Shown: in pieces, positions 1 through 64,000 of the stretch | Layout of the letters: every line of letters begins with the position of its first letter | Numbering within the stretch: position 1 is the stretch's first letter | DNA from: Trypanosoma brucei | Taxonomy: Eukaryota | Length of the DNA stretch: 64,000 bases | NCBI GenBank assembly: GCA_000002445.1 | Contig: CP000066.1 | Span: 1,408,001 to 1,472,000 of the forward strand | Direction of reading: 5' to 3' | Notes under the pieces: model-generated | What the model saw: only the letters and a program-made list of their open reading frames with translations | What the model was told of the DNA's origin: nothing | Databases searched by the model: none | Made by a program: the position numbers and the translations under genes

Positions 1-123
1 GCCTTTTTGTTTAGGTGCCCCAGTAGAAGCACATTAGGCGCTGCACGACGCATTTGGGGTGTTTAGGAGAGCATTTGTTACAGTGACGTCTTTGGAAGTG
101 ACAGAACACTCGAGTGCTCATCT

Positions 124-3100
124 ATGGGAATACAAGGTGATTTGGCTCTTGCGGTAGAGGGAGCGCGTAATGGTACCGCTTCTTTTGACGACAGCCTTCG
201 GGCAACTACGGATGAGCGTGGCTCATGTAGTATTGAAGCAGATAGGCTGCTATTTGTAAATACAGCGCTCCGTGCTATTCCTGGTCGGACGCTCTGCACC
301 TTCTTCGCCCCTATCATGGGTGTCAAGCGCAATCTCCTCAATCGGAGACGACTCACGGAGCAACACATGTTATCTGACCCAGTGAAAGCGGAGAGGTTGT
401 ACAAGGACGCTATTCGTATTCTTACTAAGACTCTTGTAGACGCATCGGCAGAGGTATTTGACTCGGCGGCGCCGATCGACGAGAAGGAGCTGGCTGCCGC
501 CTTGAGGGGAAAATTGGTCCCGCAGTGTTACGAACCAGGAGCAGTTCTCGCGTATCCCGGGGAATTCCCCGAGGTTATGTTTGTGCATGTTGTGTTGAGT
601 GGAAGCGTGCAGGTTGTGCACTATCAGCTGCAGAGCCGGAGAATGGGCTTCTCTGAGGGTAGTAGAAGGCAATATTTTGTGTCTAATGAAGTACTGAGGT
701 TGAGTGGGGCCCTGGGACTTCAACCGGAACTTTTCAAATTGATCAACGCGGCACCGGAGCCGCTCAGTGACGGTGCGAGTGATATGGCTTCTCTTTCCAA
801 CGTTTCGACCACTGCTACCCGCACAATGCGGCGCGTCTCGCGTATGATGGGACAACCCACACTCCAAGCAATTCGAACGGAGTTGAACCGGGCCCCATAT
901 GTTCTTAGTGCACAGGAAGCACTTGGATTTGAGCCTTTTCGGCTCACCACAGTTACCGCTGAGGCAACGGGTCCATCTGGAAGGGGGGGCGAGTCGTCCC
1001 CGGATTCACGCATAATTCAGACAATGAGGATCCGTGCGAGGGACCTCCACAAAGCTCTTGTCCAGATGGCACTTTCTCATGCGGGAAAGCAGCGAACTGC
1101 CACATCACCAACGGCATCGAGTCGGCACACCTCTGCATTGATGGAATGCATTTCTGTGGCTCGAGTGAAATGTATATGCCGTCATTACCCACTTAACGAG
1201 ATTCTCATGCGTCAGAGCTGGTTGTTGCAGGACACTCCAGCCTACACAATAAGGGCTCTGGTGACGCAGCTAGCCCCTCGTTCGTACTTTCCAGGGGAGG
1301 TCATTCTTTGTCCCCACTCAACAAACAGACACCTGAGCTTCTTGCGGCGTGGCATAATGACTATTGAAGAGGTGCCGCCACCGGACCCTTCTAGGCCTAA
1401 TGCATGCCAATGCGGTTCTCTTTCTGGAGGGAATGTTCTGCAGGAGGTTCCTCAGGGTGCGTCGTTTGGCGAGTTGTCGGTGCTGTTCGGCGAACCTAGA
1501 CAGTTTGTGCTTCGTGCAAAGACACCGTGTGATGTTTGGTCCCTCTCACGACAGAGTTTTGCGGCAACTATCAGGCGTGATGATGCCCTCCGGGCAAGTC
1601 TGCTTTCGAAAGCCGCTGCCCTCCGTATGCGGTGGTTGGGAGAACAGCGGTACACTACGGTACTGGCGGACAAACTACGCGAATGTTGCGAACTCTTCCG
1701 CCACGCATCCGATAGTTTTATCCGTCTCATACAAGAGCGAGTGGAGCCTGTTGTGTATCCACCGGGGAGATTGCTAACGTCAACCTCTGCGCGCTGCATG
1801 GAGATGCTGATCATTACTCATGGTAAGGTTTCATCAATTGTTGATGGTGTGGCAGAATATGGCCCGGGGAGTGTCATTGGGGAACCAACTATAATCCTGC
1901 ACCGCTGGCCCCTTGGACTCGTCTCGAAGTCCATGGTGGAAGGATGGAAACTTACCCGACATCAGTTGCGGGATGCACTTGAGCGTGTGGAGGTGCTGCG
2001 TCAGCACTCTGGTGAGGTTGCAGGTCACGTCCAACAGCTCATGCAGAGTATATTTGCTCCCCCCGTCCCTCCATGCGGCGTGGATGCCGTTGGGCGGTCG
2101 CGGATGCCCTTGGTGGGACCACCTCCTTATGGGAACACATATTTCGAATACGCGGAATGGCTCGCAGAGGGTCAACTGAAGGCTCTTTGCTTTAAGCATC
2201 GCGAATACGTAAACTGGAAGGACATTTCTTACTCTACACTGTCTGGACAAGGTAAGAAGAAGCGGGGCAAAGTTTTTAAACTTTCAGAGACGTTTGACGT
2301 TCCTACGGTTGGTGATCACCGTAGCTCGCTTCCGGCATTAAGGCCCGTGACTAAACCACATGCACCGAAGCATAAGAGGAAGGAGCAGCCACGCAAAATT
2401 CGCTTTGCTTCCGCAGGGAGCACTTTTCCGTTTCACATTAATCCTGTTATTGGAAGGCAGCTTGTTGCACACCCGAATTCTGCAAAGCAACCTGTAGCCG
2501 TCCCCTTCGAAGCCGATCCATTCTTGGCGAAGCAGCGAGCCCTGACATCCGCCTTTGTGGAGAAAACTTTTAATGGTCCTCTGCCTCAGCTGCAGCAGAT
2601 GACAAATCTTCTAGAGAATCGTGACAAGTTGATGAAGGTGGAAGCGAAGCAGCACAAGCTAAATGACTCTAAGCAGGAGCGTATGAATGTAATTGACTTA
2701 ACTGAGTCAGGTGGACTCGCGCCCGTTCACATCTTTCTGCACGGGAGCAATCCCCGCGTGCACATTACAGTGGAAGAAGCGGTGGCCGTGGGGTACGTAC
2801 TACAGTTCCCGGACACCAAACGCATTCAATCGTGCGTCTCAAACATCGATTCGGACGTGACGCTTGGATTGCCGCAGCACCGGCAACGCCGGAGAGATAT
2901 GGCGTTTATTCCAAATGATCGACATCCTCGTTACTGTTTTCTCTTTGCCGCCTCTCAGCTCGGAGAGAGGAGTGCGGAAGAAGTTCTGCTTTACGAGGCC
3001 GCTGTACAGGAGGCGGAGAGCAAAGAACGAGCGCAGCATCTCACTGCACTTTTGGTGGCGCAGCTGCCAGAGAAGCACCGACCGTCAGCGGAGCAACATG

Positions 3101-4365
3101 CTGTAATTCCCGACGCAGAAAATACCGCAACGGGGGAGTGGAGGGGGGTTTCGATGCCTGTCACCTCTCTGAATCCTACCGTACCGGGAAATGCGGTCTC
3201 ATCGCGCCGAAGGTCTTCCTCGCCTCAAGTGAAAGATGCAACTGGTGAAACATTCCTACAGCATCTCCGCGACAGCCCCGAGCAGGCAATGAGTAAGATG
3301 CGCATGAAGTTTCAAGTTTCCGCTAATGCCGTTGAAGAAGTTGATGGAAGCAAAATTATTGCCACTCGGGCGAGCGGTGATGTCACGCCCCTGGCCGTTA
3401 GTGGCGCTGAGGGTTCCGACCAAAAGTTTGACCTGCTCGACCGTCTGCGCAGTGCGACAGCGCCAGTAGAGGGCATCAACGAGGGCGGTGCCGGCGAACT
3501 CCCTCCGCGAAGACCCAATGCGGATCCTGATGAGAAATCAGATAGTGGAACACACAGTGAAGGTGAACACACTATGGAGAAGTTCTTTAAGAAGGAAGAA
3601 ACCCCAGTCTTTGTTGACGGTTATGGGGAGCTCAGTACGGTACAAAGCAAATCCACTGTCGAGGTTGCAGCTACTCAACCCACAGTTCCTCCAACCGCGC
3701 GCGGGGAACCGAGTGAGAATTGGTTCACGGATTCACCACCAATACCTGGCGCCAGCAACACTACATGCGCATGGATGCCGCAGAACTTCACCATGCCTAC
3801 TGTTAGTGAGGCAACGGCGACTATGCGTCTGATCCAAAGTGATGTGGACGGCCTCAATGCCGTTGCGCAGGAGCAAAGGCGCGAGCGCTTGCAGCGGCGC
3901 AATATTCCCGGTGCTGGTGTCTTCGATCCTACCGCTTCTAATGTGACATCTCTTGAGTCACAGCGGTTGGTGGACGAGTGGGTTGCTGAATATCGTGGGC
4001 ACTCACGTGACCCTATGTGTCCTGCCCAGATTCCGCCACTACTGCTCGCAGAGGCTGGCACTGATTATCTTGCTGAAGAGTTCCGTCACACTCGGCGCCA
4101 ACATGTGGTTGCTGTGAAGGAAGCGCAGGGTGTTGAAATATGGCGTGGTGAGGTGGATGCACGTGCGCGTCGGGAAGGGAAGAATCGCCAGGATTCCAAT
4201 TCCCCCGGCGGCGGCAAAAGTGTTTTGGCAGTTATAGGAGGTACTAAACTTGGGTTTCCCGCGAAGCCGCTACGCAATCCAACAGCAAATATGAGCGCGG
4301 AGGAGTACGAGCGGTGGGTCAGTGAGCGCGACGCACTGTTTGCTTCAGCTGATGGTCGCCAATAA
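124..4365 (+). CDS. Large hypothetical protein with tandem cyclic-nucleotide-binding-like (cNMP/CAP-family) domains
   Basis: ATG-initiated 1413-codon ORF, by far the longest in the window. The segments 'FGELSVLFGEPRQFVLRAKTPCDVWSLSRQSF' and 'GSVIGEPTIILHRWPLGLVSKSMVEGWKLTRHQL' match the G-E-L / PR-A-A hallmark of cNMP-binding beta barrels, each preceded by a Y-x-PGE element. The C-terminal ~700 aa are low complexity with no recognisable domain. Confidence 0.7.
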   Translation: MGIQGDLALAVEGARNGTASFDDSLRATTDERGSCSIEADRLLFVNTALRAIPGRTLCTFFAPIMGVKRNLLNRRRLTEQHMLSDPVKAERLYKDAIRILTKTLVDASAEVFDSAAPIDEKELAAALRGKLVPQCYEPGAVLAYPGEFPEVMFVHVVLSGSVQVVHYQLQSRRMGFSEGSRRQYFVSNEVLRLSGALGLQPELFKLINAAPEPLSDGASDMASLSNVSTTATRTMRRVSRMMGQPTLQAIRTELNRAPYVLSAQEALGFEPFRLTTVTAEATGPSGRGGESSPDSRIIQTMRIRARDLHKALVQMALSHAGKQRTATSPTASSRHTSALMECISVARVKCICRHYPLNEILMRQSWLLQDTPAYTIRALVTQLAPRSYFPGEVILCPHSTNRHLSFLRRGIMTIEEVPPPDPSRPNACQCGSLSGGNVLQEVPQGASFGELSVLFGEPRQFVLRAKTPCDVWSLSRQSFAATIRRDDALRASLLSKAAALRMRWLGEQRYTTVLADKLRECCELFRHASDSFIRLIQERVEPVVYPPGRLLTSTSARCMEMLIITHGKVSSIVDGVAEYGPGSVIGEPTIILHRWPLGLVSKSMVEGWKLTRHQLRDALERVEVLRQHSGEVAGHVQQLMQSIFAPPVPPCGVDAVGRSRMPLVGPPPYGNTYFEYAEWLAEGQLKALCFKHREYVNWKDISYSTLSGQGKKKRGKVFKLSETFDVPTVGDHRSSLPALRPVTKPHAPKHKRKEQPRKIRFASAGSTFPFHINPVIGRQLVAHPNSAKQPVAVPFEADPFLAKQRALTSAFVEKTFNGPLPQLQQMTNLLENRDKLMKVEAKQHKLNDSKQERMNVIDLTESGGLAPVHIFLHGSNPRVHITVEEAVAVGYVLQFPDTKRIQSCVSNIDSDVTLGLPQHRQRRRDMAFIPNDRHPRYCFLFAASQLGERSAEEVLLYEAAVQEAESKERAQHLTALLVAQLPEKHRPSAEQHAVIPDAENTATGEWRGVSMPVTSLNPTVPGNAVSSRRRSSSPQVKDATGETFLQHLRDSPEQAMSKMRMKFQVSANAVEEVDGSKIIATRASGDVTPLAVSGAEGSDQKFDLLDRLRSATAPVEGINEGGAGELPPRRPNADPDEKSDSGTHSEGEHTMEKFFKKEETPVFVDGYGELSTVQSKSTVEVAATQPTVPPTARGEPSENWFTDSPPIPGASNTTCAWMPQNFTMPTVSEATATMRLIQSDVDGLNAVAQEQRRERLQRRNIPGAGVFDPTASNVTSLESQRLVDEWVAEYRGHSRDPMCPAQIPPLLLAEAGTDYLAEEFRHTRRQHVVAVKEAQGVEIWRGEVDARARREGKNRQDSNSPGGGKSVLAVIGGTKLGFPAKPLRNPTANMSAEEYERWVSERDALFASADGRQ

Positions 4366-4852
4366 ACGTGCGGGGAGAGGGGCTTCGAGAACGGGGAAGT
4401 GTACGGCTAAATAAATATGTATCATCGGTTGTTTTTTCCCTTTTCTCCTTTTGTTCCCGTGAGTTTGTTTTTATTTTAGTTTTATGTTAGAAGGGTTCAC
4501 GATCAGTGGGGTTTCCGTGTTTCATTTCTTCTTTTCTCCGCGAAGAGTTAGATTAGAATTATCCCTTTATTTTTTTTTCGACCGCCCCCTTTTTCTTGTT
4601 CCTCTGCTACGTGCTTTTCTATTTCATTGTAGGAACGACGTCTGGCGGTAAGCCGAGTATGTATATGTTTCTGTTGGGGAGGCGGGGTTCAACATGAAGC
4701 AAAGAGACCCGCACTTCGATGTACTGCCAATAACCGCAACAGCGCACACAACCAAAGCACGTATTCACTGCCCTATTTATTGACTAATGTTTGCTGACTT
4801 CCTTCCTTCTATTGTTCGCGGCATGCCTTCGTTTATCATTTTGAACAATCGA

Positions 4853-4930
4853 AAAGTTATTTTTACCGTTTTTCTTCCCTTCACTTTTTTGTTCGTTCAT
4901 TCATCCAATCATTTGTATTACTTACTAAGC
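4853..4930 (+). promoter_or_regulatory. Polypyrimidine tract + AG: probable spliced-leader trans-splice acceptor region for Ku70
   Basis: 'tttttaccgtttttcttcccttcacttttttgttcgttcattcatcc' is followed by AG dinucleotides 30-60 nt upstream of ATG 4962. This follows the general kinetoplastid rule for polyY-directed trans-splicing. Confidence 0.4.
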
Positions 4931-4961
4931 TTGTGAAGGAGGGGTGCGCCGGGTTGGACCC

Positions 4962-7199
4962 ATGGCGCACTATGATGAGTGGCTCATGTCAGTTGACGGG
5001 CTCGATTTCCACGACGAGGATGACAGCTATTTTAATGAAACTTATGCAACGGAGGATGAGCCTTCTCTCCGGACGGGTAGTGTCTCTTCTCTAGACCAGT
5101 TCGATGTGGTGCTGTGCCTCGTCGACTTTCAACAACGCATGTTCCAAGGTGTTGTTGCGCATGATTGCAAGAACCCATTTGCCGGTGGAGCAGAACAGGT
5201 ATACGACGATATCGCCGAGGTGAAAGTGAAAGAAACCCCCACAGTGTTCGAAAAGGCAATCTGCTGCGTTCAGCAACTGTACAAGGACAAGGGGATATCT
5301 GACAGCAACGATATGGTTGCGTTGGTGCTGTACAATACAAGGGAATGCACACATCCTGATTACCCTGGTGTATACGTCTTTCATACTTTTTGCTCAGCGG
5401 AAATACAATCTGTACTGGATTTGGAGGAACTTGTAGCTGCGGGGAGGGTACCGTCAGCGGGATATGAAAATATTGTGACGAAGATTGGCCATTCAACTGA
5501 AGCCAAGTCTCATCTCGGGGATGCGCTGCGGGCAGCCCGGCATTTGTTTTCCCAGCTGCCTTCCGAGGTCAAACATCGTCGAATTTTTCTCTTCACAAAC
5601 GACGTGAACCCACATCGCGGTGACGAGGAGCTTTTGCAGAAATGTGCTATCCAAATCGAGAGCTTGTCCTCTGGGGGAGTGGGCTTGGTGTGCTATGATA
5701 TGAGCCCCACTGCCCTTCCGTCACCGGCGGCTTCAACGCAATCGGGAGAAGCGGCTGCAATGAGTGAGCGTTGGGCAACACAGTTCGGCGGTGTGGACGA
5801 GTTTTGGAGTGCTCTTACGGGTGCGGTACCGAAGGCAACAAACAGTTCACGGGTTGGCACTATTGATATTGTTCACCTGAATAGCGACGATAGCGTTATG
5901 CTCGGAGCGCTCTCAACGGCAGTCCGCTGGCGCACACACCCACGGGGAGCCTCTCAAACGACAACACTAACTATTGGTGTAGGCGCAAAGGGCTCGGCAC
6001 TACCAAGACTGACAGTGGGTATGTATTTCCCGATGACAAATGCGCAGCGCCGATTATCGAAGTGGTTGGATGGACGCGCAGGTGAAATGGTAATGCTTCG
6101 GCAGCGTGCGGTGGGAGTGGGGGCCCCTATTTTGCTGCCTTGCCACGCGGGGAAGAGTGGTGCGCCACCTGCACATATCAGTACGGGGCAGTTGGGCAAG
6201 TCACGTCCAAGCACGGGACCGGGGACGTGCCCAAACGTTCCTCTAAGTTGTAAAAAGCATATCGCCGAGGTCGTTGGGGCGGGATTAACTCTCGGCTTTT
6301 CCATCATATGCTTCAAAAACGCTGATGACGTTCTGCACCCTCAGTACGTCCTGGGGAAGTCGTGCGTCCTCCACCCAGATCCGCAAGACGGTAGCGATGG
6401 CTCGCTTCGACTTTTCATTCGGTTGGCTCGAGCGCTGAAGGAGCAGCGGAAGGTTGCGATGGCGCAGCACATTACGCGCTACGCCACTCCTCCTCGTCTT
6501 GTCGCACTTGTGCCGCCCGGGCTCAACGGTGATCATATGGACACGGCTAGTTTCCCTGTGATGCACGGTCTTGGTTTGTACGTCGTGCCTCTCTCGTATG
6601 CTGACGACGTTCGTACCACCCCTCGATCCCCTCTCTTCGGCGATGCAACGAAACCTATGGAACGTGATATTGCTCTTGCACAGCGACTGCTGGCCACGCT
6701 GCCGTCTAAGTACAATGTGAACGTAGTTCCCAACCCTGCTTTGGAGCTACGCTATAAAGCTATTGAGAGTATTGTGCAACAGACACAGCAGCAGAGTGGG
6801 TTGTCAAAGGAAATTCCAGGGGTAGCTCCGTTCTCGCAACTGTCAAAGGCAGTTGATCGGACGTGGGGTGATCGTGGGGCTATGGCAAAATACGGCTCTG
6901 TGTTTGATGAGTTTAAGGCGGTATTGCTCCCTTCGTACAACCGAGACGAAACGTGTGGTCCTAAGACGAAAGCGGCGCGGAATGTGAAGGCGCGAGCAGA
7001 GTTGGCTGACGAGGACATCAAAGGTGTTGAAAGAATAATATCTGCCGTCGAGTCGGCGTTTCGGTTCCAGTCTATGGGGATGCTGACTGAACCGCAGTTG
7101 AAGGAGTATTTGCGCGTGATGGAGGGCGGTGCCTTTGGAGTCCGGAGAAATCCGGATATCATTCAAGCTGTGATATCTCAATTGCAAGGCGACATTTAG
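4962..7199 (+). CDS. KU70: Ku70 (ATP-dependent DNA helicase II 70 kDa subunit homologue)
   Basis: The track ORF starts at GTG 4944; the first ATG is 4962 (MAHYDEW...). 'RIFLFTNDVNPHRGDEEL' aligns with human Ku70 'RIMLFTNEDNPHGNDSAK', and 'PPRLVALVPPGLNGDHMDTASFPVMHGLGLYVVPLSYADDVR' aligns with 'PPYFVALVPQEE...PPGFQLVFLPFADDKR'. The C-terminal 'LTEPQLKEYLRVMEGGAFGVRRNPDIIQAVISQL' is SAP-like. An upstream polypyrimidine tract (4853-4899) and AG are present. Confidence 0.85.
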   Translation: MAHYDEWLMSVDGLDFHDEDDSYFNETYATEDEPSLRTGSVSSLDQFDVVLCLVDFQQRMFQGVVAHDCKNPFAGGAEQVYDDIAEVKVKETPTVFEKAICCVQQLYKDKGISDSNDMVALVLYNTRECTHPDYPGVYVFHTFCSAEIQSVLDLEELVAAGRVPSAGYENIVTKIGHSTEAKSHLGDALRAARHLFSQLPSEVKHRRIFLFTNDVNPHRGDEELLQKCAIQIESLSSGGVGLVCYDMSPTALPSPAASTQSGEAAAMSERWATQFGGVDEFWSALTGAVPKATNSSRVGTIDIVHLNSDDSVMLGALSTAVRWRTHPRGASQTTTLTIGVGAKGSALPRLTVGMYFPMTNAQRRLSKWLDGRAGEMVMLRQRAVGVGAPILLPCHAGKSGAPPAHISTGQLGKSRPSTGPGTCPNVPLSCKKHIAEVVGAGLTLGFSIICFKNADDVLHPQYVLGKSCVLHPDPQDGSDGSLRLFIRLARALKEQRKVAMAQHITRYATPPRLVALVPPGLNGDHMDTASFPVMHGLGLYVVPLSYADDVRTTPRSPLFGDATKPMERDIALAQRLLATLPSKYNVNVVPNPALELRYKAIESIVQQTQQQSGLSKEIPGVAPFSQLSKAVDRTWGDRGAMAKYGSVFDEFKAVLLPSYNRDETCGPKTKAARNVKARAELADEDIKGVERIISAVESAFRFQSMGMLTEPQLKEYLRVMEGGAFGVRRNPDIIQAVISQLQGDI

Positions 7200-7778
7200 G
7201 TGTGGTGGGGCTTCACCTTTTTTCTCGTTTGCCTATATTTTCGCTTTGGTTTCCTCCTCGGTTGCGCTCTTCCGCCGTCGCTCGGCGGGGAAGGGGGCGT
7301 ATATAACCATTGCGAGTGCGCGTTGGCAACGGGGTTGGAGGTCTCTTTATGACACTGTGCGGGGATTCTTCGCTGAGGAAGATACCAAAGAGATAAGAAG
7401 GAAAACAAAACAAATACGAGTTAAACATTGTACTAACAATGTGCAGTTCTGATGTTGCATGTGTCCATTCCATGGACTCACTACGACATTACCCCTTCTT
7501 CCTTTCTCCCTTTTTACCAGAATATTTAAGGGATTATTATTAAGGTTTGTGCTGTTTGGCTCGGTTGAGGGTGCGGTGTCAGTGCGACGTTTGCCGCCAC
7601 CTCTTGTTTTATGTGCAGGAGCGCCAGCGAAAGGAGAGTGGTAGTTGGTGTCAAGTGACGGCACAAAGGAAATAAAGTAGAGAATCCCACTGCAAGGGGG
7701 TTGTTGCGGATATACATAAAAATAACTAAGGTAGCATTTATTTTCCACGGCAAGGTTTCTGTTACATTAGGTAAAGCA

Positions 7779-9473
7779 ATGACACAACCTGCCCACCTTC
7801 CACCTCGCCCGAGTCACACGTTTAGCATGCGTACAGTTGAGAAGTTACACCAGCGTTTTCTTGGGAGAAGCGGTACAACTGCACCAGCGCAAAATATGTC
7901 GAACATTGTTGAGGCCATGCGCCAAAACCTTTTGCGCATTGAAGGTGTTCTTAGTTATCGCTTGGATCACCCCAGCACGGCACTGACCGACACGAGCGAG
8001 CACCACCCTCCAATGTCGGCATTTGAGCGCATTCGCGTTGGTCATATTCTAGCAGATATTGTGCTCGACCTTTTCACTATCTCAACTTCCAGCAGCAACG
8101 CGACGTATGACGCCTTGGTTGGGAATAAAGGTGCTTTCGCCGGCTCGATGAGTCAAAGCTGCGGGGTTGCTTCACTTCCCTGCGGTGGCCTGCCCCTGAT
8201 GCAACGGACACGGCCAGGAGTTTGGACGCCGGAGGGTTTGGATGGGGTTGAGGGACGTTTGACGCCTCCTGAGGGTGTGAACGCAAGTCTGATTCCCCTA
8301 CATACGAAGGCAGAAGTGGGTCATCAGTCGTCTTATCAACCCTTTGTGGATGGGTTGAAGAAAGGGGGAGGAGATGAGGTGCTCACAACGCTTTTGCAGA
8401 CCCAACAAAACCATCAGCAGAAACGTGGGCTACAGGATGGTGTGGAGAGCGATGGCTGTAGTACTGTCTTTTCTCATTCTGGTCAGAGGTCGACCATGAA
8501 CACCCCACAGCACCATCAACGCGCCATAAAGGACACGTCTGCTGGTCATGAGGGTCCACCGGCTGGTTATCACCGGCACAGCGCACACGTGCCCGTCTCC
8601 GGGACAGAGAACCAAATGAACCTTAATCCTTCAAGAAGGATGCGACCGCATGAGTCTCCTCTATGTGTGGCAGGGTGCCAAGGAGCTTTAACTCACAATG
8701 AATCACCGATATCACCTACTTCAATGCGCTTCAAGTCAGTACAGTCACTCCATTCCGGTGGGGACAGCACGACGGGGCAATCACAGCACGCTGCCAATCC
8801 TAAGAAATACTATGAAATTGATTTCCAGAGATTAAATGACTTCCAGCGCTGCCTCCGTGTTATTCAGCGACTATCATTAACTGATGACGCATTTGAGAAA
8901 TTCGGCTTACGGTACGCTATCCCTGGGATACGGGAACTGCACCCCGACGAGGTTCACTCAGCGAAGATTCGTATGGACCGGCATAATGATTGCTTGATTG
9001 ATTCGTTTAATCCTTCGGAGTCCCAAGAATCTGCTCAGAAAAGTGATACGCCACAGGAACAATTTCTAGCTCACAAGAGATTGCAAGCGCACGTATCCCC
9101 TTGTCTTTCCAAAGATGGTAATAACGTGATTCTACACACTGTGGCTGATGTTCCGGTTACAGAACACGATACGCCCTTTGACATTCAACAATCCCCTTCC
9201 AAGTCACCACTTGCAACACAGAGATCGGAAAAACAGCTGTGCAACAACCCTACTAGAGAACCCCCAACGCCCTCAGCCCCATGTGACAAACAATGTCTGC
9301 CATTATTTCATGGGGGGAGAGATATCATTGTACAAAAAAAGGATATGAATATTTTCATCGCAATGGTGGATGCAACATTGAGGCAGGTAGATCAAGATAT
9401 TGTTGGACGACTTCATATTGCTAGTGCGGACTTTGGATCGAGCAGTGGTGAAGATGAAGTGGCGTACATGTGA
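7779..9473 (+). CDS. Hypothetical protein (Ser/Pro/Gln-rich, no recognised domain)
   Basis: The track ORF starts at TTG 7701; the first in-frame ATG is 7779 (MTQPAHLPP...). It is a long + strand ORF in the same transcriptional direction as its neighbours, with coding-like codon usage. Confidence 0.55.
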   Translation: MTQPAHLPPRPSHTFSMRTVEKLHQRFLGRSGTTAPAQNMSNIVEAMRQNLLRIEGVLSYRLDHPSTALTDTSEHHPPMSAFERIRVGHILADIVLDLFTISTSSSNATYDALVGNKGAFAGSMSQSCGVASLPCGGLPLMQRTRPGVWTPEGLDGVEGRLTPPEGVNASLIPLHTKAEVGHQSSYQPFVDGLKKGGGDEVLTTLLQTQQNHQQKRGLQDGVESDGCSTVFSHSGQRSTMNTPQHHQRAIKDTSAGHEGPPAGYHRHSAHVPVSGTENQMNLNPSRRMRPHESPLCVAGCQGALTHNESPISPTSMRFKSVQSLHSGGDSTTGQSQHAANPKKYYEIDFQRLNDFQRCLRVIQRLSLTDDAFEKFGLRYAIPGIRELHPDEVHSAKIRMDRHNDCLIDSFNPSESQESAQKSDTPQEQFLAHKRLQAHVSPCLSKDGNNVILHTVADVPVTEHDTPFDIQQSPSKSPLATQRSEKQLCNNPTREPPTPSAPCDKQCLPLFHGGRDIIVQKKDMNIFIAMVDATLRQVDQDIVGRLHIASADFGSSSGEDEVAYM

Positions 9474-9584
9474 TGGGGGTACCACTTGAGTTCCAACATG
9501 ACGGCCGGTGCATGTAACCGCATTGTCACCGACTACAATTCGTGGTGTATGGAGGCTTCATTCACCGTAGTGAGTTTTGTTATT

Positions 9585-9700
9585 TGTCTGACTTTTTAAC
9601 TCTCCTGTTTGTTTTGTTTGTTTGTTTGTTCACATCCAGTACGTGTTTACAATTTCCCTCCTATTTTTCGCTGAACAACTACTGTAGGTCTTTCCTCTCG
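9585..9700 (+). promoter_or_regulatory. Polypyrimidine tract / trans-splice acceptor region upstream of RPL4
   Basis: 'ctcctgtttgttttgtttgtttgtttgttcacatccag...tttccctcctatttttcgctg' is a T-rich run followed by AG before ATG 9717. Confidence 0.4.
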
Positions 9701-9716
9701 CTTTACAAGGCATTCG

Positions 9717-10841
9717 ATGACTGCGCGCCCATCTGTGAGTGTGTACTCTGCGTCGGAGGATAAAGTGGTTGGCACCTGTTCGCTACCCGCTGTGTTCACT
9801 GCGCCCATCCGTCATGATGTTGTGCAGTTTGTGCACACGAACATGGCAAAGAACTCCCGCCAACCTTATGCGGTGAACCGTCTTTCCGGCATGAAGCACT
9901 CCGCGGAGTCTTGGGGTACTGGCCGCGCTGTCGCCCGTATTCCCCGTATTCACGGTGGTGGTACGAGTATGTCGGGTGCTGGTGCATTCGGTAACATGTG
10001 CCGGGGTGGTCGTATGTTCGCACCCACAAAGATCTTCCGCCGCTGGCACCGTAAGATTAATCTGCACCAGAAACGTTTCGCTGTGGTGTCCGCCCTCGCC
10101 GCCTCGTCACTGCCAGCACTTGTAATGTCACGAGGACACAAGATCGAGAATGTCGCTGAGGTGCCGCTCGTGGTGGAAGATGGTGTACGAGCCTATGAAA
10201 AGACTAAAGAGGCAATGACATTCCTTAAGACTGTTGGTGCCATCGACGACGTGAACCGTGTGAATGACTCCCGTCAGATACGTGCTGGCCGTGGTAAGAT
10301 GCGTAACCGTCGCTACGTTGCGCGACGGGGCCCGATGCTGGTGATGCCAGACAACAAGGGCACACGTGCCTTCCGCAACATCTTTGGGCTCGACCTTGCG
10401 AATGTAAACTCACTGAACCTTCTGCACCTTGCACCTGGTGGTCACGTCGGGCGCTTCATCATCTGGACGAAGAGTGCATTCGAGAAGCTGGACAAAATCT
10501 TCGGTACCTTCACAGAACCCTCCACCGTTAAGTCGGGCTTCATGTTGCCCGCACCGATGTTGACGAGTACTGATGTGACGCGCATCATGCAGTCCGAAGA
10601 GGTGCGTCGCGTTCTGAAACCCAAGAAACTGCAACCCAAGAGGCCAAGCCGCTATAGGCAGCCGACGAACGGTATTCGCAACCGTCGCCTGCGCCTGCGT
10701 TTGAACCCGTTCCAGAAGAAGGAGAAGGCAATGGCTAAGGGCATGCAGAACAAGAAGAACCGTGAGGCTCGCCACGCCGCCAAGGTCGTTCGGTTGGCGA
10801 AAGCGAGGAAAAATGTCGCGAAAGCACTCAAGAAGAAGTAA
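9717..10841 (+). CDS. RPL4: 60S ribosomal protein L4 (uL4)
   Basis: ATG start. There is near-colinear identity to eukaryotic RPL4: '[49 protein letters not shown]..RRWHR', 'ALPALVMS.GH.IE.V.E.PLVVED' and 'KMRNRR...RRGP'. The Lys-rich C-terminus is typical. Confidence 0.95.
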   Translation: [374 protein letters not shown]

Positions 10842-11144
10842 GCGTTAAGAGAGGAGAAAACCAATAATGCCCATTATGTGGTGAAGGAATAATTTTATTT
10901 TACTTTATTTTTCTTTTCATAAATCATTGTGAACCCTGGGTAGTGACTACCCTGGGCTCACCATTGCATCCCGTTTTTTTTGTACGTATATTCGTTGCTC
11001 TTTTTCTCTCTGTCTTCATCTATTCTGTTATGATGTTACTATTCTTTTCCTTTGACTTTATTTCTTTTGTATTTTGTTTCCCGGTTCCTGTATTTTTTTT
11101 TCTAGGTTTGTTGGAAAGGTAATATCTGGTATTTGCAATAAAAA

Positions 11145-12188
11145 ATGAGCGACTTCCCCAAACTGATGCGCTTGAGAGTGGATGATGAGAACATGGAGAA
11201 GATTCATTCCGTAGCGCGTAAAGGCCAAACAGATGAAGTGAAACGGTTTGTAGAACAAGGCATTGATCCTTCCATCCAAAATAAGTTTGGTTGCACTGCC
11301 TTACATCTTGCGTGTAAGTTTGGTCAAGTTGAGACTGCGAAGTATTTATCAACCTTATGTGATTCTCATATATCATGGCACGGCCAGAAGCCACTTCACC
11401 TCGCGGTGCTTTCCAAAAAGGAGGATCTTGTGGAAGCCCTCGTTGCAGGGGCACGGGATCGCGGTCGTAATGTGGAGGCCATGTTAAACGAACATGATGA
11501 ATTTCAGGTAACGGAAATCGGGGAACATGATATCCACTCGGATGGGCAAACGGCGTTACACTGGTGTGTGGCCCTCGGAAGTGAGTATTTGCCCATGTTA
11601 AAGTTATTACTGAAGCTGGGTGCCTCACCGACCGCCAAAAGCAAGGAAAGTATGACGAGCCTAATGTATGCGATCATCACTAAGAATGAGGAGGCAATGG
11701 AATGTATGTTAGATGGGGCTAAAAGTGGACAACTCCGACTGGATTACCAAGACAAAGATGGGAGGACGCATTTGCATCACGCCATCTTGAGCAACCGTGA
11801 GGACTATGCCATGCGCTTTATTGAGTTGGGCCACGGTTTAGATCAGGAAGATGATAACCACGAGCCACCGCTGTTTCATGCACTCCGCGCTGCGATGCCT
11901 AAACTGCTGGCGTATCTGTTGGAGAACGTGGACACGTTTTCCGTTCAGCAAGCTCCCTTTCATAACGGCTCCACTGTCATGCCCGAGCGCATTCAATGGT
12001 TGCCTTTTGCAACTAATGAGCAGGAGCAGAATGAGTGCATAGCGTTGTTTCAAAAGCGTCTATCTGAAGTCTGCGCACCACAAGAAGCTGTTGTGAAGAA
12101 AAAGAAGGCCAATATCAAGAAGATGCACTTGGCGCCGTCTGCGCCTGTGCGCAAGCGCAGTGTCGGACGCCCTAAAGCCTCCAAATAG
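11145..12188 (+). CDS. Ankyrin-repeat protein
   Basis: ATG start. Repeated 'G.TALH.A...G....V..LL..GA' ankyrin consensus units: 'FGCTALHLACKFGQVETAKYL', 'GQKPLHLAVLSKKEDLVEALV', 'GQTALHWCVALGSEYLPMLKLLLKLGASP' and 'GRTHLHHAILSNREDYAMRFIELGHGLD'. Confidence 0.8.
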   Translation: MSDFPKLMRLRVDDENMEKIHSVARKGQTDEVKRFVEQGIDPSIQNKFGCTALHLACKFGQVETAKYLSTLCDSHISWHGQKPLHLAVLSKKEDLVEALVAGARDRGRNVEAMLNEHDEFQVTEIGEHDIHSDGQTALHWCVALGSEYLPMLKLLLKLGASPTAKSKESMTSLMYAIITKNEEAMECMLDGAKSGQLRLDYQDKDGRTHLHHAILSNREDYAMRFIELGHGLDQEDDNHEPPLFHALRAAMPKLLAYLLENVDTFSVQQAPFHNGSTVMPERIQWLPFATNEQEQNECIALFQKRLSEVCAPQEAVVKKKKANIKKMHLAPSAPVRKRSVGRPKASK

Positions 12189-13035
12189 TAATATGACCTT
12201 ACGGTGAACTCCGCGAGGGGAGAGAGAATGTATCAAATTTGGTTGTCTATAAGCACCACACTGCTAGCAACTGAACTGGGGGAAAAAGTGGTGCGGACTA
12301 AGGGCATATAACGTTAGATTAATGTTCTGGCGGCTACGCGAAATCTGTTTTGCTAGAGGGCTTCGTGGATACAGGATTGTATTAGGTGTAGTCGATACCA
12401 CTCTATAATATTATTATATCCTTTTTTTCTTCTCGTACCCCATCTCTTTCCACTTCGTTGCCAGCGCTTCTCATTGGTTACGTTACTCCCAGGTCCAAAA
12501 GTTCACTGTTTTTCCTTTTCAGTGACGCTCCGTGGAGGAGGGTGAAAGGGGAATATGGCCTTATTATGTGGGACGTGTGGGGAGACGTGGGGTGTGGTAG
12601 ACAAAAGAAATACGTGCCAGAGAGGTGGATTTGGCTCCTCCGGATTTCTGTTTTTCCCTCTTTTGTTTCTCTAACAGCTTGTTGGTGGACTCGCAGGTGG
12701 ACGGGCCTATCTGAGACCGTAGCATCAGATTTTTTTTTTGTATATAGTGCTCCCTTATTATCAGCCCAATTCCGGTTCAGATCCTGTTGCCCGGTTGTGG
12801 TGCTGTTGGGATCGTTTTCGTTTGAATGACGTCAAATCCCTTTGACGGTCGAACCGATAAATTATTTTTCCATTTTTTTTTTTGCGTTTCTTTATAGCTG
12901 ACCCGCTCTTAGGGAATTAGAGCCGCTTTTTTGAGGCCAGCGATATCTCTTTCACTTAGCGGCTGCAGGGACGGGGTATTTATTGCTATCTCACTTATAA
13001 TCTTCCTGCACTGTTACAAACCGTGTATTTGGGTC

Positions 13036-13056
13036 TACATATCCAAACACACACAT

Positions 13057-13080
<24 letters not shown>
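13036..13080. repeat. (CA)n-(TA)n compound microsatellite
   Basis: 'acacacatacacacacacacatatatatatatatatatatatac'. Confidence 0.9.
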
Positions 13081-13089
<9 letters not shown>

Positions 13090-13238
13090 CGTTTACATTT
13101 AAAGATTGTTTGGTCGTTTGCACGCGGAGCTCTTCTTCGTTCGGTGGCTGTTCTTCGGCGAAGTGAGGGTGAAAGGGAGCAAAAGGTCGTAACGTTTTAA
13201 ATAGAAGGTTTAAAGTTAGCTGTGTGCTGAGGTTATAC

Positions 13239-15176
13239 ATGTCCTCTCTCCCTTACCGCGCAGAAGGTGGCAGGGAGGGTTCAACCAACTCGGCGCTTCA
13301 GCGGGCTACCGACGCGTGTGGTGACGGAGATGTGGAAGGTAGGGGGTCTATGACTTCAGTTCTCAGGGCCCCAACCGTCCGTTTGGAGATGTCATACGGA
13401 GAATTCATCCGAGCCTGTACGAGGGGATATTGCTTCGACTGTTCGTGGAATATTGCTCCTCCCACTGTTCCCAATGCACCGATTTTGTACAATCTACTGC
13501 CGATGGTCGAGTTCTTGAAAAGCACAGAACCCCTCGGCGTAATGGGGGCCGAGTTGGATGCCATGGCCATTGGTGTTTTGAATAGTATTCCATTGTCTTA
13601 CCATCTGCTGCGCCCGCAGGTTGTGGAGGAGGCTCGTCAGTTGTCAATGGAGAGCGAGCGACGTGTGGAGAATGCGAAACAAAGGGCCATCGCTGAGGGT
13701 TTGTCCGACCAAACGACATGGAGCCCTGGAAGTGTGAACGAAAACCTTGATCCAAAGGATGCAGAATTGTTGGACACGGATATTGACGTCAGTATGATGC
13801 TAGAGCGTGACAAGCCCTCACTTACACATCTGCAACGCCCTCTGTATACAGATATGGGCCTGGTGTCACCAGAGCAGCGGCACTTGGAGCGCATCTCCCG
13901 CATTGTGCCTGATGAATTACGGAGCATAGTTTCGTTACCTCTGTCTCTGATGTCACAGACGCAGCCGGGCGGGCCTCCCCAACATGGGGGATATTTGTTG
14001 TCGTCTGCCTCACTCGCGGGTGCAGCTCGGGGCTCGGGGGAAACGTCGGAGAATACGGCTGTGCAATGGAAAGATGGTGTTATCGCGTCATTCAAGGCCG
14101 CTCGTTCGCTAGACGTTTCTCATGAGAAGATGCTTAAGGCCATCGCGCGGACAAAGCTCGGACTTGGTGGTGAGAACTGCCGAACACTCGCATTTGTCCA
14201 GCGACTGTGGAAGCTGCTTTTCGAGGGTACAAATGAAAGACAGCAATGTGGGATGTGGAGTTGTTTGTGTCACTTCTCCGCTAACTACGGTTCTCATGAC
14301 GAATCTGAGGAGGTGCTGGAGCATGCGGTAGAAGCTCTTGAGTTACCAGACCGTGGATTGTGGTGTAGTGTGACTCGGGAGTATGTCAAGTTACTGAGGG
14401 AGTACACGGCGTCTTTGCCTGGTGGCGTGGAAGAACGAAGGGCTGCTTTGCAAATTAGTGAGAGCGAGCTGAACCCCCCAAAAGGGGGAGCTTTTGGAGC
14501 AGACATATCGGTTGATAACCGGCTGCGGAGGGAACGGGGTGAACTTGGGCCGAACCGGCAACCGGTGCCCATCTACCCTGTAGAAGTGGTGCCATTATAC
14601 CCTGCAGGGTTCCAAGAGTACGCTGAAGTGTACGGCACCTCAGGCAATGAAGCTGCCAATGAAGTGAAGTTGGGTGAAGTTGAAACAGCGCTTCATCACG
14701 TTGTACTTCCAGGCGCTGTCGTCGGCCCGGAGTCCAGAAGCGGAGGGCCACATGTATTGGTGGCCAACACCAACCTTCTGGTGGCTGATAAGCAAAGCGA
14801 TTTGCAGGCTGCTGATGGGGTTACTCTTACCTACCACGCATCACGGGAGAACACGTTTGAACGACTGGTGCTGGATGCTAACAACACAAGTAGCTACTTA
14901 TTCCAATTGTGTTCGGTACCTGAGACTAGTGGCGACGTGCCCACGGGCCTTGCCAGTGCAGCTGGGCATTATGCTGTTTACCGTCGTCTTGCACTTCGGG
15001 ATTTGTACGTAAAAGCGCCCGATGCTAAAGATCCCCCATTGGAACGTTATGTAGTGGTCTTTGGAGAAAAAGAAAATCCACGCACAGAATCACGGAAACG
15101 GAGCCGTGAAGATTTAGGAGCAGGTGAAGGCTCGGCGTTTTACGGGACGGAGGGGGGGGGGAAATATGTTGAGTGA
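13239..15176 (+). CDS. Hypothetical protein
   Basis: The track ORF starts at GTG 13224; the first ATG is 13239 (MSSLPYRAEGG...). It is a 645-codon + strand ORF downstream of a microsatellite-rich intergenic region. I recognised no conserved domain. Confidence 0.55.
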   Translation: MSSLPYRAEGGREGSTNSALQRATDACGDGDVEGRGSMTSVLRAPTVRLEMSYGEFIRACTRGYCFDCSWNIAPPTVPNAPILYNLLPMVEFLKSTEPLGVMGAELDAMAIGVLNSIPLSYHLLRPQVVEEARQLSMESERRVENAKQRAIAEGLSDQTTWSPGSVNENLDPKDAELLDTDIDVSMMLERDKPSLTHLQRPLYTDMGLVSPEQRHLERISRIVPDELRSIVSLPLSLMSQTQPGGPPQHGGYLLSSASLAGAARGSGETSENTAVQWKDGVIASFKAARSLDVSHEKMLKAIARTKLGLGGENCRTLAFVQRLWKLLFEGTNERQQCGMWSCLCHFSANYGSHDESEEVLEHAVEALELPDRGLWCSVTREYVKLLREYTASLPGGVEERRAALQISESELNPPKGGAFGADISVDNRLRRERGELGPNRQPVPIYPVEVVPLYPAGFQEYAEVYGTSGNEAANEVKLGEVETALHHVVLPGAVVGPESRSGGPHVLVANTNLLVADKQSDLQAADGVTLTYHASRENTFERLVLDANNTSSYLFQLCSVPETSGDVPTGLASAAGHYAVYRRLALRDLYVKAPDAKDPPLERYVVVFGEKENPRTESRKRSREDLGAGEGSAFYGTEGGGKYVE

Positions 15177-16369
15177 CAGTCGAGGTGGGGTGGGGGCGTC
15201 TAATGACTAAGACTCAAATGGAGAAAGTGGCGGGAAATTGGGAGTGGGAGGGAGAGATGAGGAATCGTTTGAGGTGTTTACCAGCGCTCCGAAGTCAGGA
15301 TATACGCTTGGTATTTTTTGCGCTTTTATTTTTGTAACGATGTTGTGTCTGAGGGGTTGCGATATGGAGCACTTGGAAGCGAGTGACCAAATAGCGAAGA
15401 GTGGCCAACAGAAGGGAATGTGGGCTCAGTTTGATTAGGTATTTGGGTGAAGGATGGGTTTAATCGTAAAACAAGGATGAGTAAATTCAAAGTGTTAAAC
15501 AACAGTGTATTGGCTGCGGGGACTATCCGGATGTTGTATCGAGGATTTGATTTGGTGCATAAATAACTGTAGGTGGAAATGTGTTTTTGTTCCGAATCAC
15601 GCATCTCCGCACTTTTTTCCTCCATATTTCGCCGTAATTTTCTTTCTCTTTTTTTTCGCGGTCTCTCATCGGCCTCTTCCTTCTTCTTTCCGTTTTAGTT
15701 TATTATAAAAAAATTTTCCGTACCTAATTGCCTCCCCCGTTGGGGGTCAAGTGTGGAAGTAAGACATATACTTCCGTCTTACTACGCCCTTGCCTTAAGC
15801 ACTGCATTTCTGATTTTTGCGTGCTCCCTCAGTCGTTAAATCTTTTTTTTCGCCTTCTCTCTTCTTTTTATCACAAACATTAAGTTTCATCCTTATAGAG
15901 GCCGGTCGCATTTGTGTAGCCATCGCTCTTCTTTATTTTTTTTTCTTTGGTTGCTGCTGAGGGAAGAAATTGTTCCGTCCGTTACCTTCACAATTAGTAA
16001 GTGAAGACAGTAACGTACATTAGTGTGATAAAAAAGCAACGGGAAGGAGGGGGAAAAAAAAGAAGAAGAGTTGATACAACTACTGCAGGTACTACAAGAG
16101 TTGGAACGAAGGGAGTGAGTGGCATTTACTAAAACATCAGCCCCAAACGAAGGCGAACTTGATAGAAGAAGAACAAAAAAAAAATAACGGAAACGGAGCT
16201 AAGGGAAAAACCGTTGTGAAAAAAAAACGTCTTTTTGATTTGGAATAAGGCCACATTGACTGATTGAAAGTAGTTGGGCCGAATAACAGGCGTAAGGTGG
16301 AAGAGAACATAGAAAAGCTTAGACGACGGAAGGTGACAGGACTGAAGGGTGAGAAACAACGATCGAATC

Positions 16370-17965
16370 ATGCCTGTAGTGTCGACTGTCGCCGGCGCAT
16401 CACTGGAGACGGAGTGGAAGAAATGTATGAAACGTGACGAAACCAGTTATAACATTTCTTATTCCCACGACAGCAAGCAGAAGTGGGTTCATACGGATAT
16501 AGTGGCAAATATCCCATCATCAATGTGTGGCGGCGTTAACACGAACAATCATGGACCAACGAAACCTTCTTCTCGGACTTCAGTAGAGGAGAAACACGTG
16601 TCGAAGGAGGAACCCTCTTCTGCTGTACGACGTGCACCGTTTCGGTCACTAAACGGGAGGGCTTACGCTGTTCCCTTAAGCATGCTGAAGGAATTCGACG
16701 CCATCTATCAGCACGTGCAGAAGGCTCAGCATCCACCCAGGCGAGACGACCCCCTCTTTTCACCTTTAAGCTCTCCCGGTGTGCTTTGGCGCCACGACCC
16801 CTACAGCGCAAAGGTACTCAATACAACTTTTTCGTCTTCCGGGAGTCACCTTTCTTCCACTGAAGAGGATGAGGAATGTGGAACATCAAAAAGGGTTGTA
16901 GAAGGCATCGTTACACGGTCGATTGGTGTCGTAAACGCGGCGCAGATGCAGCGGCTACCGATACGCCCACCACCAATTCCCAGTTGGATGCCGCAGAACC
17001 TTCGGACATCGAACTCTGCAGTTTTGACAATGCCAGTTGAGATAACCCCCCGCACTATTCAACCCTCAACACGTCCAGTGCCACCTCCCAGCGGTTGTTG
17101 TTTTGTTGTTCACTCCATAACTCCCACACGGCAGCCTCCTGCGCGTTCTGAATGCCAAAGCGCATTAGGAGTGGCAGAAATGGAGGACTCGCTGAATGCT
17201 TGCGGCGATTTTGTTCCGCAATTATGCCGAAAGCGTCCGTTAAGGCGCCTGAGCGAGGACTGTAAGAGGGACGAGTTCCCCATGTTGCTGCCGTCTTTTC
17301 GCGCTCTGCCTCCGCTCTTTCAAGACCTCACGGTCCACATGAGTCGGCGCCCTCCTCCACTGAGCAAACGGCCAAGGAATGTTTCGGATGAGAACCAATC
17401 GCGACCTGAAGGGGTACGTTATGTATATCTTGTTGATCACCGTTGCAGGCGCAGTGTTTGCGCGGCTGGCGTCCTCTATAAATTAAGCGAGATGGTTGTC
17501 CTTGAGGGTGACATGGGAATTGACATGGGAACTGTGCACGCCGTCCTCCCTGTAGAGGAATTTGACCAGTTGCATGGTGACGAATTGATAAGTCGGGGCT
17601 TTCCTGCGGCTGAGTGGCATGTGATGGCATCTGCTCTCATTTTGCGTTCAGCCACTACAGCGGAGATACATCATTACGACGGGGCGCTTTACAGCTTCTC
17701 AAAGGATCTCCTATCATTCTTGCGTAATCGCCTTGTCCCCGCGAGATTTTCGGATTGCCGCGTGGAGAACATGGAATTCCTTGGTTGTGAATTCCAGGCG
17801 GACTGCAAAAAAGTGTATGTTTACTACAGGGCGAGGCGACGCGTATTGTTCCGCGAGTTAGCACAATACCTTCATTCTTTTTACCGGTGCCGTATTTGGC
17901 TTCATGAGGTGGGCCGCGACAGTCCCAACAGCTCAGGTGCCACAACTCCTGATTTAAGTAATTGA
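16370..17965 (+). CDS. Hypothetical protein
   Basis: The track ORF starts at GTG 16349; the first ATG is 16370 (MPVVSTVAGAS...). It is a 531-codon + strand ORF with no recognisable domain. Confidence 0.55.
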   Translation: MPVVSTVAGASLETEWKKCMKRDETSYNISYSHDSKQKWVHTDIVANIPSSMCGGVNTNNHGPTKPSSRTSVEEKHVSKEEPSSAVRRAPFRSLNGRAYAVPLSMLKEFDAIYQHVQKAQHPPRRDDPLFSPLSSPGVLWRHDPYSAKVLNTTFSSSGSHLSSTEEDEECGTSKRVVEGIVTRSIGVVNAAQMQRLPIRPPPIPSWMPQNLRTSNSAVLTMPVEITPRTIQPSTRPVPPPSGCCFVVHSITPTRQPPARSECQSALGVAEMEDSLNACGDFVPQLCRKRPLRRLSEDCKRDEFPMLLPSFRALPPLFQDLTVHMSRRPPPLSKRPRNVSDENQSRPEGVRYVYLVDHRCRRSVCAAGVLYKLSEMVVLEGDMGIDMGTVHAVLPVEEFDQLHGDELISRGFPAAEWHVMASALILRSATTAEIHHYDGALYSFSKDLLSFLRNRLVPARFSDCRVENMEFLGCEFQADCKKVYVYYRARRRVLFRELAQYLHSFYRCRIWLHEVGRDSPNSSGATTPDLSN

Positions 17966-18581
17966 GCATCTCTGACGCTCATTTCTCCCTTTTGAATTGT
18001 GGAGCGAGGGAGATGGTTGCGGCGATGTGCAAACGGTGAATGCACAAGAGAGAAAAAAGCGAAAAAATAATAATAATTCTAAAGTGTCTGTAGACATGAC
18101 TAAGGAGAGAAAACCTCTCCCTCTACATTTCACCTTATTGTATTCCATTTTATTTCTTTACTTAACAAAAAAAGAAAATAACTGTAAGTGACTTAACTAT
18201 ATTCCCTTCCCTTTAAACCTGTTTTCATCCCCTTTCATTCCCTTTCCTTATTTTTCTCGTTATTTTTAAAAAAAAAGCTGTGTGTGCTGCTGGGTGTGTT
18301 TTTATACATTAATTTATTTTCATGTTGCAATATTTCCTCCCTCTCATCTCTTTTCTGCATTCCACGGATTCACGTGCGTTGGGGTAATGAAAGAAGAAAA
18401 TCTCAATTTCTGATGGTGGAGTCAAATCCTCCACTTTTTTATGTTTTATGGTATGTTTTATGGTATGTTTTATTGTTTTTTTTAATTGTTTTATTATTTA
18501 TTATTTTTTTTCCCCCATTTCAAAATTCGTTCGACCCACATTTGTGTTGATGCTTCGTTTCATTGAACCCTTTTCTCCCTA

Positions 18582-18625
18582 CTCTCACTCTCACTCTCAC
18601 ACGCACACGCACACGCACATGCACG
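18582..18625. repeat. (CTCA)n / (CACG)n / (CA)n compound microsatellite
   Basis: 'ctctcactctcactctcacacgcacacgcacacgcacatgcacg'. Confidence 0.85.
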
Positions 18626-20792
18626 ATTATACGAAAATATGTGAAAGTTATATATTTATTTATGAATGTGCTTATTTTTTGGTTAATGCAACTTCTCAAC
18701 CCCCCTTTTCCCCGTTATTATTTCACATGTACCGTTTTTTAAGCGATGCGACGCACTTACACTCTCTGCATGATGAAACGGAGTTTCGCGACACCCCATT
18801 TTAAAATTTTTATTGTTTATCTTTTTTCTTTTTTTTGCTCCTATAAATGTAGTTTTTACACAATATCACATAATATAATTTAATATGACTTCACATTATT
18901 TAATACAATCTCATTATTTTTCTTTTTTTTTTTGTGTGTGTGTGTATGTGCGGTTAAACGACCCTCTATGAGGCAGTTGCTTGTTGTCAATATCGTTATT
19001 TGTATTTTAAAACGAAAACAATAAGGGAACTGCAAAGGAACAGACAAAAAGGAAAAAAATAAAATAAACAACAAGAGGACACTCACAGAATAAACCGAAT
19101 AAAATCCAGCATTCAATAATAAAACAATGACAACATCAACAGAAAACAGAACACAGAAGGAAACACGAACAGAAAATAGGAGGAAAACAGAACCCGTTGA
19201 CAAAAAATAAAAACAGAAGAAAAAAAACACAGAGAGAAAAAGAATTAGTCAATATACCTCAGTATAAAATGAAATATTAACGGAAAGAATATGTTATGAT
19301 TTTGCCCGTTTGTTCTTTCTTCGATGCCGTTGCAATAATGGTAAAAATGATAATAATAATAATTAAAAAAAACGTTTTCCCCTCCGATATTTTTATTTTA
19401 TATCCTTCCTCTTTTTTTTTTTTGCTTTGCATTTTGGTTTGCACATAACTTTGTGCAGTTCACGTTCACACGATGGCGCTGCTGCTCACAGGCACTCAAC
19501 GCATCCACTTCAAGAAGTGAGAAGATAAAAAAAGAAAATAAAAATGAAGCTATCAAATCTGCTCCACCCATACAATCCACGACTATTCTTACATACTTAC
19601 ATTTTTTTCTTTTAAATAAATAAATAAATATATATATATATATTCTTTTCTTGTTGTTGTTTTTGTTCACATAAATATCAAATAACAAATAATAAATACA
19701 TTCGTTTTACTATTTATCCAATCACTTCCGATTTTCACAAATGACTTTGTTTCGCTTCGATACCCTTCAAAACACCGCTGCGTGGGACGGATTCAAAAGA
19801 ATAACTTGCAGACGACTAGCGGCAATGGGAGGAGGAAAAAAAAAAGACAAAAAGAACTGACGCACACGAGTTAGAAGTTGATAACTGTTGTGAGAAGGAA
19901 GAAGAAGAAGCAAAGGGGCGGAAAAAAAAAAGGAGACAAACAGAGCAACAACAACAACAACAGCTAATTTTCTCATTATTATTATTATTGCTATTATCAC
20001 TATTGTTATTTTTGTTTTGCCGGTCACTAGAAGAATATACACCCGTATTGAAATAAATAAAATAAGTAAATTTTAATTTGTTTTGTAACTATTATTTCCC
20101 ATATTTTAAGCGACCAAATATTTACATCAAGGCAGAACACTTTGGATGATATGATCTCCAAAAGAAGGAAGATAATGCAATTGTATATGTATATGCATAT
20201 GTATGAGTGTGTGGGTTTTATAAAAGAAAGCACGTGACACAATTAATGGCAGAAAAGAGGGAGAAAATGCATAAAACGAAAGTCGCTCCAATGAACAATA
20301 ATGAAATATAGGACACAAAATATTAAAGATGGGGGATCAAATCGAAGGGCAGAGGGGCGGGGAGGGAGGGCGGAGGAAAGAAAAAAAAAAGATAATAGCC
20401 TGATAAAAAGAAAATACGAATATATATATATATATATAACTATTTATATTTTATATGTTTTTTTTTCTTTTTATAACGTTATCGCGTGATGACATGAATT
20501 ATTGGGAGGGTGTGGGTTTTTATCGTTTCCTTATTTTCTTTTAATTTCAGAAAAAAGAAGTTGTTTTTGTTTTTTTATTTTTTAATTTTACTTTTTAAAT
20601 TATCAGGTATGTTCTCATTACCTCTCCTGCGATGTGACTACACGCCTTTATGTTTCACTGAATCCAAATTCTTTCGTGTCTTTACTTCCATTTTTTTTTC
20701 TCTTATCCCCCCATATATTTACTTTAATTTTTATTATTTATCGGAACATGACTTAAGCGATTACCTGACTTGGATATCAGTCAACTAAGCAC

Positions 20793-20814
20793 GCACACAC
20801 ACACACACACACAT
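20793..20814. repeat. (AC)11 microsatellite
   Basis: 'gcacacacacacacacacacaca'. Confidence 0.9.
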
Positions 20815-21043
20815 AATCAAGTGAATTAGAAAGAAGAACAAAAAAAATCAAAGAAAGCAAATTTAAGGATACGATAAGGGCAGATCAAAGTGAAGAAGAA
20901 AAAAAACAACAATAACAACAACAATAATAATAATAACAGCAAAAAAATAAAAATAAAAAGGAAAGAGTATAAATTATTCACTCAAATTGCCCACTGTTTT
21001 TTTTTAATTTTGCTTACTTGTTACTACTTGAACGCAATCACAT

Positions 21044-21640
21044 ATGCCCTCCGCTGAAACACTACTGAAGGATTTGTTCGGTTCTCATACCGTTGAGTTG
21101 CTTCGGCAGGATGGCAAAATGGTACCCGCAACAACTGCTCTTGAAGGTAAGAAATATTTGCTTGTATATTTCTCCGCCTCATGGTGCCCTCCGTGTCGTG
21201 TTTTCACACCACAACTCGCCACATTTCATGAGCTTTTCAGCGCAAAACACAATTTTGATGTGATATTTGTTTCACGAGACAAGGATGAGTCCTCCATGTC
21301 TGCTTATTTCTACAATCCAAAGTACAGCAGTTTATCCGTAAGTGGTGGCGAATGTTCTCATGGGGACTGGCTTGCATTGCCCTTCACACAAGCGCAGACT
21401 GTAGGAAAGGAAATAATGAGCCGATATGGTTTAAACACGATTCCTAATATTCTTTTGTTTGACCTCAGCACGGAGGAGTTGGTGACAAGTGAGGCACGTC
21501 AATTGATTGGATCCAACTGCCGGTCGGCTGAAGGTTTCCCGTGGCGTGGCGCCTCGGCTCCGGTAATTTCGTTTCAAGGATTGGCAACTGTATTTGTTGT
21601 GTTTTTGATGTTGTATCAATTTTGGCAGTCGTGGAGTTGA
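21044..21640 (+). CDS. TXN2: Tryparedoxin (thioredoxin-fold, WCPPC active site) with C-terminal hydrophobic tail anchor
   Basis: ATG start. 'KYLLVYFSASWCPPCRVFTPQL' contains the tryparedoxin-specific WCPPCR motif. 'WLALPF', 'IPNILLFD' and 'FPWRG' align with classical tryparedoxin 'WLAVPF', 'IPTLIGVD' and 'FPWKD'. The last ~25 residues 'APVISFQGLATVFVVFLMLYQFWQSWS' form a predicted transmembrane segment, as in the tail-anchored tryparedoxin II known from trypanosomes. The gene symbol is assigned by analogy only. Confidence 0.85.
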   Translation: MPSAETLLKDLFGSHTVELLRQDGKMVPATTALEGKKYLLVYFSASWCPPCRVFTPQLATFHELFSAKHNFDVIFVSRDKDESSMSAYFYNPKYSSLSVSGGECSHGDWLALPFTQAQTVGKEIMSRYGLNTIPNILLFDLSTEELVTSEARQLIGSNCRSAEGFPWRGASAPVISFQGLATVFVVFLMLYQFWQSWS

Positions 21641-22497
21641 GTGAACTGCCTAATTGGGGTAATAAACTGATTTTATTTCCTCTTGCCCATATTTGTGTGG
21701 TATCCCTTTAGTAGTTATGCGCGTGGGAAATCAGCATGAATGGTTGAAAGGGAATTGTGTGGGGATTTTTTTTTGGGGGGAGGGGGAGATGACCAGTGAT
21801 TACGCTGGAAGTATTTTTTTAAAATTTTCTTTTCTGCTATTTCGTGTGTGTGTGTGGGCGGGCACATTGTTATTTGTGTTTGATATAAGTCAAAGGAATA
21901 ATGAATGAATGAATGGGATGCGTGAGAGCTAATTGTGTATTGTGGTGTGTTCTACTCTGTTTTATTTTTGTCTTCGTATCTTCATCCATCGTATTTGCCA
22001 TTGGGTCTGTTCTCCTTCCCATCATTACTCGTACTGTCTTTGAAGACTTGCGCCCCTTATCTTGAACTTTAAATCTTTTTTCTTTGTTGCTGTCATCACC
22101 TTGCGTGCGATGTTCGTGCAGGAAGCGCCGTGAAAAGCAACAACAACAACACCAGTAAACTTCAGCGAGAGGGAGGCAGGGATATGTGCATGAGCGATGT
22201 GTGAGTGTGAAAAAGTGTAGGGCGGGTTGCAGTCACAACATTGTTGTTTAAATCTCCTTTCAGTATATGTCTTACTTCTTCTTTTCCAACTCTGCTGAAG
22301 CTCCTTTTGTTTGTTGCTTTTGCATTTGAATTTCATTCGTAACCCCTTCTTTTTTGCGTCATTATTGCTCATCCTTTCTTTCCTTCTTTTTACCATAACT
22401 TGGGTAAAAGAGGTTGCAGAGTTGTTCTCCCTTCCTTGCTCCTCTTTCGAACACCTGTCGAGAATAAGGGAAAGGGAAAAAAAAGAGAAAGAGTGTG

Positions 22498-22598
22498 TGC
22501 CTACCTCTCTTTCTTTCTTTCTTATTTTTTTTTTTTTGCGTGGGCAACTCATTTCGTTGGGTTGGAACTACTCACACGCTTTCTCAATAAACACACAG
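22498..22598 (+). promoter_or_regulatory. Polypyrimidine tract / trans-splice acceptor region upstream of XPB paralogue
   Basis: 'cctacctctctttctttctttcttattttttttttttgcg...cacag' ends 10 nt before ATG 22609. Confidence 0.4.
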
Positions 22599-22608
22599 TC
22601 ATTGGGTG

Positions 22609-25425
22609 ATGATTCTTGGCCCTGGTGGGCGCATTTTCATCAACCATGGTCATCCAGCGTATCCGCATCTCATGGACTTTCTTACTGCCTGCTGTGAGCC
22701 AGTCTGCCGGACTCTGTACGTGAGTGAATATACCATTTCACCTTCGTCCCTCTCGGCTGCCACTGCGGAAGGGACGTATTCCATGGAAATGGTACGGAAC
22801 GTCATTCGTTACTTTCGGCTGGATGAGCAGCAGCAAATTCCAGTGGATGTAGAGCGATATGCGGCATTGGAGCGGAGGGTGCGCGACAGCGTTCAAGATA
22901 CTTCATTGGATTTGCCGATGGAGGTGGGAGAAGCGAAAGTCAGCGCCAATGGCGACGTGAAAGCGGAAGAGGGGTGCGAAGAAGCGACGGATGAATTGAG
23001 CCCGTTGGCGGGGCAGGTGAAAAAGGAAGAGACGAAGGAAGTTGCGGCGGAGCCTCGGCGTCGGTTCCTCTCACTTAGTAAAAGAATTTCGGCAAAATCA
23101 GAGCCTTTAGTGACTCGGGCAGTGGTTAACACCGGCGCTCTCCAACCCCTTCCAGCCGATCTCGAGCAGATGTTGCGAGAAGAGGAGAACTCATCGAGGG
23201 TTCGAATTGTGTTGCAGCCTTGTCTGCGACCTGTTAAACGACGTGCTGTCGGTGGGGACAAACAGCACTCGGATGAACAGCAATGTCAGCGTGCAGAGGA
23301 AACCAAATTAGCATACTTTTTGACGAGTCCCGATCGCAATCACATGGAGCATCTGGTGAGTCGTCTTCAGGACTTTCTCGTTCCCGTACTTTTGCACGGT
23401 ACACGCCGCTGGGTTGTATCGGATGTGGATCGTGGAGTGGAGGAGAGAAGCACCGCTGAAAGTGGTCGGGCAAAGACACTTCGGAGGCTGTTCGAGGCAC
23501 CATCATCGGCATCGGGTCGGTCAGTTGCTTCTAAATCTTTAACGAATGAGGGAGCTAACGGTGACGGCCTTGGAGGTGGCGTGGGAAGGAGATGTACTCG
23601 CATTGTCTACAAGAGTCAGGTGATGGACGGAAAGATGCGTAATGTGCGCGAACGACTTTACAAGGAGCTCAGTGTTCGCGCTGACTTGTTTTATGATTAT
23701 GTTCAGGATCACTCGCTTCATGTATGTGACCTTGAGCTTTCCGAGAATGTCCGACTGCGACCATATCAGGTTGCATCGCTGGAACGCTTTAGAAGTGGTA
23801 ACAAAGCTCACCAGGGTGTCATTGTTTTGCCCTGTGGTGCTGGAAAAACCCTTACTGGCATTGGTGCAGCAGCCACTGTTAAGAAGCGGACCATAGTGAT
23901 GTGCATTAACGTTATGTCAGTTTTGCAGTGGCAGCGCGAGTTTATTCGCTGGACGAACTTATCAGAAGACCAGGTGACGGTGTGTATAGCGGATAAGAAG
24001 CAAATGCCTGGCGATGTTTTTATAACGACGTATAGTATGCTTATTGCGCGGCGTTCTAACGTTCCTGAGATGGAACAGAGTGCGGATGCCAAATTGACCG
24101 CAAAGATACTTGCCAGTGTTGGGGAGCAACCATGGGGTTTACTTCTCTTGGATGAAGTACACACGGCTCTCGCTCACAACTTTCAGGAGGTGCTTAACAA
24201 GGTGAAGTACAAATGCGTAATTGGGTTGAGTGCTACGCTGCTGCGAGAGGACGACAAAATCGGCGACTTGCGCCATCTTGTAGGGCCGAAGCTGTACGAA
24301 GCGAACTGGTTGGATCTTACAAGGGCGGGTTTCCTTGCTCGAGTGGAGTGCGCAGAGATTCAGTGCCCGCTGCCAAAGGCCTTTCTGACGGAGTACTTGG
24401 AGAGCCAGTCGGATGGGGACCCTTTTGCTCGCCGTGGTACAACGCGGATGGCGCACTCAGTGGTTTGTTTAAATCCGTATAAGTTATGGTGCACCCAGGC
24501 GTTGCTAGAGTTCCATCGTAACAGATCGCCACCTGATAAGGTCATTATTTTCTGTGACCAAATAGATGGAATTCAGTACTACGCCCAGCACCTGCACGTA
24601 CCGTTCATGGATGGCAAGACGAGTGACATGGAGCGGGAAAATCTTCTTCAGTACTTTCAGCACTCCGACAACATAAACGCCATCATCCTCTCCCGTGTGG
24701 GTGATGTTGCTCTCGATATCCCATGTGCTTCTGTTGTCATTCAAATTTCAGGTCTGGGAGCTTCGCGGCGTCAGGAGGCACAAAGGCTAGGTCGGATTCT
24801 GAGGCCAAAACCCGCTTCCTTGGATAACGTCTGTTCATACTTCTACACCCTTGTGTCGCAGGACACACACGAAATTTCACAGAGTTATGAGCGGCAGAGC
24901 TGGTTACGTGACCAGGGATTTTCTTATCGTGTACTGCAGTCGGACATGGTCCTTCAGCACTTTTTGCGGACGGGTGGAAAACTTTGTTGTGTTGGGCCGC
25001 CGCGTTGGTGGTACGAGTGTGCGGGCCCGTCGTGTGATAGTGCCGTTGCGGCAAAGGGGACTTACTGGATACCCTTTTCTCAGGAGGCTGCGCTTCGCAT
25101 GCAAAGCCGATTTGTTGCTGGTGTGAGGGGATGCGATTTGACAGCTACCGTACTTCGTGACACGCCGCGGCCGCCGGAGCTGAAAAACATGGGTGTGGAA
25201 GAGAAGTGGACCGTATGCTTCAGTGATTCTTGTGCTCCGGAAACATTCGGTACAGTTCAGTTGGTGGAGGGCAATCCGCTGCTGGTGCGCCGTATCTGTT
25301 GTGGACCGCTTGCTGTCGAGCATGATTGCCTTCACGGGGGAGAGGAGTGTCTGCAGTACGCCGTGCAGCAGATGAAGGTTATGGTGGCGAAGAATTCTAA
25401 AAACCGAATTCCGCTGACTACCTAG
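22609..25425 (+). CDS. XPB/ERCC3-family SF2 DNA helicase paralogue (TFIIH/NER XPB or XPB-R), N-terminally short, with Cys-rich C-terminal extension
   Basis: The track ORF starts at GTG 22606; the ATG is at 22609. 'GRIFINHGHPAYPHLMDFLTACCEPVCRTL' aligns with human XPB '[29 protein letters not shown]'. 'LRPYQ...GVIVLPCGAGKTLTG' is helicase motif I; 'LLLLDEVHT' is the DEVH motif II; 'GLSATLLREDDKIGDLRHLVGPKLYEANWLDL' and 'QISGLGASRRQEAQRLGRILRPK' are motifs III to VI. Kinetoplastids are known to carry two XPB paralogues, and I cannot assign which one this is from the sequence alone. Confidence 0.9.
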   Translation: MILGPGGRIFINHGHPAYPHLMDFLTACCEPVCRTLYVSEYTISPSSLSAATAEGTYSMEMVRNVIRYFRLDEQQQIPVDVERYAALERRVRDSVQDTSLDLPMEVGEAKVSANGDVKAEEGCEEATDELSPLAGQVKKEETKEVAAEPRRRFLSLSKRISAKSEPLVTRAVVNTGALQPLPADLEQMLREEENSSRVRIVLQPCLRPVKRRAVGGDKQHSDEQQCQRAEETKLAYFLTSPDRNHMEHLVSRLQDFLVPVLLHGTRRWVVSDVDRGVEERSTAESGRAKTLRRLFEAPSSASGRSVASKSLTNEGANGDGLGGGVGRRCTRIVYKSQVMDGKMRNVRERLYKELSVRADLFYDYVQDHSLHVCDLELSENVRLRPYQVASLERFRSGNKAHQGVIVLPCGAGKTLTGIGAAATVKKRTIVMCINVMSVLQWQREFIRWTNLSEDQVTVCIADKKQMPGDVFITTYSMLIARRSNVPEMEQSADAKLTAKILASVGEQPWGLLLLDEVHTALAHNFQEVLNKVKYKCVIGLSATLLREDDKIGDLRHLVGPKLYEANWLDLTRAGFLARVECAEIQCPLPKAFLTEYLESQSDGDPFARRGTTRMAHSVVCLNPYKLWCTQALLEFHRNRSPPDKVIIFCDQIDGIQYYAQHLHVPFMDGKTSDMERENLLQYFQHSDNINAIILSRVGDVALDIPCASVVIQISGLGASRRQEAQRLGRILRPKPASLDNVCSYFYTLVSQDTHEISQSYERQSWLRDQGFSYRVLQSDMVLQHFLRTGGKLCCVGPPRWWYECAGPSCDSAVAAKGTYWIPFSQEAALRMQSRFVAGVRGCDLTATVLRDTPRPPELKNMGVEEKWTVCFSDSCAPETFGTVQLVEGNPLLVRRICCGPLAVEHDCLHGGEECLQYAVQQMKVMVAKNSKNRIPLTT

Positions 25426-25834
25426 TCGCAGGTATTAGAATGTTTTGTTTTGGTGCGCTTGTGTGCGCGAAGGAATTCATGACACATGGGTGGAGTGCAT
25501 TGAATTACTTCGTTCCCGGCACAAACGCAGTGTCACCGTTCAACTACTGCAGTCTTTATTCTTTCTCAACAGTTTTCTGCGGCTCCGGTACGTTACGACG
25601 TTACGCTTCGTGGATTGCTGCTACGTGCACCACTCCTTCTCTCCCAAGCTTGTCGTTTTTCTTCTTTTTAGTTTCTTAAAGGGATACCTCTCCTTGTTTT
25701 TACTTATTTTCCCATCTTTTCAATGTCGCTTTTCCCCCTTCTTGTTTCTCTTGTTAAAGTTTCTAACACTTGTTGAGTATTCGTGCCTCTTTGTGCAACG
25801 AGGATCGGAAATCGAGGTCACAATATTTAGCAAC

Positions 25835-27292
25835 ATGTCGATACAAGGGGACCCAAAGCACAAGCAGGCAAGGCGTAGAGTGGCCGCCGAAATCGGCCGC
25901 ATCAGGCGTGAAATGGAAGATATGGCTGATGAGGCTCAAACTGGACATTCCCTCGGCCAACTGCTCCGCCGCCGTGTGGAGCTTCAGCATCGCATCCAGC
26001 AACTTCGCGACGAGGAGGAAAGGCTGCGACGTGAGTCGTTTATAAATATGCTCATGGAGCGGCGTCGGTCGGATAAAGAAAGACGGTCGCGGTCACCTCT
26101 GCATCATTCAGTGAAGCGTGAGACACCGAGTCCAACCATACCGGAGGAGGAGGAAAGCAAGGATGTTGGATCTGCGGCAGAAGTTGTGGAGGCTGTGGTT
26201 GACAAAAGATGCGAGAGCCCCCCAGTAGCTGAGGTTCACATGAAGCCTGCTCGCGTTTCGGTGTGTGCCACAGACACATCCGAGAGTGAAAGTACCCCCG
26301 AAAGGAAAAGCGAGAGCGCGAAGATAGAAAGTATAGTGGTGACCCCTCCACGACCCATAACAAAACCAACTACGGTAGCCGAATCAGAGGTAAGTAAACC
26401 AGAGGAGGCTTCTTTTATTGCAGCGGGGTTGGATAAGGCCCTACTTCAGATGATTCAGTCATCAGAGAGGCGAGTCACTGCGGTGGAGGCGCAAGCAGAG
26501 GCGGCCAGACGCGCAAAGGACGCGAAACTAAGGGAGACTAACCTTCTTCGCGAGCAGTCAAAGCGCCGGTTTGAGCTTGTTGACGATATGTATACAAAAG
26601 CAATAGAGCGTCGAATGCGCGCAATGAGGCGAATCGCCGCCGACCCACCAGCCGATCGTCTCATTGGACAGAACGCGGCGCAGCACGTTCCCCTAAGCAT
26701 GCTCACGAAGGAAACCCGGAAGTTGGGAATGTGTCTTATGCCGGGGGCACAGAAAAGCCAGAATGCCAAAGGAGGGACTGGCGTTAGCGGCCTTTTGGAG
26801 ATGCACCGCAGTAACTTCTTCTTAACTGGGGTTGATGCTAGCAGGAGCGGTGTCTTTATAAAGGGACACCCCGAGAATTCGGTAGAGGCGGAGATAAATG
26901 AGCATCTCCATGGACAATCTGAAGAAACACCGTCAGACGGCAGGGGCGGGAGGTTACTACGACCCTCTGGTGCTGAAGATTTGGAAAGGGAGGCGCATGA
27001 AGAGCTGCTTCGTCAATGGCGGGAGTTGGGTTACACCGCTGTGTACCTCCCCGCATCCCGGCGTCTGGCCTTTCCATTTAGTGAAGGCCGTGAAGGCACC
27101 AGAAGGCGTCGTGATCCCTACGCATGGATGCACTTGGATCCGCTGCCAGTTGTGCATTTAATACAGCGGCGACTCCCAGAGCAGCCATTAACTCGGCCTG
27201 TAGTGGGACTACCGGCGTCAGCACGTGCCGGTTGTCCAACTGTTAGAGGCGCCAGTAAAAATGTGGGGCAATCAAAGGCGCGTGTGAGGTAA
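25835..27292 (+). CDS. Hypothetical charged/coiled-coil protein
   Basis: The track ORF starts at TTG 25445. The first 130 codons translate a polypyrimidine tract as a Phe/Leu/Ser-rich string, and the first in-frame ATG is 25835 (MSIQGDPKHKQARRR...). The sequence is Arg/Glu-rich with heptad-like regions. Confidence 0.55.
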   Translation: MSIQGDPKHKQARRRVAAEIGRIRREMEDMADEAQTGHSLGQLLRRRVELQHRIQQLRDEEERLRRESFINMLMERRRSDKERRSRSPLHHSVKRETPSPTIPEEEESKDVGSAAEVVEAVVDKRCESPPVAEVHMKPARVSVCATDTSESESTPERKSESAKIESIVVTPPRPITKPTTVAESEVSKPEEASFIAAGLDKALLQMIQSSERRVTAVEAQAEAARRAKDAKLRETNLLREQSKRRFELVDDMYTKAIERRMRAMRRIAADPPADRLIGQNAAQHVPLSMLTKETRKLGMCLMPGAQKSQNAKGGTGVSGLLEMHRSNFFLTGVDASRSGVFIKGHPENSVEAEINEHLHGQSEETPSDGRGGRLLRPSGAEDLEREAHEELLRQWRELGYTAVYLPASRRLAFPFSEGREGTRRRRDPYAWMHLDPLPVVHLIQRRLPEQPLTRPVVGLPASARAGCPTVRGASKNVGQSKARVR

Positions 27293-27683
27293 AATTTTGA
27301 GTAGATAGCAGAAGGTTGGTTGTGGGGGATCAACAGTGCATTGTTTGTATATATTTCAGCATTTCTTTTCCCTGTTACTATGTCTGTATCGAAAACCATG
27401 GTTGTATATTGATCTATTTGCGGCGTTTGGAATTGTTCGAAATGTTTTTACCCGTCACATGAACTGTATTAACAGTAATTTCCATTATTCCTCTCAGTTC
27501 ACAACTTTCGTATATATATATATATATATATATATTCTTTTTTGTAGCCCTCTCAGTGTTTTCTAACTGTTGCTATGTCCGATCTCTCTTTCGTCTTGTG
27601 TTGTTGTTGCTGTTTTTCCACTTCGTTTTCACGCTCTGTTTGTCTTCCAAAATTTCCTTGCGTACGGTCCCCTTGAAGGAATC

Positions 27684-29804
27684 ATGTGGAAAACTAAGGG
27701 GCGTGGTGTTTCCACTTCCCCCGAATTGCGTGCACTCGTGCAAGTAATACGGGCTGCAGACAAGAAGGACTTTCCCGAACTCGTCCATCCCGGGCAGCGC
27801 CACCCGCCCATCGCCGCGCTGCAGCAAATGGTGAAAGAAATTACGGGCCGAGTGCTCACCTCGGAGGAACTTCAGTTGTTCAGCGTCATGTATATGAGTG
27901 TTGAGTACCGTCTGTGTGGTGTGGATCCCATGACACTGCCAGAATCGCTCGTGGGTGACGCTTTGAGTCTTACATTCCGTCTCGAATCGGCCTGTATTAA
28001 GGCGGGTATATCGCTGCTGAACGTCTTTCCTTGTATTAGCGCCGCGCACAATTATTTTCTTGAAATTAGAGGGTTCAAATTTTCCGTGAAGCTTGTACCT
28101 GTGTTCTACCGACTCTCTGATGCTATATGCGGTTTACTGCACCGTGCGCTGGATAAGGTAAATGAGTACAAAGCTAGAGGCGATTGGAGGCCGGCTTCGC
28201 CCCTTTCAAGGGCCGCCAAATCCAGTTTAAACCAGTTTTCAGAAGGAGAACTGTGTGATGACATCGTTTTATGGGAGAAGGTGACTGGAAATGTGCCAGA
28301 AGATATTCTTGATGTACTCACAGACATTGACGGGGATGTGGACGAACTACTGGCACATTTAAAATGGTACGTAGAGGCTTGTAGAGAAACTATTTATATT
28401 GACACAGCCAACTTCACAGACGATATCTATGTAAGGAGGCTTTGGAATTCGTATGTTGGAAAAGGGATGCCGGCGTGCTTCGCTGAGAGTTGCTCCCCAG
28501 CACTAAGTTTGTTGCCCAAGTGCCTTCATGAGCCGGTTATGGACGTGTTAAATTATAGGGATTGTGGTGTTATCTCCTTGTATTCACTGAAGCGTCTGTT
28601 GGACATTTGGGGCCCGTTTCTGCTTCTTGGTCGAAACATGAAGGATGATGTCGCTATGGGTGTGTTTGACTTCGGACACTCGTTGGAATATCGGTGCAAA
28701 ACGTTTGCGCGACGGGAGGATGCGCGGGAGGGGGACTACGTGTTGATGCTTAGTAATGTCCCTTCTGAGGTACTTGCGTTAGTGCTCGTCCAGCGACGGG
28801 GTGCTATTGAGCAACAGGACCCGGGTGAGTGTAAAAGGAGGAATAGAACTCTTGCAGTTAAAAGGATTCGTTTCACGCAGAGTTCAGGTGCCTGGGTTCC
28901 GGATGGGCTGACGGTGGAGGAATTCGACAGCATCGGGGCGGCTTGCCGCGCGTTTCCCGAGGTTTTCCAGCGGCCCTGCGGTACACAATATGATGTGGAG
29001 CAGTGCAGCGATGCTCGCGCCTTGGTGGATAGCGGAATAGACAACGACATGGCACATAATGTCTCGAGTTTGCATCGTGCTTGCTTCCGAAATAATGTGC
29101 GGTACGTGAAGACGTTACTTTCACGCGGTGTTGCGGTTATTGTGAATACCAGTATAATAGATCCTGTTGTATCATCACGGTACTGCTGGACACCACTCCT
29201 TTGTGCTGTGAACAACCCCAACAGTGACCCTAGTGAAGTGGTGCAGATGTTGCTGAATGAGGGTGCCGATGCATATATATGTGATAATGCAAAATGCACG
29301 GCATTGTACTATGCCATAGCCAATGGCTACGCTGAGGCTGCCCGTATTCTGTTGAAGCACTTCCCCGATCTGCGTCCGTCTCCCTGGACGGAGTCTCTTC
29401 TCGTCGCTCTCGGTGCACATCACTTTCATGCGCACGAGGGTGATATCCGCCGTCTTGCGGATTTGATTCCTTCAGCAGCGATGATGCGTGTGCTTTTACC
29501 GAGGGAAAATAATCTTCGATTTGTTCAGCTTTGCGTGGACATCATCGCGGGAAAACTTTGCGGTGTGGACCGACTACCGCGGCCGGAGGACGACATCACC
29601 CTGTGGCATCCCGATGGTGATGTCGAGCTGCGCACCGTTGAAGAAGAGGAATATTTAACGAAGATTGTCTTTTACCATGGTGTGCATTGCCGAGAAAACG
29701 TTGATGAGGTTTCCGTCGCTGCTCAGCTCCTTTATCATCGTTGTTATTATCTTTCGTGCAGGGAACACTTTGGTCTGGCTGTGGAGACGCCGCAAAATTC
29801 ATAA
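27684..29804 (+). CDS. Hypothetical protein with C-terminal ankyrin repeats
   Basis: The track ORF starts at TTG 27570; the first ATG is 27684 (MWKTKGRG...). The C-terminal region 'WTPLLCAVNNPNSDPSEVVQMLLNEGADAYICDNAKCTALYYAIANGYAEAARILLKH' plus an upstream 'SLHRACFRNNVRYVKTLLSRG' match the ankyrin repeat consensus. Confidence 0.65.
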   Translation: MWKTKGRGVSTSPELRALVQVIRAADKKDFPELVHPGQRHPPIAALQQMVKEITGRVLTSEELQLFSVMYMSVEYRLCGVDPMTLPESLVGDALSLTFRLESACIKAGISLLNVFPCISAAHNYFLEIRGFKFSVKLVPVFYRLSDAICGLLHRALDKVNEYKARGDWRPASPLSRAAKSSLNQFSEGELCDDIVLWEKVTGNVPEDILDVLTDIDGDVDELLAHLKWYVEACRETIYIDTANFTDDIYVRRLWNSYVGKGMPACFAESCSPALSLLPKCLHEPVMDVLNYRDCGVISLYSLKRLLDIWGPFLLLGRNMKDDVAMGVFDFGHSLEYRCKTFARREDAREGDYVLMLSNVPSEVLALVLVQRRGAIEQQDPGECKRRNRTLAVKRIRFTQSSGAWVPDGLTVEEFDSIGAACRAFPEVFQRPCGTQYDVEQCSDARALVDSGIDNDMAHNVSSLHRACFRNNVRYVKTLLSRGVAVIVNTSIIDPVVSSRYCWTPLLCAVNNPNSDPSEVVQMLLNEGADAYICDNAKCTALYYAIANGYAEAARILLKHFPDLRPSPWTESLLVALGAHHFHAHEGDIRRLADLIPSAAMMRVLLPRENNLRFVQLCVDIIAGKLCGVDRLPRPEDDITLWHPDGDVELRTVEEEEYLTKIVFYHGVHCRENVDEVSVAAQLLYHRCYYLSCREHFGLAVETPQNS

Positions 29805-30180
29805 GGGTCAATCACTCACGTGAGTCTGAGTGCACTGAGCTGCAGAGACATTTCCCCAGAAGTGACCCTGAAACCTGTTGGACACAATTACTGCCGGTGT
29901 CTGAGTGCGGTGTGGGCATACTTGGGTTCTGTATCTGATCCTTGTTGTTTTCTCCCTTCTTATCTTTGTCTTTTTGTTTCCCTAGTTTGCTCTGCATTCG
30001 AGATGAGTACTGTATATTCTTTAATTGATTCCCTCCAAGCCCTCCTCTTTTCTTGACTATATTGCGTTGTTGAATGTAGATGTGCATGGTTGTATTTGGT
30101 TATGATACCCCGTTGCTTGCGGGCGCGTTGCACGAGATTGCATGGAGGGCGCGTGTGAGGCTTCTTTTCCTCCAGAGTTC

Positions 30181-30360
30181 CTTCATTTTCCTCCTGTTTC
30201 AATCCTCATCTGCATTTGTTTTCTTTTCTCTCTTTTTTTTCTTCGCAAACTACAAATACATTTGGTTATGTTCCTCTCTATGTTTTTTTTTAAATCTGTC
30301 ATCAATAATAATAATAATAATTATTATTATTATTATTGCGTTACGTATAGCGCTTACAGA
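30181..30360 (+). promoter_or_regulatory. Polypyrimidine tract, 34-bp AAT/ATT palindrome and AG acceptor upstream of exonuclease paralogue 1
   Basis: A pyrimidine-rich run at 30181-30295 is followed by the (AAT)n(ATT)n palindrome at 30304-30337 and then 'cttacag' at ~30352-30358, immediately before ATG 30364. Confidence 0.4.
30304..30337. repeat. Perfect 34-bp palindrome (AAT)5AA|TT(ATT)5
   Basis: 'aataataataataataattattattattattatt'. The second 17 nt are the exact reverse complement of the first 17 nt. Confidence 0.9.
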
Positions 30361-30363
30361 AAC

Positions 30364-31500
30364 ATGTCGCCCCACAACAAGCGCTCCATGGAACAAAAGA
30401 AGAGGAATAAAGACCGTATCGCCGCCTACCACGGGCAAAGGGTCAACTCGCATGGAGGTCACCGAAATTCGCATTCGCATTCGGGCCACCGGCACCGCGG
30501 CGGGCATACTGTTAGGAGAAACCGCATTTACGACCCGGGAAATCCGTTTGATAGGCAACTCTTCGACTATTTGATTGTCGTGGACGTGGAAGCGACATGC
30601 GAGTATAAAAATGACAATTATCCCCACGAAATTATTGAATTACCCGGTGTATTAGTTGACGTGAGGCGTGGCGTTGTAGACAAGGAACGTTCGTTTCGTT
30701 CATATGTGCGACCGCAACGTAATCCTCTTCTCACCCCTTTCTGTAAAGCACTCACAGGAATAACGCAGGAGGATGTTGACAGCGCACCAACCCTCCAGGA
30801 AGTTGTGAAGTTATTTGAGCAGTGGTACACCGAAACGATTCCACGCGGTGCAAAAGTTGCCTTGGCTACGGACGGGCCTTGGGATTTGAAAAACTTTGTG
30901 CACGAGCACTCCATCTTGCGTGATCATATTAGTTTCCCCACCATCTTTTACGAATATCTGGACATCCGCACGACCTTTGCACACTTCTTCAATCGTGGTA
31001 CGCCTTTAAAACTAGTTCCCATGCTTGAACGGTTGCAGCTAACATTTGAGGGACGTGAGCACTGCGGTTTTGACGATGCGGTGAATATTGCCCGCCTCGC
31101 GGTGTCTATGATGCGTGCGGGATGTGTGTTCAACTACCTCGTGGCAATCCCATTAACTGATGAATTTCACTACGACATGCCAAATACTGCGTTGTACCGC
31201 CGAAAGGAGGGGAGCGGTTATCTTGACCCTGATGTTGTTGATGACATTGCGAAGAAATGCTTTGGAGTAGATTACTTTACATTCGGTGAGAGACATATGG
31301 CAGAGGTGATGGAACACCGGCGCCGCTACCCTCAAAACTTCAACCAACGCAACCAACTGTGGAAACAAACGAAAATGAAGAATCGCGGCCGCAGGTTGTA
31401 CGGCGTTCGCTTCAGAATGGTAGCCGTTGCCGTCTTGGCTCTGCTTGGATTAGTTTTGTTTTTGTTGCTCATTTACCGGAAAGTGATGACGCTGCTCTAA
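30364..31500 (+). CDS. ERI-1/3'hExo-family DEDDh 3'-5' exonuclease, paralogue 1 (C-terminal hydrophobic tail)
   Basis: The track ORF (ATG 30142) begins in low-complexity intergenic sequence; the likely start is ATG 30364 just after a polyY tract, an (AAT)n palindrome and AG. Exo motif I is 'LIVVDVEATCE'; 'YPHEIIELPGVLV' and 'LTGITQEDVDSAPTL' are conserved; motif II is 'ATDGPWDLKNF'; motif III is 'EHCGFDDAVNIARLAVSMMRAGC'. Human ERI1 has 'DFEATCEE..HEIIEFPVV', 'LTGITQDQVD', 'TDGSWDMSKF' and 'HCGLDDSKNIARIAVRMLQDGC'. The C-terminus 'MVAVAVLALLGLVLFLLLIY' is a predicted TM helix. Confidence 0.8.
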   Translation: MSPHNKRSMEQKKRNKDRIAAYHGQRVNSHGGHRNSHSHSGHRHRGGHTVRRNRIYDPGNPFDRQLFDYLIVVDVEATCEYKNDNYPHEIIELPGVLVDVRRGVVDKERSFRSYVRPQRNPLLTPFCKALTGITQEDVDSAPTLQEVVKLFEQWYTETIPRGAKVALATDGPWDLKNFVHEHSILRDHISFPTIFYEYLDIRTTFAHFFNRGTPLKLVPMLERLQLTFEGREHCGFDDAVNIARLAVSMMRAGCVFNYLVAIPLTDEFHYDMPNTALYRRKEGSGYLDPDVVDDIAKKCFGVDYFTFGERHMAEVMEHRRRYPQNFNQRNQLWKQTKMKNRGRRLYGVRFRMVAVAVLALLGLVLFLLLIYRKVMTLL

Positions 31501-33182
31501 CTGCTATTTTTTTCTTTTTCTTTTGTTGTTCTTATACTGCTTTAGATGTGAAGCAAAGTGCTTGGGTGGTTAAGCAACACTGTTTGTGTTTGCGTATGTG
31601 TGGGGAGTTAGCTGAGAGTTTGGTTGCCAACGTTGATGTTTGTTGTGCGCGTTGTCTTCCGCGTGTCCCCTTATCGTGTTGAAGGGGTAGTGATGTAGCC
31701 GATCCTAACGAAGGGGGAGGGAGTGGAGTCATCGAACTGAAATAACTCAATTAGTGAAAAAACAAAAAAAAATTAATAATAATAATACAACAACAACAAC
31801 AACCTCCAATTGTCGTGTAATGGTGGAATAAAAGGGGGAACCACGACTATAAACACATTAAAAGGGATTAGGGTTGATGTGGACGTGAAGGATGGAAATT
31901 TGATACACGCCGCCTCTTTACTCGTCCTCATTTTAACTTCTTTACGTCTGTCCCAACTAATCTCATCGCCATGTGTTGTTGTGTTGTCCGGGTTTAGAGG
32001 CATATGCGCGACCCCCCTTTTTTTGTTATATGCAAATATTTTGAACCTCACGTACAAAGTGCTTGCTTCTTCTTTAGCTATTTTTTGTATATATTTTTTT
32101 AAATCCATTAGGGGAAAAGGCATAAGAAAAGGGATATGAGGGAAGTTGGCTCATCATCAATACAAACACAAGGAGCAAGGCGAAACATTAAAGGGAGACT
32201 TCTTCATGGCGGTTCAGTGGTTTCCGCCACTTTCTTTTTTTCTTTTTTAAGTTGCTGATGTTGTGCTTGCTGGTAGACATAACTTCTTTTTCATTTCCAC
32301 CCACTCTTTACTTTATGGCAGCGCAGTTCAAGCAATCATTGGGTATCAAAGAGGGCAAATCTGGTGTAGGGGTTAAAAGAATTTAACTATGAAGGAGAAT
32401 GTGTTTTCGGAGGGTCAGTAAAAGAAAGAAAAGGAAACTAAAGTTGAAGAGGGAGGTAAACATACGTCACGTAGCATAAAGTTGGTGTAACAATGAAGAT
32501 TACTTGTTTCGTTGTGTTTTTTTTGCTTTTTCACGTACTGGTTCTCCATATGTTTTTCTTCATTATGTCTTGGCTGTGTTATTTATCAGGTGAAATTCCT
32601 TCATTCTCATGGTTACGCACGCATATTTTTCCATGCCGCTTGTTTTCAGGGTTCCCCCTTTGGGGTTTGTTTGTTTGTTTTCTTGTTGTTCACTATTATC
32701 GTCATACATTACATTACTTCATCTTTTCATCCACTTATTCTCTCTTTTCTTTTTATTCTTTTTATTTTTTTTAAAAAAAAACGCTCTTCTTCGGTTTAAG
32801 CCGCCACAACAGCGCGCATTAACTTGGAGGCGTACGGTAACCGCATCCACAGGCCGATTTCATCATCTCTCAGGCGTTTGCATAAGGGGTGTTTGAAAGA
32901 CAAGTGTTGGATACGGGGGAATTCGCTTCGTCAAGGGTGTGCTGTTGAGGGGCAAGTTTTGTTTTTTTTTTTTGCACAAAAAAAACAACAACAACAATAA
33001 AAAGGTATACATTTTCATTTCTGTGGAGGTCAAAGACTTGCATAGTGGACAAAGAAAAGGAACACACGTAGGGAGAGGTAAAGTGAAGTGAAGAGGGAGG
33101 AAGGGAACTGGAGCCCCCCCTAAAAAAAAAAAAAATAATAGGAAGTGTGTGTTGTCAGTTGAAAACATTGCTGACCTACAAA

Positions 33183-33246
33183 GTTCCCATATTCTTTTTT
33201 TTGTTCTTGAGGAGTTTTATTGTTTATTGTTTTGTTCTGCTTGCAG
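33183..33246 (+). promoter_or_regulatory. Polypyrimidine tract + 'ttgcag' acceptor upstream of exonuclease paralogue 2
   Basis: 'cccatattcttttttttgttcttgaggagttttattgtttattgttttgttctgcttgcag' lies directly before ATG 33259. Confidence 0.4.
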
Positions 33247-33258
33247 ACTGGATTGGAA

Positions 33259-35547
33259 ATGGATTTGAAGGAGAACCGTAGAAGTTGCACGTTTCATGGT
33301 GAGCCAACAGACACGGGTGACGGAAATGCCTATTCCGATACGCAGTGCTGCAGCACTTCATCATGCATAGATAACGTGCAGTATATTGGTTCTAAAGCAA
33401 GTGGTGTGGAACCAACCTTTGGTGATGGGTTAAAGTTACACGACACAACACACTCAGGGCGTGAGGGTCATCGCTTTCAATCCAATAGAGCTCCCGCTAT
33501 TTCTAACCAGGAAAAGTGCCGTACGGTAAGGTTCATTGCTGCGCAGTGGCTTTCGTTGTTGATGAACGAGTCACCCAACGTGGCGATACCGCCTTCTCTC
33601 CGAGGTCGTAGGAACCAAACGCGTCGCCGTCGCCGTCAACAACAACAACATCAGCAGCAGGTCACCAGGCGGGATGAGGAGTTATCCGGACCTGATGGGA
33701 GGGACAATGTGATGGCGGAGGAGGTCGATAGTGATGAGAGTTACTCGCAAAAGAGGATTCTTCCTATTGGCGTCACCAAAAAAGGTGCATCACCAACCCT
33801 CACTGGAAATGACAACAGGCAAGTGGAGGAACCCCGCACCATGACTGGGAATGATACGCCCACATCTTCGTTTGAGTTAGTGCCACGGGAAGAAACACTC
33901 CCGCAGCTTATGGCCGTGTTGAGGGAAGTTGCCCTGGCGGGTGCTTCTTTATCTGATCTCTCGCCAGTAGGAGATGAGGGGGAGATGAGTACTTCACAAT
34001 CGGTAAGCGAGAAAGCGGAGGCGAGTGTGGCTGATGTAGTTACAGGTTCGAGTAACAGTGGTTGCACACCCGCACAAACCCAAGACGAATTGTTATGGAA
34101 GGATATTCGTAAGCAGTTGAACCAAGTGTGTAAACTGGTTCACAATCGCAGCGAGCTAGCGGCAGAACTAAACAGCACCCTCGGTAACGACTGGTATTTG
34201 AGTGATGATGAACTTCGCAAGGATGAAACGCCCCTCAAGGATTATTGTTTCCAGCTTCCTCCACCACAGGTAAGTTGCGTTGACACCCACTCAGCCGCTG
34301 CTGCATCATCTGAGAGGGAGGCTTCAGAACCAATGGAACAACAGCAGCAATTTCAAAAGCAGGAGTGCACCGATCGTACCCGCACTGTGGCTGTCGCCTC
34401 TGCCGGGTCTCGATTAAATCGGGACGCACCTCCGTTTCACTCCCGGTTGTACGTGCCAACACACCTTAGTTCTTCCTCTACAATTTGGGCGGATGCGCCT
34501 GTTTACTATCCGGGGGGTACATCATCACCCGGTAAACAGAAAGAATTGTCTTCACCTTCAGTTGCACATCAGCGTCCTTCTTTCACACAGACTGCGGAAA
34601 GCAGTTCCTTAGGTGGTGCGTCGGTTGGTTCACCCACGGTGCCTCTCACCACCTCTGCAGGGGCATCAGCAGCGTCAAATGTGGGCTCCTCCACAACTTC
34701 GCCGAGCATAACGTTTAATTTAGAGTCGCGTGAAGGTATGATTCGCAGGAGGACGGCTGCAGCAGCAGCAGCGGCTGTGGCCGCAAATCATTATGTTCAC
34801 AACTCGGGAGGTAATTTTTATAGCGGTGGTCGTTCCCGGGGTGGTTGGGGTAACTCCCATTCACCGGTGGTGACTTATATGAACTGTGCACTGTCCCTCT
34901 CGCAGTGTCCTTTTGACTATTTACTTGTTGTAGATTTTGAGGCGACGTGTGAAGAATACGCGCCACCATCGTACTTACACGAAATAATTGAGTTTCCTGT
35001 GGTTGTGGTTGACGCCAAGCTGCAGCGCGTCATAACGGAGTTTCACCGCTACGTGAAACCTAAGGTGAAACCGCAGCTGAGTGAATTCTGCCGCCAACTT
35101 ACCGGCATCCGGCAGGAGGACATTGATAGCGCCGCTCCACTGGAAGATGTAATCAAGCAATTTGAACGCTGGTACGCGCAAACGATACCACCGGGTAGCC
35201 GTACCGTATTAGTAACAGACGGACCTGCGGACCTTCGTGAATTTATGTACGTGCATAGTGTGACACGGCAAGGGATCCGCTTCCCCAGCATGTTTTACCA
35301 GTGGATTGATGTGAAGCAGGTCTTTGCCCACTTTTTCCAGTGTCAGCAGGGGAAAATAAAGGCCATGCTGGAGGTCCTTCAGTGTCCTTTTGAGGGGCGA
35401 CTCCACAGTGGCATCGACGACGCGAGAAATATTGCAAAAATTGTTATTCGAATGCTGGAGGTTGGGTGCTCTTTTTGCGAGATTCCGCTTTGCCGGCTTC
35501 CATATGGTACCACAACCACTGCTGCTGCAGGCCCAGCTCAGGAATGA
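33259..35547 (+). CDS. ERI-1/3'hExo-family DEDDh 3'-5' exonuclease, paralogue 2 (long low-complexity N-terminal region)
   Basis: The track ORF starts at TTG 33220; the first ATG is 33259 (MDLKENRR...), preceded by polyY and 'ttgcag'. The C-terminal ~220 aa contain 'DYLLVVDFEATCEEYAPPSYLHEIIEFPVVVVD', which is near-identical to human ERI1 'DFEATCEEGNPPEFVHEIIEFPVVLL'. Also present are 'LTGIRQEDIDSAAPL', 'TDGPADLREF' and 'LHSGIDDARNIAKIVIRMLEVGC'. The N-terminal ~540 aa are Ser/Gln/Ala-rich with no recognised domain. Confidence 0.8.
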   Translation: MDLKENRRSCTFHGEPTDTGDGNAYSDTQCCSTSSCIDNVQYIGSKASGVEPTFGDGLKLHDTTHSGREGHRFQSNRAPAISNQEKCRTVRFIAAQWLSLLMNESPNVAIPPSLRGRRNQTRRRRRQQQQHQQQVTRRDEELSGPDGRDNVMAEEVDSDESYSQKRILPIGVTKKGASPTLTGNDNRQVEEPRTMTGNDTPTSSFELVPREETLPQLMAVLREVALAGASLSDLSPVGDEGEMSTSQSVSEKAEASVADVVTGSSNSGCTPAQTQDELLWKDIRKQLNQVCKLVHNRSELAAELNSTLGNDWYLSDDELRKDETPLKDYCFQLPPPQVSCVDTHSAAAASSEREASEPMEQQQQFQKQECTDRTRTVAVASAGSRLNRDAPPFHSRLYVPTHLSSSSTIWADAPVYYPGGTSSPGKQKELSSPSVAHQRPSFTQTAESSSLGGASVGSPTVPLTTSAGASAASNVGSSTTSPSITFNLESREGMIRRRTAAAAAAAVAANHYVHNSGGNFYSGGRSRGGWGNSHSPVVTYMNCALSLSQCPFDYLLVVDFEATCEEYAPPSYLHEIIEFPVVVVDAKLQRVITEFHRYVKPKVKPQLSEFCRQLTGIRQEDIDSAAPLEDVIKQFERWYAQTIPPGSRTVLVTDGPADLREFMYVHSVTRQGIRFPSMFYQWIDVKQVFAHFFQCQQGKIKAMLEVLQCPFEGRLHSGIDDARNIAKIVIRMLEVGCSFCEIPLCRLPYGTTTTAAAGPAQE

Positions 35548-37057
35548 GAAATGGATGCTGCCAACACTCTGCTGTGCGTACCCGCGGTGCTGATGTTGCT
35601 TAGTATTGTTTACAGTTCTTCTTTTGGCTGAGGAGCAGCTCCGTGTGGAGTAACGATGCCTCTGTGTGGGTGCGTTTGTGTATGTATGTGTGGGAGGTGA
35701 AATATGAGAGAAGGAATTGGAATTGACAACCAAGAGCAAAGGAAGGAAAAAGGGAATATACATAAATAAATAAATATATATATATATATATACAGTGAAA
35801 TTTTACCACAGTGAGCTTGTGAGGGAGGAGAGGGAGGAGGACGTGAGACGGAATGGAACGGAGGGATTCAAAAAAAAAAACGAAGAGATATTTGGGGGGG
35901 GGTGGGGGAGAGGAGGGGTTTACAAAACAGAAACAGTTACAATATTTTGGTTGGGTTGGAGTTGCTGTTGTGTTTTTCTAGAGGATGAGGGGATGGAGCG
36001 GGTTGCCAGTGGTGAAATGTGCGCTTGGGGAGTGCGCAGAAGACAATGACAGCGCGGCGAGTGAAAATCGACGTGAAGAGTTGCGAAGGCAAGTACGAGT
36101 TAGAACGAGTCGAAGATATTTCTTTGTTGGGGTAAGTTTATTACCGCTTTTACAATTAGTAAGGCTTCAATATGTATGTGCCCTTTCTCTTTTATCTCAT
36201 TTACTTCCAGATCCCCCATGTGGTAACACTAGTTTTTTTTTCCACGTGAGCGTGGTGTTGAAGTGGTGATGTTATTTCGTTTGAAATGTCGACTTAAGGA
36301 GAGGAAGGGAGGGAAGGGGGGGGGGGAAAAAATAAGGAAAGAAAAAGGAAAAACAATTGCAGTTGTGTAGGCCGGAGCGCACCTGGATTCCGCCTATCAA
36401 TTTATTTCACCGTTTATCTGAGTGTCATATATGGTTAAGTGATCATGCTATACGACCTATATTTGAATGAGTATAAATAAGTATAAATATATATTTATAT
36501 ATTTATATATTTTTGTGTTTTTTTGTTTTTTTGTTTTTTTGTCAAATCAACTAGTTTGGCGAAGGAGCCCAGTTTTTATGTGCATGAGTTATGTACATGT
36601 GTGTGAGCTTGGTGCCAGAGAAGACAAACTTCAGCACCTTCCTATGTTTTTTGAAAGAAAAAAAATTCTTCTTATTCTGCTGTTTTGTTTTACTGCGCTT
36701 GCCACTCATATATTTATATTTATATACGCACATTTTTTTTTGTTTCCTTCTCACTCGTGACGGTTAGTGTTTTTTCATCCAAATACGGGTACGTGTGTGT
36801 TTGTGTTTGTGTATATTTGCACGGGAGGAAGGAGGGAAAAGAGGTAAGTGCAACACTGATGATTGTGTGAAGTTTCTTCTTCATGTCAAAGTATATTTGC
36901 GCTTCTTTCTCTTTTTTTTTTTTATGTTCCCCCTTATTCTCCTTTTTGTTCTTTTTGTTCTTTTATTTCCCCCTCTTTCTTTTGATTCTTATTTTTCCCT
37001 TCTTTCTTCACTCGTTTCGAAAAAAAAAACTGAGAAAATCCAACGGTTGGTGGTGAT

Positions 37058-37118
37058 GGTTGTTGTTGTTGTTGTTGTTGTTTTTATTGTTGGTGTTGTT
37101 GTTGTTTTTATTGTTGGT
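37058..37118. repeat. (GTT)n run containing a perfect 24-bp tandem duplication
   Basis: 'ttgttgttgtttttattgttggtg' occurs twice back to back (37071-37094 and 37095-37118). Confidence 0.85.
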
Positions 37119-37888
37119 GATATCTGTGATGCCGTAAGAAGTTTGCTTTTTCATTACCGTTGTTTTTACTGTACCCCTTTCCCTCATGAAAGGAGAGAAA
37201 GGATCTATTTCCTTGTGTGTTAATTCGTTACTTTTTTTCTCCCATTTTTTTTTTCCCATCGTCTTTTCTCAATTTCCTCGACCCCTCCTTTCTTTTGTTT
37301 TACCCTCCGTTTGTGTGTGTTTTTATTCTTGATTTTTTCTTGCTCCCCGTTTGCTTGTTACCGGCTTCAGCCGCATGCGCAATACTTTTTTTTTCTTTTA
37401 GTTGTATTGATGAGGAAATGAAGTGGATGAATGGTTCAGAAAGGAAAATAACAGAGCAGCCGTATTCGGTCGCAGTGTTTCGTACTGGCCATTGAAGATA
37501 TCCTTTCATTGAATTTCTGCTTTCTGTCCGGCCTGTTGCTTTTACACACCACCCGTAGATTGCTGTTGCTCGCTAATCCTCTTGTAAATATCATTTGCTT
37601 CGCGTTATCTCTTCTCTTCTTTTTTTTTTCTCCCCCTCTTAATTACCTTCGTTACACTTATTTGTTCTGAAAAATATACGACTCTATGTGTACAATACAG
37701 TTGTGTTCCCGTAACGTGATTCAGGGAGTGAAGGAAGTGAAGTATAGATATCACCCCCTCCCCAATTTCTTCCCTAAAGGAAGCATACAGCAACAACAAC
37801 AACATCCAAAAAGAGAGGCGTGTAAAGAAGCTGTGGGTATTATTAAGAGGAAAGGCGACGCCGTGCAAAGCGAAACTACGCCATACTT

Positions 37889-38878
37889 ATGGTTTCTTGC
37901 AAGGCAATACCGGAAAGAGCCAGTGCCAGCAGTAACGGCGTGCAACCTCAAGCGTTTCATACTGACAAATGTTATGACGCTGGAGATATAACTTGCAAGA
38001 AGATGACTAAGAATGAAGGCGATGGAGGTCTATCACAAAGAAAGAATAAACCGCGTGGTCGTCCGCAACCTTTTTCACATTTACTTGTGTGTGACTTCGA
38101 GGCGACGTGTGACGCTGATAGTGCCGGACTGTACCCACACGAGATCATTGAGTTTCCGGTAGTGTGCATTGACACCGCACAACTTGCTGTTGTAGCTGAG
38201 TTTCACTCTTATGTTCACCCAGTGCGCCGTCCGAAACTCACCGCTTTTTGTAAGGAGCTGACTGGCATCACCCAATCGGTAGTTGATGACGCACCAACTC
38301 TGCCGGAGGTGATTCAAAAATTTGGTCAATGGGTTCGTGAAGTGGTGTATCCTCTTTGTAAAATGTGGAAACAACAGTATCCTCCTTCTCAGCTGGCAAG
38401 CAACTGTCTGGGTGATTTGGGAAAAAAATTCAAATATGACGAGAAAGACAATAAAGAGTGGGTGGGTTGCGAACGCATGGTTTGCTTCGCCACCGACGGT
38501 CCGTGGGATATGCGTAAATTCATGCATGAATGCAGCGTGGTCCGCGATGGCCACATTTTTCCGCCGCTTTTCTACCGCTGGGTGGACGTGCGTAAGTGCT
38601 TCAAACAACACTTCAACAAGTGGCCGCGGAAACTGGTCGACATGTTGCGGACGTTGCGTCTCGATTTCGAGGGCAAACAACACAGTGGAATTGACGACTC
38701 CCGAAACATTGCGCGTATCCTCATCGAGTTGATGCGCCGCGGTTTCTTTGTGAAACGCGTTAGTACGATCGAATACAAATGTCCAATGGATGTTGGTGGA
38801 GTGATCCTTACACAAGAAATGCGGGAACTCTGTGATGAGGAAAATGCAAAAGCAAAGCAACGACACCTTCGCGAGTAA
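37889..38878 (+). CDS. ERI-1/3'hExo-family DEDDh 3'-5' exonuclease, paralogue 3 (compact, internal insertion)
   Basis: ATG start. An alternative in-frame ATG lies at 38000 (MTKNEG...). Motifs are 'LLVCDFEATCDADSAGLYPHEIIEFPVVCID', 'LTGITQSVVDDAPTL', 'ATDGPWDMRKFM' and 'KQHSGIDDSRNIARILIELMRRG'. A ~40-aa insertion 'VYPLCKMWKQQYPPSQLASNCLGDLGKKFKYDEKDNKEW' sits between motifs I and II. Confidence 0.85.
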   Translation: MVSCKAIPERASASSNGVQPQAFHTDKCYDAGDITCKKMTKNEGDGGLSQRKNKPRGRPQPFSHLLVCDFEATCDADSAGLYPHEIIEFPVVCIDTAQLAVVAEFHSYVHPVRRPKLTAFCKELTGITQSVVDDAPTLPEVIQKFGQWVREVVYPLCKMWKQQYPPSQLASNCLGDLGKKFKYDEKDNKEWVGCERMVCFATDGPWDMRKFMHECSVVRDGHIFPPLFYRWVDVRKCFKQHFNKWPRKLVDMLRTLRLDFEGKQHSGIDDSRNIARILIELMRRGFFVKRVSTIEYKCPMDVGGVILTQEMRELCDEENAKAKQRHLRE

Positions 38879-39851
38879 CGTGAAAAGAAGGGGAAGACAC
38901 GGGGAAATGCATGAGATTGACCCTTCAGAAACAACAGACAGCAACAGATGACAACAGATGAAGGCGCCGGCAGCGAATGCAACGATCCCTACTCGTGCGT
39001 TACTGTGGCGTAGGGGCTGGCGGGGGTAGGGTTCCTAACATTGGGTATTTGTTAATTGTGTTCAGATATCACTGGTTTTCTTTTTTGTTTACACCAGAAC
39101 CTTTTGCTGTTCATCATCGTTACAGTTCATTCGTTTCAGTTGCAAGTTACTCCAAACGGATAATAATAACAATTTTTCTTTTTGATGAACGTTTATGACT
39201 GTGTTACACGTCTTCCTTCCTCTTTGATTGCATGTTTAGTACAATTACCTCACCTTTTTTGCGTTCGCTCGGTAACTACCGGGTGGGTGAGGAACGTAGC
39301 AAGGCATTGTGTCAACATACATTAGAGAGGCGCAAAGAAAACTCATCGTCCCAAGGTGACGATTGCAGAAGAGGTACAAAGAAAACAGAAAAGAAAAGGC
39401 TTACTCACGCGGGCGCACACACAGAGAAAGAGAGAGGGAAAGGGTGAAAGAGTGAAAGGAACATAACAAAAGAGGAATCAAGATAAAGGTAGGTAACGGT
39501 AGATAGAAAAAAAAACAACAACATCAGAACCCCATATATCACTGGACTGAGGTGTACAGTGACCCATATATAGAAACGAGCGTAAAAAGGTACTTCAGTA
39601 ACGAAGAAGCTAGTGTGCGCAGTGAATATTGTTTGTATTTTTATTTTTAATCCTTTTCTTTTAGTCCGTACAACCCCACGTACCAGCCCGTGGGGGAGGA
39701 TCTTATTATTATCTTCTTTTTTTTAAAAAAAAAAAGAATATCGCCATATTGTTCCCATAGAATCTGTAACTTTCTCACGTATTATTGAAGCACCAACGCA
39801 AGAGAGGACGACAACTCAGACTGACTCACCAGCCAACTTGTCATCGCAATA

Positions 39852-42800
39852 ATGAGTGACCGTCCCCGACCACCTTTTGGCGTGAAGCTTTCGTTTGGGA
39901 AAGTCGTGCAGGGGCTCGGGTCGGACGGGCGCAGCGCCTTCTTGACACCTCGGGATGTGTCAGCGACTCCCGATTCTAATGTGACGAGGGGTTCAGCGGA
40001 AGCAACTGGGAGAGAACAACAACTAGACACAACTTCAGAACTGCAAAGGAGTTTTCAGTACCTCACCCCTCGCCAACAGCAGAGCATTCTTTCTTTTTGC
40101 AGGCCTTTTACTCCCTCCATGTCGGTTCCCCGTGGAGAGCTTCATTCGTCTATTGGCTCCCGTTCCACTTCACCGGTGGTGGTGCGACCGACCAAAGATC
40201 TGCCCCCAACAAAGGATGCCGTAGATGCCCCTCGGATGCCACCAACAGCGGTGAAAAGGGAAGAAAGTGTATTTCATGACGGAGACGGGCAAACTCCAGT
40301 GACTTCTGTACATTCGAGTGTCGTGGCCACCCAATCAGCGTCTGAGGCCGTAAAGCTCAGACCCCCTAAAATTCCCGCTTCTTCTCCTTCCCCTTCCCCC
40401 TCCCCAAAAGCTGCTGTTGCTAATGCATCCGCAACCAGTGCCACGACTACCACCGCGGGACTTGCCACTACTGCGACTGGTGCGGATGTAAGTGCTGAAG
40501 CGGCTGGAAGCGATGCCGCACCGCAGGGTACTGTGTACAATGTCTGTTCACTCTGTGGCCTCACCGTGCTACTTGGCGGGAGCTTTGCAGAGCAGCAGCA
40601 ACAGTGGCAGGACCACATTAATTCTTGGATGCATCAACGTTGCTTGAAGATGCACGCAAATGCGCGTAACGAGAACGTGTACATTGGTGACACCACAACC
40701 GTTTCTATAGGCTCGCCCGTGTCACCTTCGATGTTGAAGGCATTGGAAGAATTTTCATCATCCATTGCTTCATCGGATGCGGGGCAGTCTGCGGGACGGG
40801 CCATCCGATTGTCCCCTGCTCCCTTGAAGTTGCCAGTTTCGGATGATGTGGTCACGGCGCGAGAACTAGAAGCCAGGCGAATCACTTTCTCGTCAGAGGA
40901 CATCACGCCACGCATTCTTGCTGATAGCAGTGAGCACCTATCGCTTGTTGAGAAGAAACTCTTTACTTCCGTTAAGAAGCCACATGTATCAGGTGATGAT
41001 GCTGAGGTTGTTGGCATACTGACAGACGAAAGGGAGGCAGCCACCGCTGGTAAAGCGACGTGCGAGGGAGGGGCACCGCCAATATGCCAGAAGCGAAAGT
41101 TGTTGAAATCAGTCAAAGAATCCGGAGAAACACCGATTCGAGGAGGGTTCCGGAAGTTTGATGTCAATGCTGACCAAGTAAACACGTCGAGCGGTGCTGA
41201 GATGGACGATGCTGGTCAGAGTAATAGCAGCAAGCGGCACTTAAAGCGGAGGCTAGATAAATACTTGGTTGTCAAAGAAAGGCGACTGTTACTTGCTTGC
41301 ATGCGTCACTGGTTTAACAGTATGTTTGTGCGCGTAACGGACAATTTTTTCTCCGTTCGATCGCGTTCAAGCAAGGAGACACCCGATGCTATGGTGGCAG
41401 CATCTCCTACAGTGAGGTGCAGTCGAACGGATACGCCATTGGATGCGTATGTTCCTGGTGTTGGGCAACAAAAGGCGTCACCGGTGGTACGTAAGGGATC
41501 CAAGAAGCAACCGGAGCTTGTTGCTGTGGAGGCTGCTGCTGGCGGTGGTGATAATGAGAAGGGAGAGTTGTTGTTTATGGCTTCACGTGTAAAAGATTTT
41601 GCGCACATCAAGAAGGACTCTTCCGCGGATAGTTTAGAGATGGAAGTGGGGAAGACGGACGTAAAGTGGTATGTCTCTCGCCCCGCAGGGAATTCGCGGA
41701 AGCGGGGGAAAGTCTCATCCTGTAAACATAAAAAAGATGACTCATCCACCCCGTCACTTGAAGACGACAGTAGCATTGAGGAGCTGCTCTCCTCACTAGC
41801 ACCTCCACTGCAGGAACGTGTGCGAATGGCAATCCGTGGGAAGCCCGTAAGCAAGTCGAAGTTTCCCATGACATCCGAGGTTATTAGCATGATGCGGGAT
41901 TCTGTGCAGCAAGAGGTACAACAGTATAGGGATCAACAGTTGTTTCACCAGTTCCAACACCAACAGCAGCAGCAGCAACATCAGCACCACGAGCAGTACC
42001 ATGACAACTACCAGCACCATCCTGTGGCATCCCGTTCCTCCCCAGATGCTGTGGGGATCCCGCAGCAACCGTTTCTTGAACGTCGGGAGTTTGGCACTAA
42101 TACCAAGGAGCTCGTGAACGAGTCGCTACGCATTAGGGAAGGTGAGGTGGGATCTACCAGTTTCAGAAGGGAGCAAGCCATAGATACCTCCGTACCATAT
42201 GGTTACCTTTCACAAATTTTATCAGAAGAGACCCCCATGAGGACTACCGGCTTAACAGAGGGTGTTGTACCCAACAAAGAAGACGAAAGGGGCGGGAAAA
42301 TACTCGCGAACGCGATGGAAGAAGCCAGCGGGGTTGTGGGACGACAGCTACCCCGTCCGTTTCTACTAGTGGAGGGGCGTAGACAACTGAGTGGCGGATC
42401 ATCAGGGAGTTCAGAATGCGGGTCCGCCATCGAAGAAAGGGGCGACGAAGCACCGCGTCCGCGTTCCAACGGCTCCCCAGATGATTGTATGCGGTATTTG
42501 AATGCTGAAGCGAGTTTTAGCGGAAGTCGGGGCAACTCCCGAGACCGAAAGCACCGGCGAAGACGGTCGCGCGCCGTGGAGGCTGCTGAATCGGAAATTC
42601 GCGAACCGAGGCAAATTTCTCAATCGCATATAACGAATCATGCACGTAGAGGAGCGAGCCGCAAGGGGAGGCAACCCCTTTCCATATCCTCGATTCACTC
42701 CACTTTGCGCGCAGGAGGTAATAGCGAACGTCCAACTTCCCCACAAACAACGCCACGAGTACGAGGGACCTCCGGTTCCAGGGCCTCCTTTACTGTTCGA

Positions 42801-43550
42801 AAGGGGTCTATGGAAGAATGGGATACCTCAAGCTGTACGTTTAGAGGCGTACCAGGCGAGTATTACTGTTATGATGGTGAAGCCTACCAGCATGTGGAAG
42901 ACCCTACAGCCGGTGCATTATGTGATAAGTTAGGTCGGCGGCTCCCGCTGTATTTTGTACGCCGCTGTTCAAGCCCTTCGATGTCCCCTACACGGTTCAG
43001 TTGCATGCCAGTGACGAGGTCTCGTAGTCCCCTCGGACCTGGACGTTTGAACCCGTACTGTAGTGTTTGTGTTGAGCGCTACAACATTGTTATGGTTGAC
43101 GAAAACATGCGGGTCCTCTCCCCTGTAGTTAACAGAAGAGGAGGTGGGACCGGTAACTGCGCCTGCACATTTGCAAACAGGGGAAACTCGGCCAGCGGGC
43201 GCGGCAGGGGGAAGCGAAGATGTTCATCGGCGTCAAACACATTTTCCCCTCACAGAGGAATAAGTCCTGGTGGTTGCGTTGAGACGACTGATATCGGCAA
43301 ACGGAAACGAGGGTCCATCGCCCTACCTACAGGGAAACATCACCGTATTGTGGACCTTGAGGCTCTCTCCAGTGAGCAGGTTTGGCTTCTGCAGCAGGAG
43401 CGTCGTGTTCGCTCAATGATAAAGGCACTGTTACGACATGAGTTTCCTGTTAATGAGAAGTGCCGTCAGTGGGTAGCTTACCTCAACTCGTTGAATGACG
43501 CCGCGGAAGCGCTGAAGACGCTGCAAGTTGTGGACCTGACGGACAAATAA
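39852..43550 (+). CDS. Large hypothetical protein (Ser/Pro-rich, poly-Gln/His tract, Arg-Ser-rich stretch)
   Basis: ATG start with a 1232-codon uninterrupted ORF. Features seen are an S/P-rich N-terminal third, 'HQFQHQQQQQQHQHHEQYHDNYQHH', an RS-like 'SRGNSRDRKHRRRRSRA', and a Cys/His cluster 'CSLCGLTVLL...WQDHINSWMHQRC'. I recognised no catalytic domain. Confidence 0.6.
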   Translation: MSDRPRPPFGVKLSFGKVVQGLGSDGRSAFLTPRDVSATPDSNVTRGSAEATGREQQLDTTSELQRSFQYLTPRQQQSILSFCRPFTPSMSVPRGELHSSIGSRSTSPVVVRPTKDLPPTKDAVDAPRMPPTAVKREESVFHDGDGQTPVTSVHSSVVATQSASEAVKLRPPKIPASSPSPSPSPKAAVANASATSATTTTAGLATTATGADVSAEAAGSDAAPQGTVYNVCSLCGLTVLLGGSFAEQQQQWQDHINSWMHQRCLKMHANARNENVYIGDTTTVSIGSPVSPSMLKALEEFSSSIASSDAGQSAGRAIRLSPAPLKLPVSDDVVTARELEARRITFSSEDITPRILADSSEHLSLVEKKLFTSVKKPHVSGDDAEVVGILTDEREAATAGKATCEGGAPPICQKRKLLKSVKESGETPIRGGFRKFDVNADQVNTSSGAEMDDAGQSNSSKRHLKRRLDKYLVVKERRLLLACMRHWFNSMFVRVTDNFFSVRSRSSKETPDAMVAASPTVRCSRTDTPLDAYVPGVGQQKASPVVRKGSKKQPELVAVEAAAGGGDNEKGELLFMASRVKDFAHIKKDSSADSLEMEVGKTDVKWYVSRPAGNSRKRGKVSSCKHKKDDSSTPSLEDDSSIEELLSSLAPPLQERVRMAIRGKPVSKSKFPMTSEVISMMRDSVQQEVQQYRDQQLFHQFQHQQQQQQHQHHEQYHDNYQHHPVASRSSPDAVGIPQQPFLERREFGTNTKELVNESLRIREGEVGSTSFRREQAIDTSVPYGYLSQILSEETPMRTTGLTEGVVPNKEDERGGKILANAMEEASGVVGRQLPRPFLLVEGRRQLSGGSSGSSECGSAIEERGDEAPRPRSNGSPDDCMRYLNAEASFSGSRGNSRDRKHRRRRSRAVEAAESEIREPRQISQSHITNHARRGASRKGRQPLSISSIHSTLRAGGNSERPTSPQTTPRVRGTSGSRASFTVRKGSMEEWDTSSCTFRGVPGEYYCYDGEAYQHVEDPTAGALCDKLGRRLPLYFVRRCSSPSMSPTRFSCMPVTRSRSPLGPGRLNPYCSVCVERYNIVMVDENMRVLSPVVNRRGGGTGNCACTFANRGNSASGRGRGKRRCSSASNTFSPHRGISPGGCVETTDIGKRKRGSIALPTGKHHRIVDLEALSSEQVWLLQQERRVRSMIKALLRHEFPVNEKCRQWVAYLNSLNDAAEALKTLQVVDLTDK

Positions 43551-43578
43551 ATGCAAAAGCGAGTGAGTTGCGAGGACT

Positions 43579-43610
43579 TGTGTGTGTGTGTGTGTGTGTT
43601 GTTGTTGTTG
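43579..43610. repeat. (TG)n-(GTT)n compound microsatellite
   Basis: 'tgtgtgtgtgtgtgtgtgtgttgttgttgttg', immediately 3' of the 1232-aa gene. Confidence 0.9.
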
Positions 43611-44084
43611 CGTTTGTTCGGCGCTTTTTAATTGTGTTGTGACCTGTGTAACGGGGAGGGGAATGGGGAACACGCACGCACCTATATGTGGCAGTGCCTA
43701 GAAGTTCCTCGTTTGCAGTCTTGTTTTCTCAACCATAGAGCAACCCGTACAAACGGGACTGAACACCCTAAATTGTTGTTGAACTCACCGTTCTCGGTTT
43801 TTTCCTTTCTTTTTCCTTTATTATTCTTTACCCTTTCTTGTGGCATATAATAATTACTTACCGCGTCCACCCAAGCGGGCGCCGTTGTATTGCATGAGAG
43901 TAGATGTGTGGATCGATGCGATAACCTCTTCGAGCAATGTTCATGAACATCGCCCCTTTGTCATCCATTTCGATTTTCTCATCTTTTGATGGTCCTTTGG
44001 CCACAATGTTTGAGAACAAGTGCTGTGGCTGAAAGCATCTGCAAACTACAAGGGAGTCTTAGCTGTGTCGTCCCTTTTCTCCCT

Positions 44085-44140
44085 ACACCTATACAACTTC
44101 CTTGCATGTTTTCCTTTCTACTCTTTCCTTGTCTGCTAGA
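44085..44140 (+). promoter_or_regulatory. Polypyrimidine tract + AG acceptor upstream of hypothetical gene (ATG 44148)
   Basis: 'cttttctccctacacctatacaacttccttgcatgttttcctttctactctttccttgtctgctag'. Confidence 0.35.
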
Positions 44141-44147
44141 CGCATCA

Positions 44148-45389
44148 ATGGGGAGGGAGGTTTCTTGGGCAGAGCTTCCACTTGTCGTGGATTTATCCGA
44201 CGAACTGACACCGTCGAGTCTCCGTCAAGCGCATTGGTACGTTGACCTGCTTACCAATCCACCTCCGGCTCCGCACCCCTTCCGTACATTTCTTAGTGAA
44301 GTGGAAGCTATACGCTTTGCTGCGACCAAGCTGTCTTCCAAACACAGCGTTGACCCCAGTTTGGTAGATGTTGCTGAAACACCAGTGCAACAAATGTATC
44401 AGCAGCAACTCCCACCTTTGCATAGTAACGAGATTGCTGGCACCATATCGTCTGCTGGGGAAGATATCACCGCAAGGGCGCTCCTGGAGGGTCTGCGTGA
44501 ACGTCAAGGTCACTCGTTGGGGACCGCATTGCATCGGAGGTGGGTGCGCCTTCCGCAGGCATATCTTTCGTGGATGTCGCAACGGATTGCAGATGTCGTG
44601 TTGAGGTGCGTCATGCCACTTGTTGGGGGCGGCGAAGAGTACAGAATGGGCAGTGATAAAGGAAACAAGGTGAGCGAGAGATATGACGTCCACGTGAGGT
44701 ACTTCCCCTCCGTAACACATGACAGTGACTCACAAAACTTGTTCTGTGCGGAGATTGTGGTGCGGGATGTTGAACAATTGCAGCGTATAAATGACTCCGT
44801 GTCACTTCTGAGGGCGAAATATACCGCCGTGCGTGCCGAGGGCCAAACCCTGCAGAGTTCACTTGCCTTTTGGCGCAGTGTGGCCCTCGATGGGAGTACC
44901 GATGAACTCGAGGGAGTCAAAGGGGAATCTTATGGATGGGCAGGTGATGGAATTAGCGGTCACGCGGCGTTGAAACCTCCAGGTGGATTGTTTGGTGTTG
45001 AGGGTCATGGGGGTTGGCTGCAGCCCACAAGACGCCAGATGGGGCGAGGTGCCAATTCACAGCAAGGACGGGGAGCTGGTATTAGTAATTCACACGAGTC
45101 ACCCGCACAAAGTGCTGCGGGACTTGTGGCAGTGTTTTATCTGTCTTTTAGTGGTGTGGCTTATGCAGGGGTTGTCTGTGGTGGTGCGGCTAGAAGAATA
45201 TGCGCAACCGCGTCAATGACGGGTGCTGCTGGTGCTGAAGGACATCCATCTGAGACGGCACCAGATCGAACTGGTGAGACTGATGTTACTACTGTTAGTC
45301 ACAAGGGGGAAGCGGGAGATGTGGAGCCTGTTTTCTTTCTTCCTTGCTCTTCCGGTTCCAGTTTTGTGAGAGGGTTACTCGGTCTATAG
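44148..45389 (+). CDS. Hypothetical protein
   Basis: The track ORF starts at TTG 43986. Upstream in-frame ATGs (43989, 44106) lie within a polypyrimidine tract translated as 'CVVPFLPTPIQLPCMFSFLLFPCLL'. The tract ends in 'ctag', followed by ATG 44148 (MGREVSWAELPLVVDLSDEL...), which I take as the start. The C-terminus is Gly/Ala-rich. Confidence 0.5.
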   Translation: MGREVSWAELPLVVDLSDELTPSSLRQAHWYVDLLTNPPPAPHPFRTFLSEVEAIRFAATKLSSKHSVDPSLVDVAETPVQQMYQQQLPPLHSNEIAGTISSAGEDITARALLEGLRERQGHSLGTALHRRWVRLPQAYLSWMSQRIADVVLRCVMPLVGGGEEYRMGSDKGNKVSERYDVHVRYFPSVTHDSDSQNLFCAEIVVRDVEQLQRINDSVSLLRAKYTAVRAEGQTLQSSLAFWRSVALDGSTDELEGVKGESYGWAGDGISGHAALKPPGGLFGVEGHGGWLQPTRRQMGRGANSQQGRGAGISNSHESPAQSAAGLVAVFYLSFSGVAYAGVVCGGAARRICATASMTGAAGAEGHPSETAPDRTGETDVTTVSHKGEAGDVEPVFFLPCSSGSSFVRGLLGL

Positions 45390-45905
45390 GTGTATGGCGA
45401 GAGGTTTTCAGCACCGATTTTTCTGCTGTTAGCTCATCATTTACGGCATGTGGTTGCTACTTTCCACCCATTTCCTTTTGACTTCTAGCACCTTCTTCAG
45501 GCAACAAAATGTTGTAAAGCGGCGTTGGGTACACAGGTGATGAAATTTTACTGTTTGTGAGGGTCTTTCATACATTTCCAGTTATTGGTTACCTCAAACA
45601 CCTGACGCTCGTGTCAATGTTACACCCTCAATCTTTTAGTGTTTCCACCCGTGTGCAACTGTGCATGATGTGTGGTTGATCCAATTGAACCGCCAATATT
45701 CTTTCGTTCCCCCCTTTGCCTCCCGCATATAAATATATATTCCTTTAACCATTTTCCTTTCCCTTTGTCTCATTATATGAAAAGAAAGCAACACAAACAA
45801 CAAACGGAACGCACTCTTATACCTTAGAAGGGGGAAAACTGTGTTTGACCGCTAAAGGTAACAAGACTAACACCACACTTCTCTTCTTTATTTTTCTCCG
45901 CAACC

Positions 45906-46316
45906 ATGGCCATGTCTGGTGTTTCTGTTGCGGACGAGTGCGTCACGGCGCTCAATGATCTCCGCCACAAGAAGTCCCGCTACGTGATTATGCACATCGT
46001 TGATCAAAAGTCCATTGCCGTGAAAACTATTGGCGAGCGAGGCGCCAACTTTGATCAGTTCATTGAGGCCATTGACAAAAATGTGCCATGTTACGCTGCT
46101 TTTGACTTTGAGTATACCACCAATGACGGCCCTCGTGACAAATTAATTCTCATCAGTTGGAATCCCGATTCCGGAGCCCCACGCACGAAGATGTTGTACA
46201 GCAGCAGCCGCGACGCTCTCGTGCCCCTCACGCAGGGTTTCCAGGGAATTCAGGCAAATGATGCATCGGGACTTGACTTTGAGGAAATCTCCCGCAAAGT
46301 GAAGTCGAACCGGTAA
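45906..46316 (+). CDS. ADF: Actin-depolymerising factor / cofilin
   Basis: ATG start, 136 aa. 'SGV.V.DEC..AFNDL...K.RY.I' is an ADF-H N-terminus. 'FIEAIDKNVPCYAAFDFEY' and 'KLILISWNPDSGAPRTKMLYSSSRDAL' match the ADF-H fold consensus (KxxFIxWxPDxAxxxxKMxYASSKDAL). Confidence 0.9.
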   Translation: MAMSGVSVADECVTALNDLRHKKSRYVIMHIVDQKSIAVKTIGERGANFDQFIEAIDKNVPCYAAFDFEYTTNDGPRDKLILISWNPDSGAPRTKMLYSSSRDALVPLTQGFQGIQANDASGLDFEEISRKVKSNR

Positions 46317-46988
46317 TAATAAAAAAGAAAAATGTACGGCAGAAGGATGATGGGAGAAAAGGAGAAAAGGAGCGGTGTGGAGTGAGGGAATGAACAAGGA
46401 GTGTGCAAATGAGAAAGAAAAAAAAATAAGCGACGGGCAAAGGAAGACCAAAAAAAATAAAAAAGAAAAAGAGAAGGAAAAAGAAGAGAGGAAATCGGCA
46501 AAAACAGGGAAGGAATGGTGCGAAAATGAGAATAGGAAGGAAAAGAAAAATAGGAGAGGGATCGAAAGTTCAAAGGAAATAGTAAAGGACTAAAATTCAG
46601 AAAACGGATATGTTTCCTTCTTTTTTTCTTTTTCTTTTTCTTTTTTGGTTTGTCTCTCGTTTATTTTTATATCATTTGTTACATCAGTGATACCAGTCTT
46701 CACTACTGGACCATTTTCTCTCTTATTTTTGGTTTTGCAGTTTTTTTCTTTTCTTTTCTTCCTTTCTTTACCGCACTGCTTTTTCTTTTTGTCCCTATTC
46801 ACGCTTTGTTTGCTAAATTAAGTTACATCACGCAGGCGTAAACTATGGCCACTGCTACCGTTACTTCTCTCGTCGTTTATTCGTTTATTTAAATTATGTT
46901 GCAAAAAAAAAAATTTTAATGAAAGAAACAAATACAAGAGAAAGAAGAGGTGAAAAAGAAGAGTGCAGGAAGGCCACCAGTTTTACGT

Positions 46989-47028
46989 GTCTGTCTGTCT
47001 GTCTGTCTGTCTGTGTGTGTGTGTGTTT
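46989..47028. repeat. (CTGT)n-(TG)n compound microsatellite
   Basis: 'tctgtctgtctgtctgtctgtctgtgtgtgtgtgtgtttg'. Confidence 0.9.
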
Positions 47029-48116
47029 GTTTTGCGCGTGTGAAATGGACCAGAATTCAGGAAAAGGAGGAAAGTAAGAGAAAAAAAAAGAAAAAAACAA
47101 AAATACAAAACAAAACTGAAATCGAATGAATTTTTAGGCTTGCATTTGAAGCTCTTAAGCACCTCCAGCTTACTGCTATGGCTTCTTTATTTATTTATTT
47201 ACTTTTTTACTTTTTTTTTTTTTTTTACCTACCCGCCCCTCCACACAACCACTCATTTCTTTCGTTTCTCCTCTCATTCTGTGCATGAATATATACAAAT
47301 ATAAATAGTTGTATGTGTTTCTCATCTATTTGTATTTACTTGTCTTGTCTTTTTACAGTTGTTAAAATGTGTTCCCTTCTTTTTCTTTCTTTTTGTATTG
47401 TTAATGTTCTGTGTTTTGTCTTATTTTATATCAAAGTGGGAAGGCTCACTTCACCGACAGGTTTATTTGTGCATATATTTGGAATATATAAAAGGATAAA
47501 CCTGCCAAAGGGAAGTGAGAGTAGTGTGTAGAAGCGAAAATAGCAAAGACAGAATAGGAGATATCCATTTGGAAAACACGAGTAAATTTAGGTAAAAGGG
47601 CTTTTGTGCGCGTTTTGTTCCCTCCATCTTGTTTTTTTTTTCAAAGAAAAAGGAAGACAAAAAAGGGAAAAAGAAAGGAGGGTTGTTGTTGTTGTTGCTG
47701 TCGTTGTTTCCTTTGCTCATTGGATTTTAGGAACGAAGCAATAGGAAGCAAAAAGATACAAGTACCAGCACAGTGCGAGTGTGTTTTTATAAAACACATA
47801 ATATTCCCGTCATCTCCTTCGCTGTAGTCCACTTTGCCAACAGTAAACGGCATTAATTTTATTACTGCTGAAGTTATTGTTATTATTAGCAGGCGTATTT
47901 CCGGTGTTGCAAGTTTCATTGCGCCACTCAATCAATCAATCAATCAAACAAACAAAAAGTAGCGACCTTTGTTTTTTTTTTCGTCTACCTCTTCTTTTTT
48001 TTTTCCTCTTTGTGTTTGTGCGTGCGTTTTGTGAGATCAAAAGAGTGCTTTGATCAAACGAATCGAAGTCCATTTAGGCAAAGTTAGTCAAGGAAGAAAA
48101 AGCGCAGCATTTAGTA

Positions 48117-48139
48117 CATATATATATATATATATATAT
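48117..48139. repeat. (TA)11 microsatellite
   Basis: 'catatatatatatatatatatat'. Confidence 0.85.
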
Positions 48140-48976
48140 TAATTTAATTTTTTTTATAAAGAAGGAATATTTTTGTATCTTCTTTTTTTTGTGTTTCTCC
48201 TCATTTCGGATTCCATTTTTTTTTCTTTTGGGGGCCGTAGCAGAGTTTAGGTAAGTTAGTTAGTACGTATATTAAACAGTAAGTGAGTAAAAAAGGGGAG
48301 AAAATAGACTTCGGTAAATTTATATATTTATACATTTATATAGGGACAACAAAACAGAACCTGAACATAGTAATATCTTTTTTTTTCTTTTTGAGCAAGA
48401 GGAACGAAAGGAAGAAATAAAGAGAAAAAGTAAGGTCTTTATTATTGTTGTTGTTGCTATCATCATTAGTAGTATTAATAGTAAAATTACTAGGGAATTG
48501 TAAGCTATTTGTTAAACGCCCGTTTGATCAATCGTTTTATACCTCATTTCCCTTCTTTGTAGAGTTTGACAGACTAGTTTCTTTGAAACCTGTTCTGTTT
48601 AATCTTTCGTGGGCTTTATTACTTTACTTTACTTTTTTTTTTAGTTTCTCAACTTAGAAATCAAAGATATATATATTTATATATATATATATATATCTTT
48701 GGGTCACCCGTTTTAAAGGGTGCTGTTGTTATTATTGTTATTATTAAGCTATTATTTTCGTTTCCGCTGTCACCGGTTTACAAAGTTACGGAGCGCCACG
48801 TGACACCGTCTCTTCATTTTTGTTTTCTGTTACTGTGATAATATTTATTATAATTATTGTTGTTGTTTTTTTGTTGTTGTTGGCGTGCCACTAACCAACT
48901 GAGTAAGTGAGTGAGTGAGTGTGAGTGTGTGCGTGTGCGTGTTTTGAGTTTGTTTTTGTGTGATTGACGGGTCGTA

Positions 48977-50053
48977 ATGTTCGTTCGGAAATTTCAGGGA
49001 GAAATCCTCAAAAAGGAGGGGCATGAACCACCAAAAGGGGATAAAGCACAGGGATCTCACTCAATGAGTTTAACAACTTCTTTTGTGGATCCGGAAAACG
49101 CGAAGCGCGAGCGACCGGTTGTGGATGTCTCAGCTCCGTATAATCCACTGGATGAGACGCATCAAATACGAAAATTGGGAGTACAAAAACTCGCTATTGG
49201 GTTCCTTTCCCTCAACGGTTTCACAGGTGCACACGAGGAGGTACCTTACACGGATTCCATGAGTACATACGAATGCGTGAGGTACGGTATGATAGGCCTC
49301 AATGTGTGGTTCGCAAACTTTTTCTTGGTTCGCGCGGGTAATTCCGGTTCACCTGTAGGACATCCACGGACACGGTTTGCGTGGAACATAGCGTTTTTAA
49401 TGGGAATTATACGAGTGAACTTGGCGGGTATTGTTGGAATTGGTGGGTACTTTTACTCGTATGAATGGCTCTATACCCATGGGCCGGCGATGTTCCGTAT
49501 TAAAGATCCCTCCCCAAATGCGTATAAGCGGGCATGGGATGAGGGTCAAAGTTGTTACTTGTCTCGTGCAGCCGCTTGCATTTTCCCGCCACTCGGCTAC
49601 GCCATCTTTATGGGGCGCTGGAAGAAAACCGCTTTTTGGTTTGTCTTCACACTGGCGATGAGTATGCAGTATGAATATGCGCGGCATTACATTCTTCCTG
49701 GTATGCGGTTGTTTTATAGCTTTCAGGCGAACCGAGAGACGCAGCGGCAGGCAAATTGGGGTTCACTCGCTCCCGTATTGGAACATCGTGTGGATCCTGA
49801 TACCAATCGTAATGCAAGCGTGGCAGCGTCGCGGTATATGCGTATTACTCAAGGTCCACTTCAGGATACTATTTGGGCTAATGCAACGCATGAGAATTTA
49901 CCTTTCCACCGCTACGGTATGAAGCTGCCAAACCCGTATTATAACTGGCAGAAGGCACCGCAGGGGTACAATAGCAAGCCATATCGTTTCAAGAATGATT
50001 TATGGGACCTGCCAAATGTATTGAACACATCTAAAGCAAATTTTCGTATCTAA
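48977..50053 (+). CDS. Hypothetical multi-pass membrane protein
   Basis: ATG start, 358 aa. There are several hydrophobic segments: 'LAIGFLSLNGFTGA', 'MIGLNVWFANFFLV', 'IAFLMGIIRVNLAGIVGIGGYF' and 'TAFWFVFTLAMSM'. I see no recognisable family. Confidence 0.5.
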   Translation: MFVRKFQGEILKKEGHEPPKGDKAQGSHSMSLTTSFVDPENAKRERPVVDVSAPYNPLDETHQIRKLGVQKLAIGFLSLNGFTGAHEEVPYTDSMSTYECVRYGMIGLNVWFANFFLVRAGNSGSPVGHPRTRFAWNIAFLMGIIRVNLAGIVGIGGYFYSYEWLYTHGPAMFRIKDPSPNAYKRAWDEGQSCYLSRAAACIFPPLGYAIFMGRWKKTAFWFVFTLAMSMQYEYARHYILPGMRLFYSFQANRETQRQANWGSLAPVLEHRVDPDTNRNASVAASRYMRITQGPLQDTIWANATHENLPFHRYGMKLPNPYYNWQKAPQGYNSKPYRFKNDLWDLPNVLNTSKANFRI

Positions 50054-50506
50054 AAAAGAACATTTTGGTGGGAGGATATATTTGGTGTGCAGGTGTGTGT
50101 ATATGTGTGTGTTTATGTGGGTAAATATAGCGGTTTCTTTCCTCATCCTTCCCTTTTGTACCTTTTCCTCCTTTCATTTTTTGTTTTGCAACCTCTCATT
50201 GTTTTTTTTTGTTTTTCTTTCTTTTTTTTTTTTTTGCCTTCGGAGAGGCGAGACGGATGCGCACAAAGGGGAGGAAAGGATCTACTTGTTCTGGTTGAAG
50301 CTGTGGAAGTTTTCTTTTACTTCGTATATTATTATTATTGTTATTATTTCATCGAGCTTGGCTCCTTTATGCTCCTTGGTTTGTATATTTTTCGTTTCGT
50401 GGAAGGTGGGTTGTAAATGTATGATGAAGGAACGATCGTAAGCAACAAAATAAATAAAAAAAAGAAAAAAAAAGGTGAAGGACAGAAAAGAAAGGCGGGG
50501 AGAAGG

Positions 50507-50546
50507 GTTGGTGGTGGTGGTGGTGGTGGTGGTGGTGGTGGTGGTG
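50507..50546. repeat. (GGT)13 perfect trinucleotide microsatellite
   Basis: 'ttggtggtggtggtggtggtggtggtggtggtggtggtgg' lies in intergenic sequence. The minus-strand ORF 50344..50625 reads it as poly-Pro and is an artefact. Confidence 0.9.
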
Positions 50547-51488
50547 GAAACTGTAGATGACGTTTATTTGAACGCCATGTTGCTGTAAATGTAGAATGGC
50601 AACAGAAGTTTCTTCCCAGTTTCACAATCCCAATCTTTAACTTCTTCTTTCCTGTTTATTTATTTATTTTGCTGCTTGCTTGAATCTACTTTATATATAC
50701 ACACTTTTTTTAAAAGTGATGTGAAGGGGGAATGCAAAAGGTGATGGGAGGATGGAGGAAGGGGGATAACTGCAATAATAAGACTGCAGCGTCATAGGCC
50801 TGTGGTGATGTGAAGTAGGAAATTCGTGCGAGTGGAAGAAAGGAAAAACTAAATCAAACGAGAAAAAAAAAAGACAAAAAATATGACGTGAGGGTGCCTG
50901 GGGGTGGGATGGGGGAAGCAGATCGATTTTTTTTCTTTCGTGCGTGTTTATGTGTTTGTGTGTGTTAATGTGCCTACGGTGCAGCAGAGCCATCTTTAAA
51001 GCGTTTTGAATCTGCGGCGGCTGGTTCCTGAATTATGTGCGTAACAGTAACTATAGATGCATTTTGTAGTGTCGCGTGCAATTTTCGATGTGCTGTGTGG
51101 TGAACTGTTCGTGTGTTCTCGTTTGATTTTTTTATTAGCTGTCCTTGCGGCACTGGAATGTTATTGCCGCATATATTTGTATGTTTATTTATTGAGTTGT
51201 TGCTTGCTTTTTCTACTTTTATTAATTTTATTATTTCCCCGGGGGCCACAACTGGTGTAGCAGTCAAGGGAATTACATACCAAGTACTTACAGGAGAGTA
51301 ACTGTACCGATAGATATTCATATTTGCAGATAGATAAGAGTTAGGACACGTAGGTATTGGATATATAACATAGAAGAGGAGCAAGAAAAGGGGGGAAAAA
51401 AGAAAAAAAAGGGAAGAGAAGAGAAGGGAGATTACTGTTCATCCCGTTACGAGTCTCATTTCGGTGGTTTCTATTACCAACCGGTTTA

Positions 51489-52199
51489 ATGGCATGTGAT
51501 GATTCGACGAAGCGCAATGCCGCAGCCGTCAATCGTCTTCTCCAAAAGACTCGAGCTGCAACGGCCCCTAATAGTCAGTGGTTAAATTCCATAACACGGA
51601 GGGAAGATGGAACACTGTCGAATGAGTTGCACCTCAGCAACCAACAGCGCCTCGCCTGCGAAATGGGCGTATTTCCTAAAGGCCACTTCGGTGATGTAGA
51701 AATAGAAGAGGAGAATCCCCAGCGCTCATGTCATGCGTTAGCTCAGAGGCGTGCGCGACATGAGTGGAAAACTGATGAGGAGGCAAAACGGCGGCTGCAA
51801 ATTGGCCGCGGCGAAGTGTGCAATAAACGGGAACTTCGTGCGGCAGCGCGGCGGGAGGCGGCGATTCTTCGTTATGAAATGACTCTTCCCAGGCGGCGTG
51901 TGGTTGGACATCTTTCGCATTTAATGCCAGCACAAGCGGATGCGTCACTTGCTGTTCCAACTGAAGGCGCTGCTGATGCTCTCGTGGAAAAGGGATGTGG
52001 CCGCTGGGTTTTACATAATTCCTACCGACAGCAGCTTCTGCATGGAGAGCCCGTCATGACGAGGATTATGCGTGGAGAGTTTTATGAAACCAAACCTCCT
52101 CCACAGAGGAAAAAGAAGGTTTGGGCTGCAGGAAAGCGGCACGTCCGTATGACCAGCGAAGTAAACCGTTTAATGAACACAGGAGGGTGGTGTCGATAA
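51489..52199 (+). CDS. Hypothetical basic protein
   Basis: ATG start, 236 aa, Arg/Lys-rich and in the same orientation as its neighbours. No domain recognised. Confidence 0.45.
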   Translation: MACDDSTKRNAAAVNRLLQKTRAATAPNSQWLNSITRREDGTLSNELHLSNQQRLACEMGVFPKGHFGDVEIEEENPQRSCHALAQRRARHEWKTDEEAKRRLQIGRGEVCNKRELRAAARREAAILRYEMTLPRRRVVGHLSHLMPAQADASLAVPTEGAADALVEKGCGRWVLHNSYRQQLLHGEPVMTRIMRGEFYETKPPPQRKKKVWAAGKRHVRMTSEVNRLMNTGGWCR

Positions 52200-53008
52200 A
52201 CGAAAAAAAAAAGAGGATGGATAAGGTTATGGAGGGAAAAAAACCAATCCTCTAAGGGATTGCATATGGTGGTTAGTATTACATTCTTGTGCAGTCCTTT
52301 CCTCGCTATTTTGCTTAATATATATATATTTCTTTCCCTGCGTGCGCTCTCCTAGTTCTTCTTCATTTCCTATCATGAAAATGAGAAATGTTCATAGATG
52401 CAAATTGCGCCCTGTTGAATTTCACCGCTAAGGCATTTTTTTTTCTTTTGCGGCCCAGTGTTTTTGGTTCCTTCTTCTTTTTTATTCATCAGCATGCCAT
52501 GGTAACTCACTTGCCGCTAGATTTGGTGTACGTTTGCGACATGATTTTAATTAATTTTCCCCTTAATTTTTATTGTTTTTTTTTCATTTTCGTCACTTGC
52601 ACGGAGTCGTCACCAACAGGCCCCCTCTTTTTTTCTTTCCATTACCCCTCTTTTCGGTAAAATACCATCCCACTTCAGGTTCGGATGGTGGCACGTAGAT
52701 TCATCCCTAACCTTTTTTTTTTCACGAGTGAGTGTCGCTAATTCTTGCCTTTTCACTTTTTTTTATAAAAAAATCTCTTTAAAAAAATTTGTTATCTCCC
52801 ATGGTCATGATTGTCATTACTGTTGTTTCATAATTTTACATCCCATTTTTTCTTTATTTTTCCTTTTATTTTTTATTTTTTTATGCTGATTTACTTTAGA
52901 TTTCTTTGCTTGTTATAACAGTCTGGAAGTGAACCCTGGGAAGTGAGAAGCAGGGAAGTGTTGACGCACATCCTCTTACACACATATATATTTGTACAAT
53001 ATAAATAA

Positions 53009-53013
<5 letters not shown>

Positions 53014-53038
<25 letters not shown>
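53014..53038. repeat. (AT)12 microsatellite
   Basis: 'atatatatatatatatatatatata'. Confidence 0.85.
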
Positions 53039-53039
<1 letters not shown>

Positions 53040-53093
53040 ACAGTGTAGAGCAAGGTTAGTGTAAAGTAGGTATATATATATTTTTGTAGTGGC

Positions 53094-54050
53094 ATGTTGA
53101 GGCTTATCAACAGAGGAAACAAGCGGTGTGATGAGCCATGGTCACCTCTCTTTTATCCACTTCAACCATGCCTTATTGTAATACGTGTTGGCCGTGCCGC
53201 CATCTCATCAGTTGCATCCAGGAAACTTTGCGTGGCGCTCTCACCACGTCTCTTAGGTGAAGGTATCGCTTCCAATGTTTCCCTTAGCAGCCGTGTGCAG
53301 CGGGAGGCTTTTTATTATGTAGTTTCATACCTTTCGCTTCGTCGCCCTGTACTCATTGCATGGCCAGTGGAAAAAGTGCTGTGGATTATTGGGCGAAATG
53401 CTTCAGGTTCAGTAAGTGGTACTACCACAAATATAATGTCACGTTTAGCAGGGCAACCCCTCGTGCGGCAGGTGACGGCAGTGGCACTTCATGGCGGAAT
53501 CGCCTCCACCGCCGCTGCCGTTGTTGTGCAAATTGGCGGTCGAAGTTTTGTGTTGTTGCGGCGAGCCATCACGGACTCGAGTTTTTCAAAGTTGTCTCTC
53601 CAACAATATTGTCATGATGTTGTTACGATTCTCGCATCCGCTGGCGTGTCTGTAGCGGGTGGAGGTGTCGGGGCAGTTGTTGGTGGTTTTATTCTTCCGG
53701 GTATTGGAACCGTAATTGGATGTATTGTTGGATCTTTTGGTGGTGGACTTGTGCCTTACGCTTTGCGAGACGAGGGACCCGAGAAGAAGCAACAACAAAT
53801 GGCGCAACATTGTTACAATCCAACTCGGCCACTTAAAATATTGGAGGAAGATGATGGTTGGCTCTATATTACAGACTGTACTGGGGATTCGCAGTATATG
53901 TTTTACGACCAAATGGGAGGTGGGGAAACAAAATCTATTTTAGAGGAGGATGGCGCTGTCAATGGTGTAAAGGTCGAGAATTGTGATGTTGACGGAAGCG
54001 ACGATAGTGTTGGAAGTGAGTGGGAAGATGTAAAGGACGCAGATTCGTAG
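53094..54050 (+). CDS. Hypothetical protein with glycine-zipper membrane segment and acidic C-terminus
   Basis: ATG start, 318 aa. The N-terminus 'MLRLINRGNKR' looks presequence-like. A GxxxG-rich hydrophobic stretch 'GGGVGAVVGGFILPGIGTVIGCIVGSFGGGLVPY' is present. The C-terminus 'DVDGSDDSVGSEWEDVKDADS' is acidic. Confidence 0.5.
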   Translation: MLRLINRGNKRCDEPWSPLFYPLQPCLIVIRVGRAAISSVASRKLCVALSPRLLGEGIASNVSLSSRVQREAFYYVVSYLSLRRPVLIAWPVEKVLWIIGRNASGSVSGTTTNIMSRLAGQPLVRQVTAVALHGGIASTAAAVVVQIGGRSFVLLRRAITDSSFSKLSLQQYCHDVVTILASAGVSVAGGGVGAVVGGFILPGIGTVIGCIVGSFGGGLVPYALRDEGPEKKQQQMAQHCYNPTRPLKILEEDDGWLYITDCTGDSQYMFYDQMGGGETKSILEEDGAVNGVKVENCDVDGSDDSVGSEWEDVKDADS

Positions 54051-54218
54051 TAGTTGAGCAAACGGTTTTTCTTTTTTCGAAGTTTATGTTGTTCGTGTTT
54101 ATATGGAAGGATGCGGACGCTGCCGGAGTTTTCCCTTCTTTTTCTTGCAATAGTTCCGACTTTTAATGATAACAATAGTTATTGTTTTCATTCAGTTTTC
54201 CATCTCACCTAAGCACAT

Positions 54219-54220
54219 AG

Positions 54221-54252
<32 letters not shown>
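54219..54252. repeat. (AC)n-(AT)n compound microsatellite
   Basis: 'acacacacacacacacacacacatatatatatat'. Confidence 0.9.
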
Positions 54253-55832
54253 GCAAATGCACGAGGGAACGTATTATTTTATTAACTTTATTGCTTAGCA
54301 GGTGTTGCCATTGCGGAGAGGGGGAACAACGAATACGGGTATAAAGCAAAGAAATGCATGAAGGGAGATGAGGTTGGGAACTTTTTACTTTTTTTTTTTC
54401 ACTTTTTCAGCATTTAACTGCGTATCCATGACGGCATTTCTTGATGACGCTATGGTTTGTCCCTCTTTATTTAATTCAGTTTGCTTTAGTCCTTCACTCT
54501 CCACTTTCTTTTTCCCTTCTTTTTTTTAAAAAAAATGTTTCATAGGTATCACCATATCCCTTCTGCGTACCCGCAATTGTTGTGCGTATTTTCCTAATTT
54601 ATTCCCTTTTTCTTTTTTTTTTCTCTTTTTCCCCTTTTCTTTATCTTTTTTTTTACTTACGTCAACTCGTTGAAATTATGTATTGTTCCTTCCTTTTCGT
54701 ATGGCGTTAAATAAATATAGAAATATATATGCACCCGTGTTTATGTGGATATGTGTAAAGTGTTGGTCTTCTTTCATGTTACAATTTTTTTTTCTTTTTC
54801 TCTTTCCTCCGTTTTGTTGCTTTTCTCATTGCTTATGATGCTTAATTGCATCTTAAATTATATAACTTAATTGCCCGTACATTTGCAGCATGTTGGGAAG
54901 CGGAAGAGGTGTGGGGAAGGGAAGGGGAAAAATATGATGCGGATGCTGAGAATTTTGGTTATGGTGGTGATATAAATATGGAAGAGGTCACATCAGTTGC
55001 TGTTTTTGTGTTATATCGTATCATATAATATCGTATTTTGTTTGTTTGTTTGTTTGATTTACCTATTTATTATTATTATTTTTTTTTCTTTTGAAAAAAA
55101 GGAAATTTTAATTATGCACAGTTTTGTCGACTTCTCTCCTGTTCCTTTTCTCTCTCTCCTTCCCATACGCAGGCACATTTCTTATATATTTTTTGCAAAA
55201 AAAAAAGCTCATTTATTTGAGCATTCAGACTTTTCATTTTCCCTCCTATTTGTCGCATACGAGAAACTGTGTTTGTATGTGTCGTCTTTTACTTTTATGT
55301 GTTTCCTAATTGTTGTTGTTTGCTTAAAACCCTCTTCATTAATTCATTCATCATGTTTTAACACATCCTATTTTTCCCCCTTGTTTTTTTTGTTCTTTAC
55401 ATGTGGAATGAGTAAGTTCACCATCACCCCCTTTTTTAGAAAAGACAAAAAAAAAGAAAAGAAGAAAAGAAATTACACCTTATAATATAAAACATCCGTG
55501 TGCACAAATACCTAAATATATACTAATTTTGTTAGAAAGCTAACAAAAACGAAGGAGAAACGAACGAACAAACAAACAAACAAACCAAAAAGAAGAGTGT
55601 ACACGGGGAAGGGAATAAATAATATTCACTTGGAAAAGGAGGAGTTTGCAACGCACCTTCCCTTTTCCCTCGCGTTGTTACGCAAAAACAAAACAAAAAA
55701 AAGCAAATAAAAAAGAACCAGTGGATCAGGTGACCACGTCATCATTAAATTTCATCAACCATATAAACTCCATTGCATATATAGAGTGAAATTACACTTC
55801 ACAACTATTTACCTCAGTTGTGTTTTCACCTC

Positions 55833-57599
55833 ATGTCCTCCGCTAATTCCATCCACTCAGAGGATGTGTCCCTTAGAGTCTCTGATGACAAATGTTCCCC
55901 CGCAGAAGCTGTGCGCGAATATATCAACGGCCTTCCCAAAGTTTTTGAAGAAGACTCGATGGCGCGAGGTGCGGACGGTGTGGTACATATCAGCGAGGAG
56001 CTGTCGCGACTTAATCGTGCAGATCTGAAACAATTTGCTTTGAGACAATTCCTTCGTTGCGAAGAATTACTTCATGAACTGCTTGATCAGGAAGTGGTAC
56101 TTGGGGAAACGGTGGATGATCTGCAATCTGTTAGAGAAATGATGGAGGAGCGTGAGGAGGAGGCTGAGGCACTGCGGGCACAACTGCAGCGTGCGGATGA
56201 ATCTAAGGAGACGCTCCTCCGTGAGAAGGCAAGTGCATTGCGTCGCCTCATGGAAACAAAGAATGAGTTAGCGAGCCTTAGCGCAACGAAAGCAAACCTG
56301 CAGCGCATGCTTGACTTGCACAACAAAAAACAAGGCGAGGAGGCACCCGCTCCACAAGGGACTCCAGCTGCCACTACCAATGCTGCTGCTGCTGCTGCTG
56401 CGGAAATGAGGAGGTGCAGTATGCCAAATGCCAACGCGCAAGCGGGGCTGCTTAACCGTAACTTCATGCGTGCCAATTCATACGCCCCCGTCATGACGTC
56501 ATTCTCCACGGCGTGCTCATTGGCGGTTCCTCAACGTGTTGGACTTAGCCGCCGTAGTAGTTGTAGCAGCAATGCCACCTCATCGACGAAACTATGGTCA
56601 GGAGGTGCTAATCCCGTGGTTGAACGCAGCAAAAGTCCAGGAGACAGTAAATGGCGGCAACTATTCTTTGAGACGCGTCGGCAGAATGAACTGCTGCAAA
56701 GCGAGCTCAGTAAAGTTCGTGCTGACCGCTGTTGCGTCGATACGGATGCTGGAAACGGGGAAGTATCGCAGACGGCACATGTTAACTCATCGTCATCGCA
56801 GTTGGCGGCTTCTTTGGCTGAGGTGGAGCGGATGCGGGAGGAACTCAACAAGGAACGGGAAAAGAACCGGACAAGGAACCGCCTGGGAGCCCAATTGCTG
56901 CGCGACGTAGCATTTCTTGCGAGAAAAGTTCGCATGTACGAACAGGCGGAGTCTGCGTCGCTCCTCCATCGGTACAAGGATCTAAGTCTAACGAAGGATC
57001 AGCTAATGCAGGAGCTGTTCGAATCCCGCAAAGCCATTGCTGTGTTAAATATGAAACTGAAGGAGTCAACAACAAGGGTGGGAAAGAAACACAACGGATC
57101 ACAGTGTGAGGCCACAAGCCAACCGGTCATAGTCGAGGGTCTCGCCAATGCCCTCGAGGAGGCACTTCGTGATAATGAAATACTTCGCGAGGAGCGGGGG
57201 TGTTTGATTTCTGAGAAGCGGTTTCGAGAGGAGTCGTATCAGGCGGAATTGAAGAGCCGTGTGGTGGAAATGGAGAAATTAACTGCCGCACTGGACGAAC
57301 TGAGAGGCCAAATGGCACAGTTGTGGAAGGGCAAACGTGGCACTAATTCCAACAGTACCGCAACTCCCGCTACGAAATTTCGCTCACCGTCGCGTAGCCT
57401 CCCACAAAATGGTGCACCAGCGGGGTTTCGCCTATCAGTAGAGGATGGTGTTGTGAAGGTAATAGACGGAAGTGGCTGTAGTCCATGCACCAGTTGTTCC
57501 ATAACGCAAAACAGCAACACCACTCCCATGAGCAATTGCAATAATGCAAAGGTAAAGCCGAAGCTGTCTCCAATGCGAAGCGCAGTGCCGGTGCTTTAA
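55833..57599 (+). CDS. Hypothetical coiled-coil protein
   Basis: The track ORF starts at TTG 55818; the first ATG is 55833 (MSSANSIHSED...). Long heptad-like stretches include 'EEREEEAEALRAQLQRADESKETLLREKASALRRLMETKNELASL' and 'LNKEREKNRTRNRLGAQLLRD'. There is a poly-Ala run encoded by (GCT)n. Confidence 0.6.
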   Translation: MSSANSIHSEDVSLRVSDDKCSPAEAVREYINGLPKVFEEDSMARGADGVVHISEELSRLNRADLKQFALRQFLRCEELLHELLDQEVVLGETVDDLQSVREMMEEREEEAEALRAQLQRADESKETLLREKASALRRLMETKNELASLSATKANLQRMLDLHNKKQGEEAPAPQGTPAATTNAAAAAAAEMRRCSMPNANAQAGLLNRNFMRANSYAPVMTSFSTACSLAVPQRVGLSRRSSCSSNATSSTKLWSGGANPVVERSKSPGDSKWRQLFFETRRQNELLQSELSKVRADRCCVDTDAGNGEVSQTAHVNSSSSQLAASLAEVERMREELNKEREKNRTRNRLGAQLLRDVAFLARKVRMYEQAESASLLHRYKDLSLTKDQLMQELFESRKAIAVLNMKLKESTTRVGKKHNGSQCEATSQPVIVEGLANALEEALRDNEILREERGCLISEKRFREESYQAELKSRVVEMEKLTAALDELRGQMAQLWKGKRGTNSNSTATPATKFRSPSRSLPQNGAPAGFRLSVEDGVVKVIDGSGCSPCTSCSITQNSNTTPMSNCNNAKVKPKLSPMRSAVPVL

Positions 57600-58961
57600 G
57601 GAGGAAGGGGGCCTACATTAGTATTGATTAGAATGAGATGAAATAACGTAGCTATATCCAGTGGGATTAACTGCTATATTATTGTTATTATTAATTTCAT
57701 TTATTTATTTATTTTTCATTTGTTTCCACATTTAGTAGACGTAGATGTAGACGACGTGAATACTTTTTGATCCGTCCATTCATTTACCTTTTTGATTGGG
57801 GTTTTCTTCTTGTTTGTGCTCACTTGTTTTTTTTTAACCCTTCCACCCTTTTCACCGTTGTTCCTTCCGTTCTTTGGTGATGGAATAACCGGAAGGGCGA
57901 TGTTTCTTCATTTTTTTTCTTCCCTCTCTCTCTATCTTCTTGTGTTGTTTTCCTTAACACACAGGTGCAGCATTTTCCCCCTTAATGCAGTGCTGCTTTC
58001 ATGCGGTTTCGATTTTCTTCTTTTTCTTTTTCTGTTTTTTTTTTTGTGTGTGTGAGGTGTGCTGGGATGAGGGATAATAACGTTTGGGGGGAGGGTGGGA
58101 GGGTTGCAGAAATTATTATAGAAGGAAAGTGAGAGTGAACAGCAAGGCAAAAGGAAAGGCAAAAGGAAAGGGAAAGGAAAGTTTTAAAGATTATAAAAGA
58201 GAGATGGGGGAAAAAGGCAGGATATATATATATATATTTTATATATATAATATAAATTTAGTTGTGTGTGCCCGTATTTACGATCTGATACGATCATACA
58301 TTATCCATTGTTTTTTTTTGTTTTTTTGTCACCTACCAGTTTTATGACATGAAAGGGAAAGAAGAAAAAATAGAGAAGATGAATGTCACAATAAATCATT
58401 TAAGTAAAGAAAATATATTATTAACGGAGGGGAGAAACAAAAGGGAGAGGAGGAAGAGGAGGACTTAAAAACTTTGTTGAGTTGCGGTGATGATCAGCGG
58501 TTTCTTTTTTTTGTTTTGTTGATGATGAGGAACACTCGTGCAAGCATAGGAGACAGGGAATTGTTTCTTTTGTTTTAACTTTTTTTTTACTTTTTGAATT
58601 TCATTTTTAGATCTTATTGTTTTAACACCCGTTCTTTTCTTTTCTTTTTTTTTTTGTGTGCTCGTTGTCGTTTCTTCTTTGATACTGTTTAACTTTTTTT
58701 TCTTTTTTGCTAGTAACTTTTGTTACTTTGAGAAGACACACACTTGAGGTCATATATATATATATATTTGTTTGTTTGTCTATTTGTCATATTTTTCCCT
58801 CATTTTTATATGTTTTAGATCAAGAAGAGAAGAGTACGCCTCATAAATCACGAAATATGAAAATAATGGTGGCGCAACATATGTTTTAATTTTGCGAAAG
58901 CCAGAGATTGTCAAATAATATAAATGTAAACAAATATATCAAATAAAACGCATATGTCAAC

Positions 58962-58963
<2 letters not shown>

Positions 58964-59013
<50 letters not shown>
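58964..59013. repeat. (TA)n-(TG)n compound microsatellite
   Basis: 'atatatatatatatatatatatatatatatatgtgtgtgtgtgtgtgtgt'. Confidence 0.9.
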
Positions 59014-60810
59014 TTGGGCAGAAATGAAATAATGTTTTCGTTTGATTTGTGATGTTGTGGTTAAAAAAAAAAAAGAAAAAAAAGAAATAAATGCAACACG
59101 GGAGTAAAGTTACATTAGACAAATATCTACACAAAACGTCTTGAGTCTTGAAGTGGGAGAATGAATAGCGAATCGAAATATTTTGTAAGAGGAGAAACCA
59201 CACGAAATGGTGTCGAAAGTGAAGTGAAACATGATTTGATATTAGCAAAAGAATTGGAGTGACGGTGCGAAGGTCATTTCATTGATGGAATTGTTTGGAC
59301 CTCGTGAGTTGAGGCACGGGAGTGCCGCAGCACTGCAATCTTCTTTTTTTTTCCTTTTTTAATTATTTCTCCTCTATTTTTTATTTTGCTTTTTTTTTAA
59401 AAAAATGTTCCGTCGATGCCTTTCGTTACTTTGTTTCTTATCTTCTTCTTAGCTTCCGCCACATGAATTCTCCATCATGGCTTTGAGTTTCAAATGTTTT
59501 TACACACATGTTTTCCAGCACTGTTGTGTTCCCCACTGATTAATCACCCGAAGACGTGTAGATGTTTCCTACTTCTTTTATATATTTATTTATTGATACA
59601 TATTCATTCATATATTTATGTTAAGACGTACATATATACAAACAAACAAGCAAACAAATAAAAAAAAGTATTTGTACATGTTTGACTCTTCGTTATTGTG
59701 CGATACATATTTTCCATGAGTGAATTGTTGGCAGTCTCACATTAACTCGGAATCAACTACGCGGGAGCGAGTTATTATGGGCATCTGCTTTTTTTTAAAA
59801 AAATCCCTCCTTGTTGTTGTTGTTGTCTTTATGAGTGTTTTGTGGTGAAGACTATTTCCCCCCTTTTATTGCTTTTGTTTCCTCATCTCCGCAACATCCC
59901 GCAACTCCTCAATTACTTCGATAAAACAAAAACAAAAAAAGAAGGAAGAAAACACTTAAGTTTTTCTTTTCTTTTTTTTATTTGTTTAATGACTTTCCCT
60001 TTTCGTTTCGCACGATCCTGTTATGCTCACGTGCTGACATCTGTGGTCGGTGCAACATAATTCTGAACCCCTTTGGTCATATGAGAAATTCCGTATCTTA
60101 GCGCAGCTGCTGTCATCTATTTTTTTGTTCCAATTTCCTTCCTTCCTTCCTTCCTTGCTTCCTCTTTTTTTTCCCTTTTTTTTTACCCTCCTCCCCCCCT
60201 TTTTCAACCTTTTTAATGAAACAAAATGAACTGCGGCTCGCAAAGGTGAATGAATTGAAATATAATGTATTGATGTGTGTTTGCTTCTTATGTTGCCGTG
60301 CACATCTTTTTTTTAAAAAAATTTGTTTGCTCATTTTGTTCCCGTTCTTACTTCTCTTTTCACCTTGGAGCACTTGTAGACGGAAAAAGCATACCTCTCT
60401 TTATTTACTCCGCGTCCTCAACTCTTCGTGGTGGAGCCGTTGTTGCGAAGAAGGAGAACCAGGAGAGGCGTTACATAGAAAACAAGGTTGCCTCGCTGTG
60501 CGAAATAAAGAAAAGAAAAAAGAAAGAAAGAAAAAGAAGAGACGCCTTTTGTGAATGCATATTGCAGCGGACGCGTCGCTGAAGGAGCCCGCGCTTTAGT
60601 GAATTTAACCTTCCCTTTTTTCTCTTTCGCTCTATTGCGCGGGAGGTGCCCAAATCACGAGTAGGGGGAGGGGCGACAGTTACGTATACGGTTTATTGCG
60701 TCTTTTCTACGCGTGTTTGGTGGAGTAGGTGGGGTATTCAACTTTTAAGATCACAGAATTGACCTGAAAAGGGACGCGAATTTTGGCTACATTTTTGAAA
60801 AGCGTGTTAA

Positions 60811-62244
60811 ATGGCTAGCGTGAATGCTCCCACAACTCTCACCAGTGAGCTCTTCCATGCGCTTCCATGCCTGCGGGAGAATCCAACCGATAGTGTGCTC
60901 ACCGCCGCACTGCTGCAATATTGTCAGGATGAAGATCTGGTATCCGCTGCAGATTTACTACTGCGGTTGATGGTGGATCAACCTCATGTGCAGCGGCGTA
61001 TGACACGTTCTGTCGAGAATACACATCGACATGTGCCGTTGCCTCAACCTGGAGATTTGCAGAACTTCACAGATAAGGTGCTAGAAGCGCTATGCGATCG
61101 ACATGTGTCACAACTATCTGAAAACTCAGGTGCTGCTGGGAGGAGTGTGAGGGCTCGCGGTAGCGGTTTTTCTTCGGTATCAGTGAGTGTGTCGGACATG
61201 CTGGCAACTGCAGCTGCATGGGGAAATGATTCCGTGAAATTGGAGGGGCTGGCACCTTTGCAGCCAACTAACCGGAAAGTTCACTTCTTCCCAACAGGCT
61301 GCTCACTGGTGGACCGCCTGCTCGCAGGAACCCCGTCAAATGCCACGGGTGGTGCTCTTGAAGGCGGGTTTTGCGCTGGACTTCTCACGGAGGTGCATGG
61401 TGAAGCAGGAAGCGGAAAGACACAACTTGTATTACAGTGCTTATTCCAATGCGTTGCTAGGCAACAGTGTGCTCTGTATGCTGTGAATCACTTACCCGAG
61501 CTGTTGATCAGCTCAGGCGATGGTGTTGGTGACAACACGTTTATTGATAGTTTGCGTGGCTTTGCAACTGAAAAGGTGGCGGCTCTTTATATTGTGTCTG
61601 AGGGCGTTCCTGCCAGCCGACTTGGGCCACTCGCAACAGGGGCGCTTCATAGAGCAAAAGCGATGGTCCTTTCCGCGGCTTCCCGTCAACCGTCTATTGA
61701 CGTGGAGCTTTTGAAGGCTCGTCTTGATGAATTCGTGACGGAACGAACTGTCGTTGCCGGTGTGGGGATTCGACCAGTTGATGGAGTTGGGGCGTTGTTA
61801 CGACTGCTATCGGATGGTACGCTGTCTAGTGCCTTCTCATCTTTAGGCAATACTGGGGTGGTGGTTGTAGATTCCATTGCAGATGTAGTGGCTGGTGGAT
61901 CTTCGGGCGAGGAGATGAACCGTTGGGAAATTTCCACTACCGTAGCATCTGTGGGGAGTTTGTTGAAGTCATTCGCAGTTAAGGAAGGGGCTGCCGTGGT
62001 AGTAACGAATCAAGTTCGCACGTCGCTATCTGTTTCCGGTGAGGGGATGATACGCCGCCACACACCAGTACCCGCGTTGGGGATGCAATGGGCCGTTGCT
62101 CCTCATGTCCGTGTAAATCTGCGGCGACCGCAAAATACGGCAAACGCATCGCGTCGGCAATTCACGATAATATGCGGCCCTGCTCACCAACCCGCATATT
62201 GCTCTTATTTGATTTGTAACGAAGGTATATGCAACGACGAATGA
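60811..62244 (+). CDS. RAD51-paralogue-like RecA-family ATPase
   Basis: ATG start, 477 aa. 'LVDRLLAGTPSNATGGALEGGFCAGLLTEVHGEAGSGKTQLVLQC' matches the RecA/Rad51 paralogue pattern (LD.LLGGG...G.ITE..G..G.GKTQL), including Walker A GEAGSGKT. 'VVVVDSIADVV' is Walker-B-like (hhhhD). It has the divergence level expected of a Rad51 paralogue and is not RAD51 or DMC1 itself. Confidence 0.65.
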   Translation: MASVNAPTTLTSELFHALPCLRENPTDSVLTAALLQYCQDEDLVSAADLLLRLMVDQPHVQRRMTRSVENTHRHVPLPQPGDLQNFTDKVLEALCDRHVSQLSENSGAAGRSVRARGSGFSSVSVSVSDMLATAAAWGNDSVKLEGLAPLQPTNRKVHFFPTGCSLVDRLLAGTPSNATGGALEGGFCAGLLTEVHGEAGSGKTQLVLQCLFQCVARQQCALYAVNHLPELLISSGDGVGDNTFIDSLRGFATEKVAALYIVSEGVPASRLGPLATGALHRAKAMVLSAASRQPSIDVELLKARLDEFVTERTVVAGVGIRPVDGVGALLRLLSDGTLSSAFSSLGNTGVVVVDSIADVVAGGSSGEEMNRWEISTTVASVGSLLKSFAVKEGAAVVVTNQVRTSLSVSGEGMIRRHTPVPALGMQWAVAPHVRVNLRRPQNTANASRRQFTIICGPAHQPAYCSYLICNEGICNDE

Positions 62245-62715
62245 ATCGTGTTGTGCTGTTCCTTCGCTTAAGGTGTGGATGAATCGTTGGTGGTAAGTTA
62301 CTGAGGCGTGTGGCTGAGCCCTATCGGTGGCGTCACTACCCGTTTTGTCGTTATTGATTTGGTTCAACTCCCTCGCACCCCACATTTCCGTCGCTCCGTG
62401 TGGAGTGCCGCGGGGTGGGGATCGGTTAAGTGATGTGCAGTGGGTTGTTAGAATTTAAGGAAATCACAGGTGTGAAAATTTGTACTTGCTTGCATTTATT
62501 TGGCTGAGGATGCGACGTGGGCGCCTGACAAATCGATTTTGGCAACGAGTGAAGGACATCTGTAGTCAGGAGGCGGAAAGCTCATAGTGATCATAAGGCT
62601 TAACTCCGCAGCAGTGCATGGAGGGAGGTTCCCTTGTCTCGCAACTTCCAGAAGAGGTTCACTTTTTTCCTGAGGATCGGTCGGAGCTGAGAAAACTTTA
62701 TGGGAAATGGGGGGT

Positions 62716-62723
62716 CTGTGTCT

Positions 62724-62763
<40 letters not shown>
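62716..62763. repeat. (TCTGTG)3-(TG)~18 microsatellite
   Basis: 'tctgtgtctgtgtctgtgtgtgtgtgtgtgtgtgtgtgtgtgtgtgtgt' lies ~180 nt upstream of the PPR-like gene ATG. Confidence 0.9.
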
Positions 62764-62765
<2 letters not shown>

Positions 62766-62946
62766 AAAAGGTTCCACACGTGGGGCAAGAGTAAGTTTGT
62801 GTGTGTTTAACCGTTCCTCTATGCCAGTGTTTCTACAAATAAATTTTCGATATCTCCTTGTTTTGTTACCTTTTCACTCTTTCTGTGTATACACGTAATA
62901 TATATATGCACATGTATTAACACGCAGTTTCTGTTTGTCAGGTCGG

Positions 62947-64000
62947 GATGCTTTCTCAGAATGTGGCCAAAACGACGGTTCCGTCGTACTACATGATTCG
63001 GACGAATCTTCCGCATCGGAAGCCGCAGAATCAGTGGGAAGGGGTGTACTACTACAGCGGCATAACGAAACGTCAGCGCCACCTCATTTTGCTGCATCGC
63101 AAACGTGAACGGGAGGCACATATGCGATCATTTAACATCTCACGGGCTTCTGTGCTGCAACGCTTGGAGCAACTCTCAGGGGACCGGAAGCAAGAGTCCC
63201 TACCACCACACGTTCGACTGGATTTGGCGGTTCGTTTGGCGCAACATGGGCTCTATCAGCAGGCGACACCTATTGTTGATGAACTGCATCACCAGAAAGC
63301 GCTCCACGCAGGTCATTACGCACTTCTCATCAACGCACTAGCGTGTCCTCGTTTGGGCCAGCGGATTCTCCACTGTGACGCACAATGTGACCCGGCACTG
63401 ACTTACAAACTACTTGGTGACGAGAACGGAGAGGAGCGAGCACAAGAGGCGTACCGTTGGTTTGATTTAGCACTTACTTCTCTTGCGGTGGATTGTGGAG
63501 GACGCACACAACCGAGCCAGTTTGTTCGTTACTTGCCGCAGGGGACAGCTGCAGCTAGCCACATTACTAATGCGCTTATGCGAACGCTTCTCACCTGTGG
63601 TTACACGCACGTGGCTGCCATCCCCGACTCGGTGTACGACAGGATGGGTTCGATGGGTATCTCACCGACAATTAGCACCTACGAACTTGTTATGCTCGCT
63701 CTTTCACTTCAGGGAAACATGGTGGAGGCAGAGAGTATTCTCTCCTTTCTTCGTAGCCACCACAGTGAACACATAACAGTTGAAAGCTTTAACGCCCTTT
63801 TGTTGGGGCACCGTGAAGCGCGACAGTTCGACTGCTGTGACGCCATTTGGCAGGAACTTGTAGATCGCCGTTGGCCTCGAGCGAGCCCGCTGACCGCTGA
63901 ACTGTACTTGCGTAGCATCATGGACCACGCCAATACCCCCACGAGTGAACCGCTTCAGAGTTTTGCCAACATTAACGTAGTGGAAAAGAAAAAAGTCCCC
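62947..64000 (+). CDS. Hypothetical helical-repeat (PPR/TPR-like) protein, 5' partial in window (no stop before window end)
   Basis: An ATG at 62947 opens a frame that stays open to the end of the window (>350 codons). The track does not list it because no stop is reached. Segments such as 'TYELVMLALSLQGNMVEAESILSFLRSH' and 'SFNALLLGHREARQFDCCDAIWQELVDRRW' resemble degenerate ~35-aa pentatricopeptide repeats. Confidence 0.4.

What the first reader, a model, noticed from the sequence alone, without database searches (positions are those of the whole stretch)
124..4365. 1413-aa protein with tandem cNMP-binding-like domains and no attached catalytic domain
At least two, possibly three, consecutive cyclic-nucleotide-binding-fold signatures lie in the N-terminal half. 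Residues around nt 1230-1590 and 1730-2000 carry 'FGELSVLFGEPRQ...AKT...VWSLSRQSF' and 'IGEPTIIL...'. A weaker one lies at nt ~540-720. The long low-complexity C-terminus has no kinase, cyclase, PDE or channel domain. Trypanosome PKA is known not to respond to cAMP, and cAMP-response proteins containing cNMP-like domains have been described. A giant multi-cNMP-domain protein is therefore a candidate non-canonical cyclic-nucleotide (or other ligand) sensor or scaffold.
Basis: partly seen in the sequence, partly recalled or inferred. Interest (0 to 1): 0.6.

Follow-up and report, generated by a model that had tools for sequence, protein, structure and literature searches.

The report
FLAM6, a known trypanosome flagellar protein

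Summary
The 1413-aa ORF at 124..4365 (+) is real. It is identical to T. b. brucei TREU927 XP_844092.1 and lies directly upstream of Ku70 (Tb927.3.5030). It is therefore Tb927.3.5020, FLAM6 (Flagellar Member 6). Pfam cNMP_binding scores 63.4 bits against a cutoff of 27.5. An AlphaFold model and Foldseek show three tandem CNB folds (aa ~120-325, 356-507, 512-627) and no catalytic domain. Only copy 2 has a canonical phosphate-binding cassette (FGELSVLFGEPR), with Gly/Glu/Arg invariant in 24 aligned orthologs. Copy 3 has Trp or Pro where the Arg should be. Copy 1 is split by a 75-aa insert and has a shortened cassette. The C-terminal half is not low-complexity. It is mostly disordered, with conserved helices and motifs, and has relatives only within this family (16 of 1.84 billion representatives). 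Published work already places FLAM6 on the proximal axoneme. There it depends on the docking complex and outer dynein arm, recruits pDAP1 and restrains beat frequency. That work already proposes cAMP binding, which remains untested. Verdict: observation confirmed, interpretation partly supported, gene already known. The modest addition is "three folds, one ligand-competent".

The parts
124..4365 (+). FLAM6 (Tb927.3.5020) coding sequence, 1413 aa plus TAA stop
   Evidence: ORF. 0 differences from TREU927 XP_844092.1. Ku70 lies downstream. Tb927.3.5020 is listed as FLAM6.
226..456 (+). N-terminal helical region (aa 35-111), conserved, three long helices preceding CNB-1
   Evidence: AF2 model helices 35-51, 55-81 and 86-111. 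Conservation 0.33-0.46 identity. No Pfam match.
481..1098 (+). CNB-like fold 1 (aa 120-325), cryptic and degenerate
   Evidence: AF2 beta-strands at 132-169 and 247-304 plus helix 305-325. Pfam partial hit 11.9 bits at aa 135-173. hhalign to CNB-3 59%. No PDB sequence hit.
634..858 (+). Insert inside CNB-1 barrel (aa 171-245). Mostly disordered, but it contains the conserved segment SNVxTAIQRSLRR[AV]SRxxGQPTL, with RRVS at aa 236-239.
   Evidence: pLDDT below 50 over 171-228 and 234-245. Conservation. RRx[ST] in 16/24 orthologs.
910..951 (+). CNB-1 PBC-like segment AQEALGFEPFRLTT: Glu kept, cassette about 3 residues short, no conserved Arg in register
   Evidence: E265, G268 and P271 invariant. 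The Arg-position column is Y/L/C. The neighbouring basic residue is K/R/H/P/G.
1189..1644 (+). CNB domain 2 (aa 356-507), the canonical copy
   Evidence: Pfam 39.2 bits, E = 7e-10, full-length model match 2-89/89. phmmer to T. gondii PKA-R and SthK places R459 on the PBC Arg. AF2 barrel plus PBC helix 450-455 plus B/C helices.
1309..1413 (+). Invariant C396-P-H398 and the C428-x-C430 pair flanking a variable-length loop insert in CNB-2 (possible metal or redox site)
   Evidence: Invariant columns. Alignment. Also present in P0036, P0039 and P0040. Function is inferred only.
1465..1506 (+). CNB-2 phosphate-binding cassette FGELSVLFGEPRQF
   Evidence: G449, E450, L451, L454, E457 and R459 are 24/24, and P458 is 22/24. 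Deviations from the PKA consensus: S452, V453 and a bulky F/C/Y at position 14. Arg is replaced by His in Phytomonas only.
1657..2004 (+). CNB fold 3 (aa 512-627), non-canonical
   Evidence: Pfam 27.4 bits, E = 3e-6. hhalign to CNB-2 89%, E = 2e-6, 115 columns. AF2 barrel without a predicted PBC helix.
1876..1917 (+). CNB-3 PBC-like segment IGEPTIILHRWPLG: invariant H593-R594-W595-P596, no Arg at the canonical position
   Evidence: The HMMER register versus SthK puts P596 on the Arg. The hhalign register versus CNB-2 puts W595 there. E587 is lost in 4/24 orthologs and in P0039/P0040.
2029..2223 (+). Conserved extension after CNB-3 (aa 636-700) with helix 673-691
   Evidence: Identity 0.51-0.57. 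pLDDT 77-88. Invariant M661, P662, P668, E682, L685, C689, V696 and W698.
2719..2958 (+). Most conserved C-terminal block (aa 866-945: PVHIFL...EAxAVGYV.Q.PD...IQ..VS..D.DV..G.P..R.RR..M...PN.R....FLFAA)
   Evidence: More than 25 invariant columns. Identity 0.55-0.61. Not confidently folded alone, pLDDT 32-53. No Pfam or PDB match.
3802..3903 (+). Conserved C-terminal helix (aa 1227-1260: ...MRRIQRDVxGLNAVAxEQRRER...)
   Evidence: pLDDT 78-91. Identity 0.61. Invariant Q, G, L, N, A, E, Q and E columns.
3952..4173 (+). C-terminal helices (aa 1277-1350) with invariant W, Y, P, P, L, A, G, D, Y and W
4246..4359 (+). C-terminal tail motif (aa 1375-1412: LG.P..PL.NP....S..EY..W...R...F), terminal helix
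   Evidence: pLDDT 71-92. Invariant G, P, L, P, Y, W, R and F columns.

Best explanation
The ORF encodes FLAM6 (Flagellar Member 6, Tb927.3.5020) of Trypanosoma brucei brucei TREU927.

Anatomy (shown here). An N-terminal helical region is followed by three tandem cyclic-nucleotide-binding (CNB) folds. After them comes a ~700-aa family-specific region that is largely disordered and carries conserved helices and linear motifs. Only the middle CNB (aa 356-507) retains a canonical phosphate-binding cassette with the Gly-Glu and Pro-Arg pairs. CNB-1 (split by an insert) and CNB-3 (invariant HRWP, no Arg in register) are degenerate.

Context (from the literature on the L. mexicana, T. cruzi and T. 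brucei proteins). FLAM6 sits only on the proximal part of the axoneme. Its localisation needs the proximal docking complex (pDC1, pDC4) and the outer-dynein-arm heavy chain. It recruits a second CNB protein, pDAP1. Its deletion removes density at the outer dynein arms and raises tip-to-base beat frequency.

Mechanism (inferred). The conserved C-terminal motifs and helices, and probably the degenerate CNB folds, act as docking and scaffold surfaces on the docking-complex/outer-arm assembly. The CNB array acts as a restraint on proximal outer-arm activity. CNB-2 is a single regulatory ligand site, most likely for cAMP. Its occupancy would move the B/C helix lid and alter that restraint, linking flagellar cAMP to beat frequency without PKA.
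For: Identity.
- 0 differences from XP_844092.1.
- Ku70 (Tb927.3.5030) lies immediately downstream.
- Tb927.3.5020 is listed as FLAM6 in two independent papers.
- The Leishmania ortholog is annotated 'Flagellar Member 6'.

Three CNB folds.
- Pfam 63.4 bits and per-copy scores.
- AF2 model with pLDDT 72.8 showing three barrels.
- Foldseek E = 3e-19 to four-CNB PKG over ~560 columns, then tandem-CNB PKA-R and PKG.
- hhalign CNB-2 versus CNB-3 89%.

One competent site.
- CNB-2 PBC G449, E450 and R459 are 24/24 and align to the PBC Arg of cAMP-bound T. gondii PKA-R.
- CNB-3 has P596 or W595 at the Arg position.
- The CNB-1 cassette is shortened and has no conserved Arg.

C-terminus as family-specific docking region.
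- Conserved islands and 436/723 residues with pLDDT below 50 alongside confident isolated helices.
- Only 16 relatives among 1.84 billion representatives, all E <= 1e-30.
- No Pfam or PDB match.

Axonemal role. PMC11971395 reports proximal localisation that depends on pDC1, pDC4 and ODA-alpha, pDAP1 dependence on FLAM6, loss of ODA density and increased beat frequency. The T. cruzi ortholog is proximal-flagellar and its knockout grows slowly.
Against: - No experiment shows cyclic-nucleotide binding by FLAM6 in any species. The papers found only predict it.
- The CNB-2 PBC deviates from the PKA consensus at three positions: Ala to Ser, Leu to Val, and a bulky F/C/Y where Ala follows the Arg. 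The effect on the pocket is unknown.
- Phytomonas has His instead of the PBC Arg, so the Arg is dispensable in at least one lineage.
- The knockout phenotypes (lost ODA density, lost pDAP1) could be purely structural.
- The authors of PMC11971395 argue that FLAM6 is unlikely to act by sequestering cAMP.
- The docking role of the C-terminal motifs is inferred from conservation and disorder only. No partner was modelled.
Confidence: 0.6

Rival explanations
1. Ligand-blind scaffold. All three CNB folds are structural or protein-interaction modules, as in the CNB-homology domains of KCNH channels. FLAM6 is simply an adaptor that stabilises proximal outer dynein arms and holds pDAP1. The CNB-2 cassette is conserved for folding or partner binding, not for a nucleotide.
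For: - Two of three copies are clearly degenerate.
- CNB-2 deviates from the PKA consensus at three PBC positions.
- Phytomonas lost the Arg.
- Knockout phenotypes are structural: ODA density and pDAP1 localisation.
- No binding data exist.
Against: - Gly-Glu and Arg are invariant in 24/24 aligned orthologs, and two further divergent members keep the Arg.
- These are precisely the ligand-contact residues. They have been lost in the sister copies of the same protein and in trypanosome PKA-R, which shows that they decay when not needed.
Confidence: 0.27
2. Sensor of a different small ligand. CNB-2, or the HRWP-bearing CNB-3, would bind cGMP, a nucleoside (as in trypanosome PKA-R) or another metabolite rather than cAMP.
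For: - Trypanosome PKA-R is cAMP-independent and is solved with guanosine or inosine bound (PDB titles).
- The residues after the CNB-2 Arg are unusual (H/Q/N then C/F/Y).
- CNB-3 carries an invariant H-R-W-P of unknown purpose.
Against: - The nucleoside-binding PKA-R sites lack the phosphate-binding Arg; one solved entry is a T318R-containing mutant (title of 6h4g). FLAM6 CNB-2 keeps it, which argues for a phosphate-bearing ligand.
- From general knowledge, kinetoplastids have abundant adenylate cyclases and cAMP PDEs in the flagellum but no established cGMP pathway.
Confidence: 0.1
3. PKA-related module. FLAM6 would act like a PKA regulatory subunit or anchoring substrate, using the conserved RR[AV]S motif upstream of the CNB-2/3 tandem as a pseudo-substrate or phosphorylation site for a flagellar PKA catalytic subunit.
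For: - RRx[ST] lies in a conserved segment in 16/24 orthologs.
- The tandem CNB-2/3 matches PKA-R structures.
- PKA RI-alpha is itself an axoneme-bound component in bovine sperm (9fqr).
Against: - The motif lies inside the CNB-1 barrel insert, about 115 residues before CNB-2, and not in a linker next to CNB-A.
- It is absent in a whole clade (RLAL, RMGL, RQAM).
- No RIIa dimerisation/docking domain is detected.
- No interaction data exist.
Confidence: 0.03

Closest known systems
FLAM6 / Flagellar Member 6 (Tb927.3.5020; LmxM.08_29.1040; TcYC6_0109380)
   Same: It is this gene. The protein sequence is identical to the TREU927 entry, the position next to Ku70 is syntenic, and the orthologs are named FLAM6.
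   Different: Nothing differs in identity. The literature describes 'two' CNB domains or 'a' cAMP-binding domain. This analysis finds three CNB folds, with only the middle one canonical.
CARP1 (T. brucei cAMP response protein 1), an experimentally validated kinetoplastid cAMP-binding protein
   Same: Both are kinetoplastid-specific flagellar or axonemal proteins with three predicted CNB domains and no catalytic domain. In both, one PBC matches the consensus and the other two deviate at the critical Arg (PMC10354285).
   Different: - It is a different gene, and FLAM6 is not among the CARPs discussed in PMC10354285.
- In CARP1 the canonical copy is the first; in FLAM6 it is the second.
- CARP1 binds cAMP (half-maximal competition at ~32 nM in a pull-down); FLAM6 binding is untested.
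- FLAM6 has a long ODA/DC-dependent C-terminal region.
- No direct sequence comparison was run here.
PKA regulatory subunits (tandem CNB-A/CNB-B), including the cAMP-independent trypanosome PKA-R
   Same: The CNB-2/CNB-3 tandem is structurally closest to the CNB-A/B tandems of PKA-R and PKG (Foldseek E = 1e-14 to 1e-11). The CNB-2 PBC aligns residue for residue with T. gondii PKA-R.
   Different: - No dimerisation/docking domain is detected, and there is no inhibitor sequence adjacent to CNB-A.
- There is an extra degenerate CNB and a 700-aa C-terminal region.
- Unlike trypanosome PKA-R, FLAM6 CNB-2 keeps the phosphate-binding Arg.
Plasmodium PKG (four tandem CNB domains plus kinase)
   Same: It is the best Foldseek match (E = 3e-19, ~560 aligned columns). 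It has a multi-CNB array that includes a degenerate copy (the degenerate copy is from general knowledge).
   Different: FLAM6 has no kinase domain. Identity is only 12-13% and TM-scores are low (0.17), so the relative orientation of the domains differs.
pDAP1 (LmxM.31.2530), a second proximal axonemal CNB-domain protein
   Same: It shares the same proximal, docking-complex-dependent localisation and the same knockout phenotype of higher beat frequency. It also has a predicted CNB domain.
   Different: It is a separate protein whose localisation depends on FLAM6. It is not in this window and was not analysed here.

Membership tests
FLAM6 orthogroup (Tb927.3.5020) | Protein sequence equals the product of Tb927.3.5020 | tested here: met
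   0/1413 differences from TREU927 XP_844092.1/AAZ10533.1. Tb927.3.5020 is listed as FLAM6.
FLAM6 orthogroup (Tb927.3.5020) | Chromosomal position immediately upstream of Ku70 (Tb927.3.5030), same strand | tested here: met
   The next ORF, 4944..7199 (+), has the Ku_N and Ku domains. Tb927.3.5030 is Ku70.
FLAM6 orthogroup (Tb927.3.5020) | Full-length orthology to Leishmania and T. cruzi FLAM6 | tested here: met
   L. donovani 'Flagellar Member 6' (LmjF.29.1040 group) scores 633 bits. T. cruzi scores 1570 bits with 98% coverage. The C-terminal profile recovers only this family.
FLAM6 orthogroup (Tb927.3.5020) | Proximal-axoneme localisation dependent on the docking complex and outer dynein arm | not testable with these tools
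   Literature only: PMC11971395 and bioRxiv 10.1101/2023.07.09.548290.
Cyclic nucleotide-binding domain (Pfam PF00027 / CNB fold) | HMM score above the curated threshold | tested here: met
   Whole protein 63.4 bits versus 27.5. CNB-2 alone 39.2. CNB-3 alone 27.4, at the threshold. CNB-1 alone 11.9, below it.
Cyclic nucleotide-binding domain (Pfam PF00027 / CNB fold) | Eight-stranded beta-barrel with flanking helices, structurally similar to solved CNB domains | tested here: met
   The AF2 model shows three barrels. Foldseek gives probability 1.00 to PKG and PKA-R tandem CNBs. CNB-1 is supported mainly by the model.
Cyclic nucleotide-binding domain (Pfam PF00027 / CNB fold) | PBC with conserved Gly-Glu and Pro-Arg (ligand phosphate and ribose contacts), CNB-2 | tested here: met
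   F448-G-E450-L-S-V-L-F-G-E-P-R459. G, E and R are 24/24. R459 aligns to the PBC Arg of 5j3u and SthK.
Cyclic nucleotide-binding domain (Pfam PF00027 / CNB fold) | PBC with conserved Gly-Glu and Pro-Arg, CNB-1 and CNB-3 | tested here: not met
   CNB-3: the Arg position is P596 or W595, and Glu is lost in 4/24. CNB-1: the cassette is ~3 residues short and the Arg-register column is Y/L/C.
Cyclic nucleotide-binding domain (Pfam PF00027 / CNB fold) | Actual binding of cAMP or cGMP | not testable with these tools
   No published binding assay for FLAM6 was found.
PKA regulatory subunit | N-terminal RIIa dimerisation/docking domain and an inhibitor site next to CNB-A, with exactly two CNBs | tested here: not met
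   The only Pfam family is cNMP_binding. There are three CNB folds plus a 700-aa tail. The RRVS motif lies inside the CNB-1 insert and is not universally conserved.
cGMP-dependent protein kinase (PKG-like multi-CNB) | C-terminal Ser/Thr kinase domain | tested here: not met
   No Pkinase hit at E <= 10, and none in the orthologs.
CARP1-type kinetoplastid cAMP-binding proteins | Identified by resistance to a PDE inhibitor, with demonstrated cAMP-agarose binding | not tested
   FLAM6 is not named among the CARPs in PMC10354285. The resemblance is architectural only. The CARP1 sequence was not compared here.

The most novel reading that the evidence does not exclude
FLAM6 CNB-2 is a genuine cAMP receptor mounted directly on the proximal outer dynein arm and docking complex. 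cAMP occupancy would relieve or impose a brake on dynein activity. That would make FLAM6, with its client pDAP1, a PKA-independent effector connecting flagellar cAMP (receptor cyclases and PDEB) to beat frequency, and hence to social motility and tissue navigation. The invariant Cys/His cluster in CNB-2 and the RRxS motif in the CNB-1 insert could add redox, metal or phosphorylation inputs.
Probability: 0.3. Interest if true: 0.7.

Novelty: already known. Interest (0 to 1): 0.25.

Why it matters
Trypanosome PKA does not respond to cAMP, yet flagellar cAMP controls parasite social motility and passage through the tsetse fly, so the downstream effectors are an open question. FLAM6 is one of a few CNB-domain axonemal proteins that could be such an effector, and others already recognise it as a candidate.

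This analysis adds a sharper, testable hypothesis. Of three CNB folds, only the middle one (E450/R459) is worth mutating. The other two, together with the conserved C-terminal motifs, are more likely docking surfaces. It does not reveal a new gene or a new kind of system.

Tried and rejected
- Chance or artefact ORF: rejected. There are conserved full-length orthologs across trypanosomatids and a named gene.
- Hidden catalytic or other domain in the C-terminal half: none found by Pfam or NCBIfam on the protein and 8 orthologs, by a PDB profile search (best E = 0.08, a chance protein A helix), or by a whole-library HMM search (family members only).
- The weak NCBIfam hit to the 'family 2B encapsulin shell protein' (27.9 bits against a cutoff of 400) falls on aa 508-629, the CNB-3 region. 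I treat it as the same CNB signal, not as an encapsulin relationship.
It was redone with a C-terminal-only alignment.
- The AFDB Foldseek library was not available, so triple-CNB architectures outside kinetoplastids were not surveyed structurally.
- CNB-1 alone against PDB sequences gave no hits. Its assignment rests on the AF2 model, a partial Pfam hit and hhalign.
- Subota 2014 (PMC4083114) and Jager 2014 (PMC8486353) are not held in the library. Their content is cited only as relayed by later papers.
- tRNA, Rfam and tandem-repeat scans of the window found nothing relevant.
- Model coordinates are not exposed. Pocket geometry and Cys/His distances therefore could not be measured.

Full report
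**1. Observation**

The ORF exists as described: 124..4365 on the + strand, 1413 aa, ATG start, TAA stop. Pfam finds a single family, cNMP_binding (PF00027), at 63.4 bits against a curated cutoff of 27.5 (E = 2e-17), in three stretches.

Scanning sub-segments separately gives:
- aa ~386-486: 39.2 bits, E = 7e-10, covering the full model.
- aa ~543-621: 27.4 bits, E = 3e-6.
- aa 135-173: 11.9 bits, E = 0.22, a partial match that is not significant alone.
- aa 651-1413: nothing.

The quoted motifs sit at nt 1465-1506 (FGELSVLFGEPRQF) and nt 1876-1917 (IGEPTIILHRWPLG).

**2. Identity**

- The protein has 0 differences from T. brucei brucei TREU927 XP_844092.1/AAZ10533.1. It has 5 differences from the T. 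b. gambiense DAL972 copy.
- The next ORF downstream (4944..7199, +) carries the Ku_N and Ku domains. Ku70 is Tb927.3.5030 (PMC8311970).
- Tb927.3.5020 is listed as 'Flagellar Member 6' in PMC9896412. It is listed as 'FLAM6 ... Proximal ... PF00027 ... LmxM.08_29.1040' in supplementary file 3 of PMC11971395.
- The Leishmania ortholog cluster is annotated 'Flagellar Member 6 / LmjF.29.1040'.

The ORF is therefore FLAM6. All ORFs of at least 250 aa in the window lie on the + strand, apart from one overlapping minus-strand ORF. This fits a trypanosomatid polycistronic unit.

**3. Anatomy of the N-terminal half**

An AlphaFold2 model of aa 1-720 was built with 24 orthologs (mean pLDDT 72.8). It shows:
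- helices at 35-111;
- a beta-barrel at ~132-304, interrupted by a low-confidence insert (171-245) and followed by helix 305-325;
- a second barrel at ~384-475 with a short PBC helix (450-455) and B/C helices (476-507);
- a third barrel at ~541-611 with helix 612-627;
- a conserved extension to ~aa 700.

Foldseek against the PDB gives Plasmodium PKG (four tandem CNBs) as the best match, at E = 3e-19 over ~560 aligned columns. Tandem-CNB PKA-R and PKG structures follow at E = 1e-14 to 1e-11.

Profile-profile comparison of the ortholog sub-alignments gives:
- CNB-2 versus CNB-3: 89% probability, E = 2e-6, 115 columns.
- CNB-1 versus CNB-3: 59% over the first 42 columns only.
- CNB-1 versus CNB-2: weak.

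CNB-1 has no phmmer hit in the PDB. So there are three CNB folds, not the 'two CBDs' stated in the literature. The first is cryptic and rests mainly on the predicted structure.

**4.

I scored 24 orthologs (Trypanosoma, Leishmania, Leptomonas, Porcisia and unnamed assemblies) against the PKA consensus F-G-E-[LIV]-A-L-[LIMV]-x3-[PV]-R-[ANQV]-A, quoted in PMC10354285.

- **CNB-2** reads F448-G-E-L-S-V-L-F-G-E-P-R459-Q-F. G449, E450, L451, L454 and R459 are 24/24, and P458 is 22/24. The deviations are Ala to Ser, Leu to Val, and a bulky C/F/Y where Ala follows the Arg. phmmer aligns R459 to the PBC Arg of cAMP-bound T. gondii PKA-R and of SthK.
- **CNB-3** reads I-G586-E587-P-T-I-I-L-H593-R594-W595-P596-L-G. 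HMMER against SthK places P596 on the Arg, and hhalign against CNB-2 places W595 there. Either way there is no Arg in register. E587 is A or G in 4/24 orthologs, and the model predicts no PBC helix. H-R-W-P is invariant, which suggests a conserved but different role.
- **CNB-1** keeps E265, G268 and P271. Its cassette is ~3 residues short, and the Arg-register column is Y/L/C.

Among more divergent members found later, two ~2775-aa proteins keep EPR or DPR in CNB-2. Phytomonas sp. Hart1 has EP-His instead.

So the refutation condition ('Arg/Glu replaced in all copies') is not met. Exactly one copy looks ligand-competent. This is the same pattern reported for CARP1, where one of three PBCs matches the consensus and cAMP binding was shown experimentally.

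**5. The C-terminal half**

It is not compositionally low-complexity. Conservation across orthologs shows islands at aa ~871-960, 1231-1260, 1291-1320 and 1381-1410, with many invariant residues.

The AF2 model of aa 691-1413 has mean pLDDT 51.6, with 436 of 723 residues below 50. It has confident isolated helices at ~821-854, 951-980, 1038-1062, 1227-1260, 1277-1294, 1315-1350 and 1392-1412. The best-conserved block, 866-945, is not confidently folded on its own.

A C-terminal profile (aa 800-1413 plus six orthologs) was searched against 1.84 billion representatives. It finds only 16 proteins, all at E <= 1e-30, and nothing between 1e-30 and 1e-3. Against PDB sequences it finds only chance hits. 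Pfam finds nothing there in this protein or its orthologs.

Conserved motifs in a disordered, lineage-specific region are what one expects of segments that fold onto partners. I infer a docking role, but this was not tested.

**6. What is already known (literature)**

As relayed by later papers, Subota et al. [quoted passage not shown]

Chiurillo et al. (bioRxiv 10.1101/2023.07.09.548290) tagged TcFLAM6, which localises to the proximal third of the flagellum. Its knockout grows slowly. The authors suggest FLAM6 'could bind cAMP'.

PMC11971395 (Nat Commun 2025) reports, in L. mexicana:
- FLAM6 has a proximal, docking-complex-like localisation.
- The signal is lost on deletion of pDC1, pDC4 or ODA-alpha.
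- pDAP1, another CNB protein, depends on FLAM6.
- Deletion of FLAM6 reduces electron density within the outer dynein arms.
- Deletion strongly increases tip-to-base beat frequency but has little effect on swimming speed.
- The authors note the predicted cAMP-binding domain and argue against a simple cAMP-sink model.

I found no paper reporting a binding assay.

**7. Most likely mechanism**

*Shown here:* identity; three CNB folds; one canonical PBC; a family-specific, conserved and disordered C-terminal region.

*Shown in the literature:* proximal localisation dependent on the docking complex and outer dynein arm; recruitment of pDAP1; a restraining effect on beat frequency.

*Inferred:* the C-terminal motifs and the degenerate CNBs dock FLAM6 on the docking-complex/outer-arm assembly. 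CNB-2 is a single regulatory site, most likely for cAMP, because the phosphate-contacting Arg and the ribose-contacting Glu are retained. Trypanosome PKA-R has lost that Arg; its PDB titles describe it as 'cAMP-independent', and one solved entry is a T318R-containing mutant. Ligand-driven movement of the B/C helices would then change how FLAM6 restrains proximal outer arms.

*Rivals:* a ligand-blind scaffold (0.27), a different ligand (0.10), and a PKA-R-like or anchoring role via the RRxS motif (0.03).

**8. Comparison and novelty**

This is a member of the FLAM6 orthogroup and carries CNB-superfamily domains. It is not a PKA-R: no dimerisation/docking domain is detected, the inhibitor-like motif is misplaced, and there is an extra CNB and a long tail. 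It is not a PKG, because there is no kinase domain. It resembles CARP1 in architecture and logic but is a different gene.

The gene, its CNB domains, its location and the cAMP-effector hypothesis are all published, so the novelty class is 'already known'. The increments here are the third cryptic CNB fold, the copy-by-copy PBC verdict across the family, the family-restricted C-terminal motifs, and two unexplored conserved features (a Cys/His cluster and an RRxS motif).

**9. Verdict**

Interest is low to moderate (0.25), because the finding rediscovers a named protein. The open and testable question is whether CNB-2 really binds cAMP and thereby tunes outer-arm dynein. That question would be of real interest if answered positively (probability ~0.3, interest ~0.7).

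Noticed in passing
window 1309-1317 and 1405-1413 (aa C396-P-H398; C428-x-C430): Inside CNB-2 there is an invariant Cys-Pro-His at the beta2-beta3 turn. A C-x-C pair is also retained within a loop insert of very variable length. C428 becomes His in T. cruzi, and the pair is also present in Phytomonas and the 2775-aa members. This Cys/His/Cys/Cys set could be a metal or redox site, which is not a usual CNB feature.
   Followed up: partly
window 790-864 (aa 223-247), RRVS at nt 829-840: The otherwise disordered insert in CNB-1 contains a conserved segment, SNVxTAIQRSLRR[AV]SRxxGQPTL. It has a PKA-consensus or RII-inhibitor-like R-R-x-S in 16/24 orthologs, and the Ser is kept in 20/24. One divergent clade has lost it.
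   Followed up: partly
P0036 (Phytomonas sp. Hart1, CCW67395.1) aa ~310-325: The otherwise invariant PBC Arg of CNB-2 is His in Phytomonas (FGELSLLFGEPH). This is the only family member seen without it.
   Followed up: partly
window 4944-7199 (+): Ku70 (Tb927.3.5030) lies immediately downstream. The mechanical ORF call starts at GTG 4944, but an in-frame ATG at 4962 (MAHYDEW...) is the more plausible start.
   Followed up: partly
window 4366-4943: The FLAM6-Ku70 intergenic region has several long polypyrimidine tracts (for example ~4430-4470 and 4520-4620). These are typical of trypanosomatid trans-splicing and polyadenylation signals.
   Followed up: no
window 18000-22000, 36000-38000, 46000-56000, 58000-60000: These low-GC stretches (0.32-0.43, against ~0.50 elsewhere) lie between or around + strand ORFs. 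The gap from 17965 to 22606 has no ORF of at least 250 aa. No tRNA or Rfam family was found anywhere in the window.
   Followed up: no
PMC11971395 supplementary files 1, 3 and 4: The paper gives two different L. mexicana IDs for FLAM6. The ortholog table has LmxM.08_29.1040 (1898 aa, matching P0019). The summary and primer tables have LmxM.08_29.1700. This may be a typo, or the deleted gene may carry a different ID. It is worth checking before relying on the knockout phenotypes.
   Followed up: no
P0034 (L. donovani TPP50799.1, 3359 aa): One member of the Leishmania FLAM6 90% cluster is 3359 aa, against 1898 aa for the others. This is probably a fused gene model in that assembly.
   Followed up: no
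P0039 / P0040 (unnamed Logan assemblies, ~2775 aa): These are very long FLAM6 family members from unidentified organisms. They have a canonical CNB-2 PBC, lack the CNB-3 Glu (GASCLVGHRWP) and have a ~130-aa Gly/Arg/Ser-rich insert in the CNB-2 loop.
   Followed up: partly

Follow-up and report, generated by a model that had tools for sequence, protein, structure and literature searches.

What are three related DEDDh exonuclease genes doing side by side on one strand of Trypanosoma brucei chromosome 3: are they recent copies that share the jobs of one ancestor, or old genes with separate roles? We addressed this question in a 64,000-nucleotide stretch of the chromosome (the window), in which all three open reading frames (ORFs) were found on the + strand. 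Their lengths, together with the published description of TbLrRP1 (PMC12702573), identify gene A as Tb927.3.5130, followed by genes B (.5140) and C (.5150). Each has exact protein matches in Trypanozoon (T. brucei / T. equiperdum), and the gene for Ku70 (Tb927.3.5030; PMC8311970) sits upstream within the window.

30364-31500, + strand: gene A, Tb927.3.5130, TbLrRP1, 378 aa (ORF, exact Trypanozoon match, Pfam RNase_T, ERI1 in the PDB at E 5.6e-40)
33259-35547, + strand: gene B, Tb927.3.5140, 762 aa (ORF, exact match AAZ10545.1, Pfam, ERI1 at E 1.4e-43, AF2 model)
37889-38878, + strand: gene C, Tb927.3.5150, 329 aa (ORF, exact match SCU64813.1, Pfam, ERI1/ERI3 at E ~1e-36, AF2 model)

The trio is not a new finding, because Amodeo et al. 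(Nucleic Acids Res, Dec 2025; PMC12702573), who described TbLrRP1, already listed.5140 (762 aa) and.5150 (329 aa) among close DEDDh paralogues conserved in essentially all kinetoplastids and remarked on the ERI1 likeness of the trio. Their TbLrRP1 and gene A are the same protein, with a DEDDh domain and a C-terminal transmembrane domain. The phylogeny, synteny, motifs, structure and function of the paralogues are absent from that paper. What we add is a transmembrane anchor universal to clade A, DEDDh residues invariant in three clades, an insertion in C that is predicted to be ordered, and predicted helices plus a candidate motif in B. The best explanation of the locus as a whole, to which we assign a probability of about 0.8, is an ancient kinetoplastid-specific trio of the ERI1/ERI2/ERI3 family, arranged head-to-tail within a single polycistron, with each gene giving rise to its own trans-spliced mRNA.

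All three proteins match Pfam RNase_T (PF00929; E 6e-22 to 1e-25), and their cores are 44-50% identical to one another, far beyond chance. The five DEDDh residues form invariant columns in the three-protein alignment and are intact in every family member sampled (clade A 20/20, clade B 7/7, clade C 17/17). The motifs DVEATC/DFEATC, TDGPWD/TDGPAD, HCGFDD/HSGIDD, HEIIELP/HEIIEFP and LTGITQ/LTGIRQ also align. Among PDB sequences the best matches are to ERI1 (E 1e-37 to 1e-43), then ERI3, ERI2 and CRN-4, while the remaining DEDD enzymes score E 1e-5 or weaker. Foldseek with the C model ranks ERI3, ERI1, ERI2 and CRN-4 at 1e-19 to 1e-14, with RNase T, DnaQ and TREX2 no better than 1e-7. The agreement of the two rankings supports placing the A, B and C cores in the ERI1/3'hExo family. 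Membership of RNase T, DnaQ or PARN is ruled out by the sequence and fold ranking.

Much of the first-pass annotation is borne out by these comparisons. The three + strand genes and every motif it quoted were recovered, and where it had named placement in another DEDD subfamily as the outcome that would count against ERI1/3'hExo, we find ERI1/2/3 and CRN-4 in first place. The genes are true paralogues with differing appendages, as it proposed, with distinct termini or an insertion; the hydrophobic tail of A and the ~40-aa insertion of C are both present. It was also right that no copy has a SAP domain: PF02037, found in many outgroup ERI1 proteins, was sought in all three proteins and is absent. 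Two descriptions of B needed correction. Its motif I region, called almost residue-for-residue that of human ERI1, is ~62% identical by a manual count on the pairwise alignment, and full identity is limited to DFEATCEE and HEIIEFPVV. Its ~540-aa low-complexity N-terminus has the length (544 residues precede the nuclease domain) and the compositional bias, yet is not featureless, as described below.

By sequence, the closest relative with a solved structure is, for A and B, human/mouse ERI1 (3'hExo, THEX1; PDB 1W0H, 1ZBH, 4L8R); for C, ERI1 and ERI3 score equally well. ERI1 and the trio have in common the DEDDh residues as well as the blocks HEIIEFP and LTGI.Q, and the C model matches the 1W0H fold with a TM of 0.87. 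Nevertheless, there is no one-to-one orthology, the trio having come from lineage-specific duplications; in place of SAP it has a transmembrane anchor (A), a disordered N-terminus (B) and a helical insertion (C). Human ERI3 (PRNPIP) and ERI2 (PDB 7K05, 2XRI, 7N8V) resemble the trio in being ERI-family nucleases without SAP, and ERI3 heads the structural matches to C. However, C and ERI3 do not group in trees (0% support), and ERI3-type sequences in our sample have cysteine at the motif II column (DECHD), where A, B and C proteins keep aspartate. C. elegans CRN-4 (PDB 3CG7) has the same ERI-type DEDDh fold (sequence E 1e-15 to 1e-24; fold 1e-14), but is farther from the trio than ERI1/2/3, and its C-terminal Zn domain is missing from all three.

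How old are the three genes? In our trees, all of them neighbour-joining, A, B and C form separate clades with bootstraps of 97/96/95%, and each clade contains Trypanoplasma or Neobodo (bodonid-grade) sequences. With 316 sequences the values are 100%, 95% and 88%, A+B+C separates from 16 named outgroups at 96%, and the tree gives no firm branching order among the clades. The gene order XPB, hypothetical, Ank, A, B, C is the same in L. major and Phytomonas; T. cruzi has this order as far as B, after which the contig ends. The paralogues are barely more similar to one another (44-50%) than to mollusc ERI1 (44-45%), their DNA likeness is confined to ~45-nt patches, and no recent gene conversion among A, B and C was seen in the DNA comparison. 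These results contradict the recent local duplication that had been proposed, and answer its accompanying question of whether the array is lineage-specific or ancient in favour of the latter. They show that the trio arose by triplication of one ERI1-family ancestor, earlier than the divergence of trypanosomatids, Trypanoplasma and Neobodo, and that each copy then retained its own targeting module.

In A, a basic N-terminal tail is followed by the nuclease domain, a conserved post-domain segment and a C-terminal transmembrane domain.

30541-31137, + strand: A DEDDh nuclease domain, aa 60-258, with D74, E76, D170, H233 and D238 intact in all 20 clade-A proteins
31138-31368, + strand: clade-A-specific post-domain segment (IPL..HY...LYRR.EGSG.LD.DVVDDIAK.CFG..YF.FG), from 18 aligned C-termini including bodonid-grade sequences
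31417-31473, + strand: C-terminal transmembrane anchor, aa 352-370, MVAVAVLALLGLVLFLLLI, with a basic cluster just before it

The anchor comprises 19 residues with a Kyte-Doolittle value of 3.23, and 8 more residues follow it before the chain ends. All clade-A proteins examined (20/20) carry a hydrophobic 19-mer at the C-terminus; no clade B or C protein does. By experiment, TbLrRP1 is a tail-anchored integral ER/nuclear-envelope protein, a location also backed by spatial proteomics; its partner is TbLrRP2, a NERD nuclease. Excision of the LSU rRNA spacers ITS5-7, by which the large rRNA is cut into pieces, requires TbLrRP1 (PMC12702573). The anchor fixes A, oriented towards the cytosol, in the ER/nuclear-envelope membrane, and it is there that A pairs with TbLrRP2. 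Given that the DEDDh residues of A are dispensable in this role (PMC12702573), A probably hands RNA to LrRP2. Their invariance throughout clade A nonetheless suggests that, in addition, A most likely trims RNA catalytically, an activity that went unseen in the published assay or that B or C can take over.

B has a long, mostly disordered N-terminus and a C-terminal ERI1-type domain. The N-terminus contains five conserved blocks in a 5-species alignment, and we read it as carrying four conserved predicted helices and a candidate PAM2-like motif.

33505-33567, + strand: helix 1, aa 83-103 (KCR..R.IA..WLS.LM), predicted, pLDDT ~50; 5-species alignment
33898-33957, + strand: predicted helix 2, aa 214-233 (P.L..VLREIAL.CASL); 5-species alignment, AF2 model
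34081-34182, + strand: predicted helices 3/4, aa 275-308 (E..W..VR..F..VR.LV.N..EL...LD.TLG.DW); 5-species alignment, AF2 model
34408-34449, + strand: clade-specific short linear motif, aa 384-397, GSRLNRDAPPFHSR, PAM2-like; F393, S395 and R396 invariant
34729-34785, + strand: predicted helix 5, aa 491-509, shortly before the domain (within TFNLESREGMIRRRTAAA...); 5-species alignment, AF2 model
34891-35481, + strand: B DEDDh nuclease domain, aa 545-741, pLDDT >90; DEDDh intact in 7/7 clade-B proteins

A membrane anchor was sought in clades B and C and is absent. Judging from its sequence, B would be a soluble, catalytically competent 3'-5' exonuclease that acts elsewhere than A, probably steered by its N-terminus, with poly(A)-binding protein as a possible partner. 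It is tempting to go further and suppose that the motif tethers B to that protein, so that B works on the 3' ends of polyadenylated mRNA, for instance by trimming them in connection with deadenylation, but we regard this as tentative and on balance doubtful. The clade-B consensus LN.NA.PFHSR keeps L3, N4, A7 and F10 of the eRF3 PAM2 ('LNVNAKPFVP'; PMC2854688) and, like the motifs of PAM2 proteins (Paip2, eRF3, PAN3, Tob; Leishmania eIF4E4), lies in predicted disorder (AF2 model). In wider clade-B samples it turns up again, while clades A and C almost entirely lack it: a relaxed pattern, picked post hoc, matches 21/42 clade-B proteins, themselves related, against 1/53 in A, 0/44 in C and 5/200 other family members. 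Extra clade-B copies with E9 and P12 also occur (PLSRLAKEYVP, SAPEFRP, SNAPEYRP). However, the main block lacks both residues, whereas in Leishmania the validated PAM2 has the canonical form MNPNATEFMP, in which E9 is important; the supposedly invariant A7 is T at the aligned site in L. major. The Pfam PAM2 model (PF07145) detected none of eight clade-B peptides, while the Paip2 and eRF3 controls scored 34 and 43 bits, and it found nothing in full-length clade-B proteins. We therefore treat the motif as a lead only. In addition, no exonuclease is named in a published PAM2 scan of the whole T. cruzi proteome, and in the accessible portions of the supplement text of the PABP BioID study (including its tables for.5140), as of the spatial proteomics and TrypTag studies, the.5140 and.5150 IDs were not found.

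C consists of a short disordered N-terminus, the ERI1-type domain with its insertion, and a C-terminal helix (AF2 pLDDT 83).

38054-38758, + strand: C DEDDh nuclease domain, aa 56-290; Foldseek ERI3 7k05 E 9.5e-19, TM 0.90, then 3'hExo, ERI2, CRN-4; DEDDh 17/17
38342-38479, + strand: insertion between motifs I and II, ~aa 152-197 (VYPLC..W ... F.YD ... CE.M); alignment, AF2 model

The insertion measures 39-46 residues. Trypanosomatids keep it, bodonid-grade members of clade C vary in it, and Neobodo173 and jgi176 lack it. In the model, block-mean pLDDT over aa 161-200 is 74-95, helix 138-163 is extended and short helices occupy 177-180 and 189-195, so that the insertion is predicted to be an ordered helical subdomain. 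Proteomic pull-downs have recovered C with DNA baits carrying telomere repeats or abasic sites, a result to which the DNase activity of CRN-4 is relevant. The baits were oligonucleotides, a format in which non-specific enrichment could occur for any nuclease that binds 3' ends. Like B, C would be a soluble, catalytically competent 3'-5' exonuclease acting elsewhere than A, probably steered by its structured helical insertion, and the bait recovery points to the nucleus and to the 3' ends of nucleic acids there.

Could B and/or C instead be the missing catalytic exonucleases of the A pathway, trimming LSU rRNA fragment ends after LrRP2? Further exonucleases are expected there (PMC12702573), the three cores are intact and close kin, and clade A strictly conserves DEDDh residues that the assay finds dispensable; redundancy of B/C with A would account for complementation by catalytically dead LrRP1. 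We nevertheless consider this unlikely. The LrRP1 co-IP enriched only four proteins, neither.5140 nor.5150 among them (PMC12702573), and this absence leaves a pathway common to A, B and C without support. Moreover, B and C have no membrane anchor, C was found on DNA baits, and B has a motif like that of mRNA factors.

It seems very improbable that B or C is SNIP. Zeiner et al. in 2004 reportedly described SNIP as a DEDDh exonuclease of the nucleoplasm, responsible for finishing the 3' ends of SL RNA, U2/U4 snRNA and 5S rRNA; its ExoIII/DEDDh-type domain is said to be central, which would suit the layout of C. It is also said to have been discovered by Rex-type searches, which suggests a different DEDDh subfamily and argues against the identity. 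Later literature cites SNIP as a 3'-5' exonuclease on SL RNA. In the literature searched, however, nothing tied SNIP to a Tb927 ID, the names on exact-sequence clusters of A, B and C are never SNIP, and.5140/.5150 are treated as uncharacterised ORFs with SNIP unmentioned (PMC12702573). TbRIF4 (Tb927.10.8880) and N. crassa QIP are likewise DEDDh 3'-5' exonucleases, and RIF4 is the enzyme that serves RNAi in T. brucei, where it turns duplex siRNA single-stranded; but it is encoded by another gene, on chromosome 10, and is restricted to RNAi-competent trypanosomatids. A, B and C are also present in T. cruzi and L. major, which are RNAi-negative.

The weakest reading, a recent lineage-specific tandem duplication and sub-functionalisation of an ERI1 orthologue doing 5.8S, siRNA or histone mRNA jobs, can draw on the adjacency, shared strand and core identity of the genes and on ERI1 topping the PDB matches, but its duplication is largely refuted by the phylogeny and synteny above, and its functions, also those of the first-pass annotation, mismatch the sole tested copy, A, whose depletion leaves 5.8S rRNA unaffected and whose catalysis is dispensable (PMC12702573), as well as the missing SAP domain and the assignment of RNAi to RIF4.

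Returning to the ancient trio, we next consider gene starts and splice signals. Position 30142, given earlier as a start, is the first ATG of a longer ORF. TbLrRP1 was taken as 378 aa / 44 kDa (PMC12702573), and the N-terminus 'MSPHNKR' of this shorter form of A is kept in T. congolense, Leishmania, Leptomonas and Phytomonas. Long polypyrimidine runs fill 30150-30300, with AG dinucleotides ahead of the 30364 ATG. The upstream segment is most likely non-coding, as 5' UTR or intergenic sequence with a trans-splice polypyrimidine tract. Direct reading of the sequence places comparable elements before B and C, and we infer a separate putative splice signal before each gene of the trio.

30142-30363, + strand: upstream in-frame extension (452-aa ORF, old TREU927 annotation), assessed by pyrimidine runs and N-terminus conservation
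33186-33258, + strand: putative trans-splice acceptor region of B, polypyrimidine tract and AG
37600-37702, + strand: putative trans-splice acceptor region of C, polypyrimidine tract and first AGs

Three consecutive open reading frames (ORFs), which the first-pass annotation had located exactly, encode ERI1-type DEDDh nucleases. The locus lies on chromosome 3, and by exact-sequence look-up the proteins are those of T. brucei / T. equiperdum. We refer to them as genes A, B and C, and to their orthologue groups as clades A, B and C.

30364-31500, + strand: gene A (Tb927.3.5130, TbLrRP1), ORF of 378 aa
33259-35547, + strand: gene B (Tb927.3.5140), ORF of 762 aa
37889-38878, + strand: gene C (Tb927.3.5150), ORF of 329 aa

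All three match the full Pfam RNase_T model (PF00929; E 6e-22 to 1e-25), and their cores are 44–50% identical to one another. Every motif quoted in the annotation was found: the five DEDDh residues (D74, E76, D170, H233 and D238 in A numbering) form invariant columns in a three-way alignment, and they are kept in 44/44 sampled members of clades A, B and C. The appendages also differ as described, with A ending in a hydrophobic 19-mer, B carrying 544 residues N-terminal to the nuclease domain, and C having an insertion between motifs I and II.

The trio is already in the literature. Amodeo et al. (PMC12702573) describe Tb927.3.5130 as TbLrRP1, a 378-aa protein with a DEDDh domain and a C-terminal transmembrane domain (TMD). 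In their Discussion, Tb927.3.5140 (762 aa) and Tb927.3.5150 (329 aa) appear as ORFs whose DEDDh domains are highly similar, and the three ORFs are said to be ERI1-like and present in essentially all kinetoplastids (PMC12702573). Since these lengths are those of the ORFs found here, the trio, its DEDDh/ERI1 likeness and its kinetoplastid conservation were published in December 2025, with the function of the first gene solved. The feature is real, was rightly observed and was rightly placed in the ERI1 family, but it is ancient. The trio itself will be no surprise to a specialist. Trypanosomes exert nearly all of their gene regulation through RNA processing and decay, and what remains of interest, to a moderate degree for RNA biologists and parasitologists, is paralogues B and C, equally conserved ERI-type nucleases that appear from sequence to be active, together with the invariant 'dispensable' active site of LrRP1 and a PAM2-like motif in B.

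The family assignment holds by sequence for all three proteins and by fold for the model of C. In phmmer searches of the PDB, the best solved relative of A, B and C is human ERI1 (1e-37 to 1e-43), followed by ERI3 and ERI2 (1e-26 to 1e-37) and then CRN-4 (1e-15 to 1e-24); the nuclease-like domain of ESRP1 scores about 1e-6, and the nearest non-ERI DEDD nuclease is PolC at 5e-5 or weaker. The AlphaFold2 (AF2) model of C (pLDDT 83.2, core >90) matches ERI3, 3'hExo, ERI2 and CRN-4 in a Foldseek search of the PDB at 1e-19 to 1e-14, the best TM being 0.90. Scores are 1e-7 or weaker for RNase T, DnaQ and TREX2, and PARN was not found among the top 50 matches. The nuclease domain of B is likewise modelled with pLDDT >90. 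Neither sequence nor fold thus places the cores in another DEDD subfamily. The claim that the motif I stretch of B is almost residue-for-residue that of human ERI1 overstates the likeness: two blocks are identical, and the stretch as a whole is about 62% identical.

ERI1 sensu stricto combines an N-terminal SAP domain with the nuclease domain, whereas A, B and C have no match to PF02037 at E <= 0.01, as the annotation had noted, and the N-terminus of B has none at E <= 1; many metazoan and fungal family matches do carry it. One-to-one orthology of metazoan or fungal ERI1 with A, B or C also fails. In a 316-sequence tree, A+B+C separate from 16 named ERI1/ERI3 proteins of metazoans, fungi and amoebozoans with 96% support, so that judged from their sequences the three would be co-orthologues of ERI1 at best. 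We considered C as an ancient ERI3 orthologue, an idea raised by equal PDB E-values and the top Foldseek match, and rejected it, a C+ERI3 grouping having 0% support in the same tree.

The annotation had read the array as a local duplication followed by sub-functionalisation, and a recent duplication is refuted by trees, synteny and DNA similarity. A neighbour-joining tree of 64 cores recovers clades A, B and C at 97%, 96% and 95%, each with bodonid-grade members (A and C include Trypanoplasma borreli, B includes Neobodo). The 316-sequence tree gives 100%, 95% and 88%, figures that are constraint-split support, rogue environmental fragments having made exact-clade bootstraps uninformative; it resolves no branching order among the three. 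The order XPB helicase, hypothetical, ankyrin protein, A, B, C is found in both the L. major and Phytomonas contigs, and XPB and ankyrin genes also neighbour the trio in the T. brucei window. T. cruzi keeps the L. major order through B, where the contig ends, and its locus tags ending in 684 (A) and 686 (C) are consistent with C lying downstream. At the DNA level the T. brucei genes resemble one another only in patches of about 45 nt with 65–77% identity, which with the trees rules out recent duplication or gene conversion. From the clades with bodonid-grade members, the synteny and these short patches, we infer that the triplication is older than the metakinetoplastid radiation and reflects no recent local event.

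Clade-A-like genes that lack tandem ERI neighbours occur on two deep environmental contigs (L004 and L005), which hints that outside trypanosomatids the array is not universal. In L. major, an extra annotated ORF of 585 aa without a Pfam match lies between A and B (contig L001, 11428-13185). The arrays of T. brucei, T. cruzi and Phytomonas lack it, and it could be either a false gene call in GC-rich DNA or an insertion specific to that lineage. Outside kinetoplastids, several relatives (P0165, P0167, P0073, P0075 [Pelomyxa] and P0186 [Gymnopilus]) have two tandem ERI-type domains in one polypeptide, a duplication by another route than the three-gene array.

On the published work, A, the one copy tested, does not perform the classical ERI1 functions. 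TbLrRP1 is an integral protein of the ER and nuclear envelope with its soluble part in the cytosol, probably heterodimerises with the NERD nuclease TbLrRP2, and is required for excision of ITS5-7 from LSU rRNA (PMC12702573). LrRP2 is Tb927.10.9200, outside the window, and the ER assignment of TbLrRP1 also comes from spatial proteomics. Loss of TbLrRP1 leaves 5.8S rRNA unchanged, and a protein with all DEDDh motifs changed to alanine complements fully (PMC12702573), which for A tells against the catalysis-dependent trimming of 5.8S rRNA 3' ends that marks ERI1. The catalytic site is nevertheless intact in 20/20 clade-A proteins, free-living bodonid-grade sequences included, and this conservation speaks for a catalytic role that selection still maintains. 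On our boldest reading, a site kept so strictly although the published assay does not require it would be a sign of redundancy hidden between the three paralogues.

Clade A (97–100% support in the two trees) has further conserved features. A hydrophobic C-terminal 19-mer (KD 2.2-3.5) lies 0-36 residues from the C-terminus in 20/20 of its proteins, and no clade B or C protein sampled has such an anchor. About 70 residues after the nuclease domain are conserved, as is a basic N-terminus, MSPHNKR. Because this N-terminus is conserved and the upstream extension of A (30142-30363) contains polypyrimidine tracts, the 452-aa TREU927 model appears to be over-extended, with the start at 30364. The T. 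vivax model (P0026, 434 aa) likewise appears N-terminally over-extended. Bodonid-grade clade-A proteins (contig L004, 4089-5903; P0063 of Trypanoplasma borreli, 560 aa) exceed their trypanosomatid counterparts by about 200 residues, with an acidic, coiled insert that separates the TMD from the post-domain segment.

For B, orthologues were gathered by synteny and exhaustive search; a word-indexed search with the full-length protein gave only 2 matches because the low-complexity N-terminus swamped the candidates. That N-terminus is compositionally biased, as the first-pass annotation had said, and yet it is not featureless: a five-species alignment reveals conserved blocks at aa 85-105, 205-232, 277-312, 386-397 and 484-501. 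The AF2 model is confident for the nuclease domain and disordered in the N-terminus save for helices at exactly four conserved blocks, block 386-397 being predicted disorder. Pfam at E <= 1 finds no domain in the N-terminus.

Block 386-397 (RLNRDAPPFHSR; family consensus LN.NA.PFHSR) is similar to PAM2, which binds the MLLE domain of poly(A)-binding protein (PABP). The key PAM2 contacts were taken to be the invariant L3, A7 and F10 and the usual P12, lying within disorder. T. brucei B has L3, N4, A7 and F10, but S12 and P9; L. major B has T7 at the aligned site, and bodonid-grade B proteins carry L-R-S-[NS]-A-P-E-Y-R-P. A relaxed PAM2 pattern matches 21/42 clade-B proteins, compared with 1/53 in A, 0/44 in C and 5/200 other family members, and several clade-B proteins have second, fuller copies (AKEYVP, APEYRP, APEFRP).

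As a canonical PAM2 the motif fails. Pfam PF07145 has no match at E <= 10 among eight clade-B 32-mers, and full-length B proteins are also unmatched, while the control peptides from Paip2 and eRF3 pass at 34.3 and 42.8 bits. The PAM2 validated in Leishmania has the canonical form, and E9 matters in it. In the available part of a PAM2 scan across the T. cruzi proteome no exonuclease is named, and Tb927.3.5140 was not found in the accessible portion of the PABP BioID supplement tables. Given these four results, we claim from the alignments that B carries a conserved linear motif specific to its clade; PABP binding is for us a tentative lead.

The boldest reading of clade B is that it may be an ERI1-type 3'-5' exonuclease recruited to PABP via a divergent, kinetoplastid-specific PAM2-like motif, to which we give a probability of roughly one in four. 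The LN.NA.PFHSR motif and, in some species, the fuller A-x-E-[FY]-x-P copies would act from the disordered N-terminus. If this is true, B would be a previously unrecognised PABP-tethered nuclease at mRNA 3' ends, in organisms that control their genes almost entirely post-transcriptionally.

It is improbable that B or C is the nuclease SNIP: the name is absent from the source names in exact-sequence clusters and goes unmentioned in the 2025 paper (PMC12702573). No SNIP gene ID was found in the literature accessible to the search. RIF4 is not one of the trio, being Tb927.10.8880. This RNAi exonuclease is missing from RNAi-negative species, whereas A, B and C occur in both T. cruzi and L. major; an RNAi-specific role for them is therefore unlikely. 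Localisation or interactome entries for B and C were not found in the accessible supplement text of the spatial-proteomics, PABP BioID and TrypTag studies.

Gene C is set apart by its insertion of 39-46 residues. In trypanosomatids its sequence is conserved (VYPLC..W, F.YD, CE.M); in bodonid-grade clade C it is variable and often longer, and two Neobodo-like sequences have none. The AF2 model shows it ordered, as a lengthened helix (138-163) and two short helices. In a review, Tb927.3.5150 stands in a list of 24 putative telomere-associated proteins, attributed to Reis et al. (2018), and is given as conserved to Bodo saltans; it is also enriched on abasic-site DNA bait. Because both data sets use DNA baits, this recovery may reflect mere affinity for free 3' ends. 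A nuclear role of C at DNA or RNA ends is plausible.

The three genes are expected to be expressed as separate trans-spliced mRNAs. Each has its own polypyrimidine tract and AG upstream, the ORF layout fits a single polycistron, and A mRNA was detected and specifically depleted (PMC12702573); for B and C we infer the same state. Among ORFs of 250 aa or more in the window, only one is not on the + strand: an antisense ORF of 287 aa (38081-38944, minus strand) that overlaps gene C and, given the one-strand polycistron, is almost certainly spurious. Rfam at gathering thresholds finds no structured RNA in the window.

The polycistron of the trio also includes Ku70 (4944-7199; Tb927.3.5030, PMC8311970), which lies upstream of the three genes, an XPB/ERCC3 helicase (22606-25425) and a Rad51-domain protein (60811-62244). 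Their company with C, recovered on telomere and abasic-site baits, is probably coincidence, since trypanosome gene order is rarely functional. Directly downstream of C, 39852-43550 encodes a serine/alanine-rich protein of 1232 aa with a glutamine/histidine-rich run and without a Pfam domain, which T. brucei and T. equiperdum entries label conserved hypothetical or uncharacterised. AT-rich stretches at 18000-22000, 46000-50000, 54000-56000 and 58000-60000 (GC 0.32-0.40, against about 0.50 elsewhere) are long intergenic regions, mostly without an ORF of at least 250 aa; an ORF at 48977-50053 falls inside the second. The B–C intergenic region contains tandem repeats at 36912-37119 (a 40-nt unit x2, and a (GTT)n / 24-nt unit), and close to the end of the window, at 62717-62763, there is a (TG)23 run.

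What the first reader, a model, noticed from the sequence alone, without database searches (positions are those of the whole stretch)
31374..31500. Exonuclease paralogue 1 ends in a predicted transmembrane tail anchor
The last ~40 residues 'NRGRRLYGVRFRMVAVAVLALLGLVLFLLLIYRKVMTLL' form a basic stretch followed by ~20 consecutive hydrophobic residues and a very short C-terminal tail, which is the architecture of tail-anchored proteins. A membrane-tethered 3'-5' RNA/DNA exonuclease is unusual for this family and would place the nuclease on the cytosolic face of ER or mitochondrial outer membrane.
Basis: seen in the sequence. Interest (0 to 1): 0.55.

Follow-up and report, generated by a model that had tools for sequence, protein, structure and literature searches.

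The report
Known tail-anchored rRNA-processing factor TbLrRP1
The hydrophobic C-terminal tail is real and conserved, but the gene is Trypanosoma brucei Tb927.3.5130 (TbLrRP1), shown in a 2025 paper to be an ER and nuclear-envelope membrane protein needed to cut the trypanosome large-subunit rRNA into pieces.

Summary
The CDS 30364..31500 (+) encodes a 378-aa protein with an ERI1/3'hExo-type DEDDh exonuclease domain. Its last 27 residues are a 20-residue apolar helix (352-371, window 31417..31476) followed by a 7-residue tail, RKVMTLL. The hydrophobicity beats every one of 20,000 shuffles of the protein. A C-terminal TMD is present in 52 of the 57 closest homologues (kinetoplastids where a source names the organism) and in none of the 63 metazoan, fungal or other ERI1-like hits. 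It is therefore neither chance nor a frameshift.

The window is T. brucei TREU927 chromosome 3, and the gene is Tb927.3.5130 = TbLrRP1 (Amodeo et al., NAR 2025, PMC12702573). That paper shows:
- an integral membrane protein with a cytosolic N-terminus and a protease-protected C-terminus;
- localisation to the ER, enriched at the nuclear envelope, not to mitochondria;
- a likely heterodimer with the NERD protein TbLrRP2;
- a requirement for excision of ITS5-7 of the LSU rRNA;
- only partial function without the TMD;
- DEDDh motifs that are dispensable in their assay.

One residual point is mine: all five catalytic residues are invariant in 52-53 of 53 orthologues, so a catalysis-dependent role not yet assayed remains plausible.

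Novelty: already known. Interest: low.

The parts
30364..31500 (+). Complete CDS of Tb927.3.5130 / TbLrRP1 (378 aa plus stop)
   Evidence: 100% identical to T. brucei TREU927 XP_844103 / Q580W2 over all 378 residues. The start MSPHNKR is conserved in orthologues. The paper gives 378 aa and 44 kDa.
30364..30435 (+). Conserved basic N-terminal segment (res 1-24, MSPHNKRSMEQKKRNKDRIAAYHG), predicted helix 6-24
   Evidence: Alignment A1 consensus MxxHNKRxxAxxxxxKxRxA. AF2 models a helix at residues 6-24 with modest pLDDT. Function not tested.
30436..30555 (+). His/Arg/Gly-rich low-complexity linker (res 25-64), predicted disordered
   Evidence: pLDDT below 50 for residues 24-52. Poorly conserved, column identity about 0.3.
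30556..31131 (+). ERI1/3'hExo-type DEDDh 3'-5' exonuclease domain (res 65-256). Catalytic residues: D74 (30583-85), E76 (30589-91), D170 (30871-73), H233 (31060-62), D238 (31075-77)
   Evidence: Pfam RNase_T PF00929, E 6e-22, residues 71-245. Human ERI1 1W0H, E 5.6e-40. Foldseek top hits are 3'hExo, ERI2 and ERI3. The five DEDDh residues are invariant in 52-53 of 53 orthologues.
31132..31371 (+). Conserved domain between the nuclease domain and the membrane, seen only in the TMD-bearing group (res 257-336; folded part about 257-325)
   Evidence: pLDDT 91-96. Near-invariant R279, R280, S284, G285, K297, G301, Y304. ERI1 sequence alignments end at about residue 256. Function unknown; I infer it may be the TbLrRP2 or RNA interface.
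31372..31416 (+). Basic juxtamembrane stretch KMKNRGRRLYGVRFR (res 337-351), on the cytosolic side
   Evidence: Net charge +5 over the 12 residues before the TMD. The median across orthologues is +4, consistent with the positive-inside rule.
31417..31476 (+). Transmembrane tail anchor MVAVAVLALLGLVLFLLLIY (res 352-371)
   Evidence: KD19 3.23, Hessa sum -5.6, 0 of 20,000 shuffles reach it. Helix with pLDDT about 96. Present in 52 of 57 closest homologues, with hydrophobicity conserved but not sequence. Published results: carbonate-resistant membrane association, and the deltaTMD protein is cytosolic and only partly functional.
31477..31500 (+). Seven-residue lumenal tail RKVMTLL (31477-31497) and TAA stop (31498-31500)
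   Evidence: Tail length in orthologues has a median of 8 aa and a range of 0-43. A published C-terminal HA tag is protease-protected.

Best explanation
The feature is the C-terminal transmembrane anchor of TbLrRP1 (Tb927.3.5130), a kinetoplastid-specific ERI1-like DEDDh protein.

Because the TMD ends only 7 residues before the stop codon, it cannot leave the ribosome before termination. It must therefore be inserted post-translationally, which is the tail-anchor mode (inferred). The result is an N-cytosolic, C-lumenal protein in the ER and the contiguous nuclear envelope (shown experimentally by others).

There it pairs with TbLrRP2 (Tb927.10.9200), a NERD-domain protein with an N-terminal TMD. 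The membrane-bound complex is required for the late, trypanosome-specific excision of the internal spacers that split the LSU rRNA into six pieces. Loss of TbLrRP1 mainly affects ITS5-7. TbLrRP2 is the probable endonuclease. TbLrRP1 is proposed to bind and present the RNA, since alanine substitution of its DEDDh motifs still complemented the knockout.

The anchor raises efficiency by keeping the complex where nearly finished 60S subunits leave the nucleus. Without the TMD the protein is cytosolic and rescues only partially.
For: Identity of the gene:
- 100% match to T. brucei TREU927 XP_844103 / Q580W2 on a 1,653,225-bp contig.
- Three tandem RNase_T ORFs of 378, 762 and 329 aa, exactly the lengths the paper gives for Tb927.3.5130, Tb927.3.5140 and Tb927.3.5150.
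- A Ku protein at 4944-7199; KU70 is Tb927.3.5030 in PMC8311970, which fits the locus numbering.

The anchor:
- Hydropathy and shuffle statistics.
- Conservation in 52 of 57 closest homologues and absence from 63 non-kinetoplastid ERI1 hits.
- A confident AF2 helix over residues 329-377.
- No N-terminal hydrophobic segment.

Topology, location and function come from PMC12702573:
- Digitonin and carbonate fractionation, proteinase K protection, and BiP co-localisation with nuclear-envelope enrichment.
- SILAC co-IP and an AF3 heterodimer model with TbLrRP2.
- LSU-beta loss and ITS5-7 retention.
- DEDDh-dead complementation.
- Partial rescue by the deltaTMD protein, which is cytosolic.

Independent support: Tb927.3.5130 is listed under 'endoplasmic reticulum' and Tb927.10.9200 is classified as ER in the spatial proteome supplements of PMC10361982.
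Against: - The insertion route (GET/TRC40, EMC or other) has not been tested by anyone, and the paper never uses the term 'tail-anchored'.
- Some named Leishmaniinae orthologues (Leishmania, Leptomonas, Porcisia) and related unnamed hits carry 24-43 residues after the TMD, which is at the upper limit for strictly post-translational insertion.
- It is unresolved whether part of the protein reaches the inner nuclear membrane.
- The 'scaffold only' view sits awkwardly with the complete invariance of all five catalytic residues in 52-53 of 53 orthologues.
- The complementation read-out for the catalytic mutant was an ethidium-stained agarose gel, which cannot detect changes of a few nucleotides at RNA ends.
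Confidence: 0.95

Rival explanations
1. The tail anchors the protein in the mitochondrial outer membrane.
For: The TMD has basic residues on both sides and a short, positively charged tail (+2), features shared by some outer-membrane tail-anchored proteins (general knowledge). One orthologue carries the automatic name 'putative mitochondrial hypothetical protein' (P0026). A mitochondrial RNA-editing TUTase appeared in the co-IP.
Against: Confocal staining overlaps the ER marker BiP and the nuclear envelope, for both N- and C-terminally tagged protein. TrypTag reports ER. Tb927.3.5130 is listed as ER in PMC10361982. The TMD is very hydrophobic (GRAVY 3.0), which in other eukaryotes favours the ER (general knowledge). 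The phenotype concerns cytosolic rRNA.
Confidence: 0.02
2. The hydrophobic C-terminus is an artefact: a chance hydrophobic run, read-through into UTR after a frameshift, or a cleaved GPI-attachment signal rather than a membrane anchor.
For: None beyond its position at the very end of the ORF. T-rich trypanosome UTRs do translate into hydrophobic peptides; the spurious 5' extension of this same gene model scores KD 2.48.
Against: None of 20,000 shuffles reaches the observed hydropathy. A TMD at the aligned position occurs in 52 of 57 homologues that share almost no sequence identity there, so hydrophobicity itself is under selection. There is no N-terminal signal peptide, which a GPI protein needs. 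C-terminally HA-tagged protein is detected intact and protease-protected, so the C-terminus is not cleaved off. The deltaTMD protein becomes cytosolic.
Confidence: 0.01
3. TbLrRP1 is a catalytically active, membrane-tethered 3'-5' exoribonuclease. Its nuclease activity is needed for a step the published assay could not see, for example trimming a few nucleotides from the 3' ends of rRNA fragments released by TbLrRP2, analogous to ERI1 trimming of 5.8S rRNA. This extends the best explanation rather than excluding it.
For: D74, E76, D170, H233 and D238 are invariant in 52-53 of 53 orthologues spanning trypanosomatids, Trypanoplasma borreli and unnamed relatives, and the nuclease domain is the most conserved part of the protein. 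Pseudo-enzymes usually lose such residues (general knowledge). The closest solved relatives are active enzymes: ERI1, ERI2 and ERI3. The paper notes ERI1's role in 5.8S 3'-end processing. The catalytic-dead test was read on an EtBr agarose gel after ectopic expression.
Against: The triple-motif alanine mutant fully restored the rRNA pattern. No enzymatic activity has been shown for the wild-type protein. Knockout cells grow almost normally. The acidic residues could be conserved for metal-dependent RNA binding rather than for cleavage.
Confidence: 0.4

Closest known systems
TbLrRP1 (Tb927.3.5130), Amodeo et al., Nucleic Acids Res 2025 (PMC12702573)
   Same: It is the same gene. The window protein is 100% identical to the T. 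brucei TREU927 protein. It has the same length (378 aa) and the same two downstream paralogues of 762 and 329 aa. The DEDDh domain plus C-terminal TMD architecture is the one described in the paper.
   Different: Nothing substantive. The paper does not use the term 'tail-anchored' and does not address the insertion pathway. It also does not comment on the invariance of the catalytic residues across orthologues (my analysis).
ERI1 / 3'hExo, ERI2 and ERI3 (metazoan and fungal DEDDh 3'-5' exoribonucleases; PDB 1W0H, 1ZBH, 7N8V, 2XRI)
   Same: The nuclease domain is homologous: E 5.6e-40 to 1W0H, 32-38% identity in the Foldseek alignments, and all DEDDh residues present. ERI1 also acts on LSU rRNA, trimming the 5.8S 3' end.
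   Different: There is no SAP domain. TbLrRP1 adds a conserved domain of about 70 residues after the nuclease fold, plus a C-terminal TMD. None of the 63 non-kinetoplastid homologues listed has a C-terminal hydrophobic segment. Catalytic motifs were dispensable for the known function.
Mammalian TREX1 (DNase III)
   Same: It is a DEDDh-fold 3'-5' exonuclease that is a tail-anchored ER protein with a cytosolic catalytic domain (PMC11904002 abstract). The folds superpose (Foldseek E about 1e-6 to 1e-5).
   Different: Sequence identity is only 13-17%, and TREX1 belongs to a different branch of the superfamily. It is a DNase acting in innate-immune DNA clearance, not in rRNA processing. The anchors were evidently acquired independently (inference).
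Tandem paralogues Tb927.3.5140 (window 33259..35547) and Tb927.3.5150 (window 37889..38878)
   Same: They have the same ERI1-like DEDDh domain, 51% and 39% identical to TbLrRP1. [quoted passage not shown]
   Different: Tb927.3.5140 has no TMD (maximum KD 1.24). It has a 550-aa N-terminal extension. Tb927.3.5150 has an insertion of about 40 residues within the domain; I did not run a hydropathy scan on it. The functions of both are uncharacterised in the literature I could read.

Membership tests
Tail-anchored (TA) membrane proteins | A single TMD located so close to the C-terminus (within about 30-40 residues) that it emerges from the ribosome only after termination | tested here: met
   The only hydrophobic segment is residues 352-371 of 378, with 7 residues after it. 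The median tail in orthologues is 8 aa, range 0-43.
Tail-anchored (TA) membrane proteins | No N-terminal signal peptide and no other TMD | tested here: met
   Maximum KD19 in the first 70 residues is -1.2. The maximum outside the tail is 1.43, inside a nuclease-domain helix. This holds only for the 378-aa model; the obsolete 452-aa GenBank model adds a false hydrophobic N-terminus.
Tail-anchored (TA) membrane proteins | Bulk N-terminal domain in the cytosol and C-terminus lumenal | not testable with these tools
   Published proteinase K protection shows the N-terminal HA tag degraded and the C-terminal HA tag protected. Carbonate extraction shows an integral membrane protein (PMC12702573).
Tail-anchored (TA) membrane proteins | Post-translational insertion by a dedicated pathway (GET/TRC40, EMC, SND) | not tested
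   Not addressed in the paper ('tail-anchored' occurs 0 times). Inferred here only from the 7-residue tail.
ERI1/3'hExo subfamily of DEDDh exonucleases (Pfam PF00929 RNase_T) | Significant match to the family profile and to solved ERI1 structures | tested here: met
   PF00929: 79 bits against a cut-off of 24. 1W0H: E 5.6e-40. Foldseek top 17 hits are ERI1, ERI2, ERI3 and CRN-4.
ERI1/3'hExo subfamily of DEDDh exonucleases (Pfam PF00929 RNase_T) | Intact DEDDh catalytic residues (ExoI D-x-E, ExoII D, ExoIII H-x4-D) | tested here: met
   D74, E76, D170, H233 and D238 are present here and invariant in 52-53 of 53 orthologues.
ERI1/3'hExo subfamily of DEDDh exonucleases (Pfam PF00929 RNase_T) | Demonstrated 3'-5' exonuclease activity | not testable with these tools
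   The authors state that activity of the wild-type protein has not been shown. The motif mutant still complements.
ERI1/3'hExo subfamily of DEDDh exonucleases (Pfam PF00929 RNase_T) | N-terminal SAP domain (present in canonical ERI1, absent in ERI2 and ERI3) | tested here: not met
   No PF02037 hit, whereas many metazoan and fungal hits carry it. The protein is therefore ERI1-like, not a canonical ERI1 orthologue.
TbLrRP1 orthologue group (Tb927.3.5130) | Sequence identity and genomic position | tested here: met
   100% identity over 378 aa to XP_844103 / Q580W2. The tandem 378/762/329-aa trio matches the paper. The Ku protein upstream at 4944-7199 is consistent with KU70 = Tb927.3.5030.
GPI-anchored proteins (considered and rejected) | N-terminal ER signal peptide plus a cleaved C-terminal hydrophobic signal | tested here: not met
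   There is no N-terminal hydrophobic segment. The C-terminal tag is retained on the mature protein.

The most novel reading that the evidence does not exclude
The anchored DEDDh domain is still a working exoribonuclease. Its activity, tethered at the ER and nuclear envelope next to the TbLrRP2 endonuclease, would polish the 3' ends of the newly cut LSU rRNA fragments, or of another ER-proximal RNA. The published agarose-gel read-out could not resolve such a step. The absolute conservation of all five catalytic residues in 52-53 of 53 orthologues is what one expects of an active enzyme, not of a pure scaffold.
Probability: 0.4. Interest if true: 0.35.

Novelty: already known. Interest (0 to 1): 0.12.

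Why it matters
A membrane-anchored ERI1-like protein is unusual, and the authors who characterised it say so. It points to a late, membrane-proximal step of 60S maturation peculiar to kinetoplastids. That story was published in December 2025, so the scan finding adds no new biology. Three small points remain:
- Explicit recognition of the protein as a tail-anchored protein, which raises the untested question of its insertion pathway.
- The tension between 'catalytic motifs dispensable' and their complete evolutionary invariance.
- A warning that the GenBank and UniProt 452-aa model carries a spurious hydrophobic N-terminal extension, which would mislead automated topology prediction.

Tried and rejected
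- My first translation used ATG 30365 and was out of frame. I corrected it to 30364.
- I suspected one of the three paralogues might be SNIP, the SL RNA 3'-end exonuclease of Zeiner et al. 2004. Reviews cite that paper, but the paper itself (PMC529039) is not held, and the TbLrRP1 paper does not mention SNIP. This is unresolved.
- A full-text search for 'tail-anchored' + T. brucei + mitochondrial outer membrane + exonuclease returned nothing. The outer-membrane proteome search did not lead to this gene.
- The gene was found by guessing locus tags from my recollection that RPL4 is Tb927.3.5050. I corroborated the numbering afterwards with KU70.
- I tried to identify the organism behind EukProt hit P0047 (TSA prefix GILJ01) by literature search and got no hits.
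- The context of the distant TM-tailed homologue P0052 (L001) shows dense same-strand genes, consistent with a euglenozoan polycistron, but it gives no taxon.
- The other 'TbLRRP1' hits are an unrelated leucine-rich-repeat bilobe protein.
- I did not spend a second large protein search or the 1.84-billion-protein scan, because the question was already answered.

Full report
**1. What is in the sequence**

The + strand carries an ORF that ends at TAA 31498..31500. The frame with ATG at 30364 gives a 378-aa protein. The stated start, 31374, is the last base of codon 337, so the coordinates are right to within one base.

Residues 352-371 (MVAVAVLALLGLVLFLLLIY, window 31417..31476) contain no charged or strongly polar residue.
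- The 19-residue Kyte-Doolittle mean is 3.23 and GRAVY is 3.0.
- The summed Hessa scale is -5.6 kcal/mol.
- The next best segment in the protein scores only 1.43 and +6.2.
- Across 20,000 shuffles of the same protein the maximum window averages 1.34 +/- 0.33 and never reaches the observed value.

The segment is preceded by KMKNRGRRLYGVRFR (net +5 over the last 12 residues) and followed by just RKVMTLL. The first 70 residues are strongly hydrophilic (maximum KD -1.2). AlphaFold2 on a 20-sequence alignment (mean pLDDT 86, pTM 0.76) models residues 329-377 as one helix, with pLDDT about 96 over the hydrophobic part.

**2. What the protein is**

Pfam finds one domain, RNase_T/DEDDh exonuclease (PF00929, residues 71-245, E 6e-22). 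The nearest solved structures by sequence are human ERI1/3'hExo (1W0H, E 5.6e-40), then ERI2, ERI3 and CRN-4. Foldseek on the model gives the same ranking, with TREX1, RNase T and Pol III epsilon as distant fold matches. There is no SAP domain.

Between the nuclease fold and the membrane helix lies a confidently modelled, conserved region (residues 257-325, pLDDT 91-96). It has near-invariant R279, R280, S284, G285, K297, G301 and Y304, and the ERI1 sequence alignments end before it, at about residue 256.

**3. Is the tail conserved?**

A search of 5.8 billion proteins returned 237 homologues. Of the 57 closest, 52 have a C-terminal segment with KD19 of at least 1.9 within 60 residues of the end.
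- Those named by a source include Trypanosoma, Leishmania, Leptomonas, Angomonas, Phytomonas, Novymonas, Porcisia and Trypanoplasma borreli; many others are unnamed metagenomic sequences.
- The exceptions are one truncated fragment, one borderline case (P0027, KD 1.77) and three non-orthologous proteins.
- None of hits 58-120 (insects, molluscs, fungi and others) has a hydrophobic C-terminus.

In the alignment the TMDs fall in the same columns, but no residue after G253 is invariant, and column identity over the TMD is only 0.35-0.38. Hydrophobicity, not sequence, is what is conserved, which is the signature of a membrane anchor. The segment after the TMD has a median length of 8 residues (range 0-43). 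It is longest (19-43 residues) in a group of orthologues whose named members are Leishmaniinae such as Leishmania, Leptomonas, Porcisia and Novymonas. The cytosolic flank is basic throughout, with a median net charge of +4.

**4. Identification of the gene and the literature**

The best hit is 100% identical: T. brucei brucei TREU927 XP_844103 / UniProt Q580W2, on a 1,653,225-bp contig, which I take from memory to be chromosome 3.

The window also holds Ku70 (4944-7199), ribosomal protein L4 (9717-10841), an XPB helicase (22606-25425) and two further RNase_T ORFs of 762 aa (33259-35547) and 329 aa (37889-38878). A locus-tag search found Amodeo et al., Nucleic Acids Res 53:gkaf1327, 15 Dec 2025 (PMC12702573). 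[quoted passage not shown] It names it TbLrRP1 (378 aa) and lists its paralogues Tb927.3.5140 (762 aa) and Tb927.3.5150 (329 aa), exactly the trio in the window. KU70 = Tb927.3.5030 in PMC8311970 agrees with the numbering.

**5. What is already shown experimentally** (all from PMC12702573)

- Tagged TbLrRP1 fractionates with organelles and stays in the membrane pellet after alkaline carbonate extraction.
- Proteinase K removes an N-terminal HA tag but not a C-terminal one, so the N-terminal domain faces the cytosol.
- Confocal microscopy places the protein with BiP in the ER, enriched at the nuclear envelope. TrypTag reports ER.
- Depletion or knockout abolishes LSU-beta and causes retention of ITS5-7. 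The unprocessed rRNA still enters polysomes, and growth is barely affected.
- SILAC co-IP plus an AlphaFold3 model (ipTM 0.62) identify TbLrRP2 (Tb927.10.9200) as the partner. It is a NERD protein with an N-terminal TMD, and its NERD motif is essential.
- Alanine replacement of all three DEDDh motifs of TbLrRP1 still complements the knockout.
- TbLrRP1 without its TMD is cytosolic and rescues only partly.

Independently, the spatial-proteome study PMC10361982 lists Tb927.3.5130 under 'endoplasmic reticulum' and classifies Tb927.10.9200 as ER with probability about 1.

**6. How it most likely works**

- Shown here: the anchor is a single, extreme-C-terminal, highly hydrophobic helix with a basic cytosolic flank, conserved across the closest homologues (kinetoplastids where named) and absent elsewhere.
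- Inferred: with only 7 residues after the TMD, insertion must be post-translational (tail-anchor mode). The high hydrophobicity fits ER rather than mitochondrial targeting. The anchor concentrates the complex where almost complete pre-60S particles exit the nucleus.

**7. Rivals**

- Mitochondrial outer-membrane anchoring is contradicted by the microscopy and by the spatial proteome listing.
- A chance run, a frameshift artefact or a GPI signal are excluded by the statistics, the conservation, the lack of a signal peptide and the retention of C-terminal tags.
- One extension remains open. All five catalytic residues are invariant in 52-53 of 53 orthologues, which is unexpected for a mere scaffold. 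The catalytic-dead rescue was scored on an EtBr agarose gel, which cannot see trimming of a few nucleotides. An unassayed catalytic role, such as 3'-end polishing of the fragments, therefore remains plausible; I put it at about 0.4.

**8. Comparison with known systems and novelty**

The feature is TbLrRP1 itself, so it is already known. Within the ERI1 branch the anchor is unique to the kinetoplastid group. Within the wider DEDDh superfamily there is a functional analogue, mammalian TREX1, described as a tail-anchored ER protein (PMC11904002). TREX1 is only 13-17% identical and has different biology. Interest 0.12.

**9. Annotation caveat**

GenBank and UniProt (Q580W2; also T. b. gambiense C9ZKL9) model the protein as 452 aa, starting at ATG 30142. 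T. equiperdum and the paper use 378 aa.
- The extra 74 codons run through a polypyrimidine tract (30160-30300) and an (AAT)n/(ATT)n microsatellite.
- The first AG dinucleotides after the tract are at 30349 and 30358, just before ATG 30364.
- Orthologues begin at MSPHNKR.

The extension is almost certainly untranslated. It would add a false hydrophobic N-terminus (KD 2.48) that could turn a tail-anchor prediction into a 'signal peptide plus TMD' prediction.

Noticed in passing
window 30142..30363: The GenBank and UniProt model of this gene (XP_844103 / Q580W2, 452 aa) starts 74 codons too early. The extension runs through a polypyrimidine tract and an (AAT)n/(ATT)n repeat, and orthologues start at MSPHNKR (ATG 30364). 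It contains a false hydrophobic segment (KD 2.48) that would corrupt topology predictions. The T. vivax model P0006 (434 aa) has a similar N-terminal extension that aligns with no other orthologue.
   Followed up: yes
window 30364..31500, 33259..35547, 37889..38878: There are three tandem ERI1-like DEDDh paralogues on the same strand: Tb927.3.5130, Tb927.3.5140 and Tb927.3.5150, of 378, 762 and 329 aa. The second and third are 51% and 39% identical to the first within the domain. The second has a 550-aa N-terminal extension and no TMD; the third has an insertion of about 40 residues in the nuclease domain. Tb927.3.5150 is listed among putative telomere-associated proteins in PMC8311970. I could not determine whether either is SNIP (SL RNA 3'-end exonuclease, Zeiner 2004).
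   Followed up: partly
window 30583-85, 30589-91, 30871-73, 31060-62, 31075-77: The five DEDDh catalytic residues are invariant in 52-53 of 53 orthologues, although the published alanine mutant complements the knockout. This suggests a catalysis-dependent role that an agarose-gel read-out would miss.
   Followed up: partly
window 31132..31338 (res 257-325): A conserved, confidently folded region of about 70 residues (pLDDT 91-96) lies between the nuclease fold and the membrane helix. It has near-invariant R279, R280, S284, G285, K297, G301 and Y304. The ERI1 sequence alignments end before it. It is a candidate TbLrRP2 or RNA interface.
   Followed up: no
window 30364..30435 (res 1-24): The very N-terminus (MSPHNKR...K.R.A) is basic, predicted helical and conserved from Trypanosoma to Leishmania. 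It could be an NLS-like or rRNA-binding element relevant to the nuclear-envelope enrichment. Untested.
   Followed up: no
proteins P0010, P0013-P0016, P0018-P0020, P0022, P0023, P0026: A group of orthologues carries 19-43 extra residues after the TMD. Those with names are Leishmaniinae such as Leishmania, Leptomonas, Porcisia and Novymonas. Trypanosoma species have 7-11. This lineage-specific lumenal extension is of unknown significance and is at the upper limit for strict tail-anchor insertion.
   Followed up: no
proteins P0047, P0048, P0051, P0052, P0054, P0056; locus L001 6001..6930: More divergent ERI1-like proteins with C-terminal TMDs come from transcriptomes and metagenomes of unidentified organisms. 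The L001 contig shows dense same-strand genes, like a euglenozoan polycistron. If any were non-kinetoplastid (euglenid or diplonemid), this would modify the published claim that the TMD is kinetoplastid-specific.
   Followed up: partly
proteins P0043-P0046: Trypanoplasma borreli (P0043) and three related unnamed hits are 560-604 aa. They have an insertion of about 200 residues, acidic and coiled-coil-like, between the conserved linker domain and the TMD.
   Followed up: no
window 31775..31800: The intergenic region downstream of the gene contains (AAT)n and (CAA)n microsatellites. These are typical trypanosome intergenic sequence and probably of no significance.
   Followed up: no
window 4944..7199, 9717..10841, 22606..25425, 60811..62244: Neighbouring genes on the same strand are a Ku70/80-family protein, ribosomal protein L4, an XPB/ERCC3-type helicase and a weak Rad51-like ORF. 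All 20 ORFs of at least 250 aa but one lie on the + strand, as expected for one polycistronic unit.
   Followed up: partly
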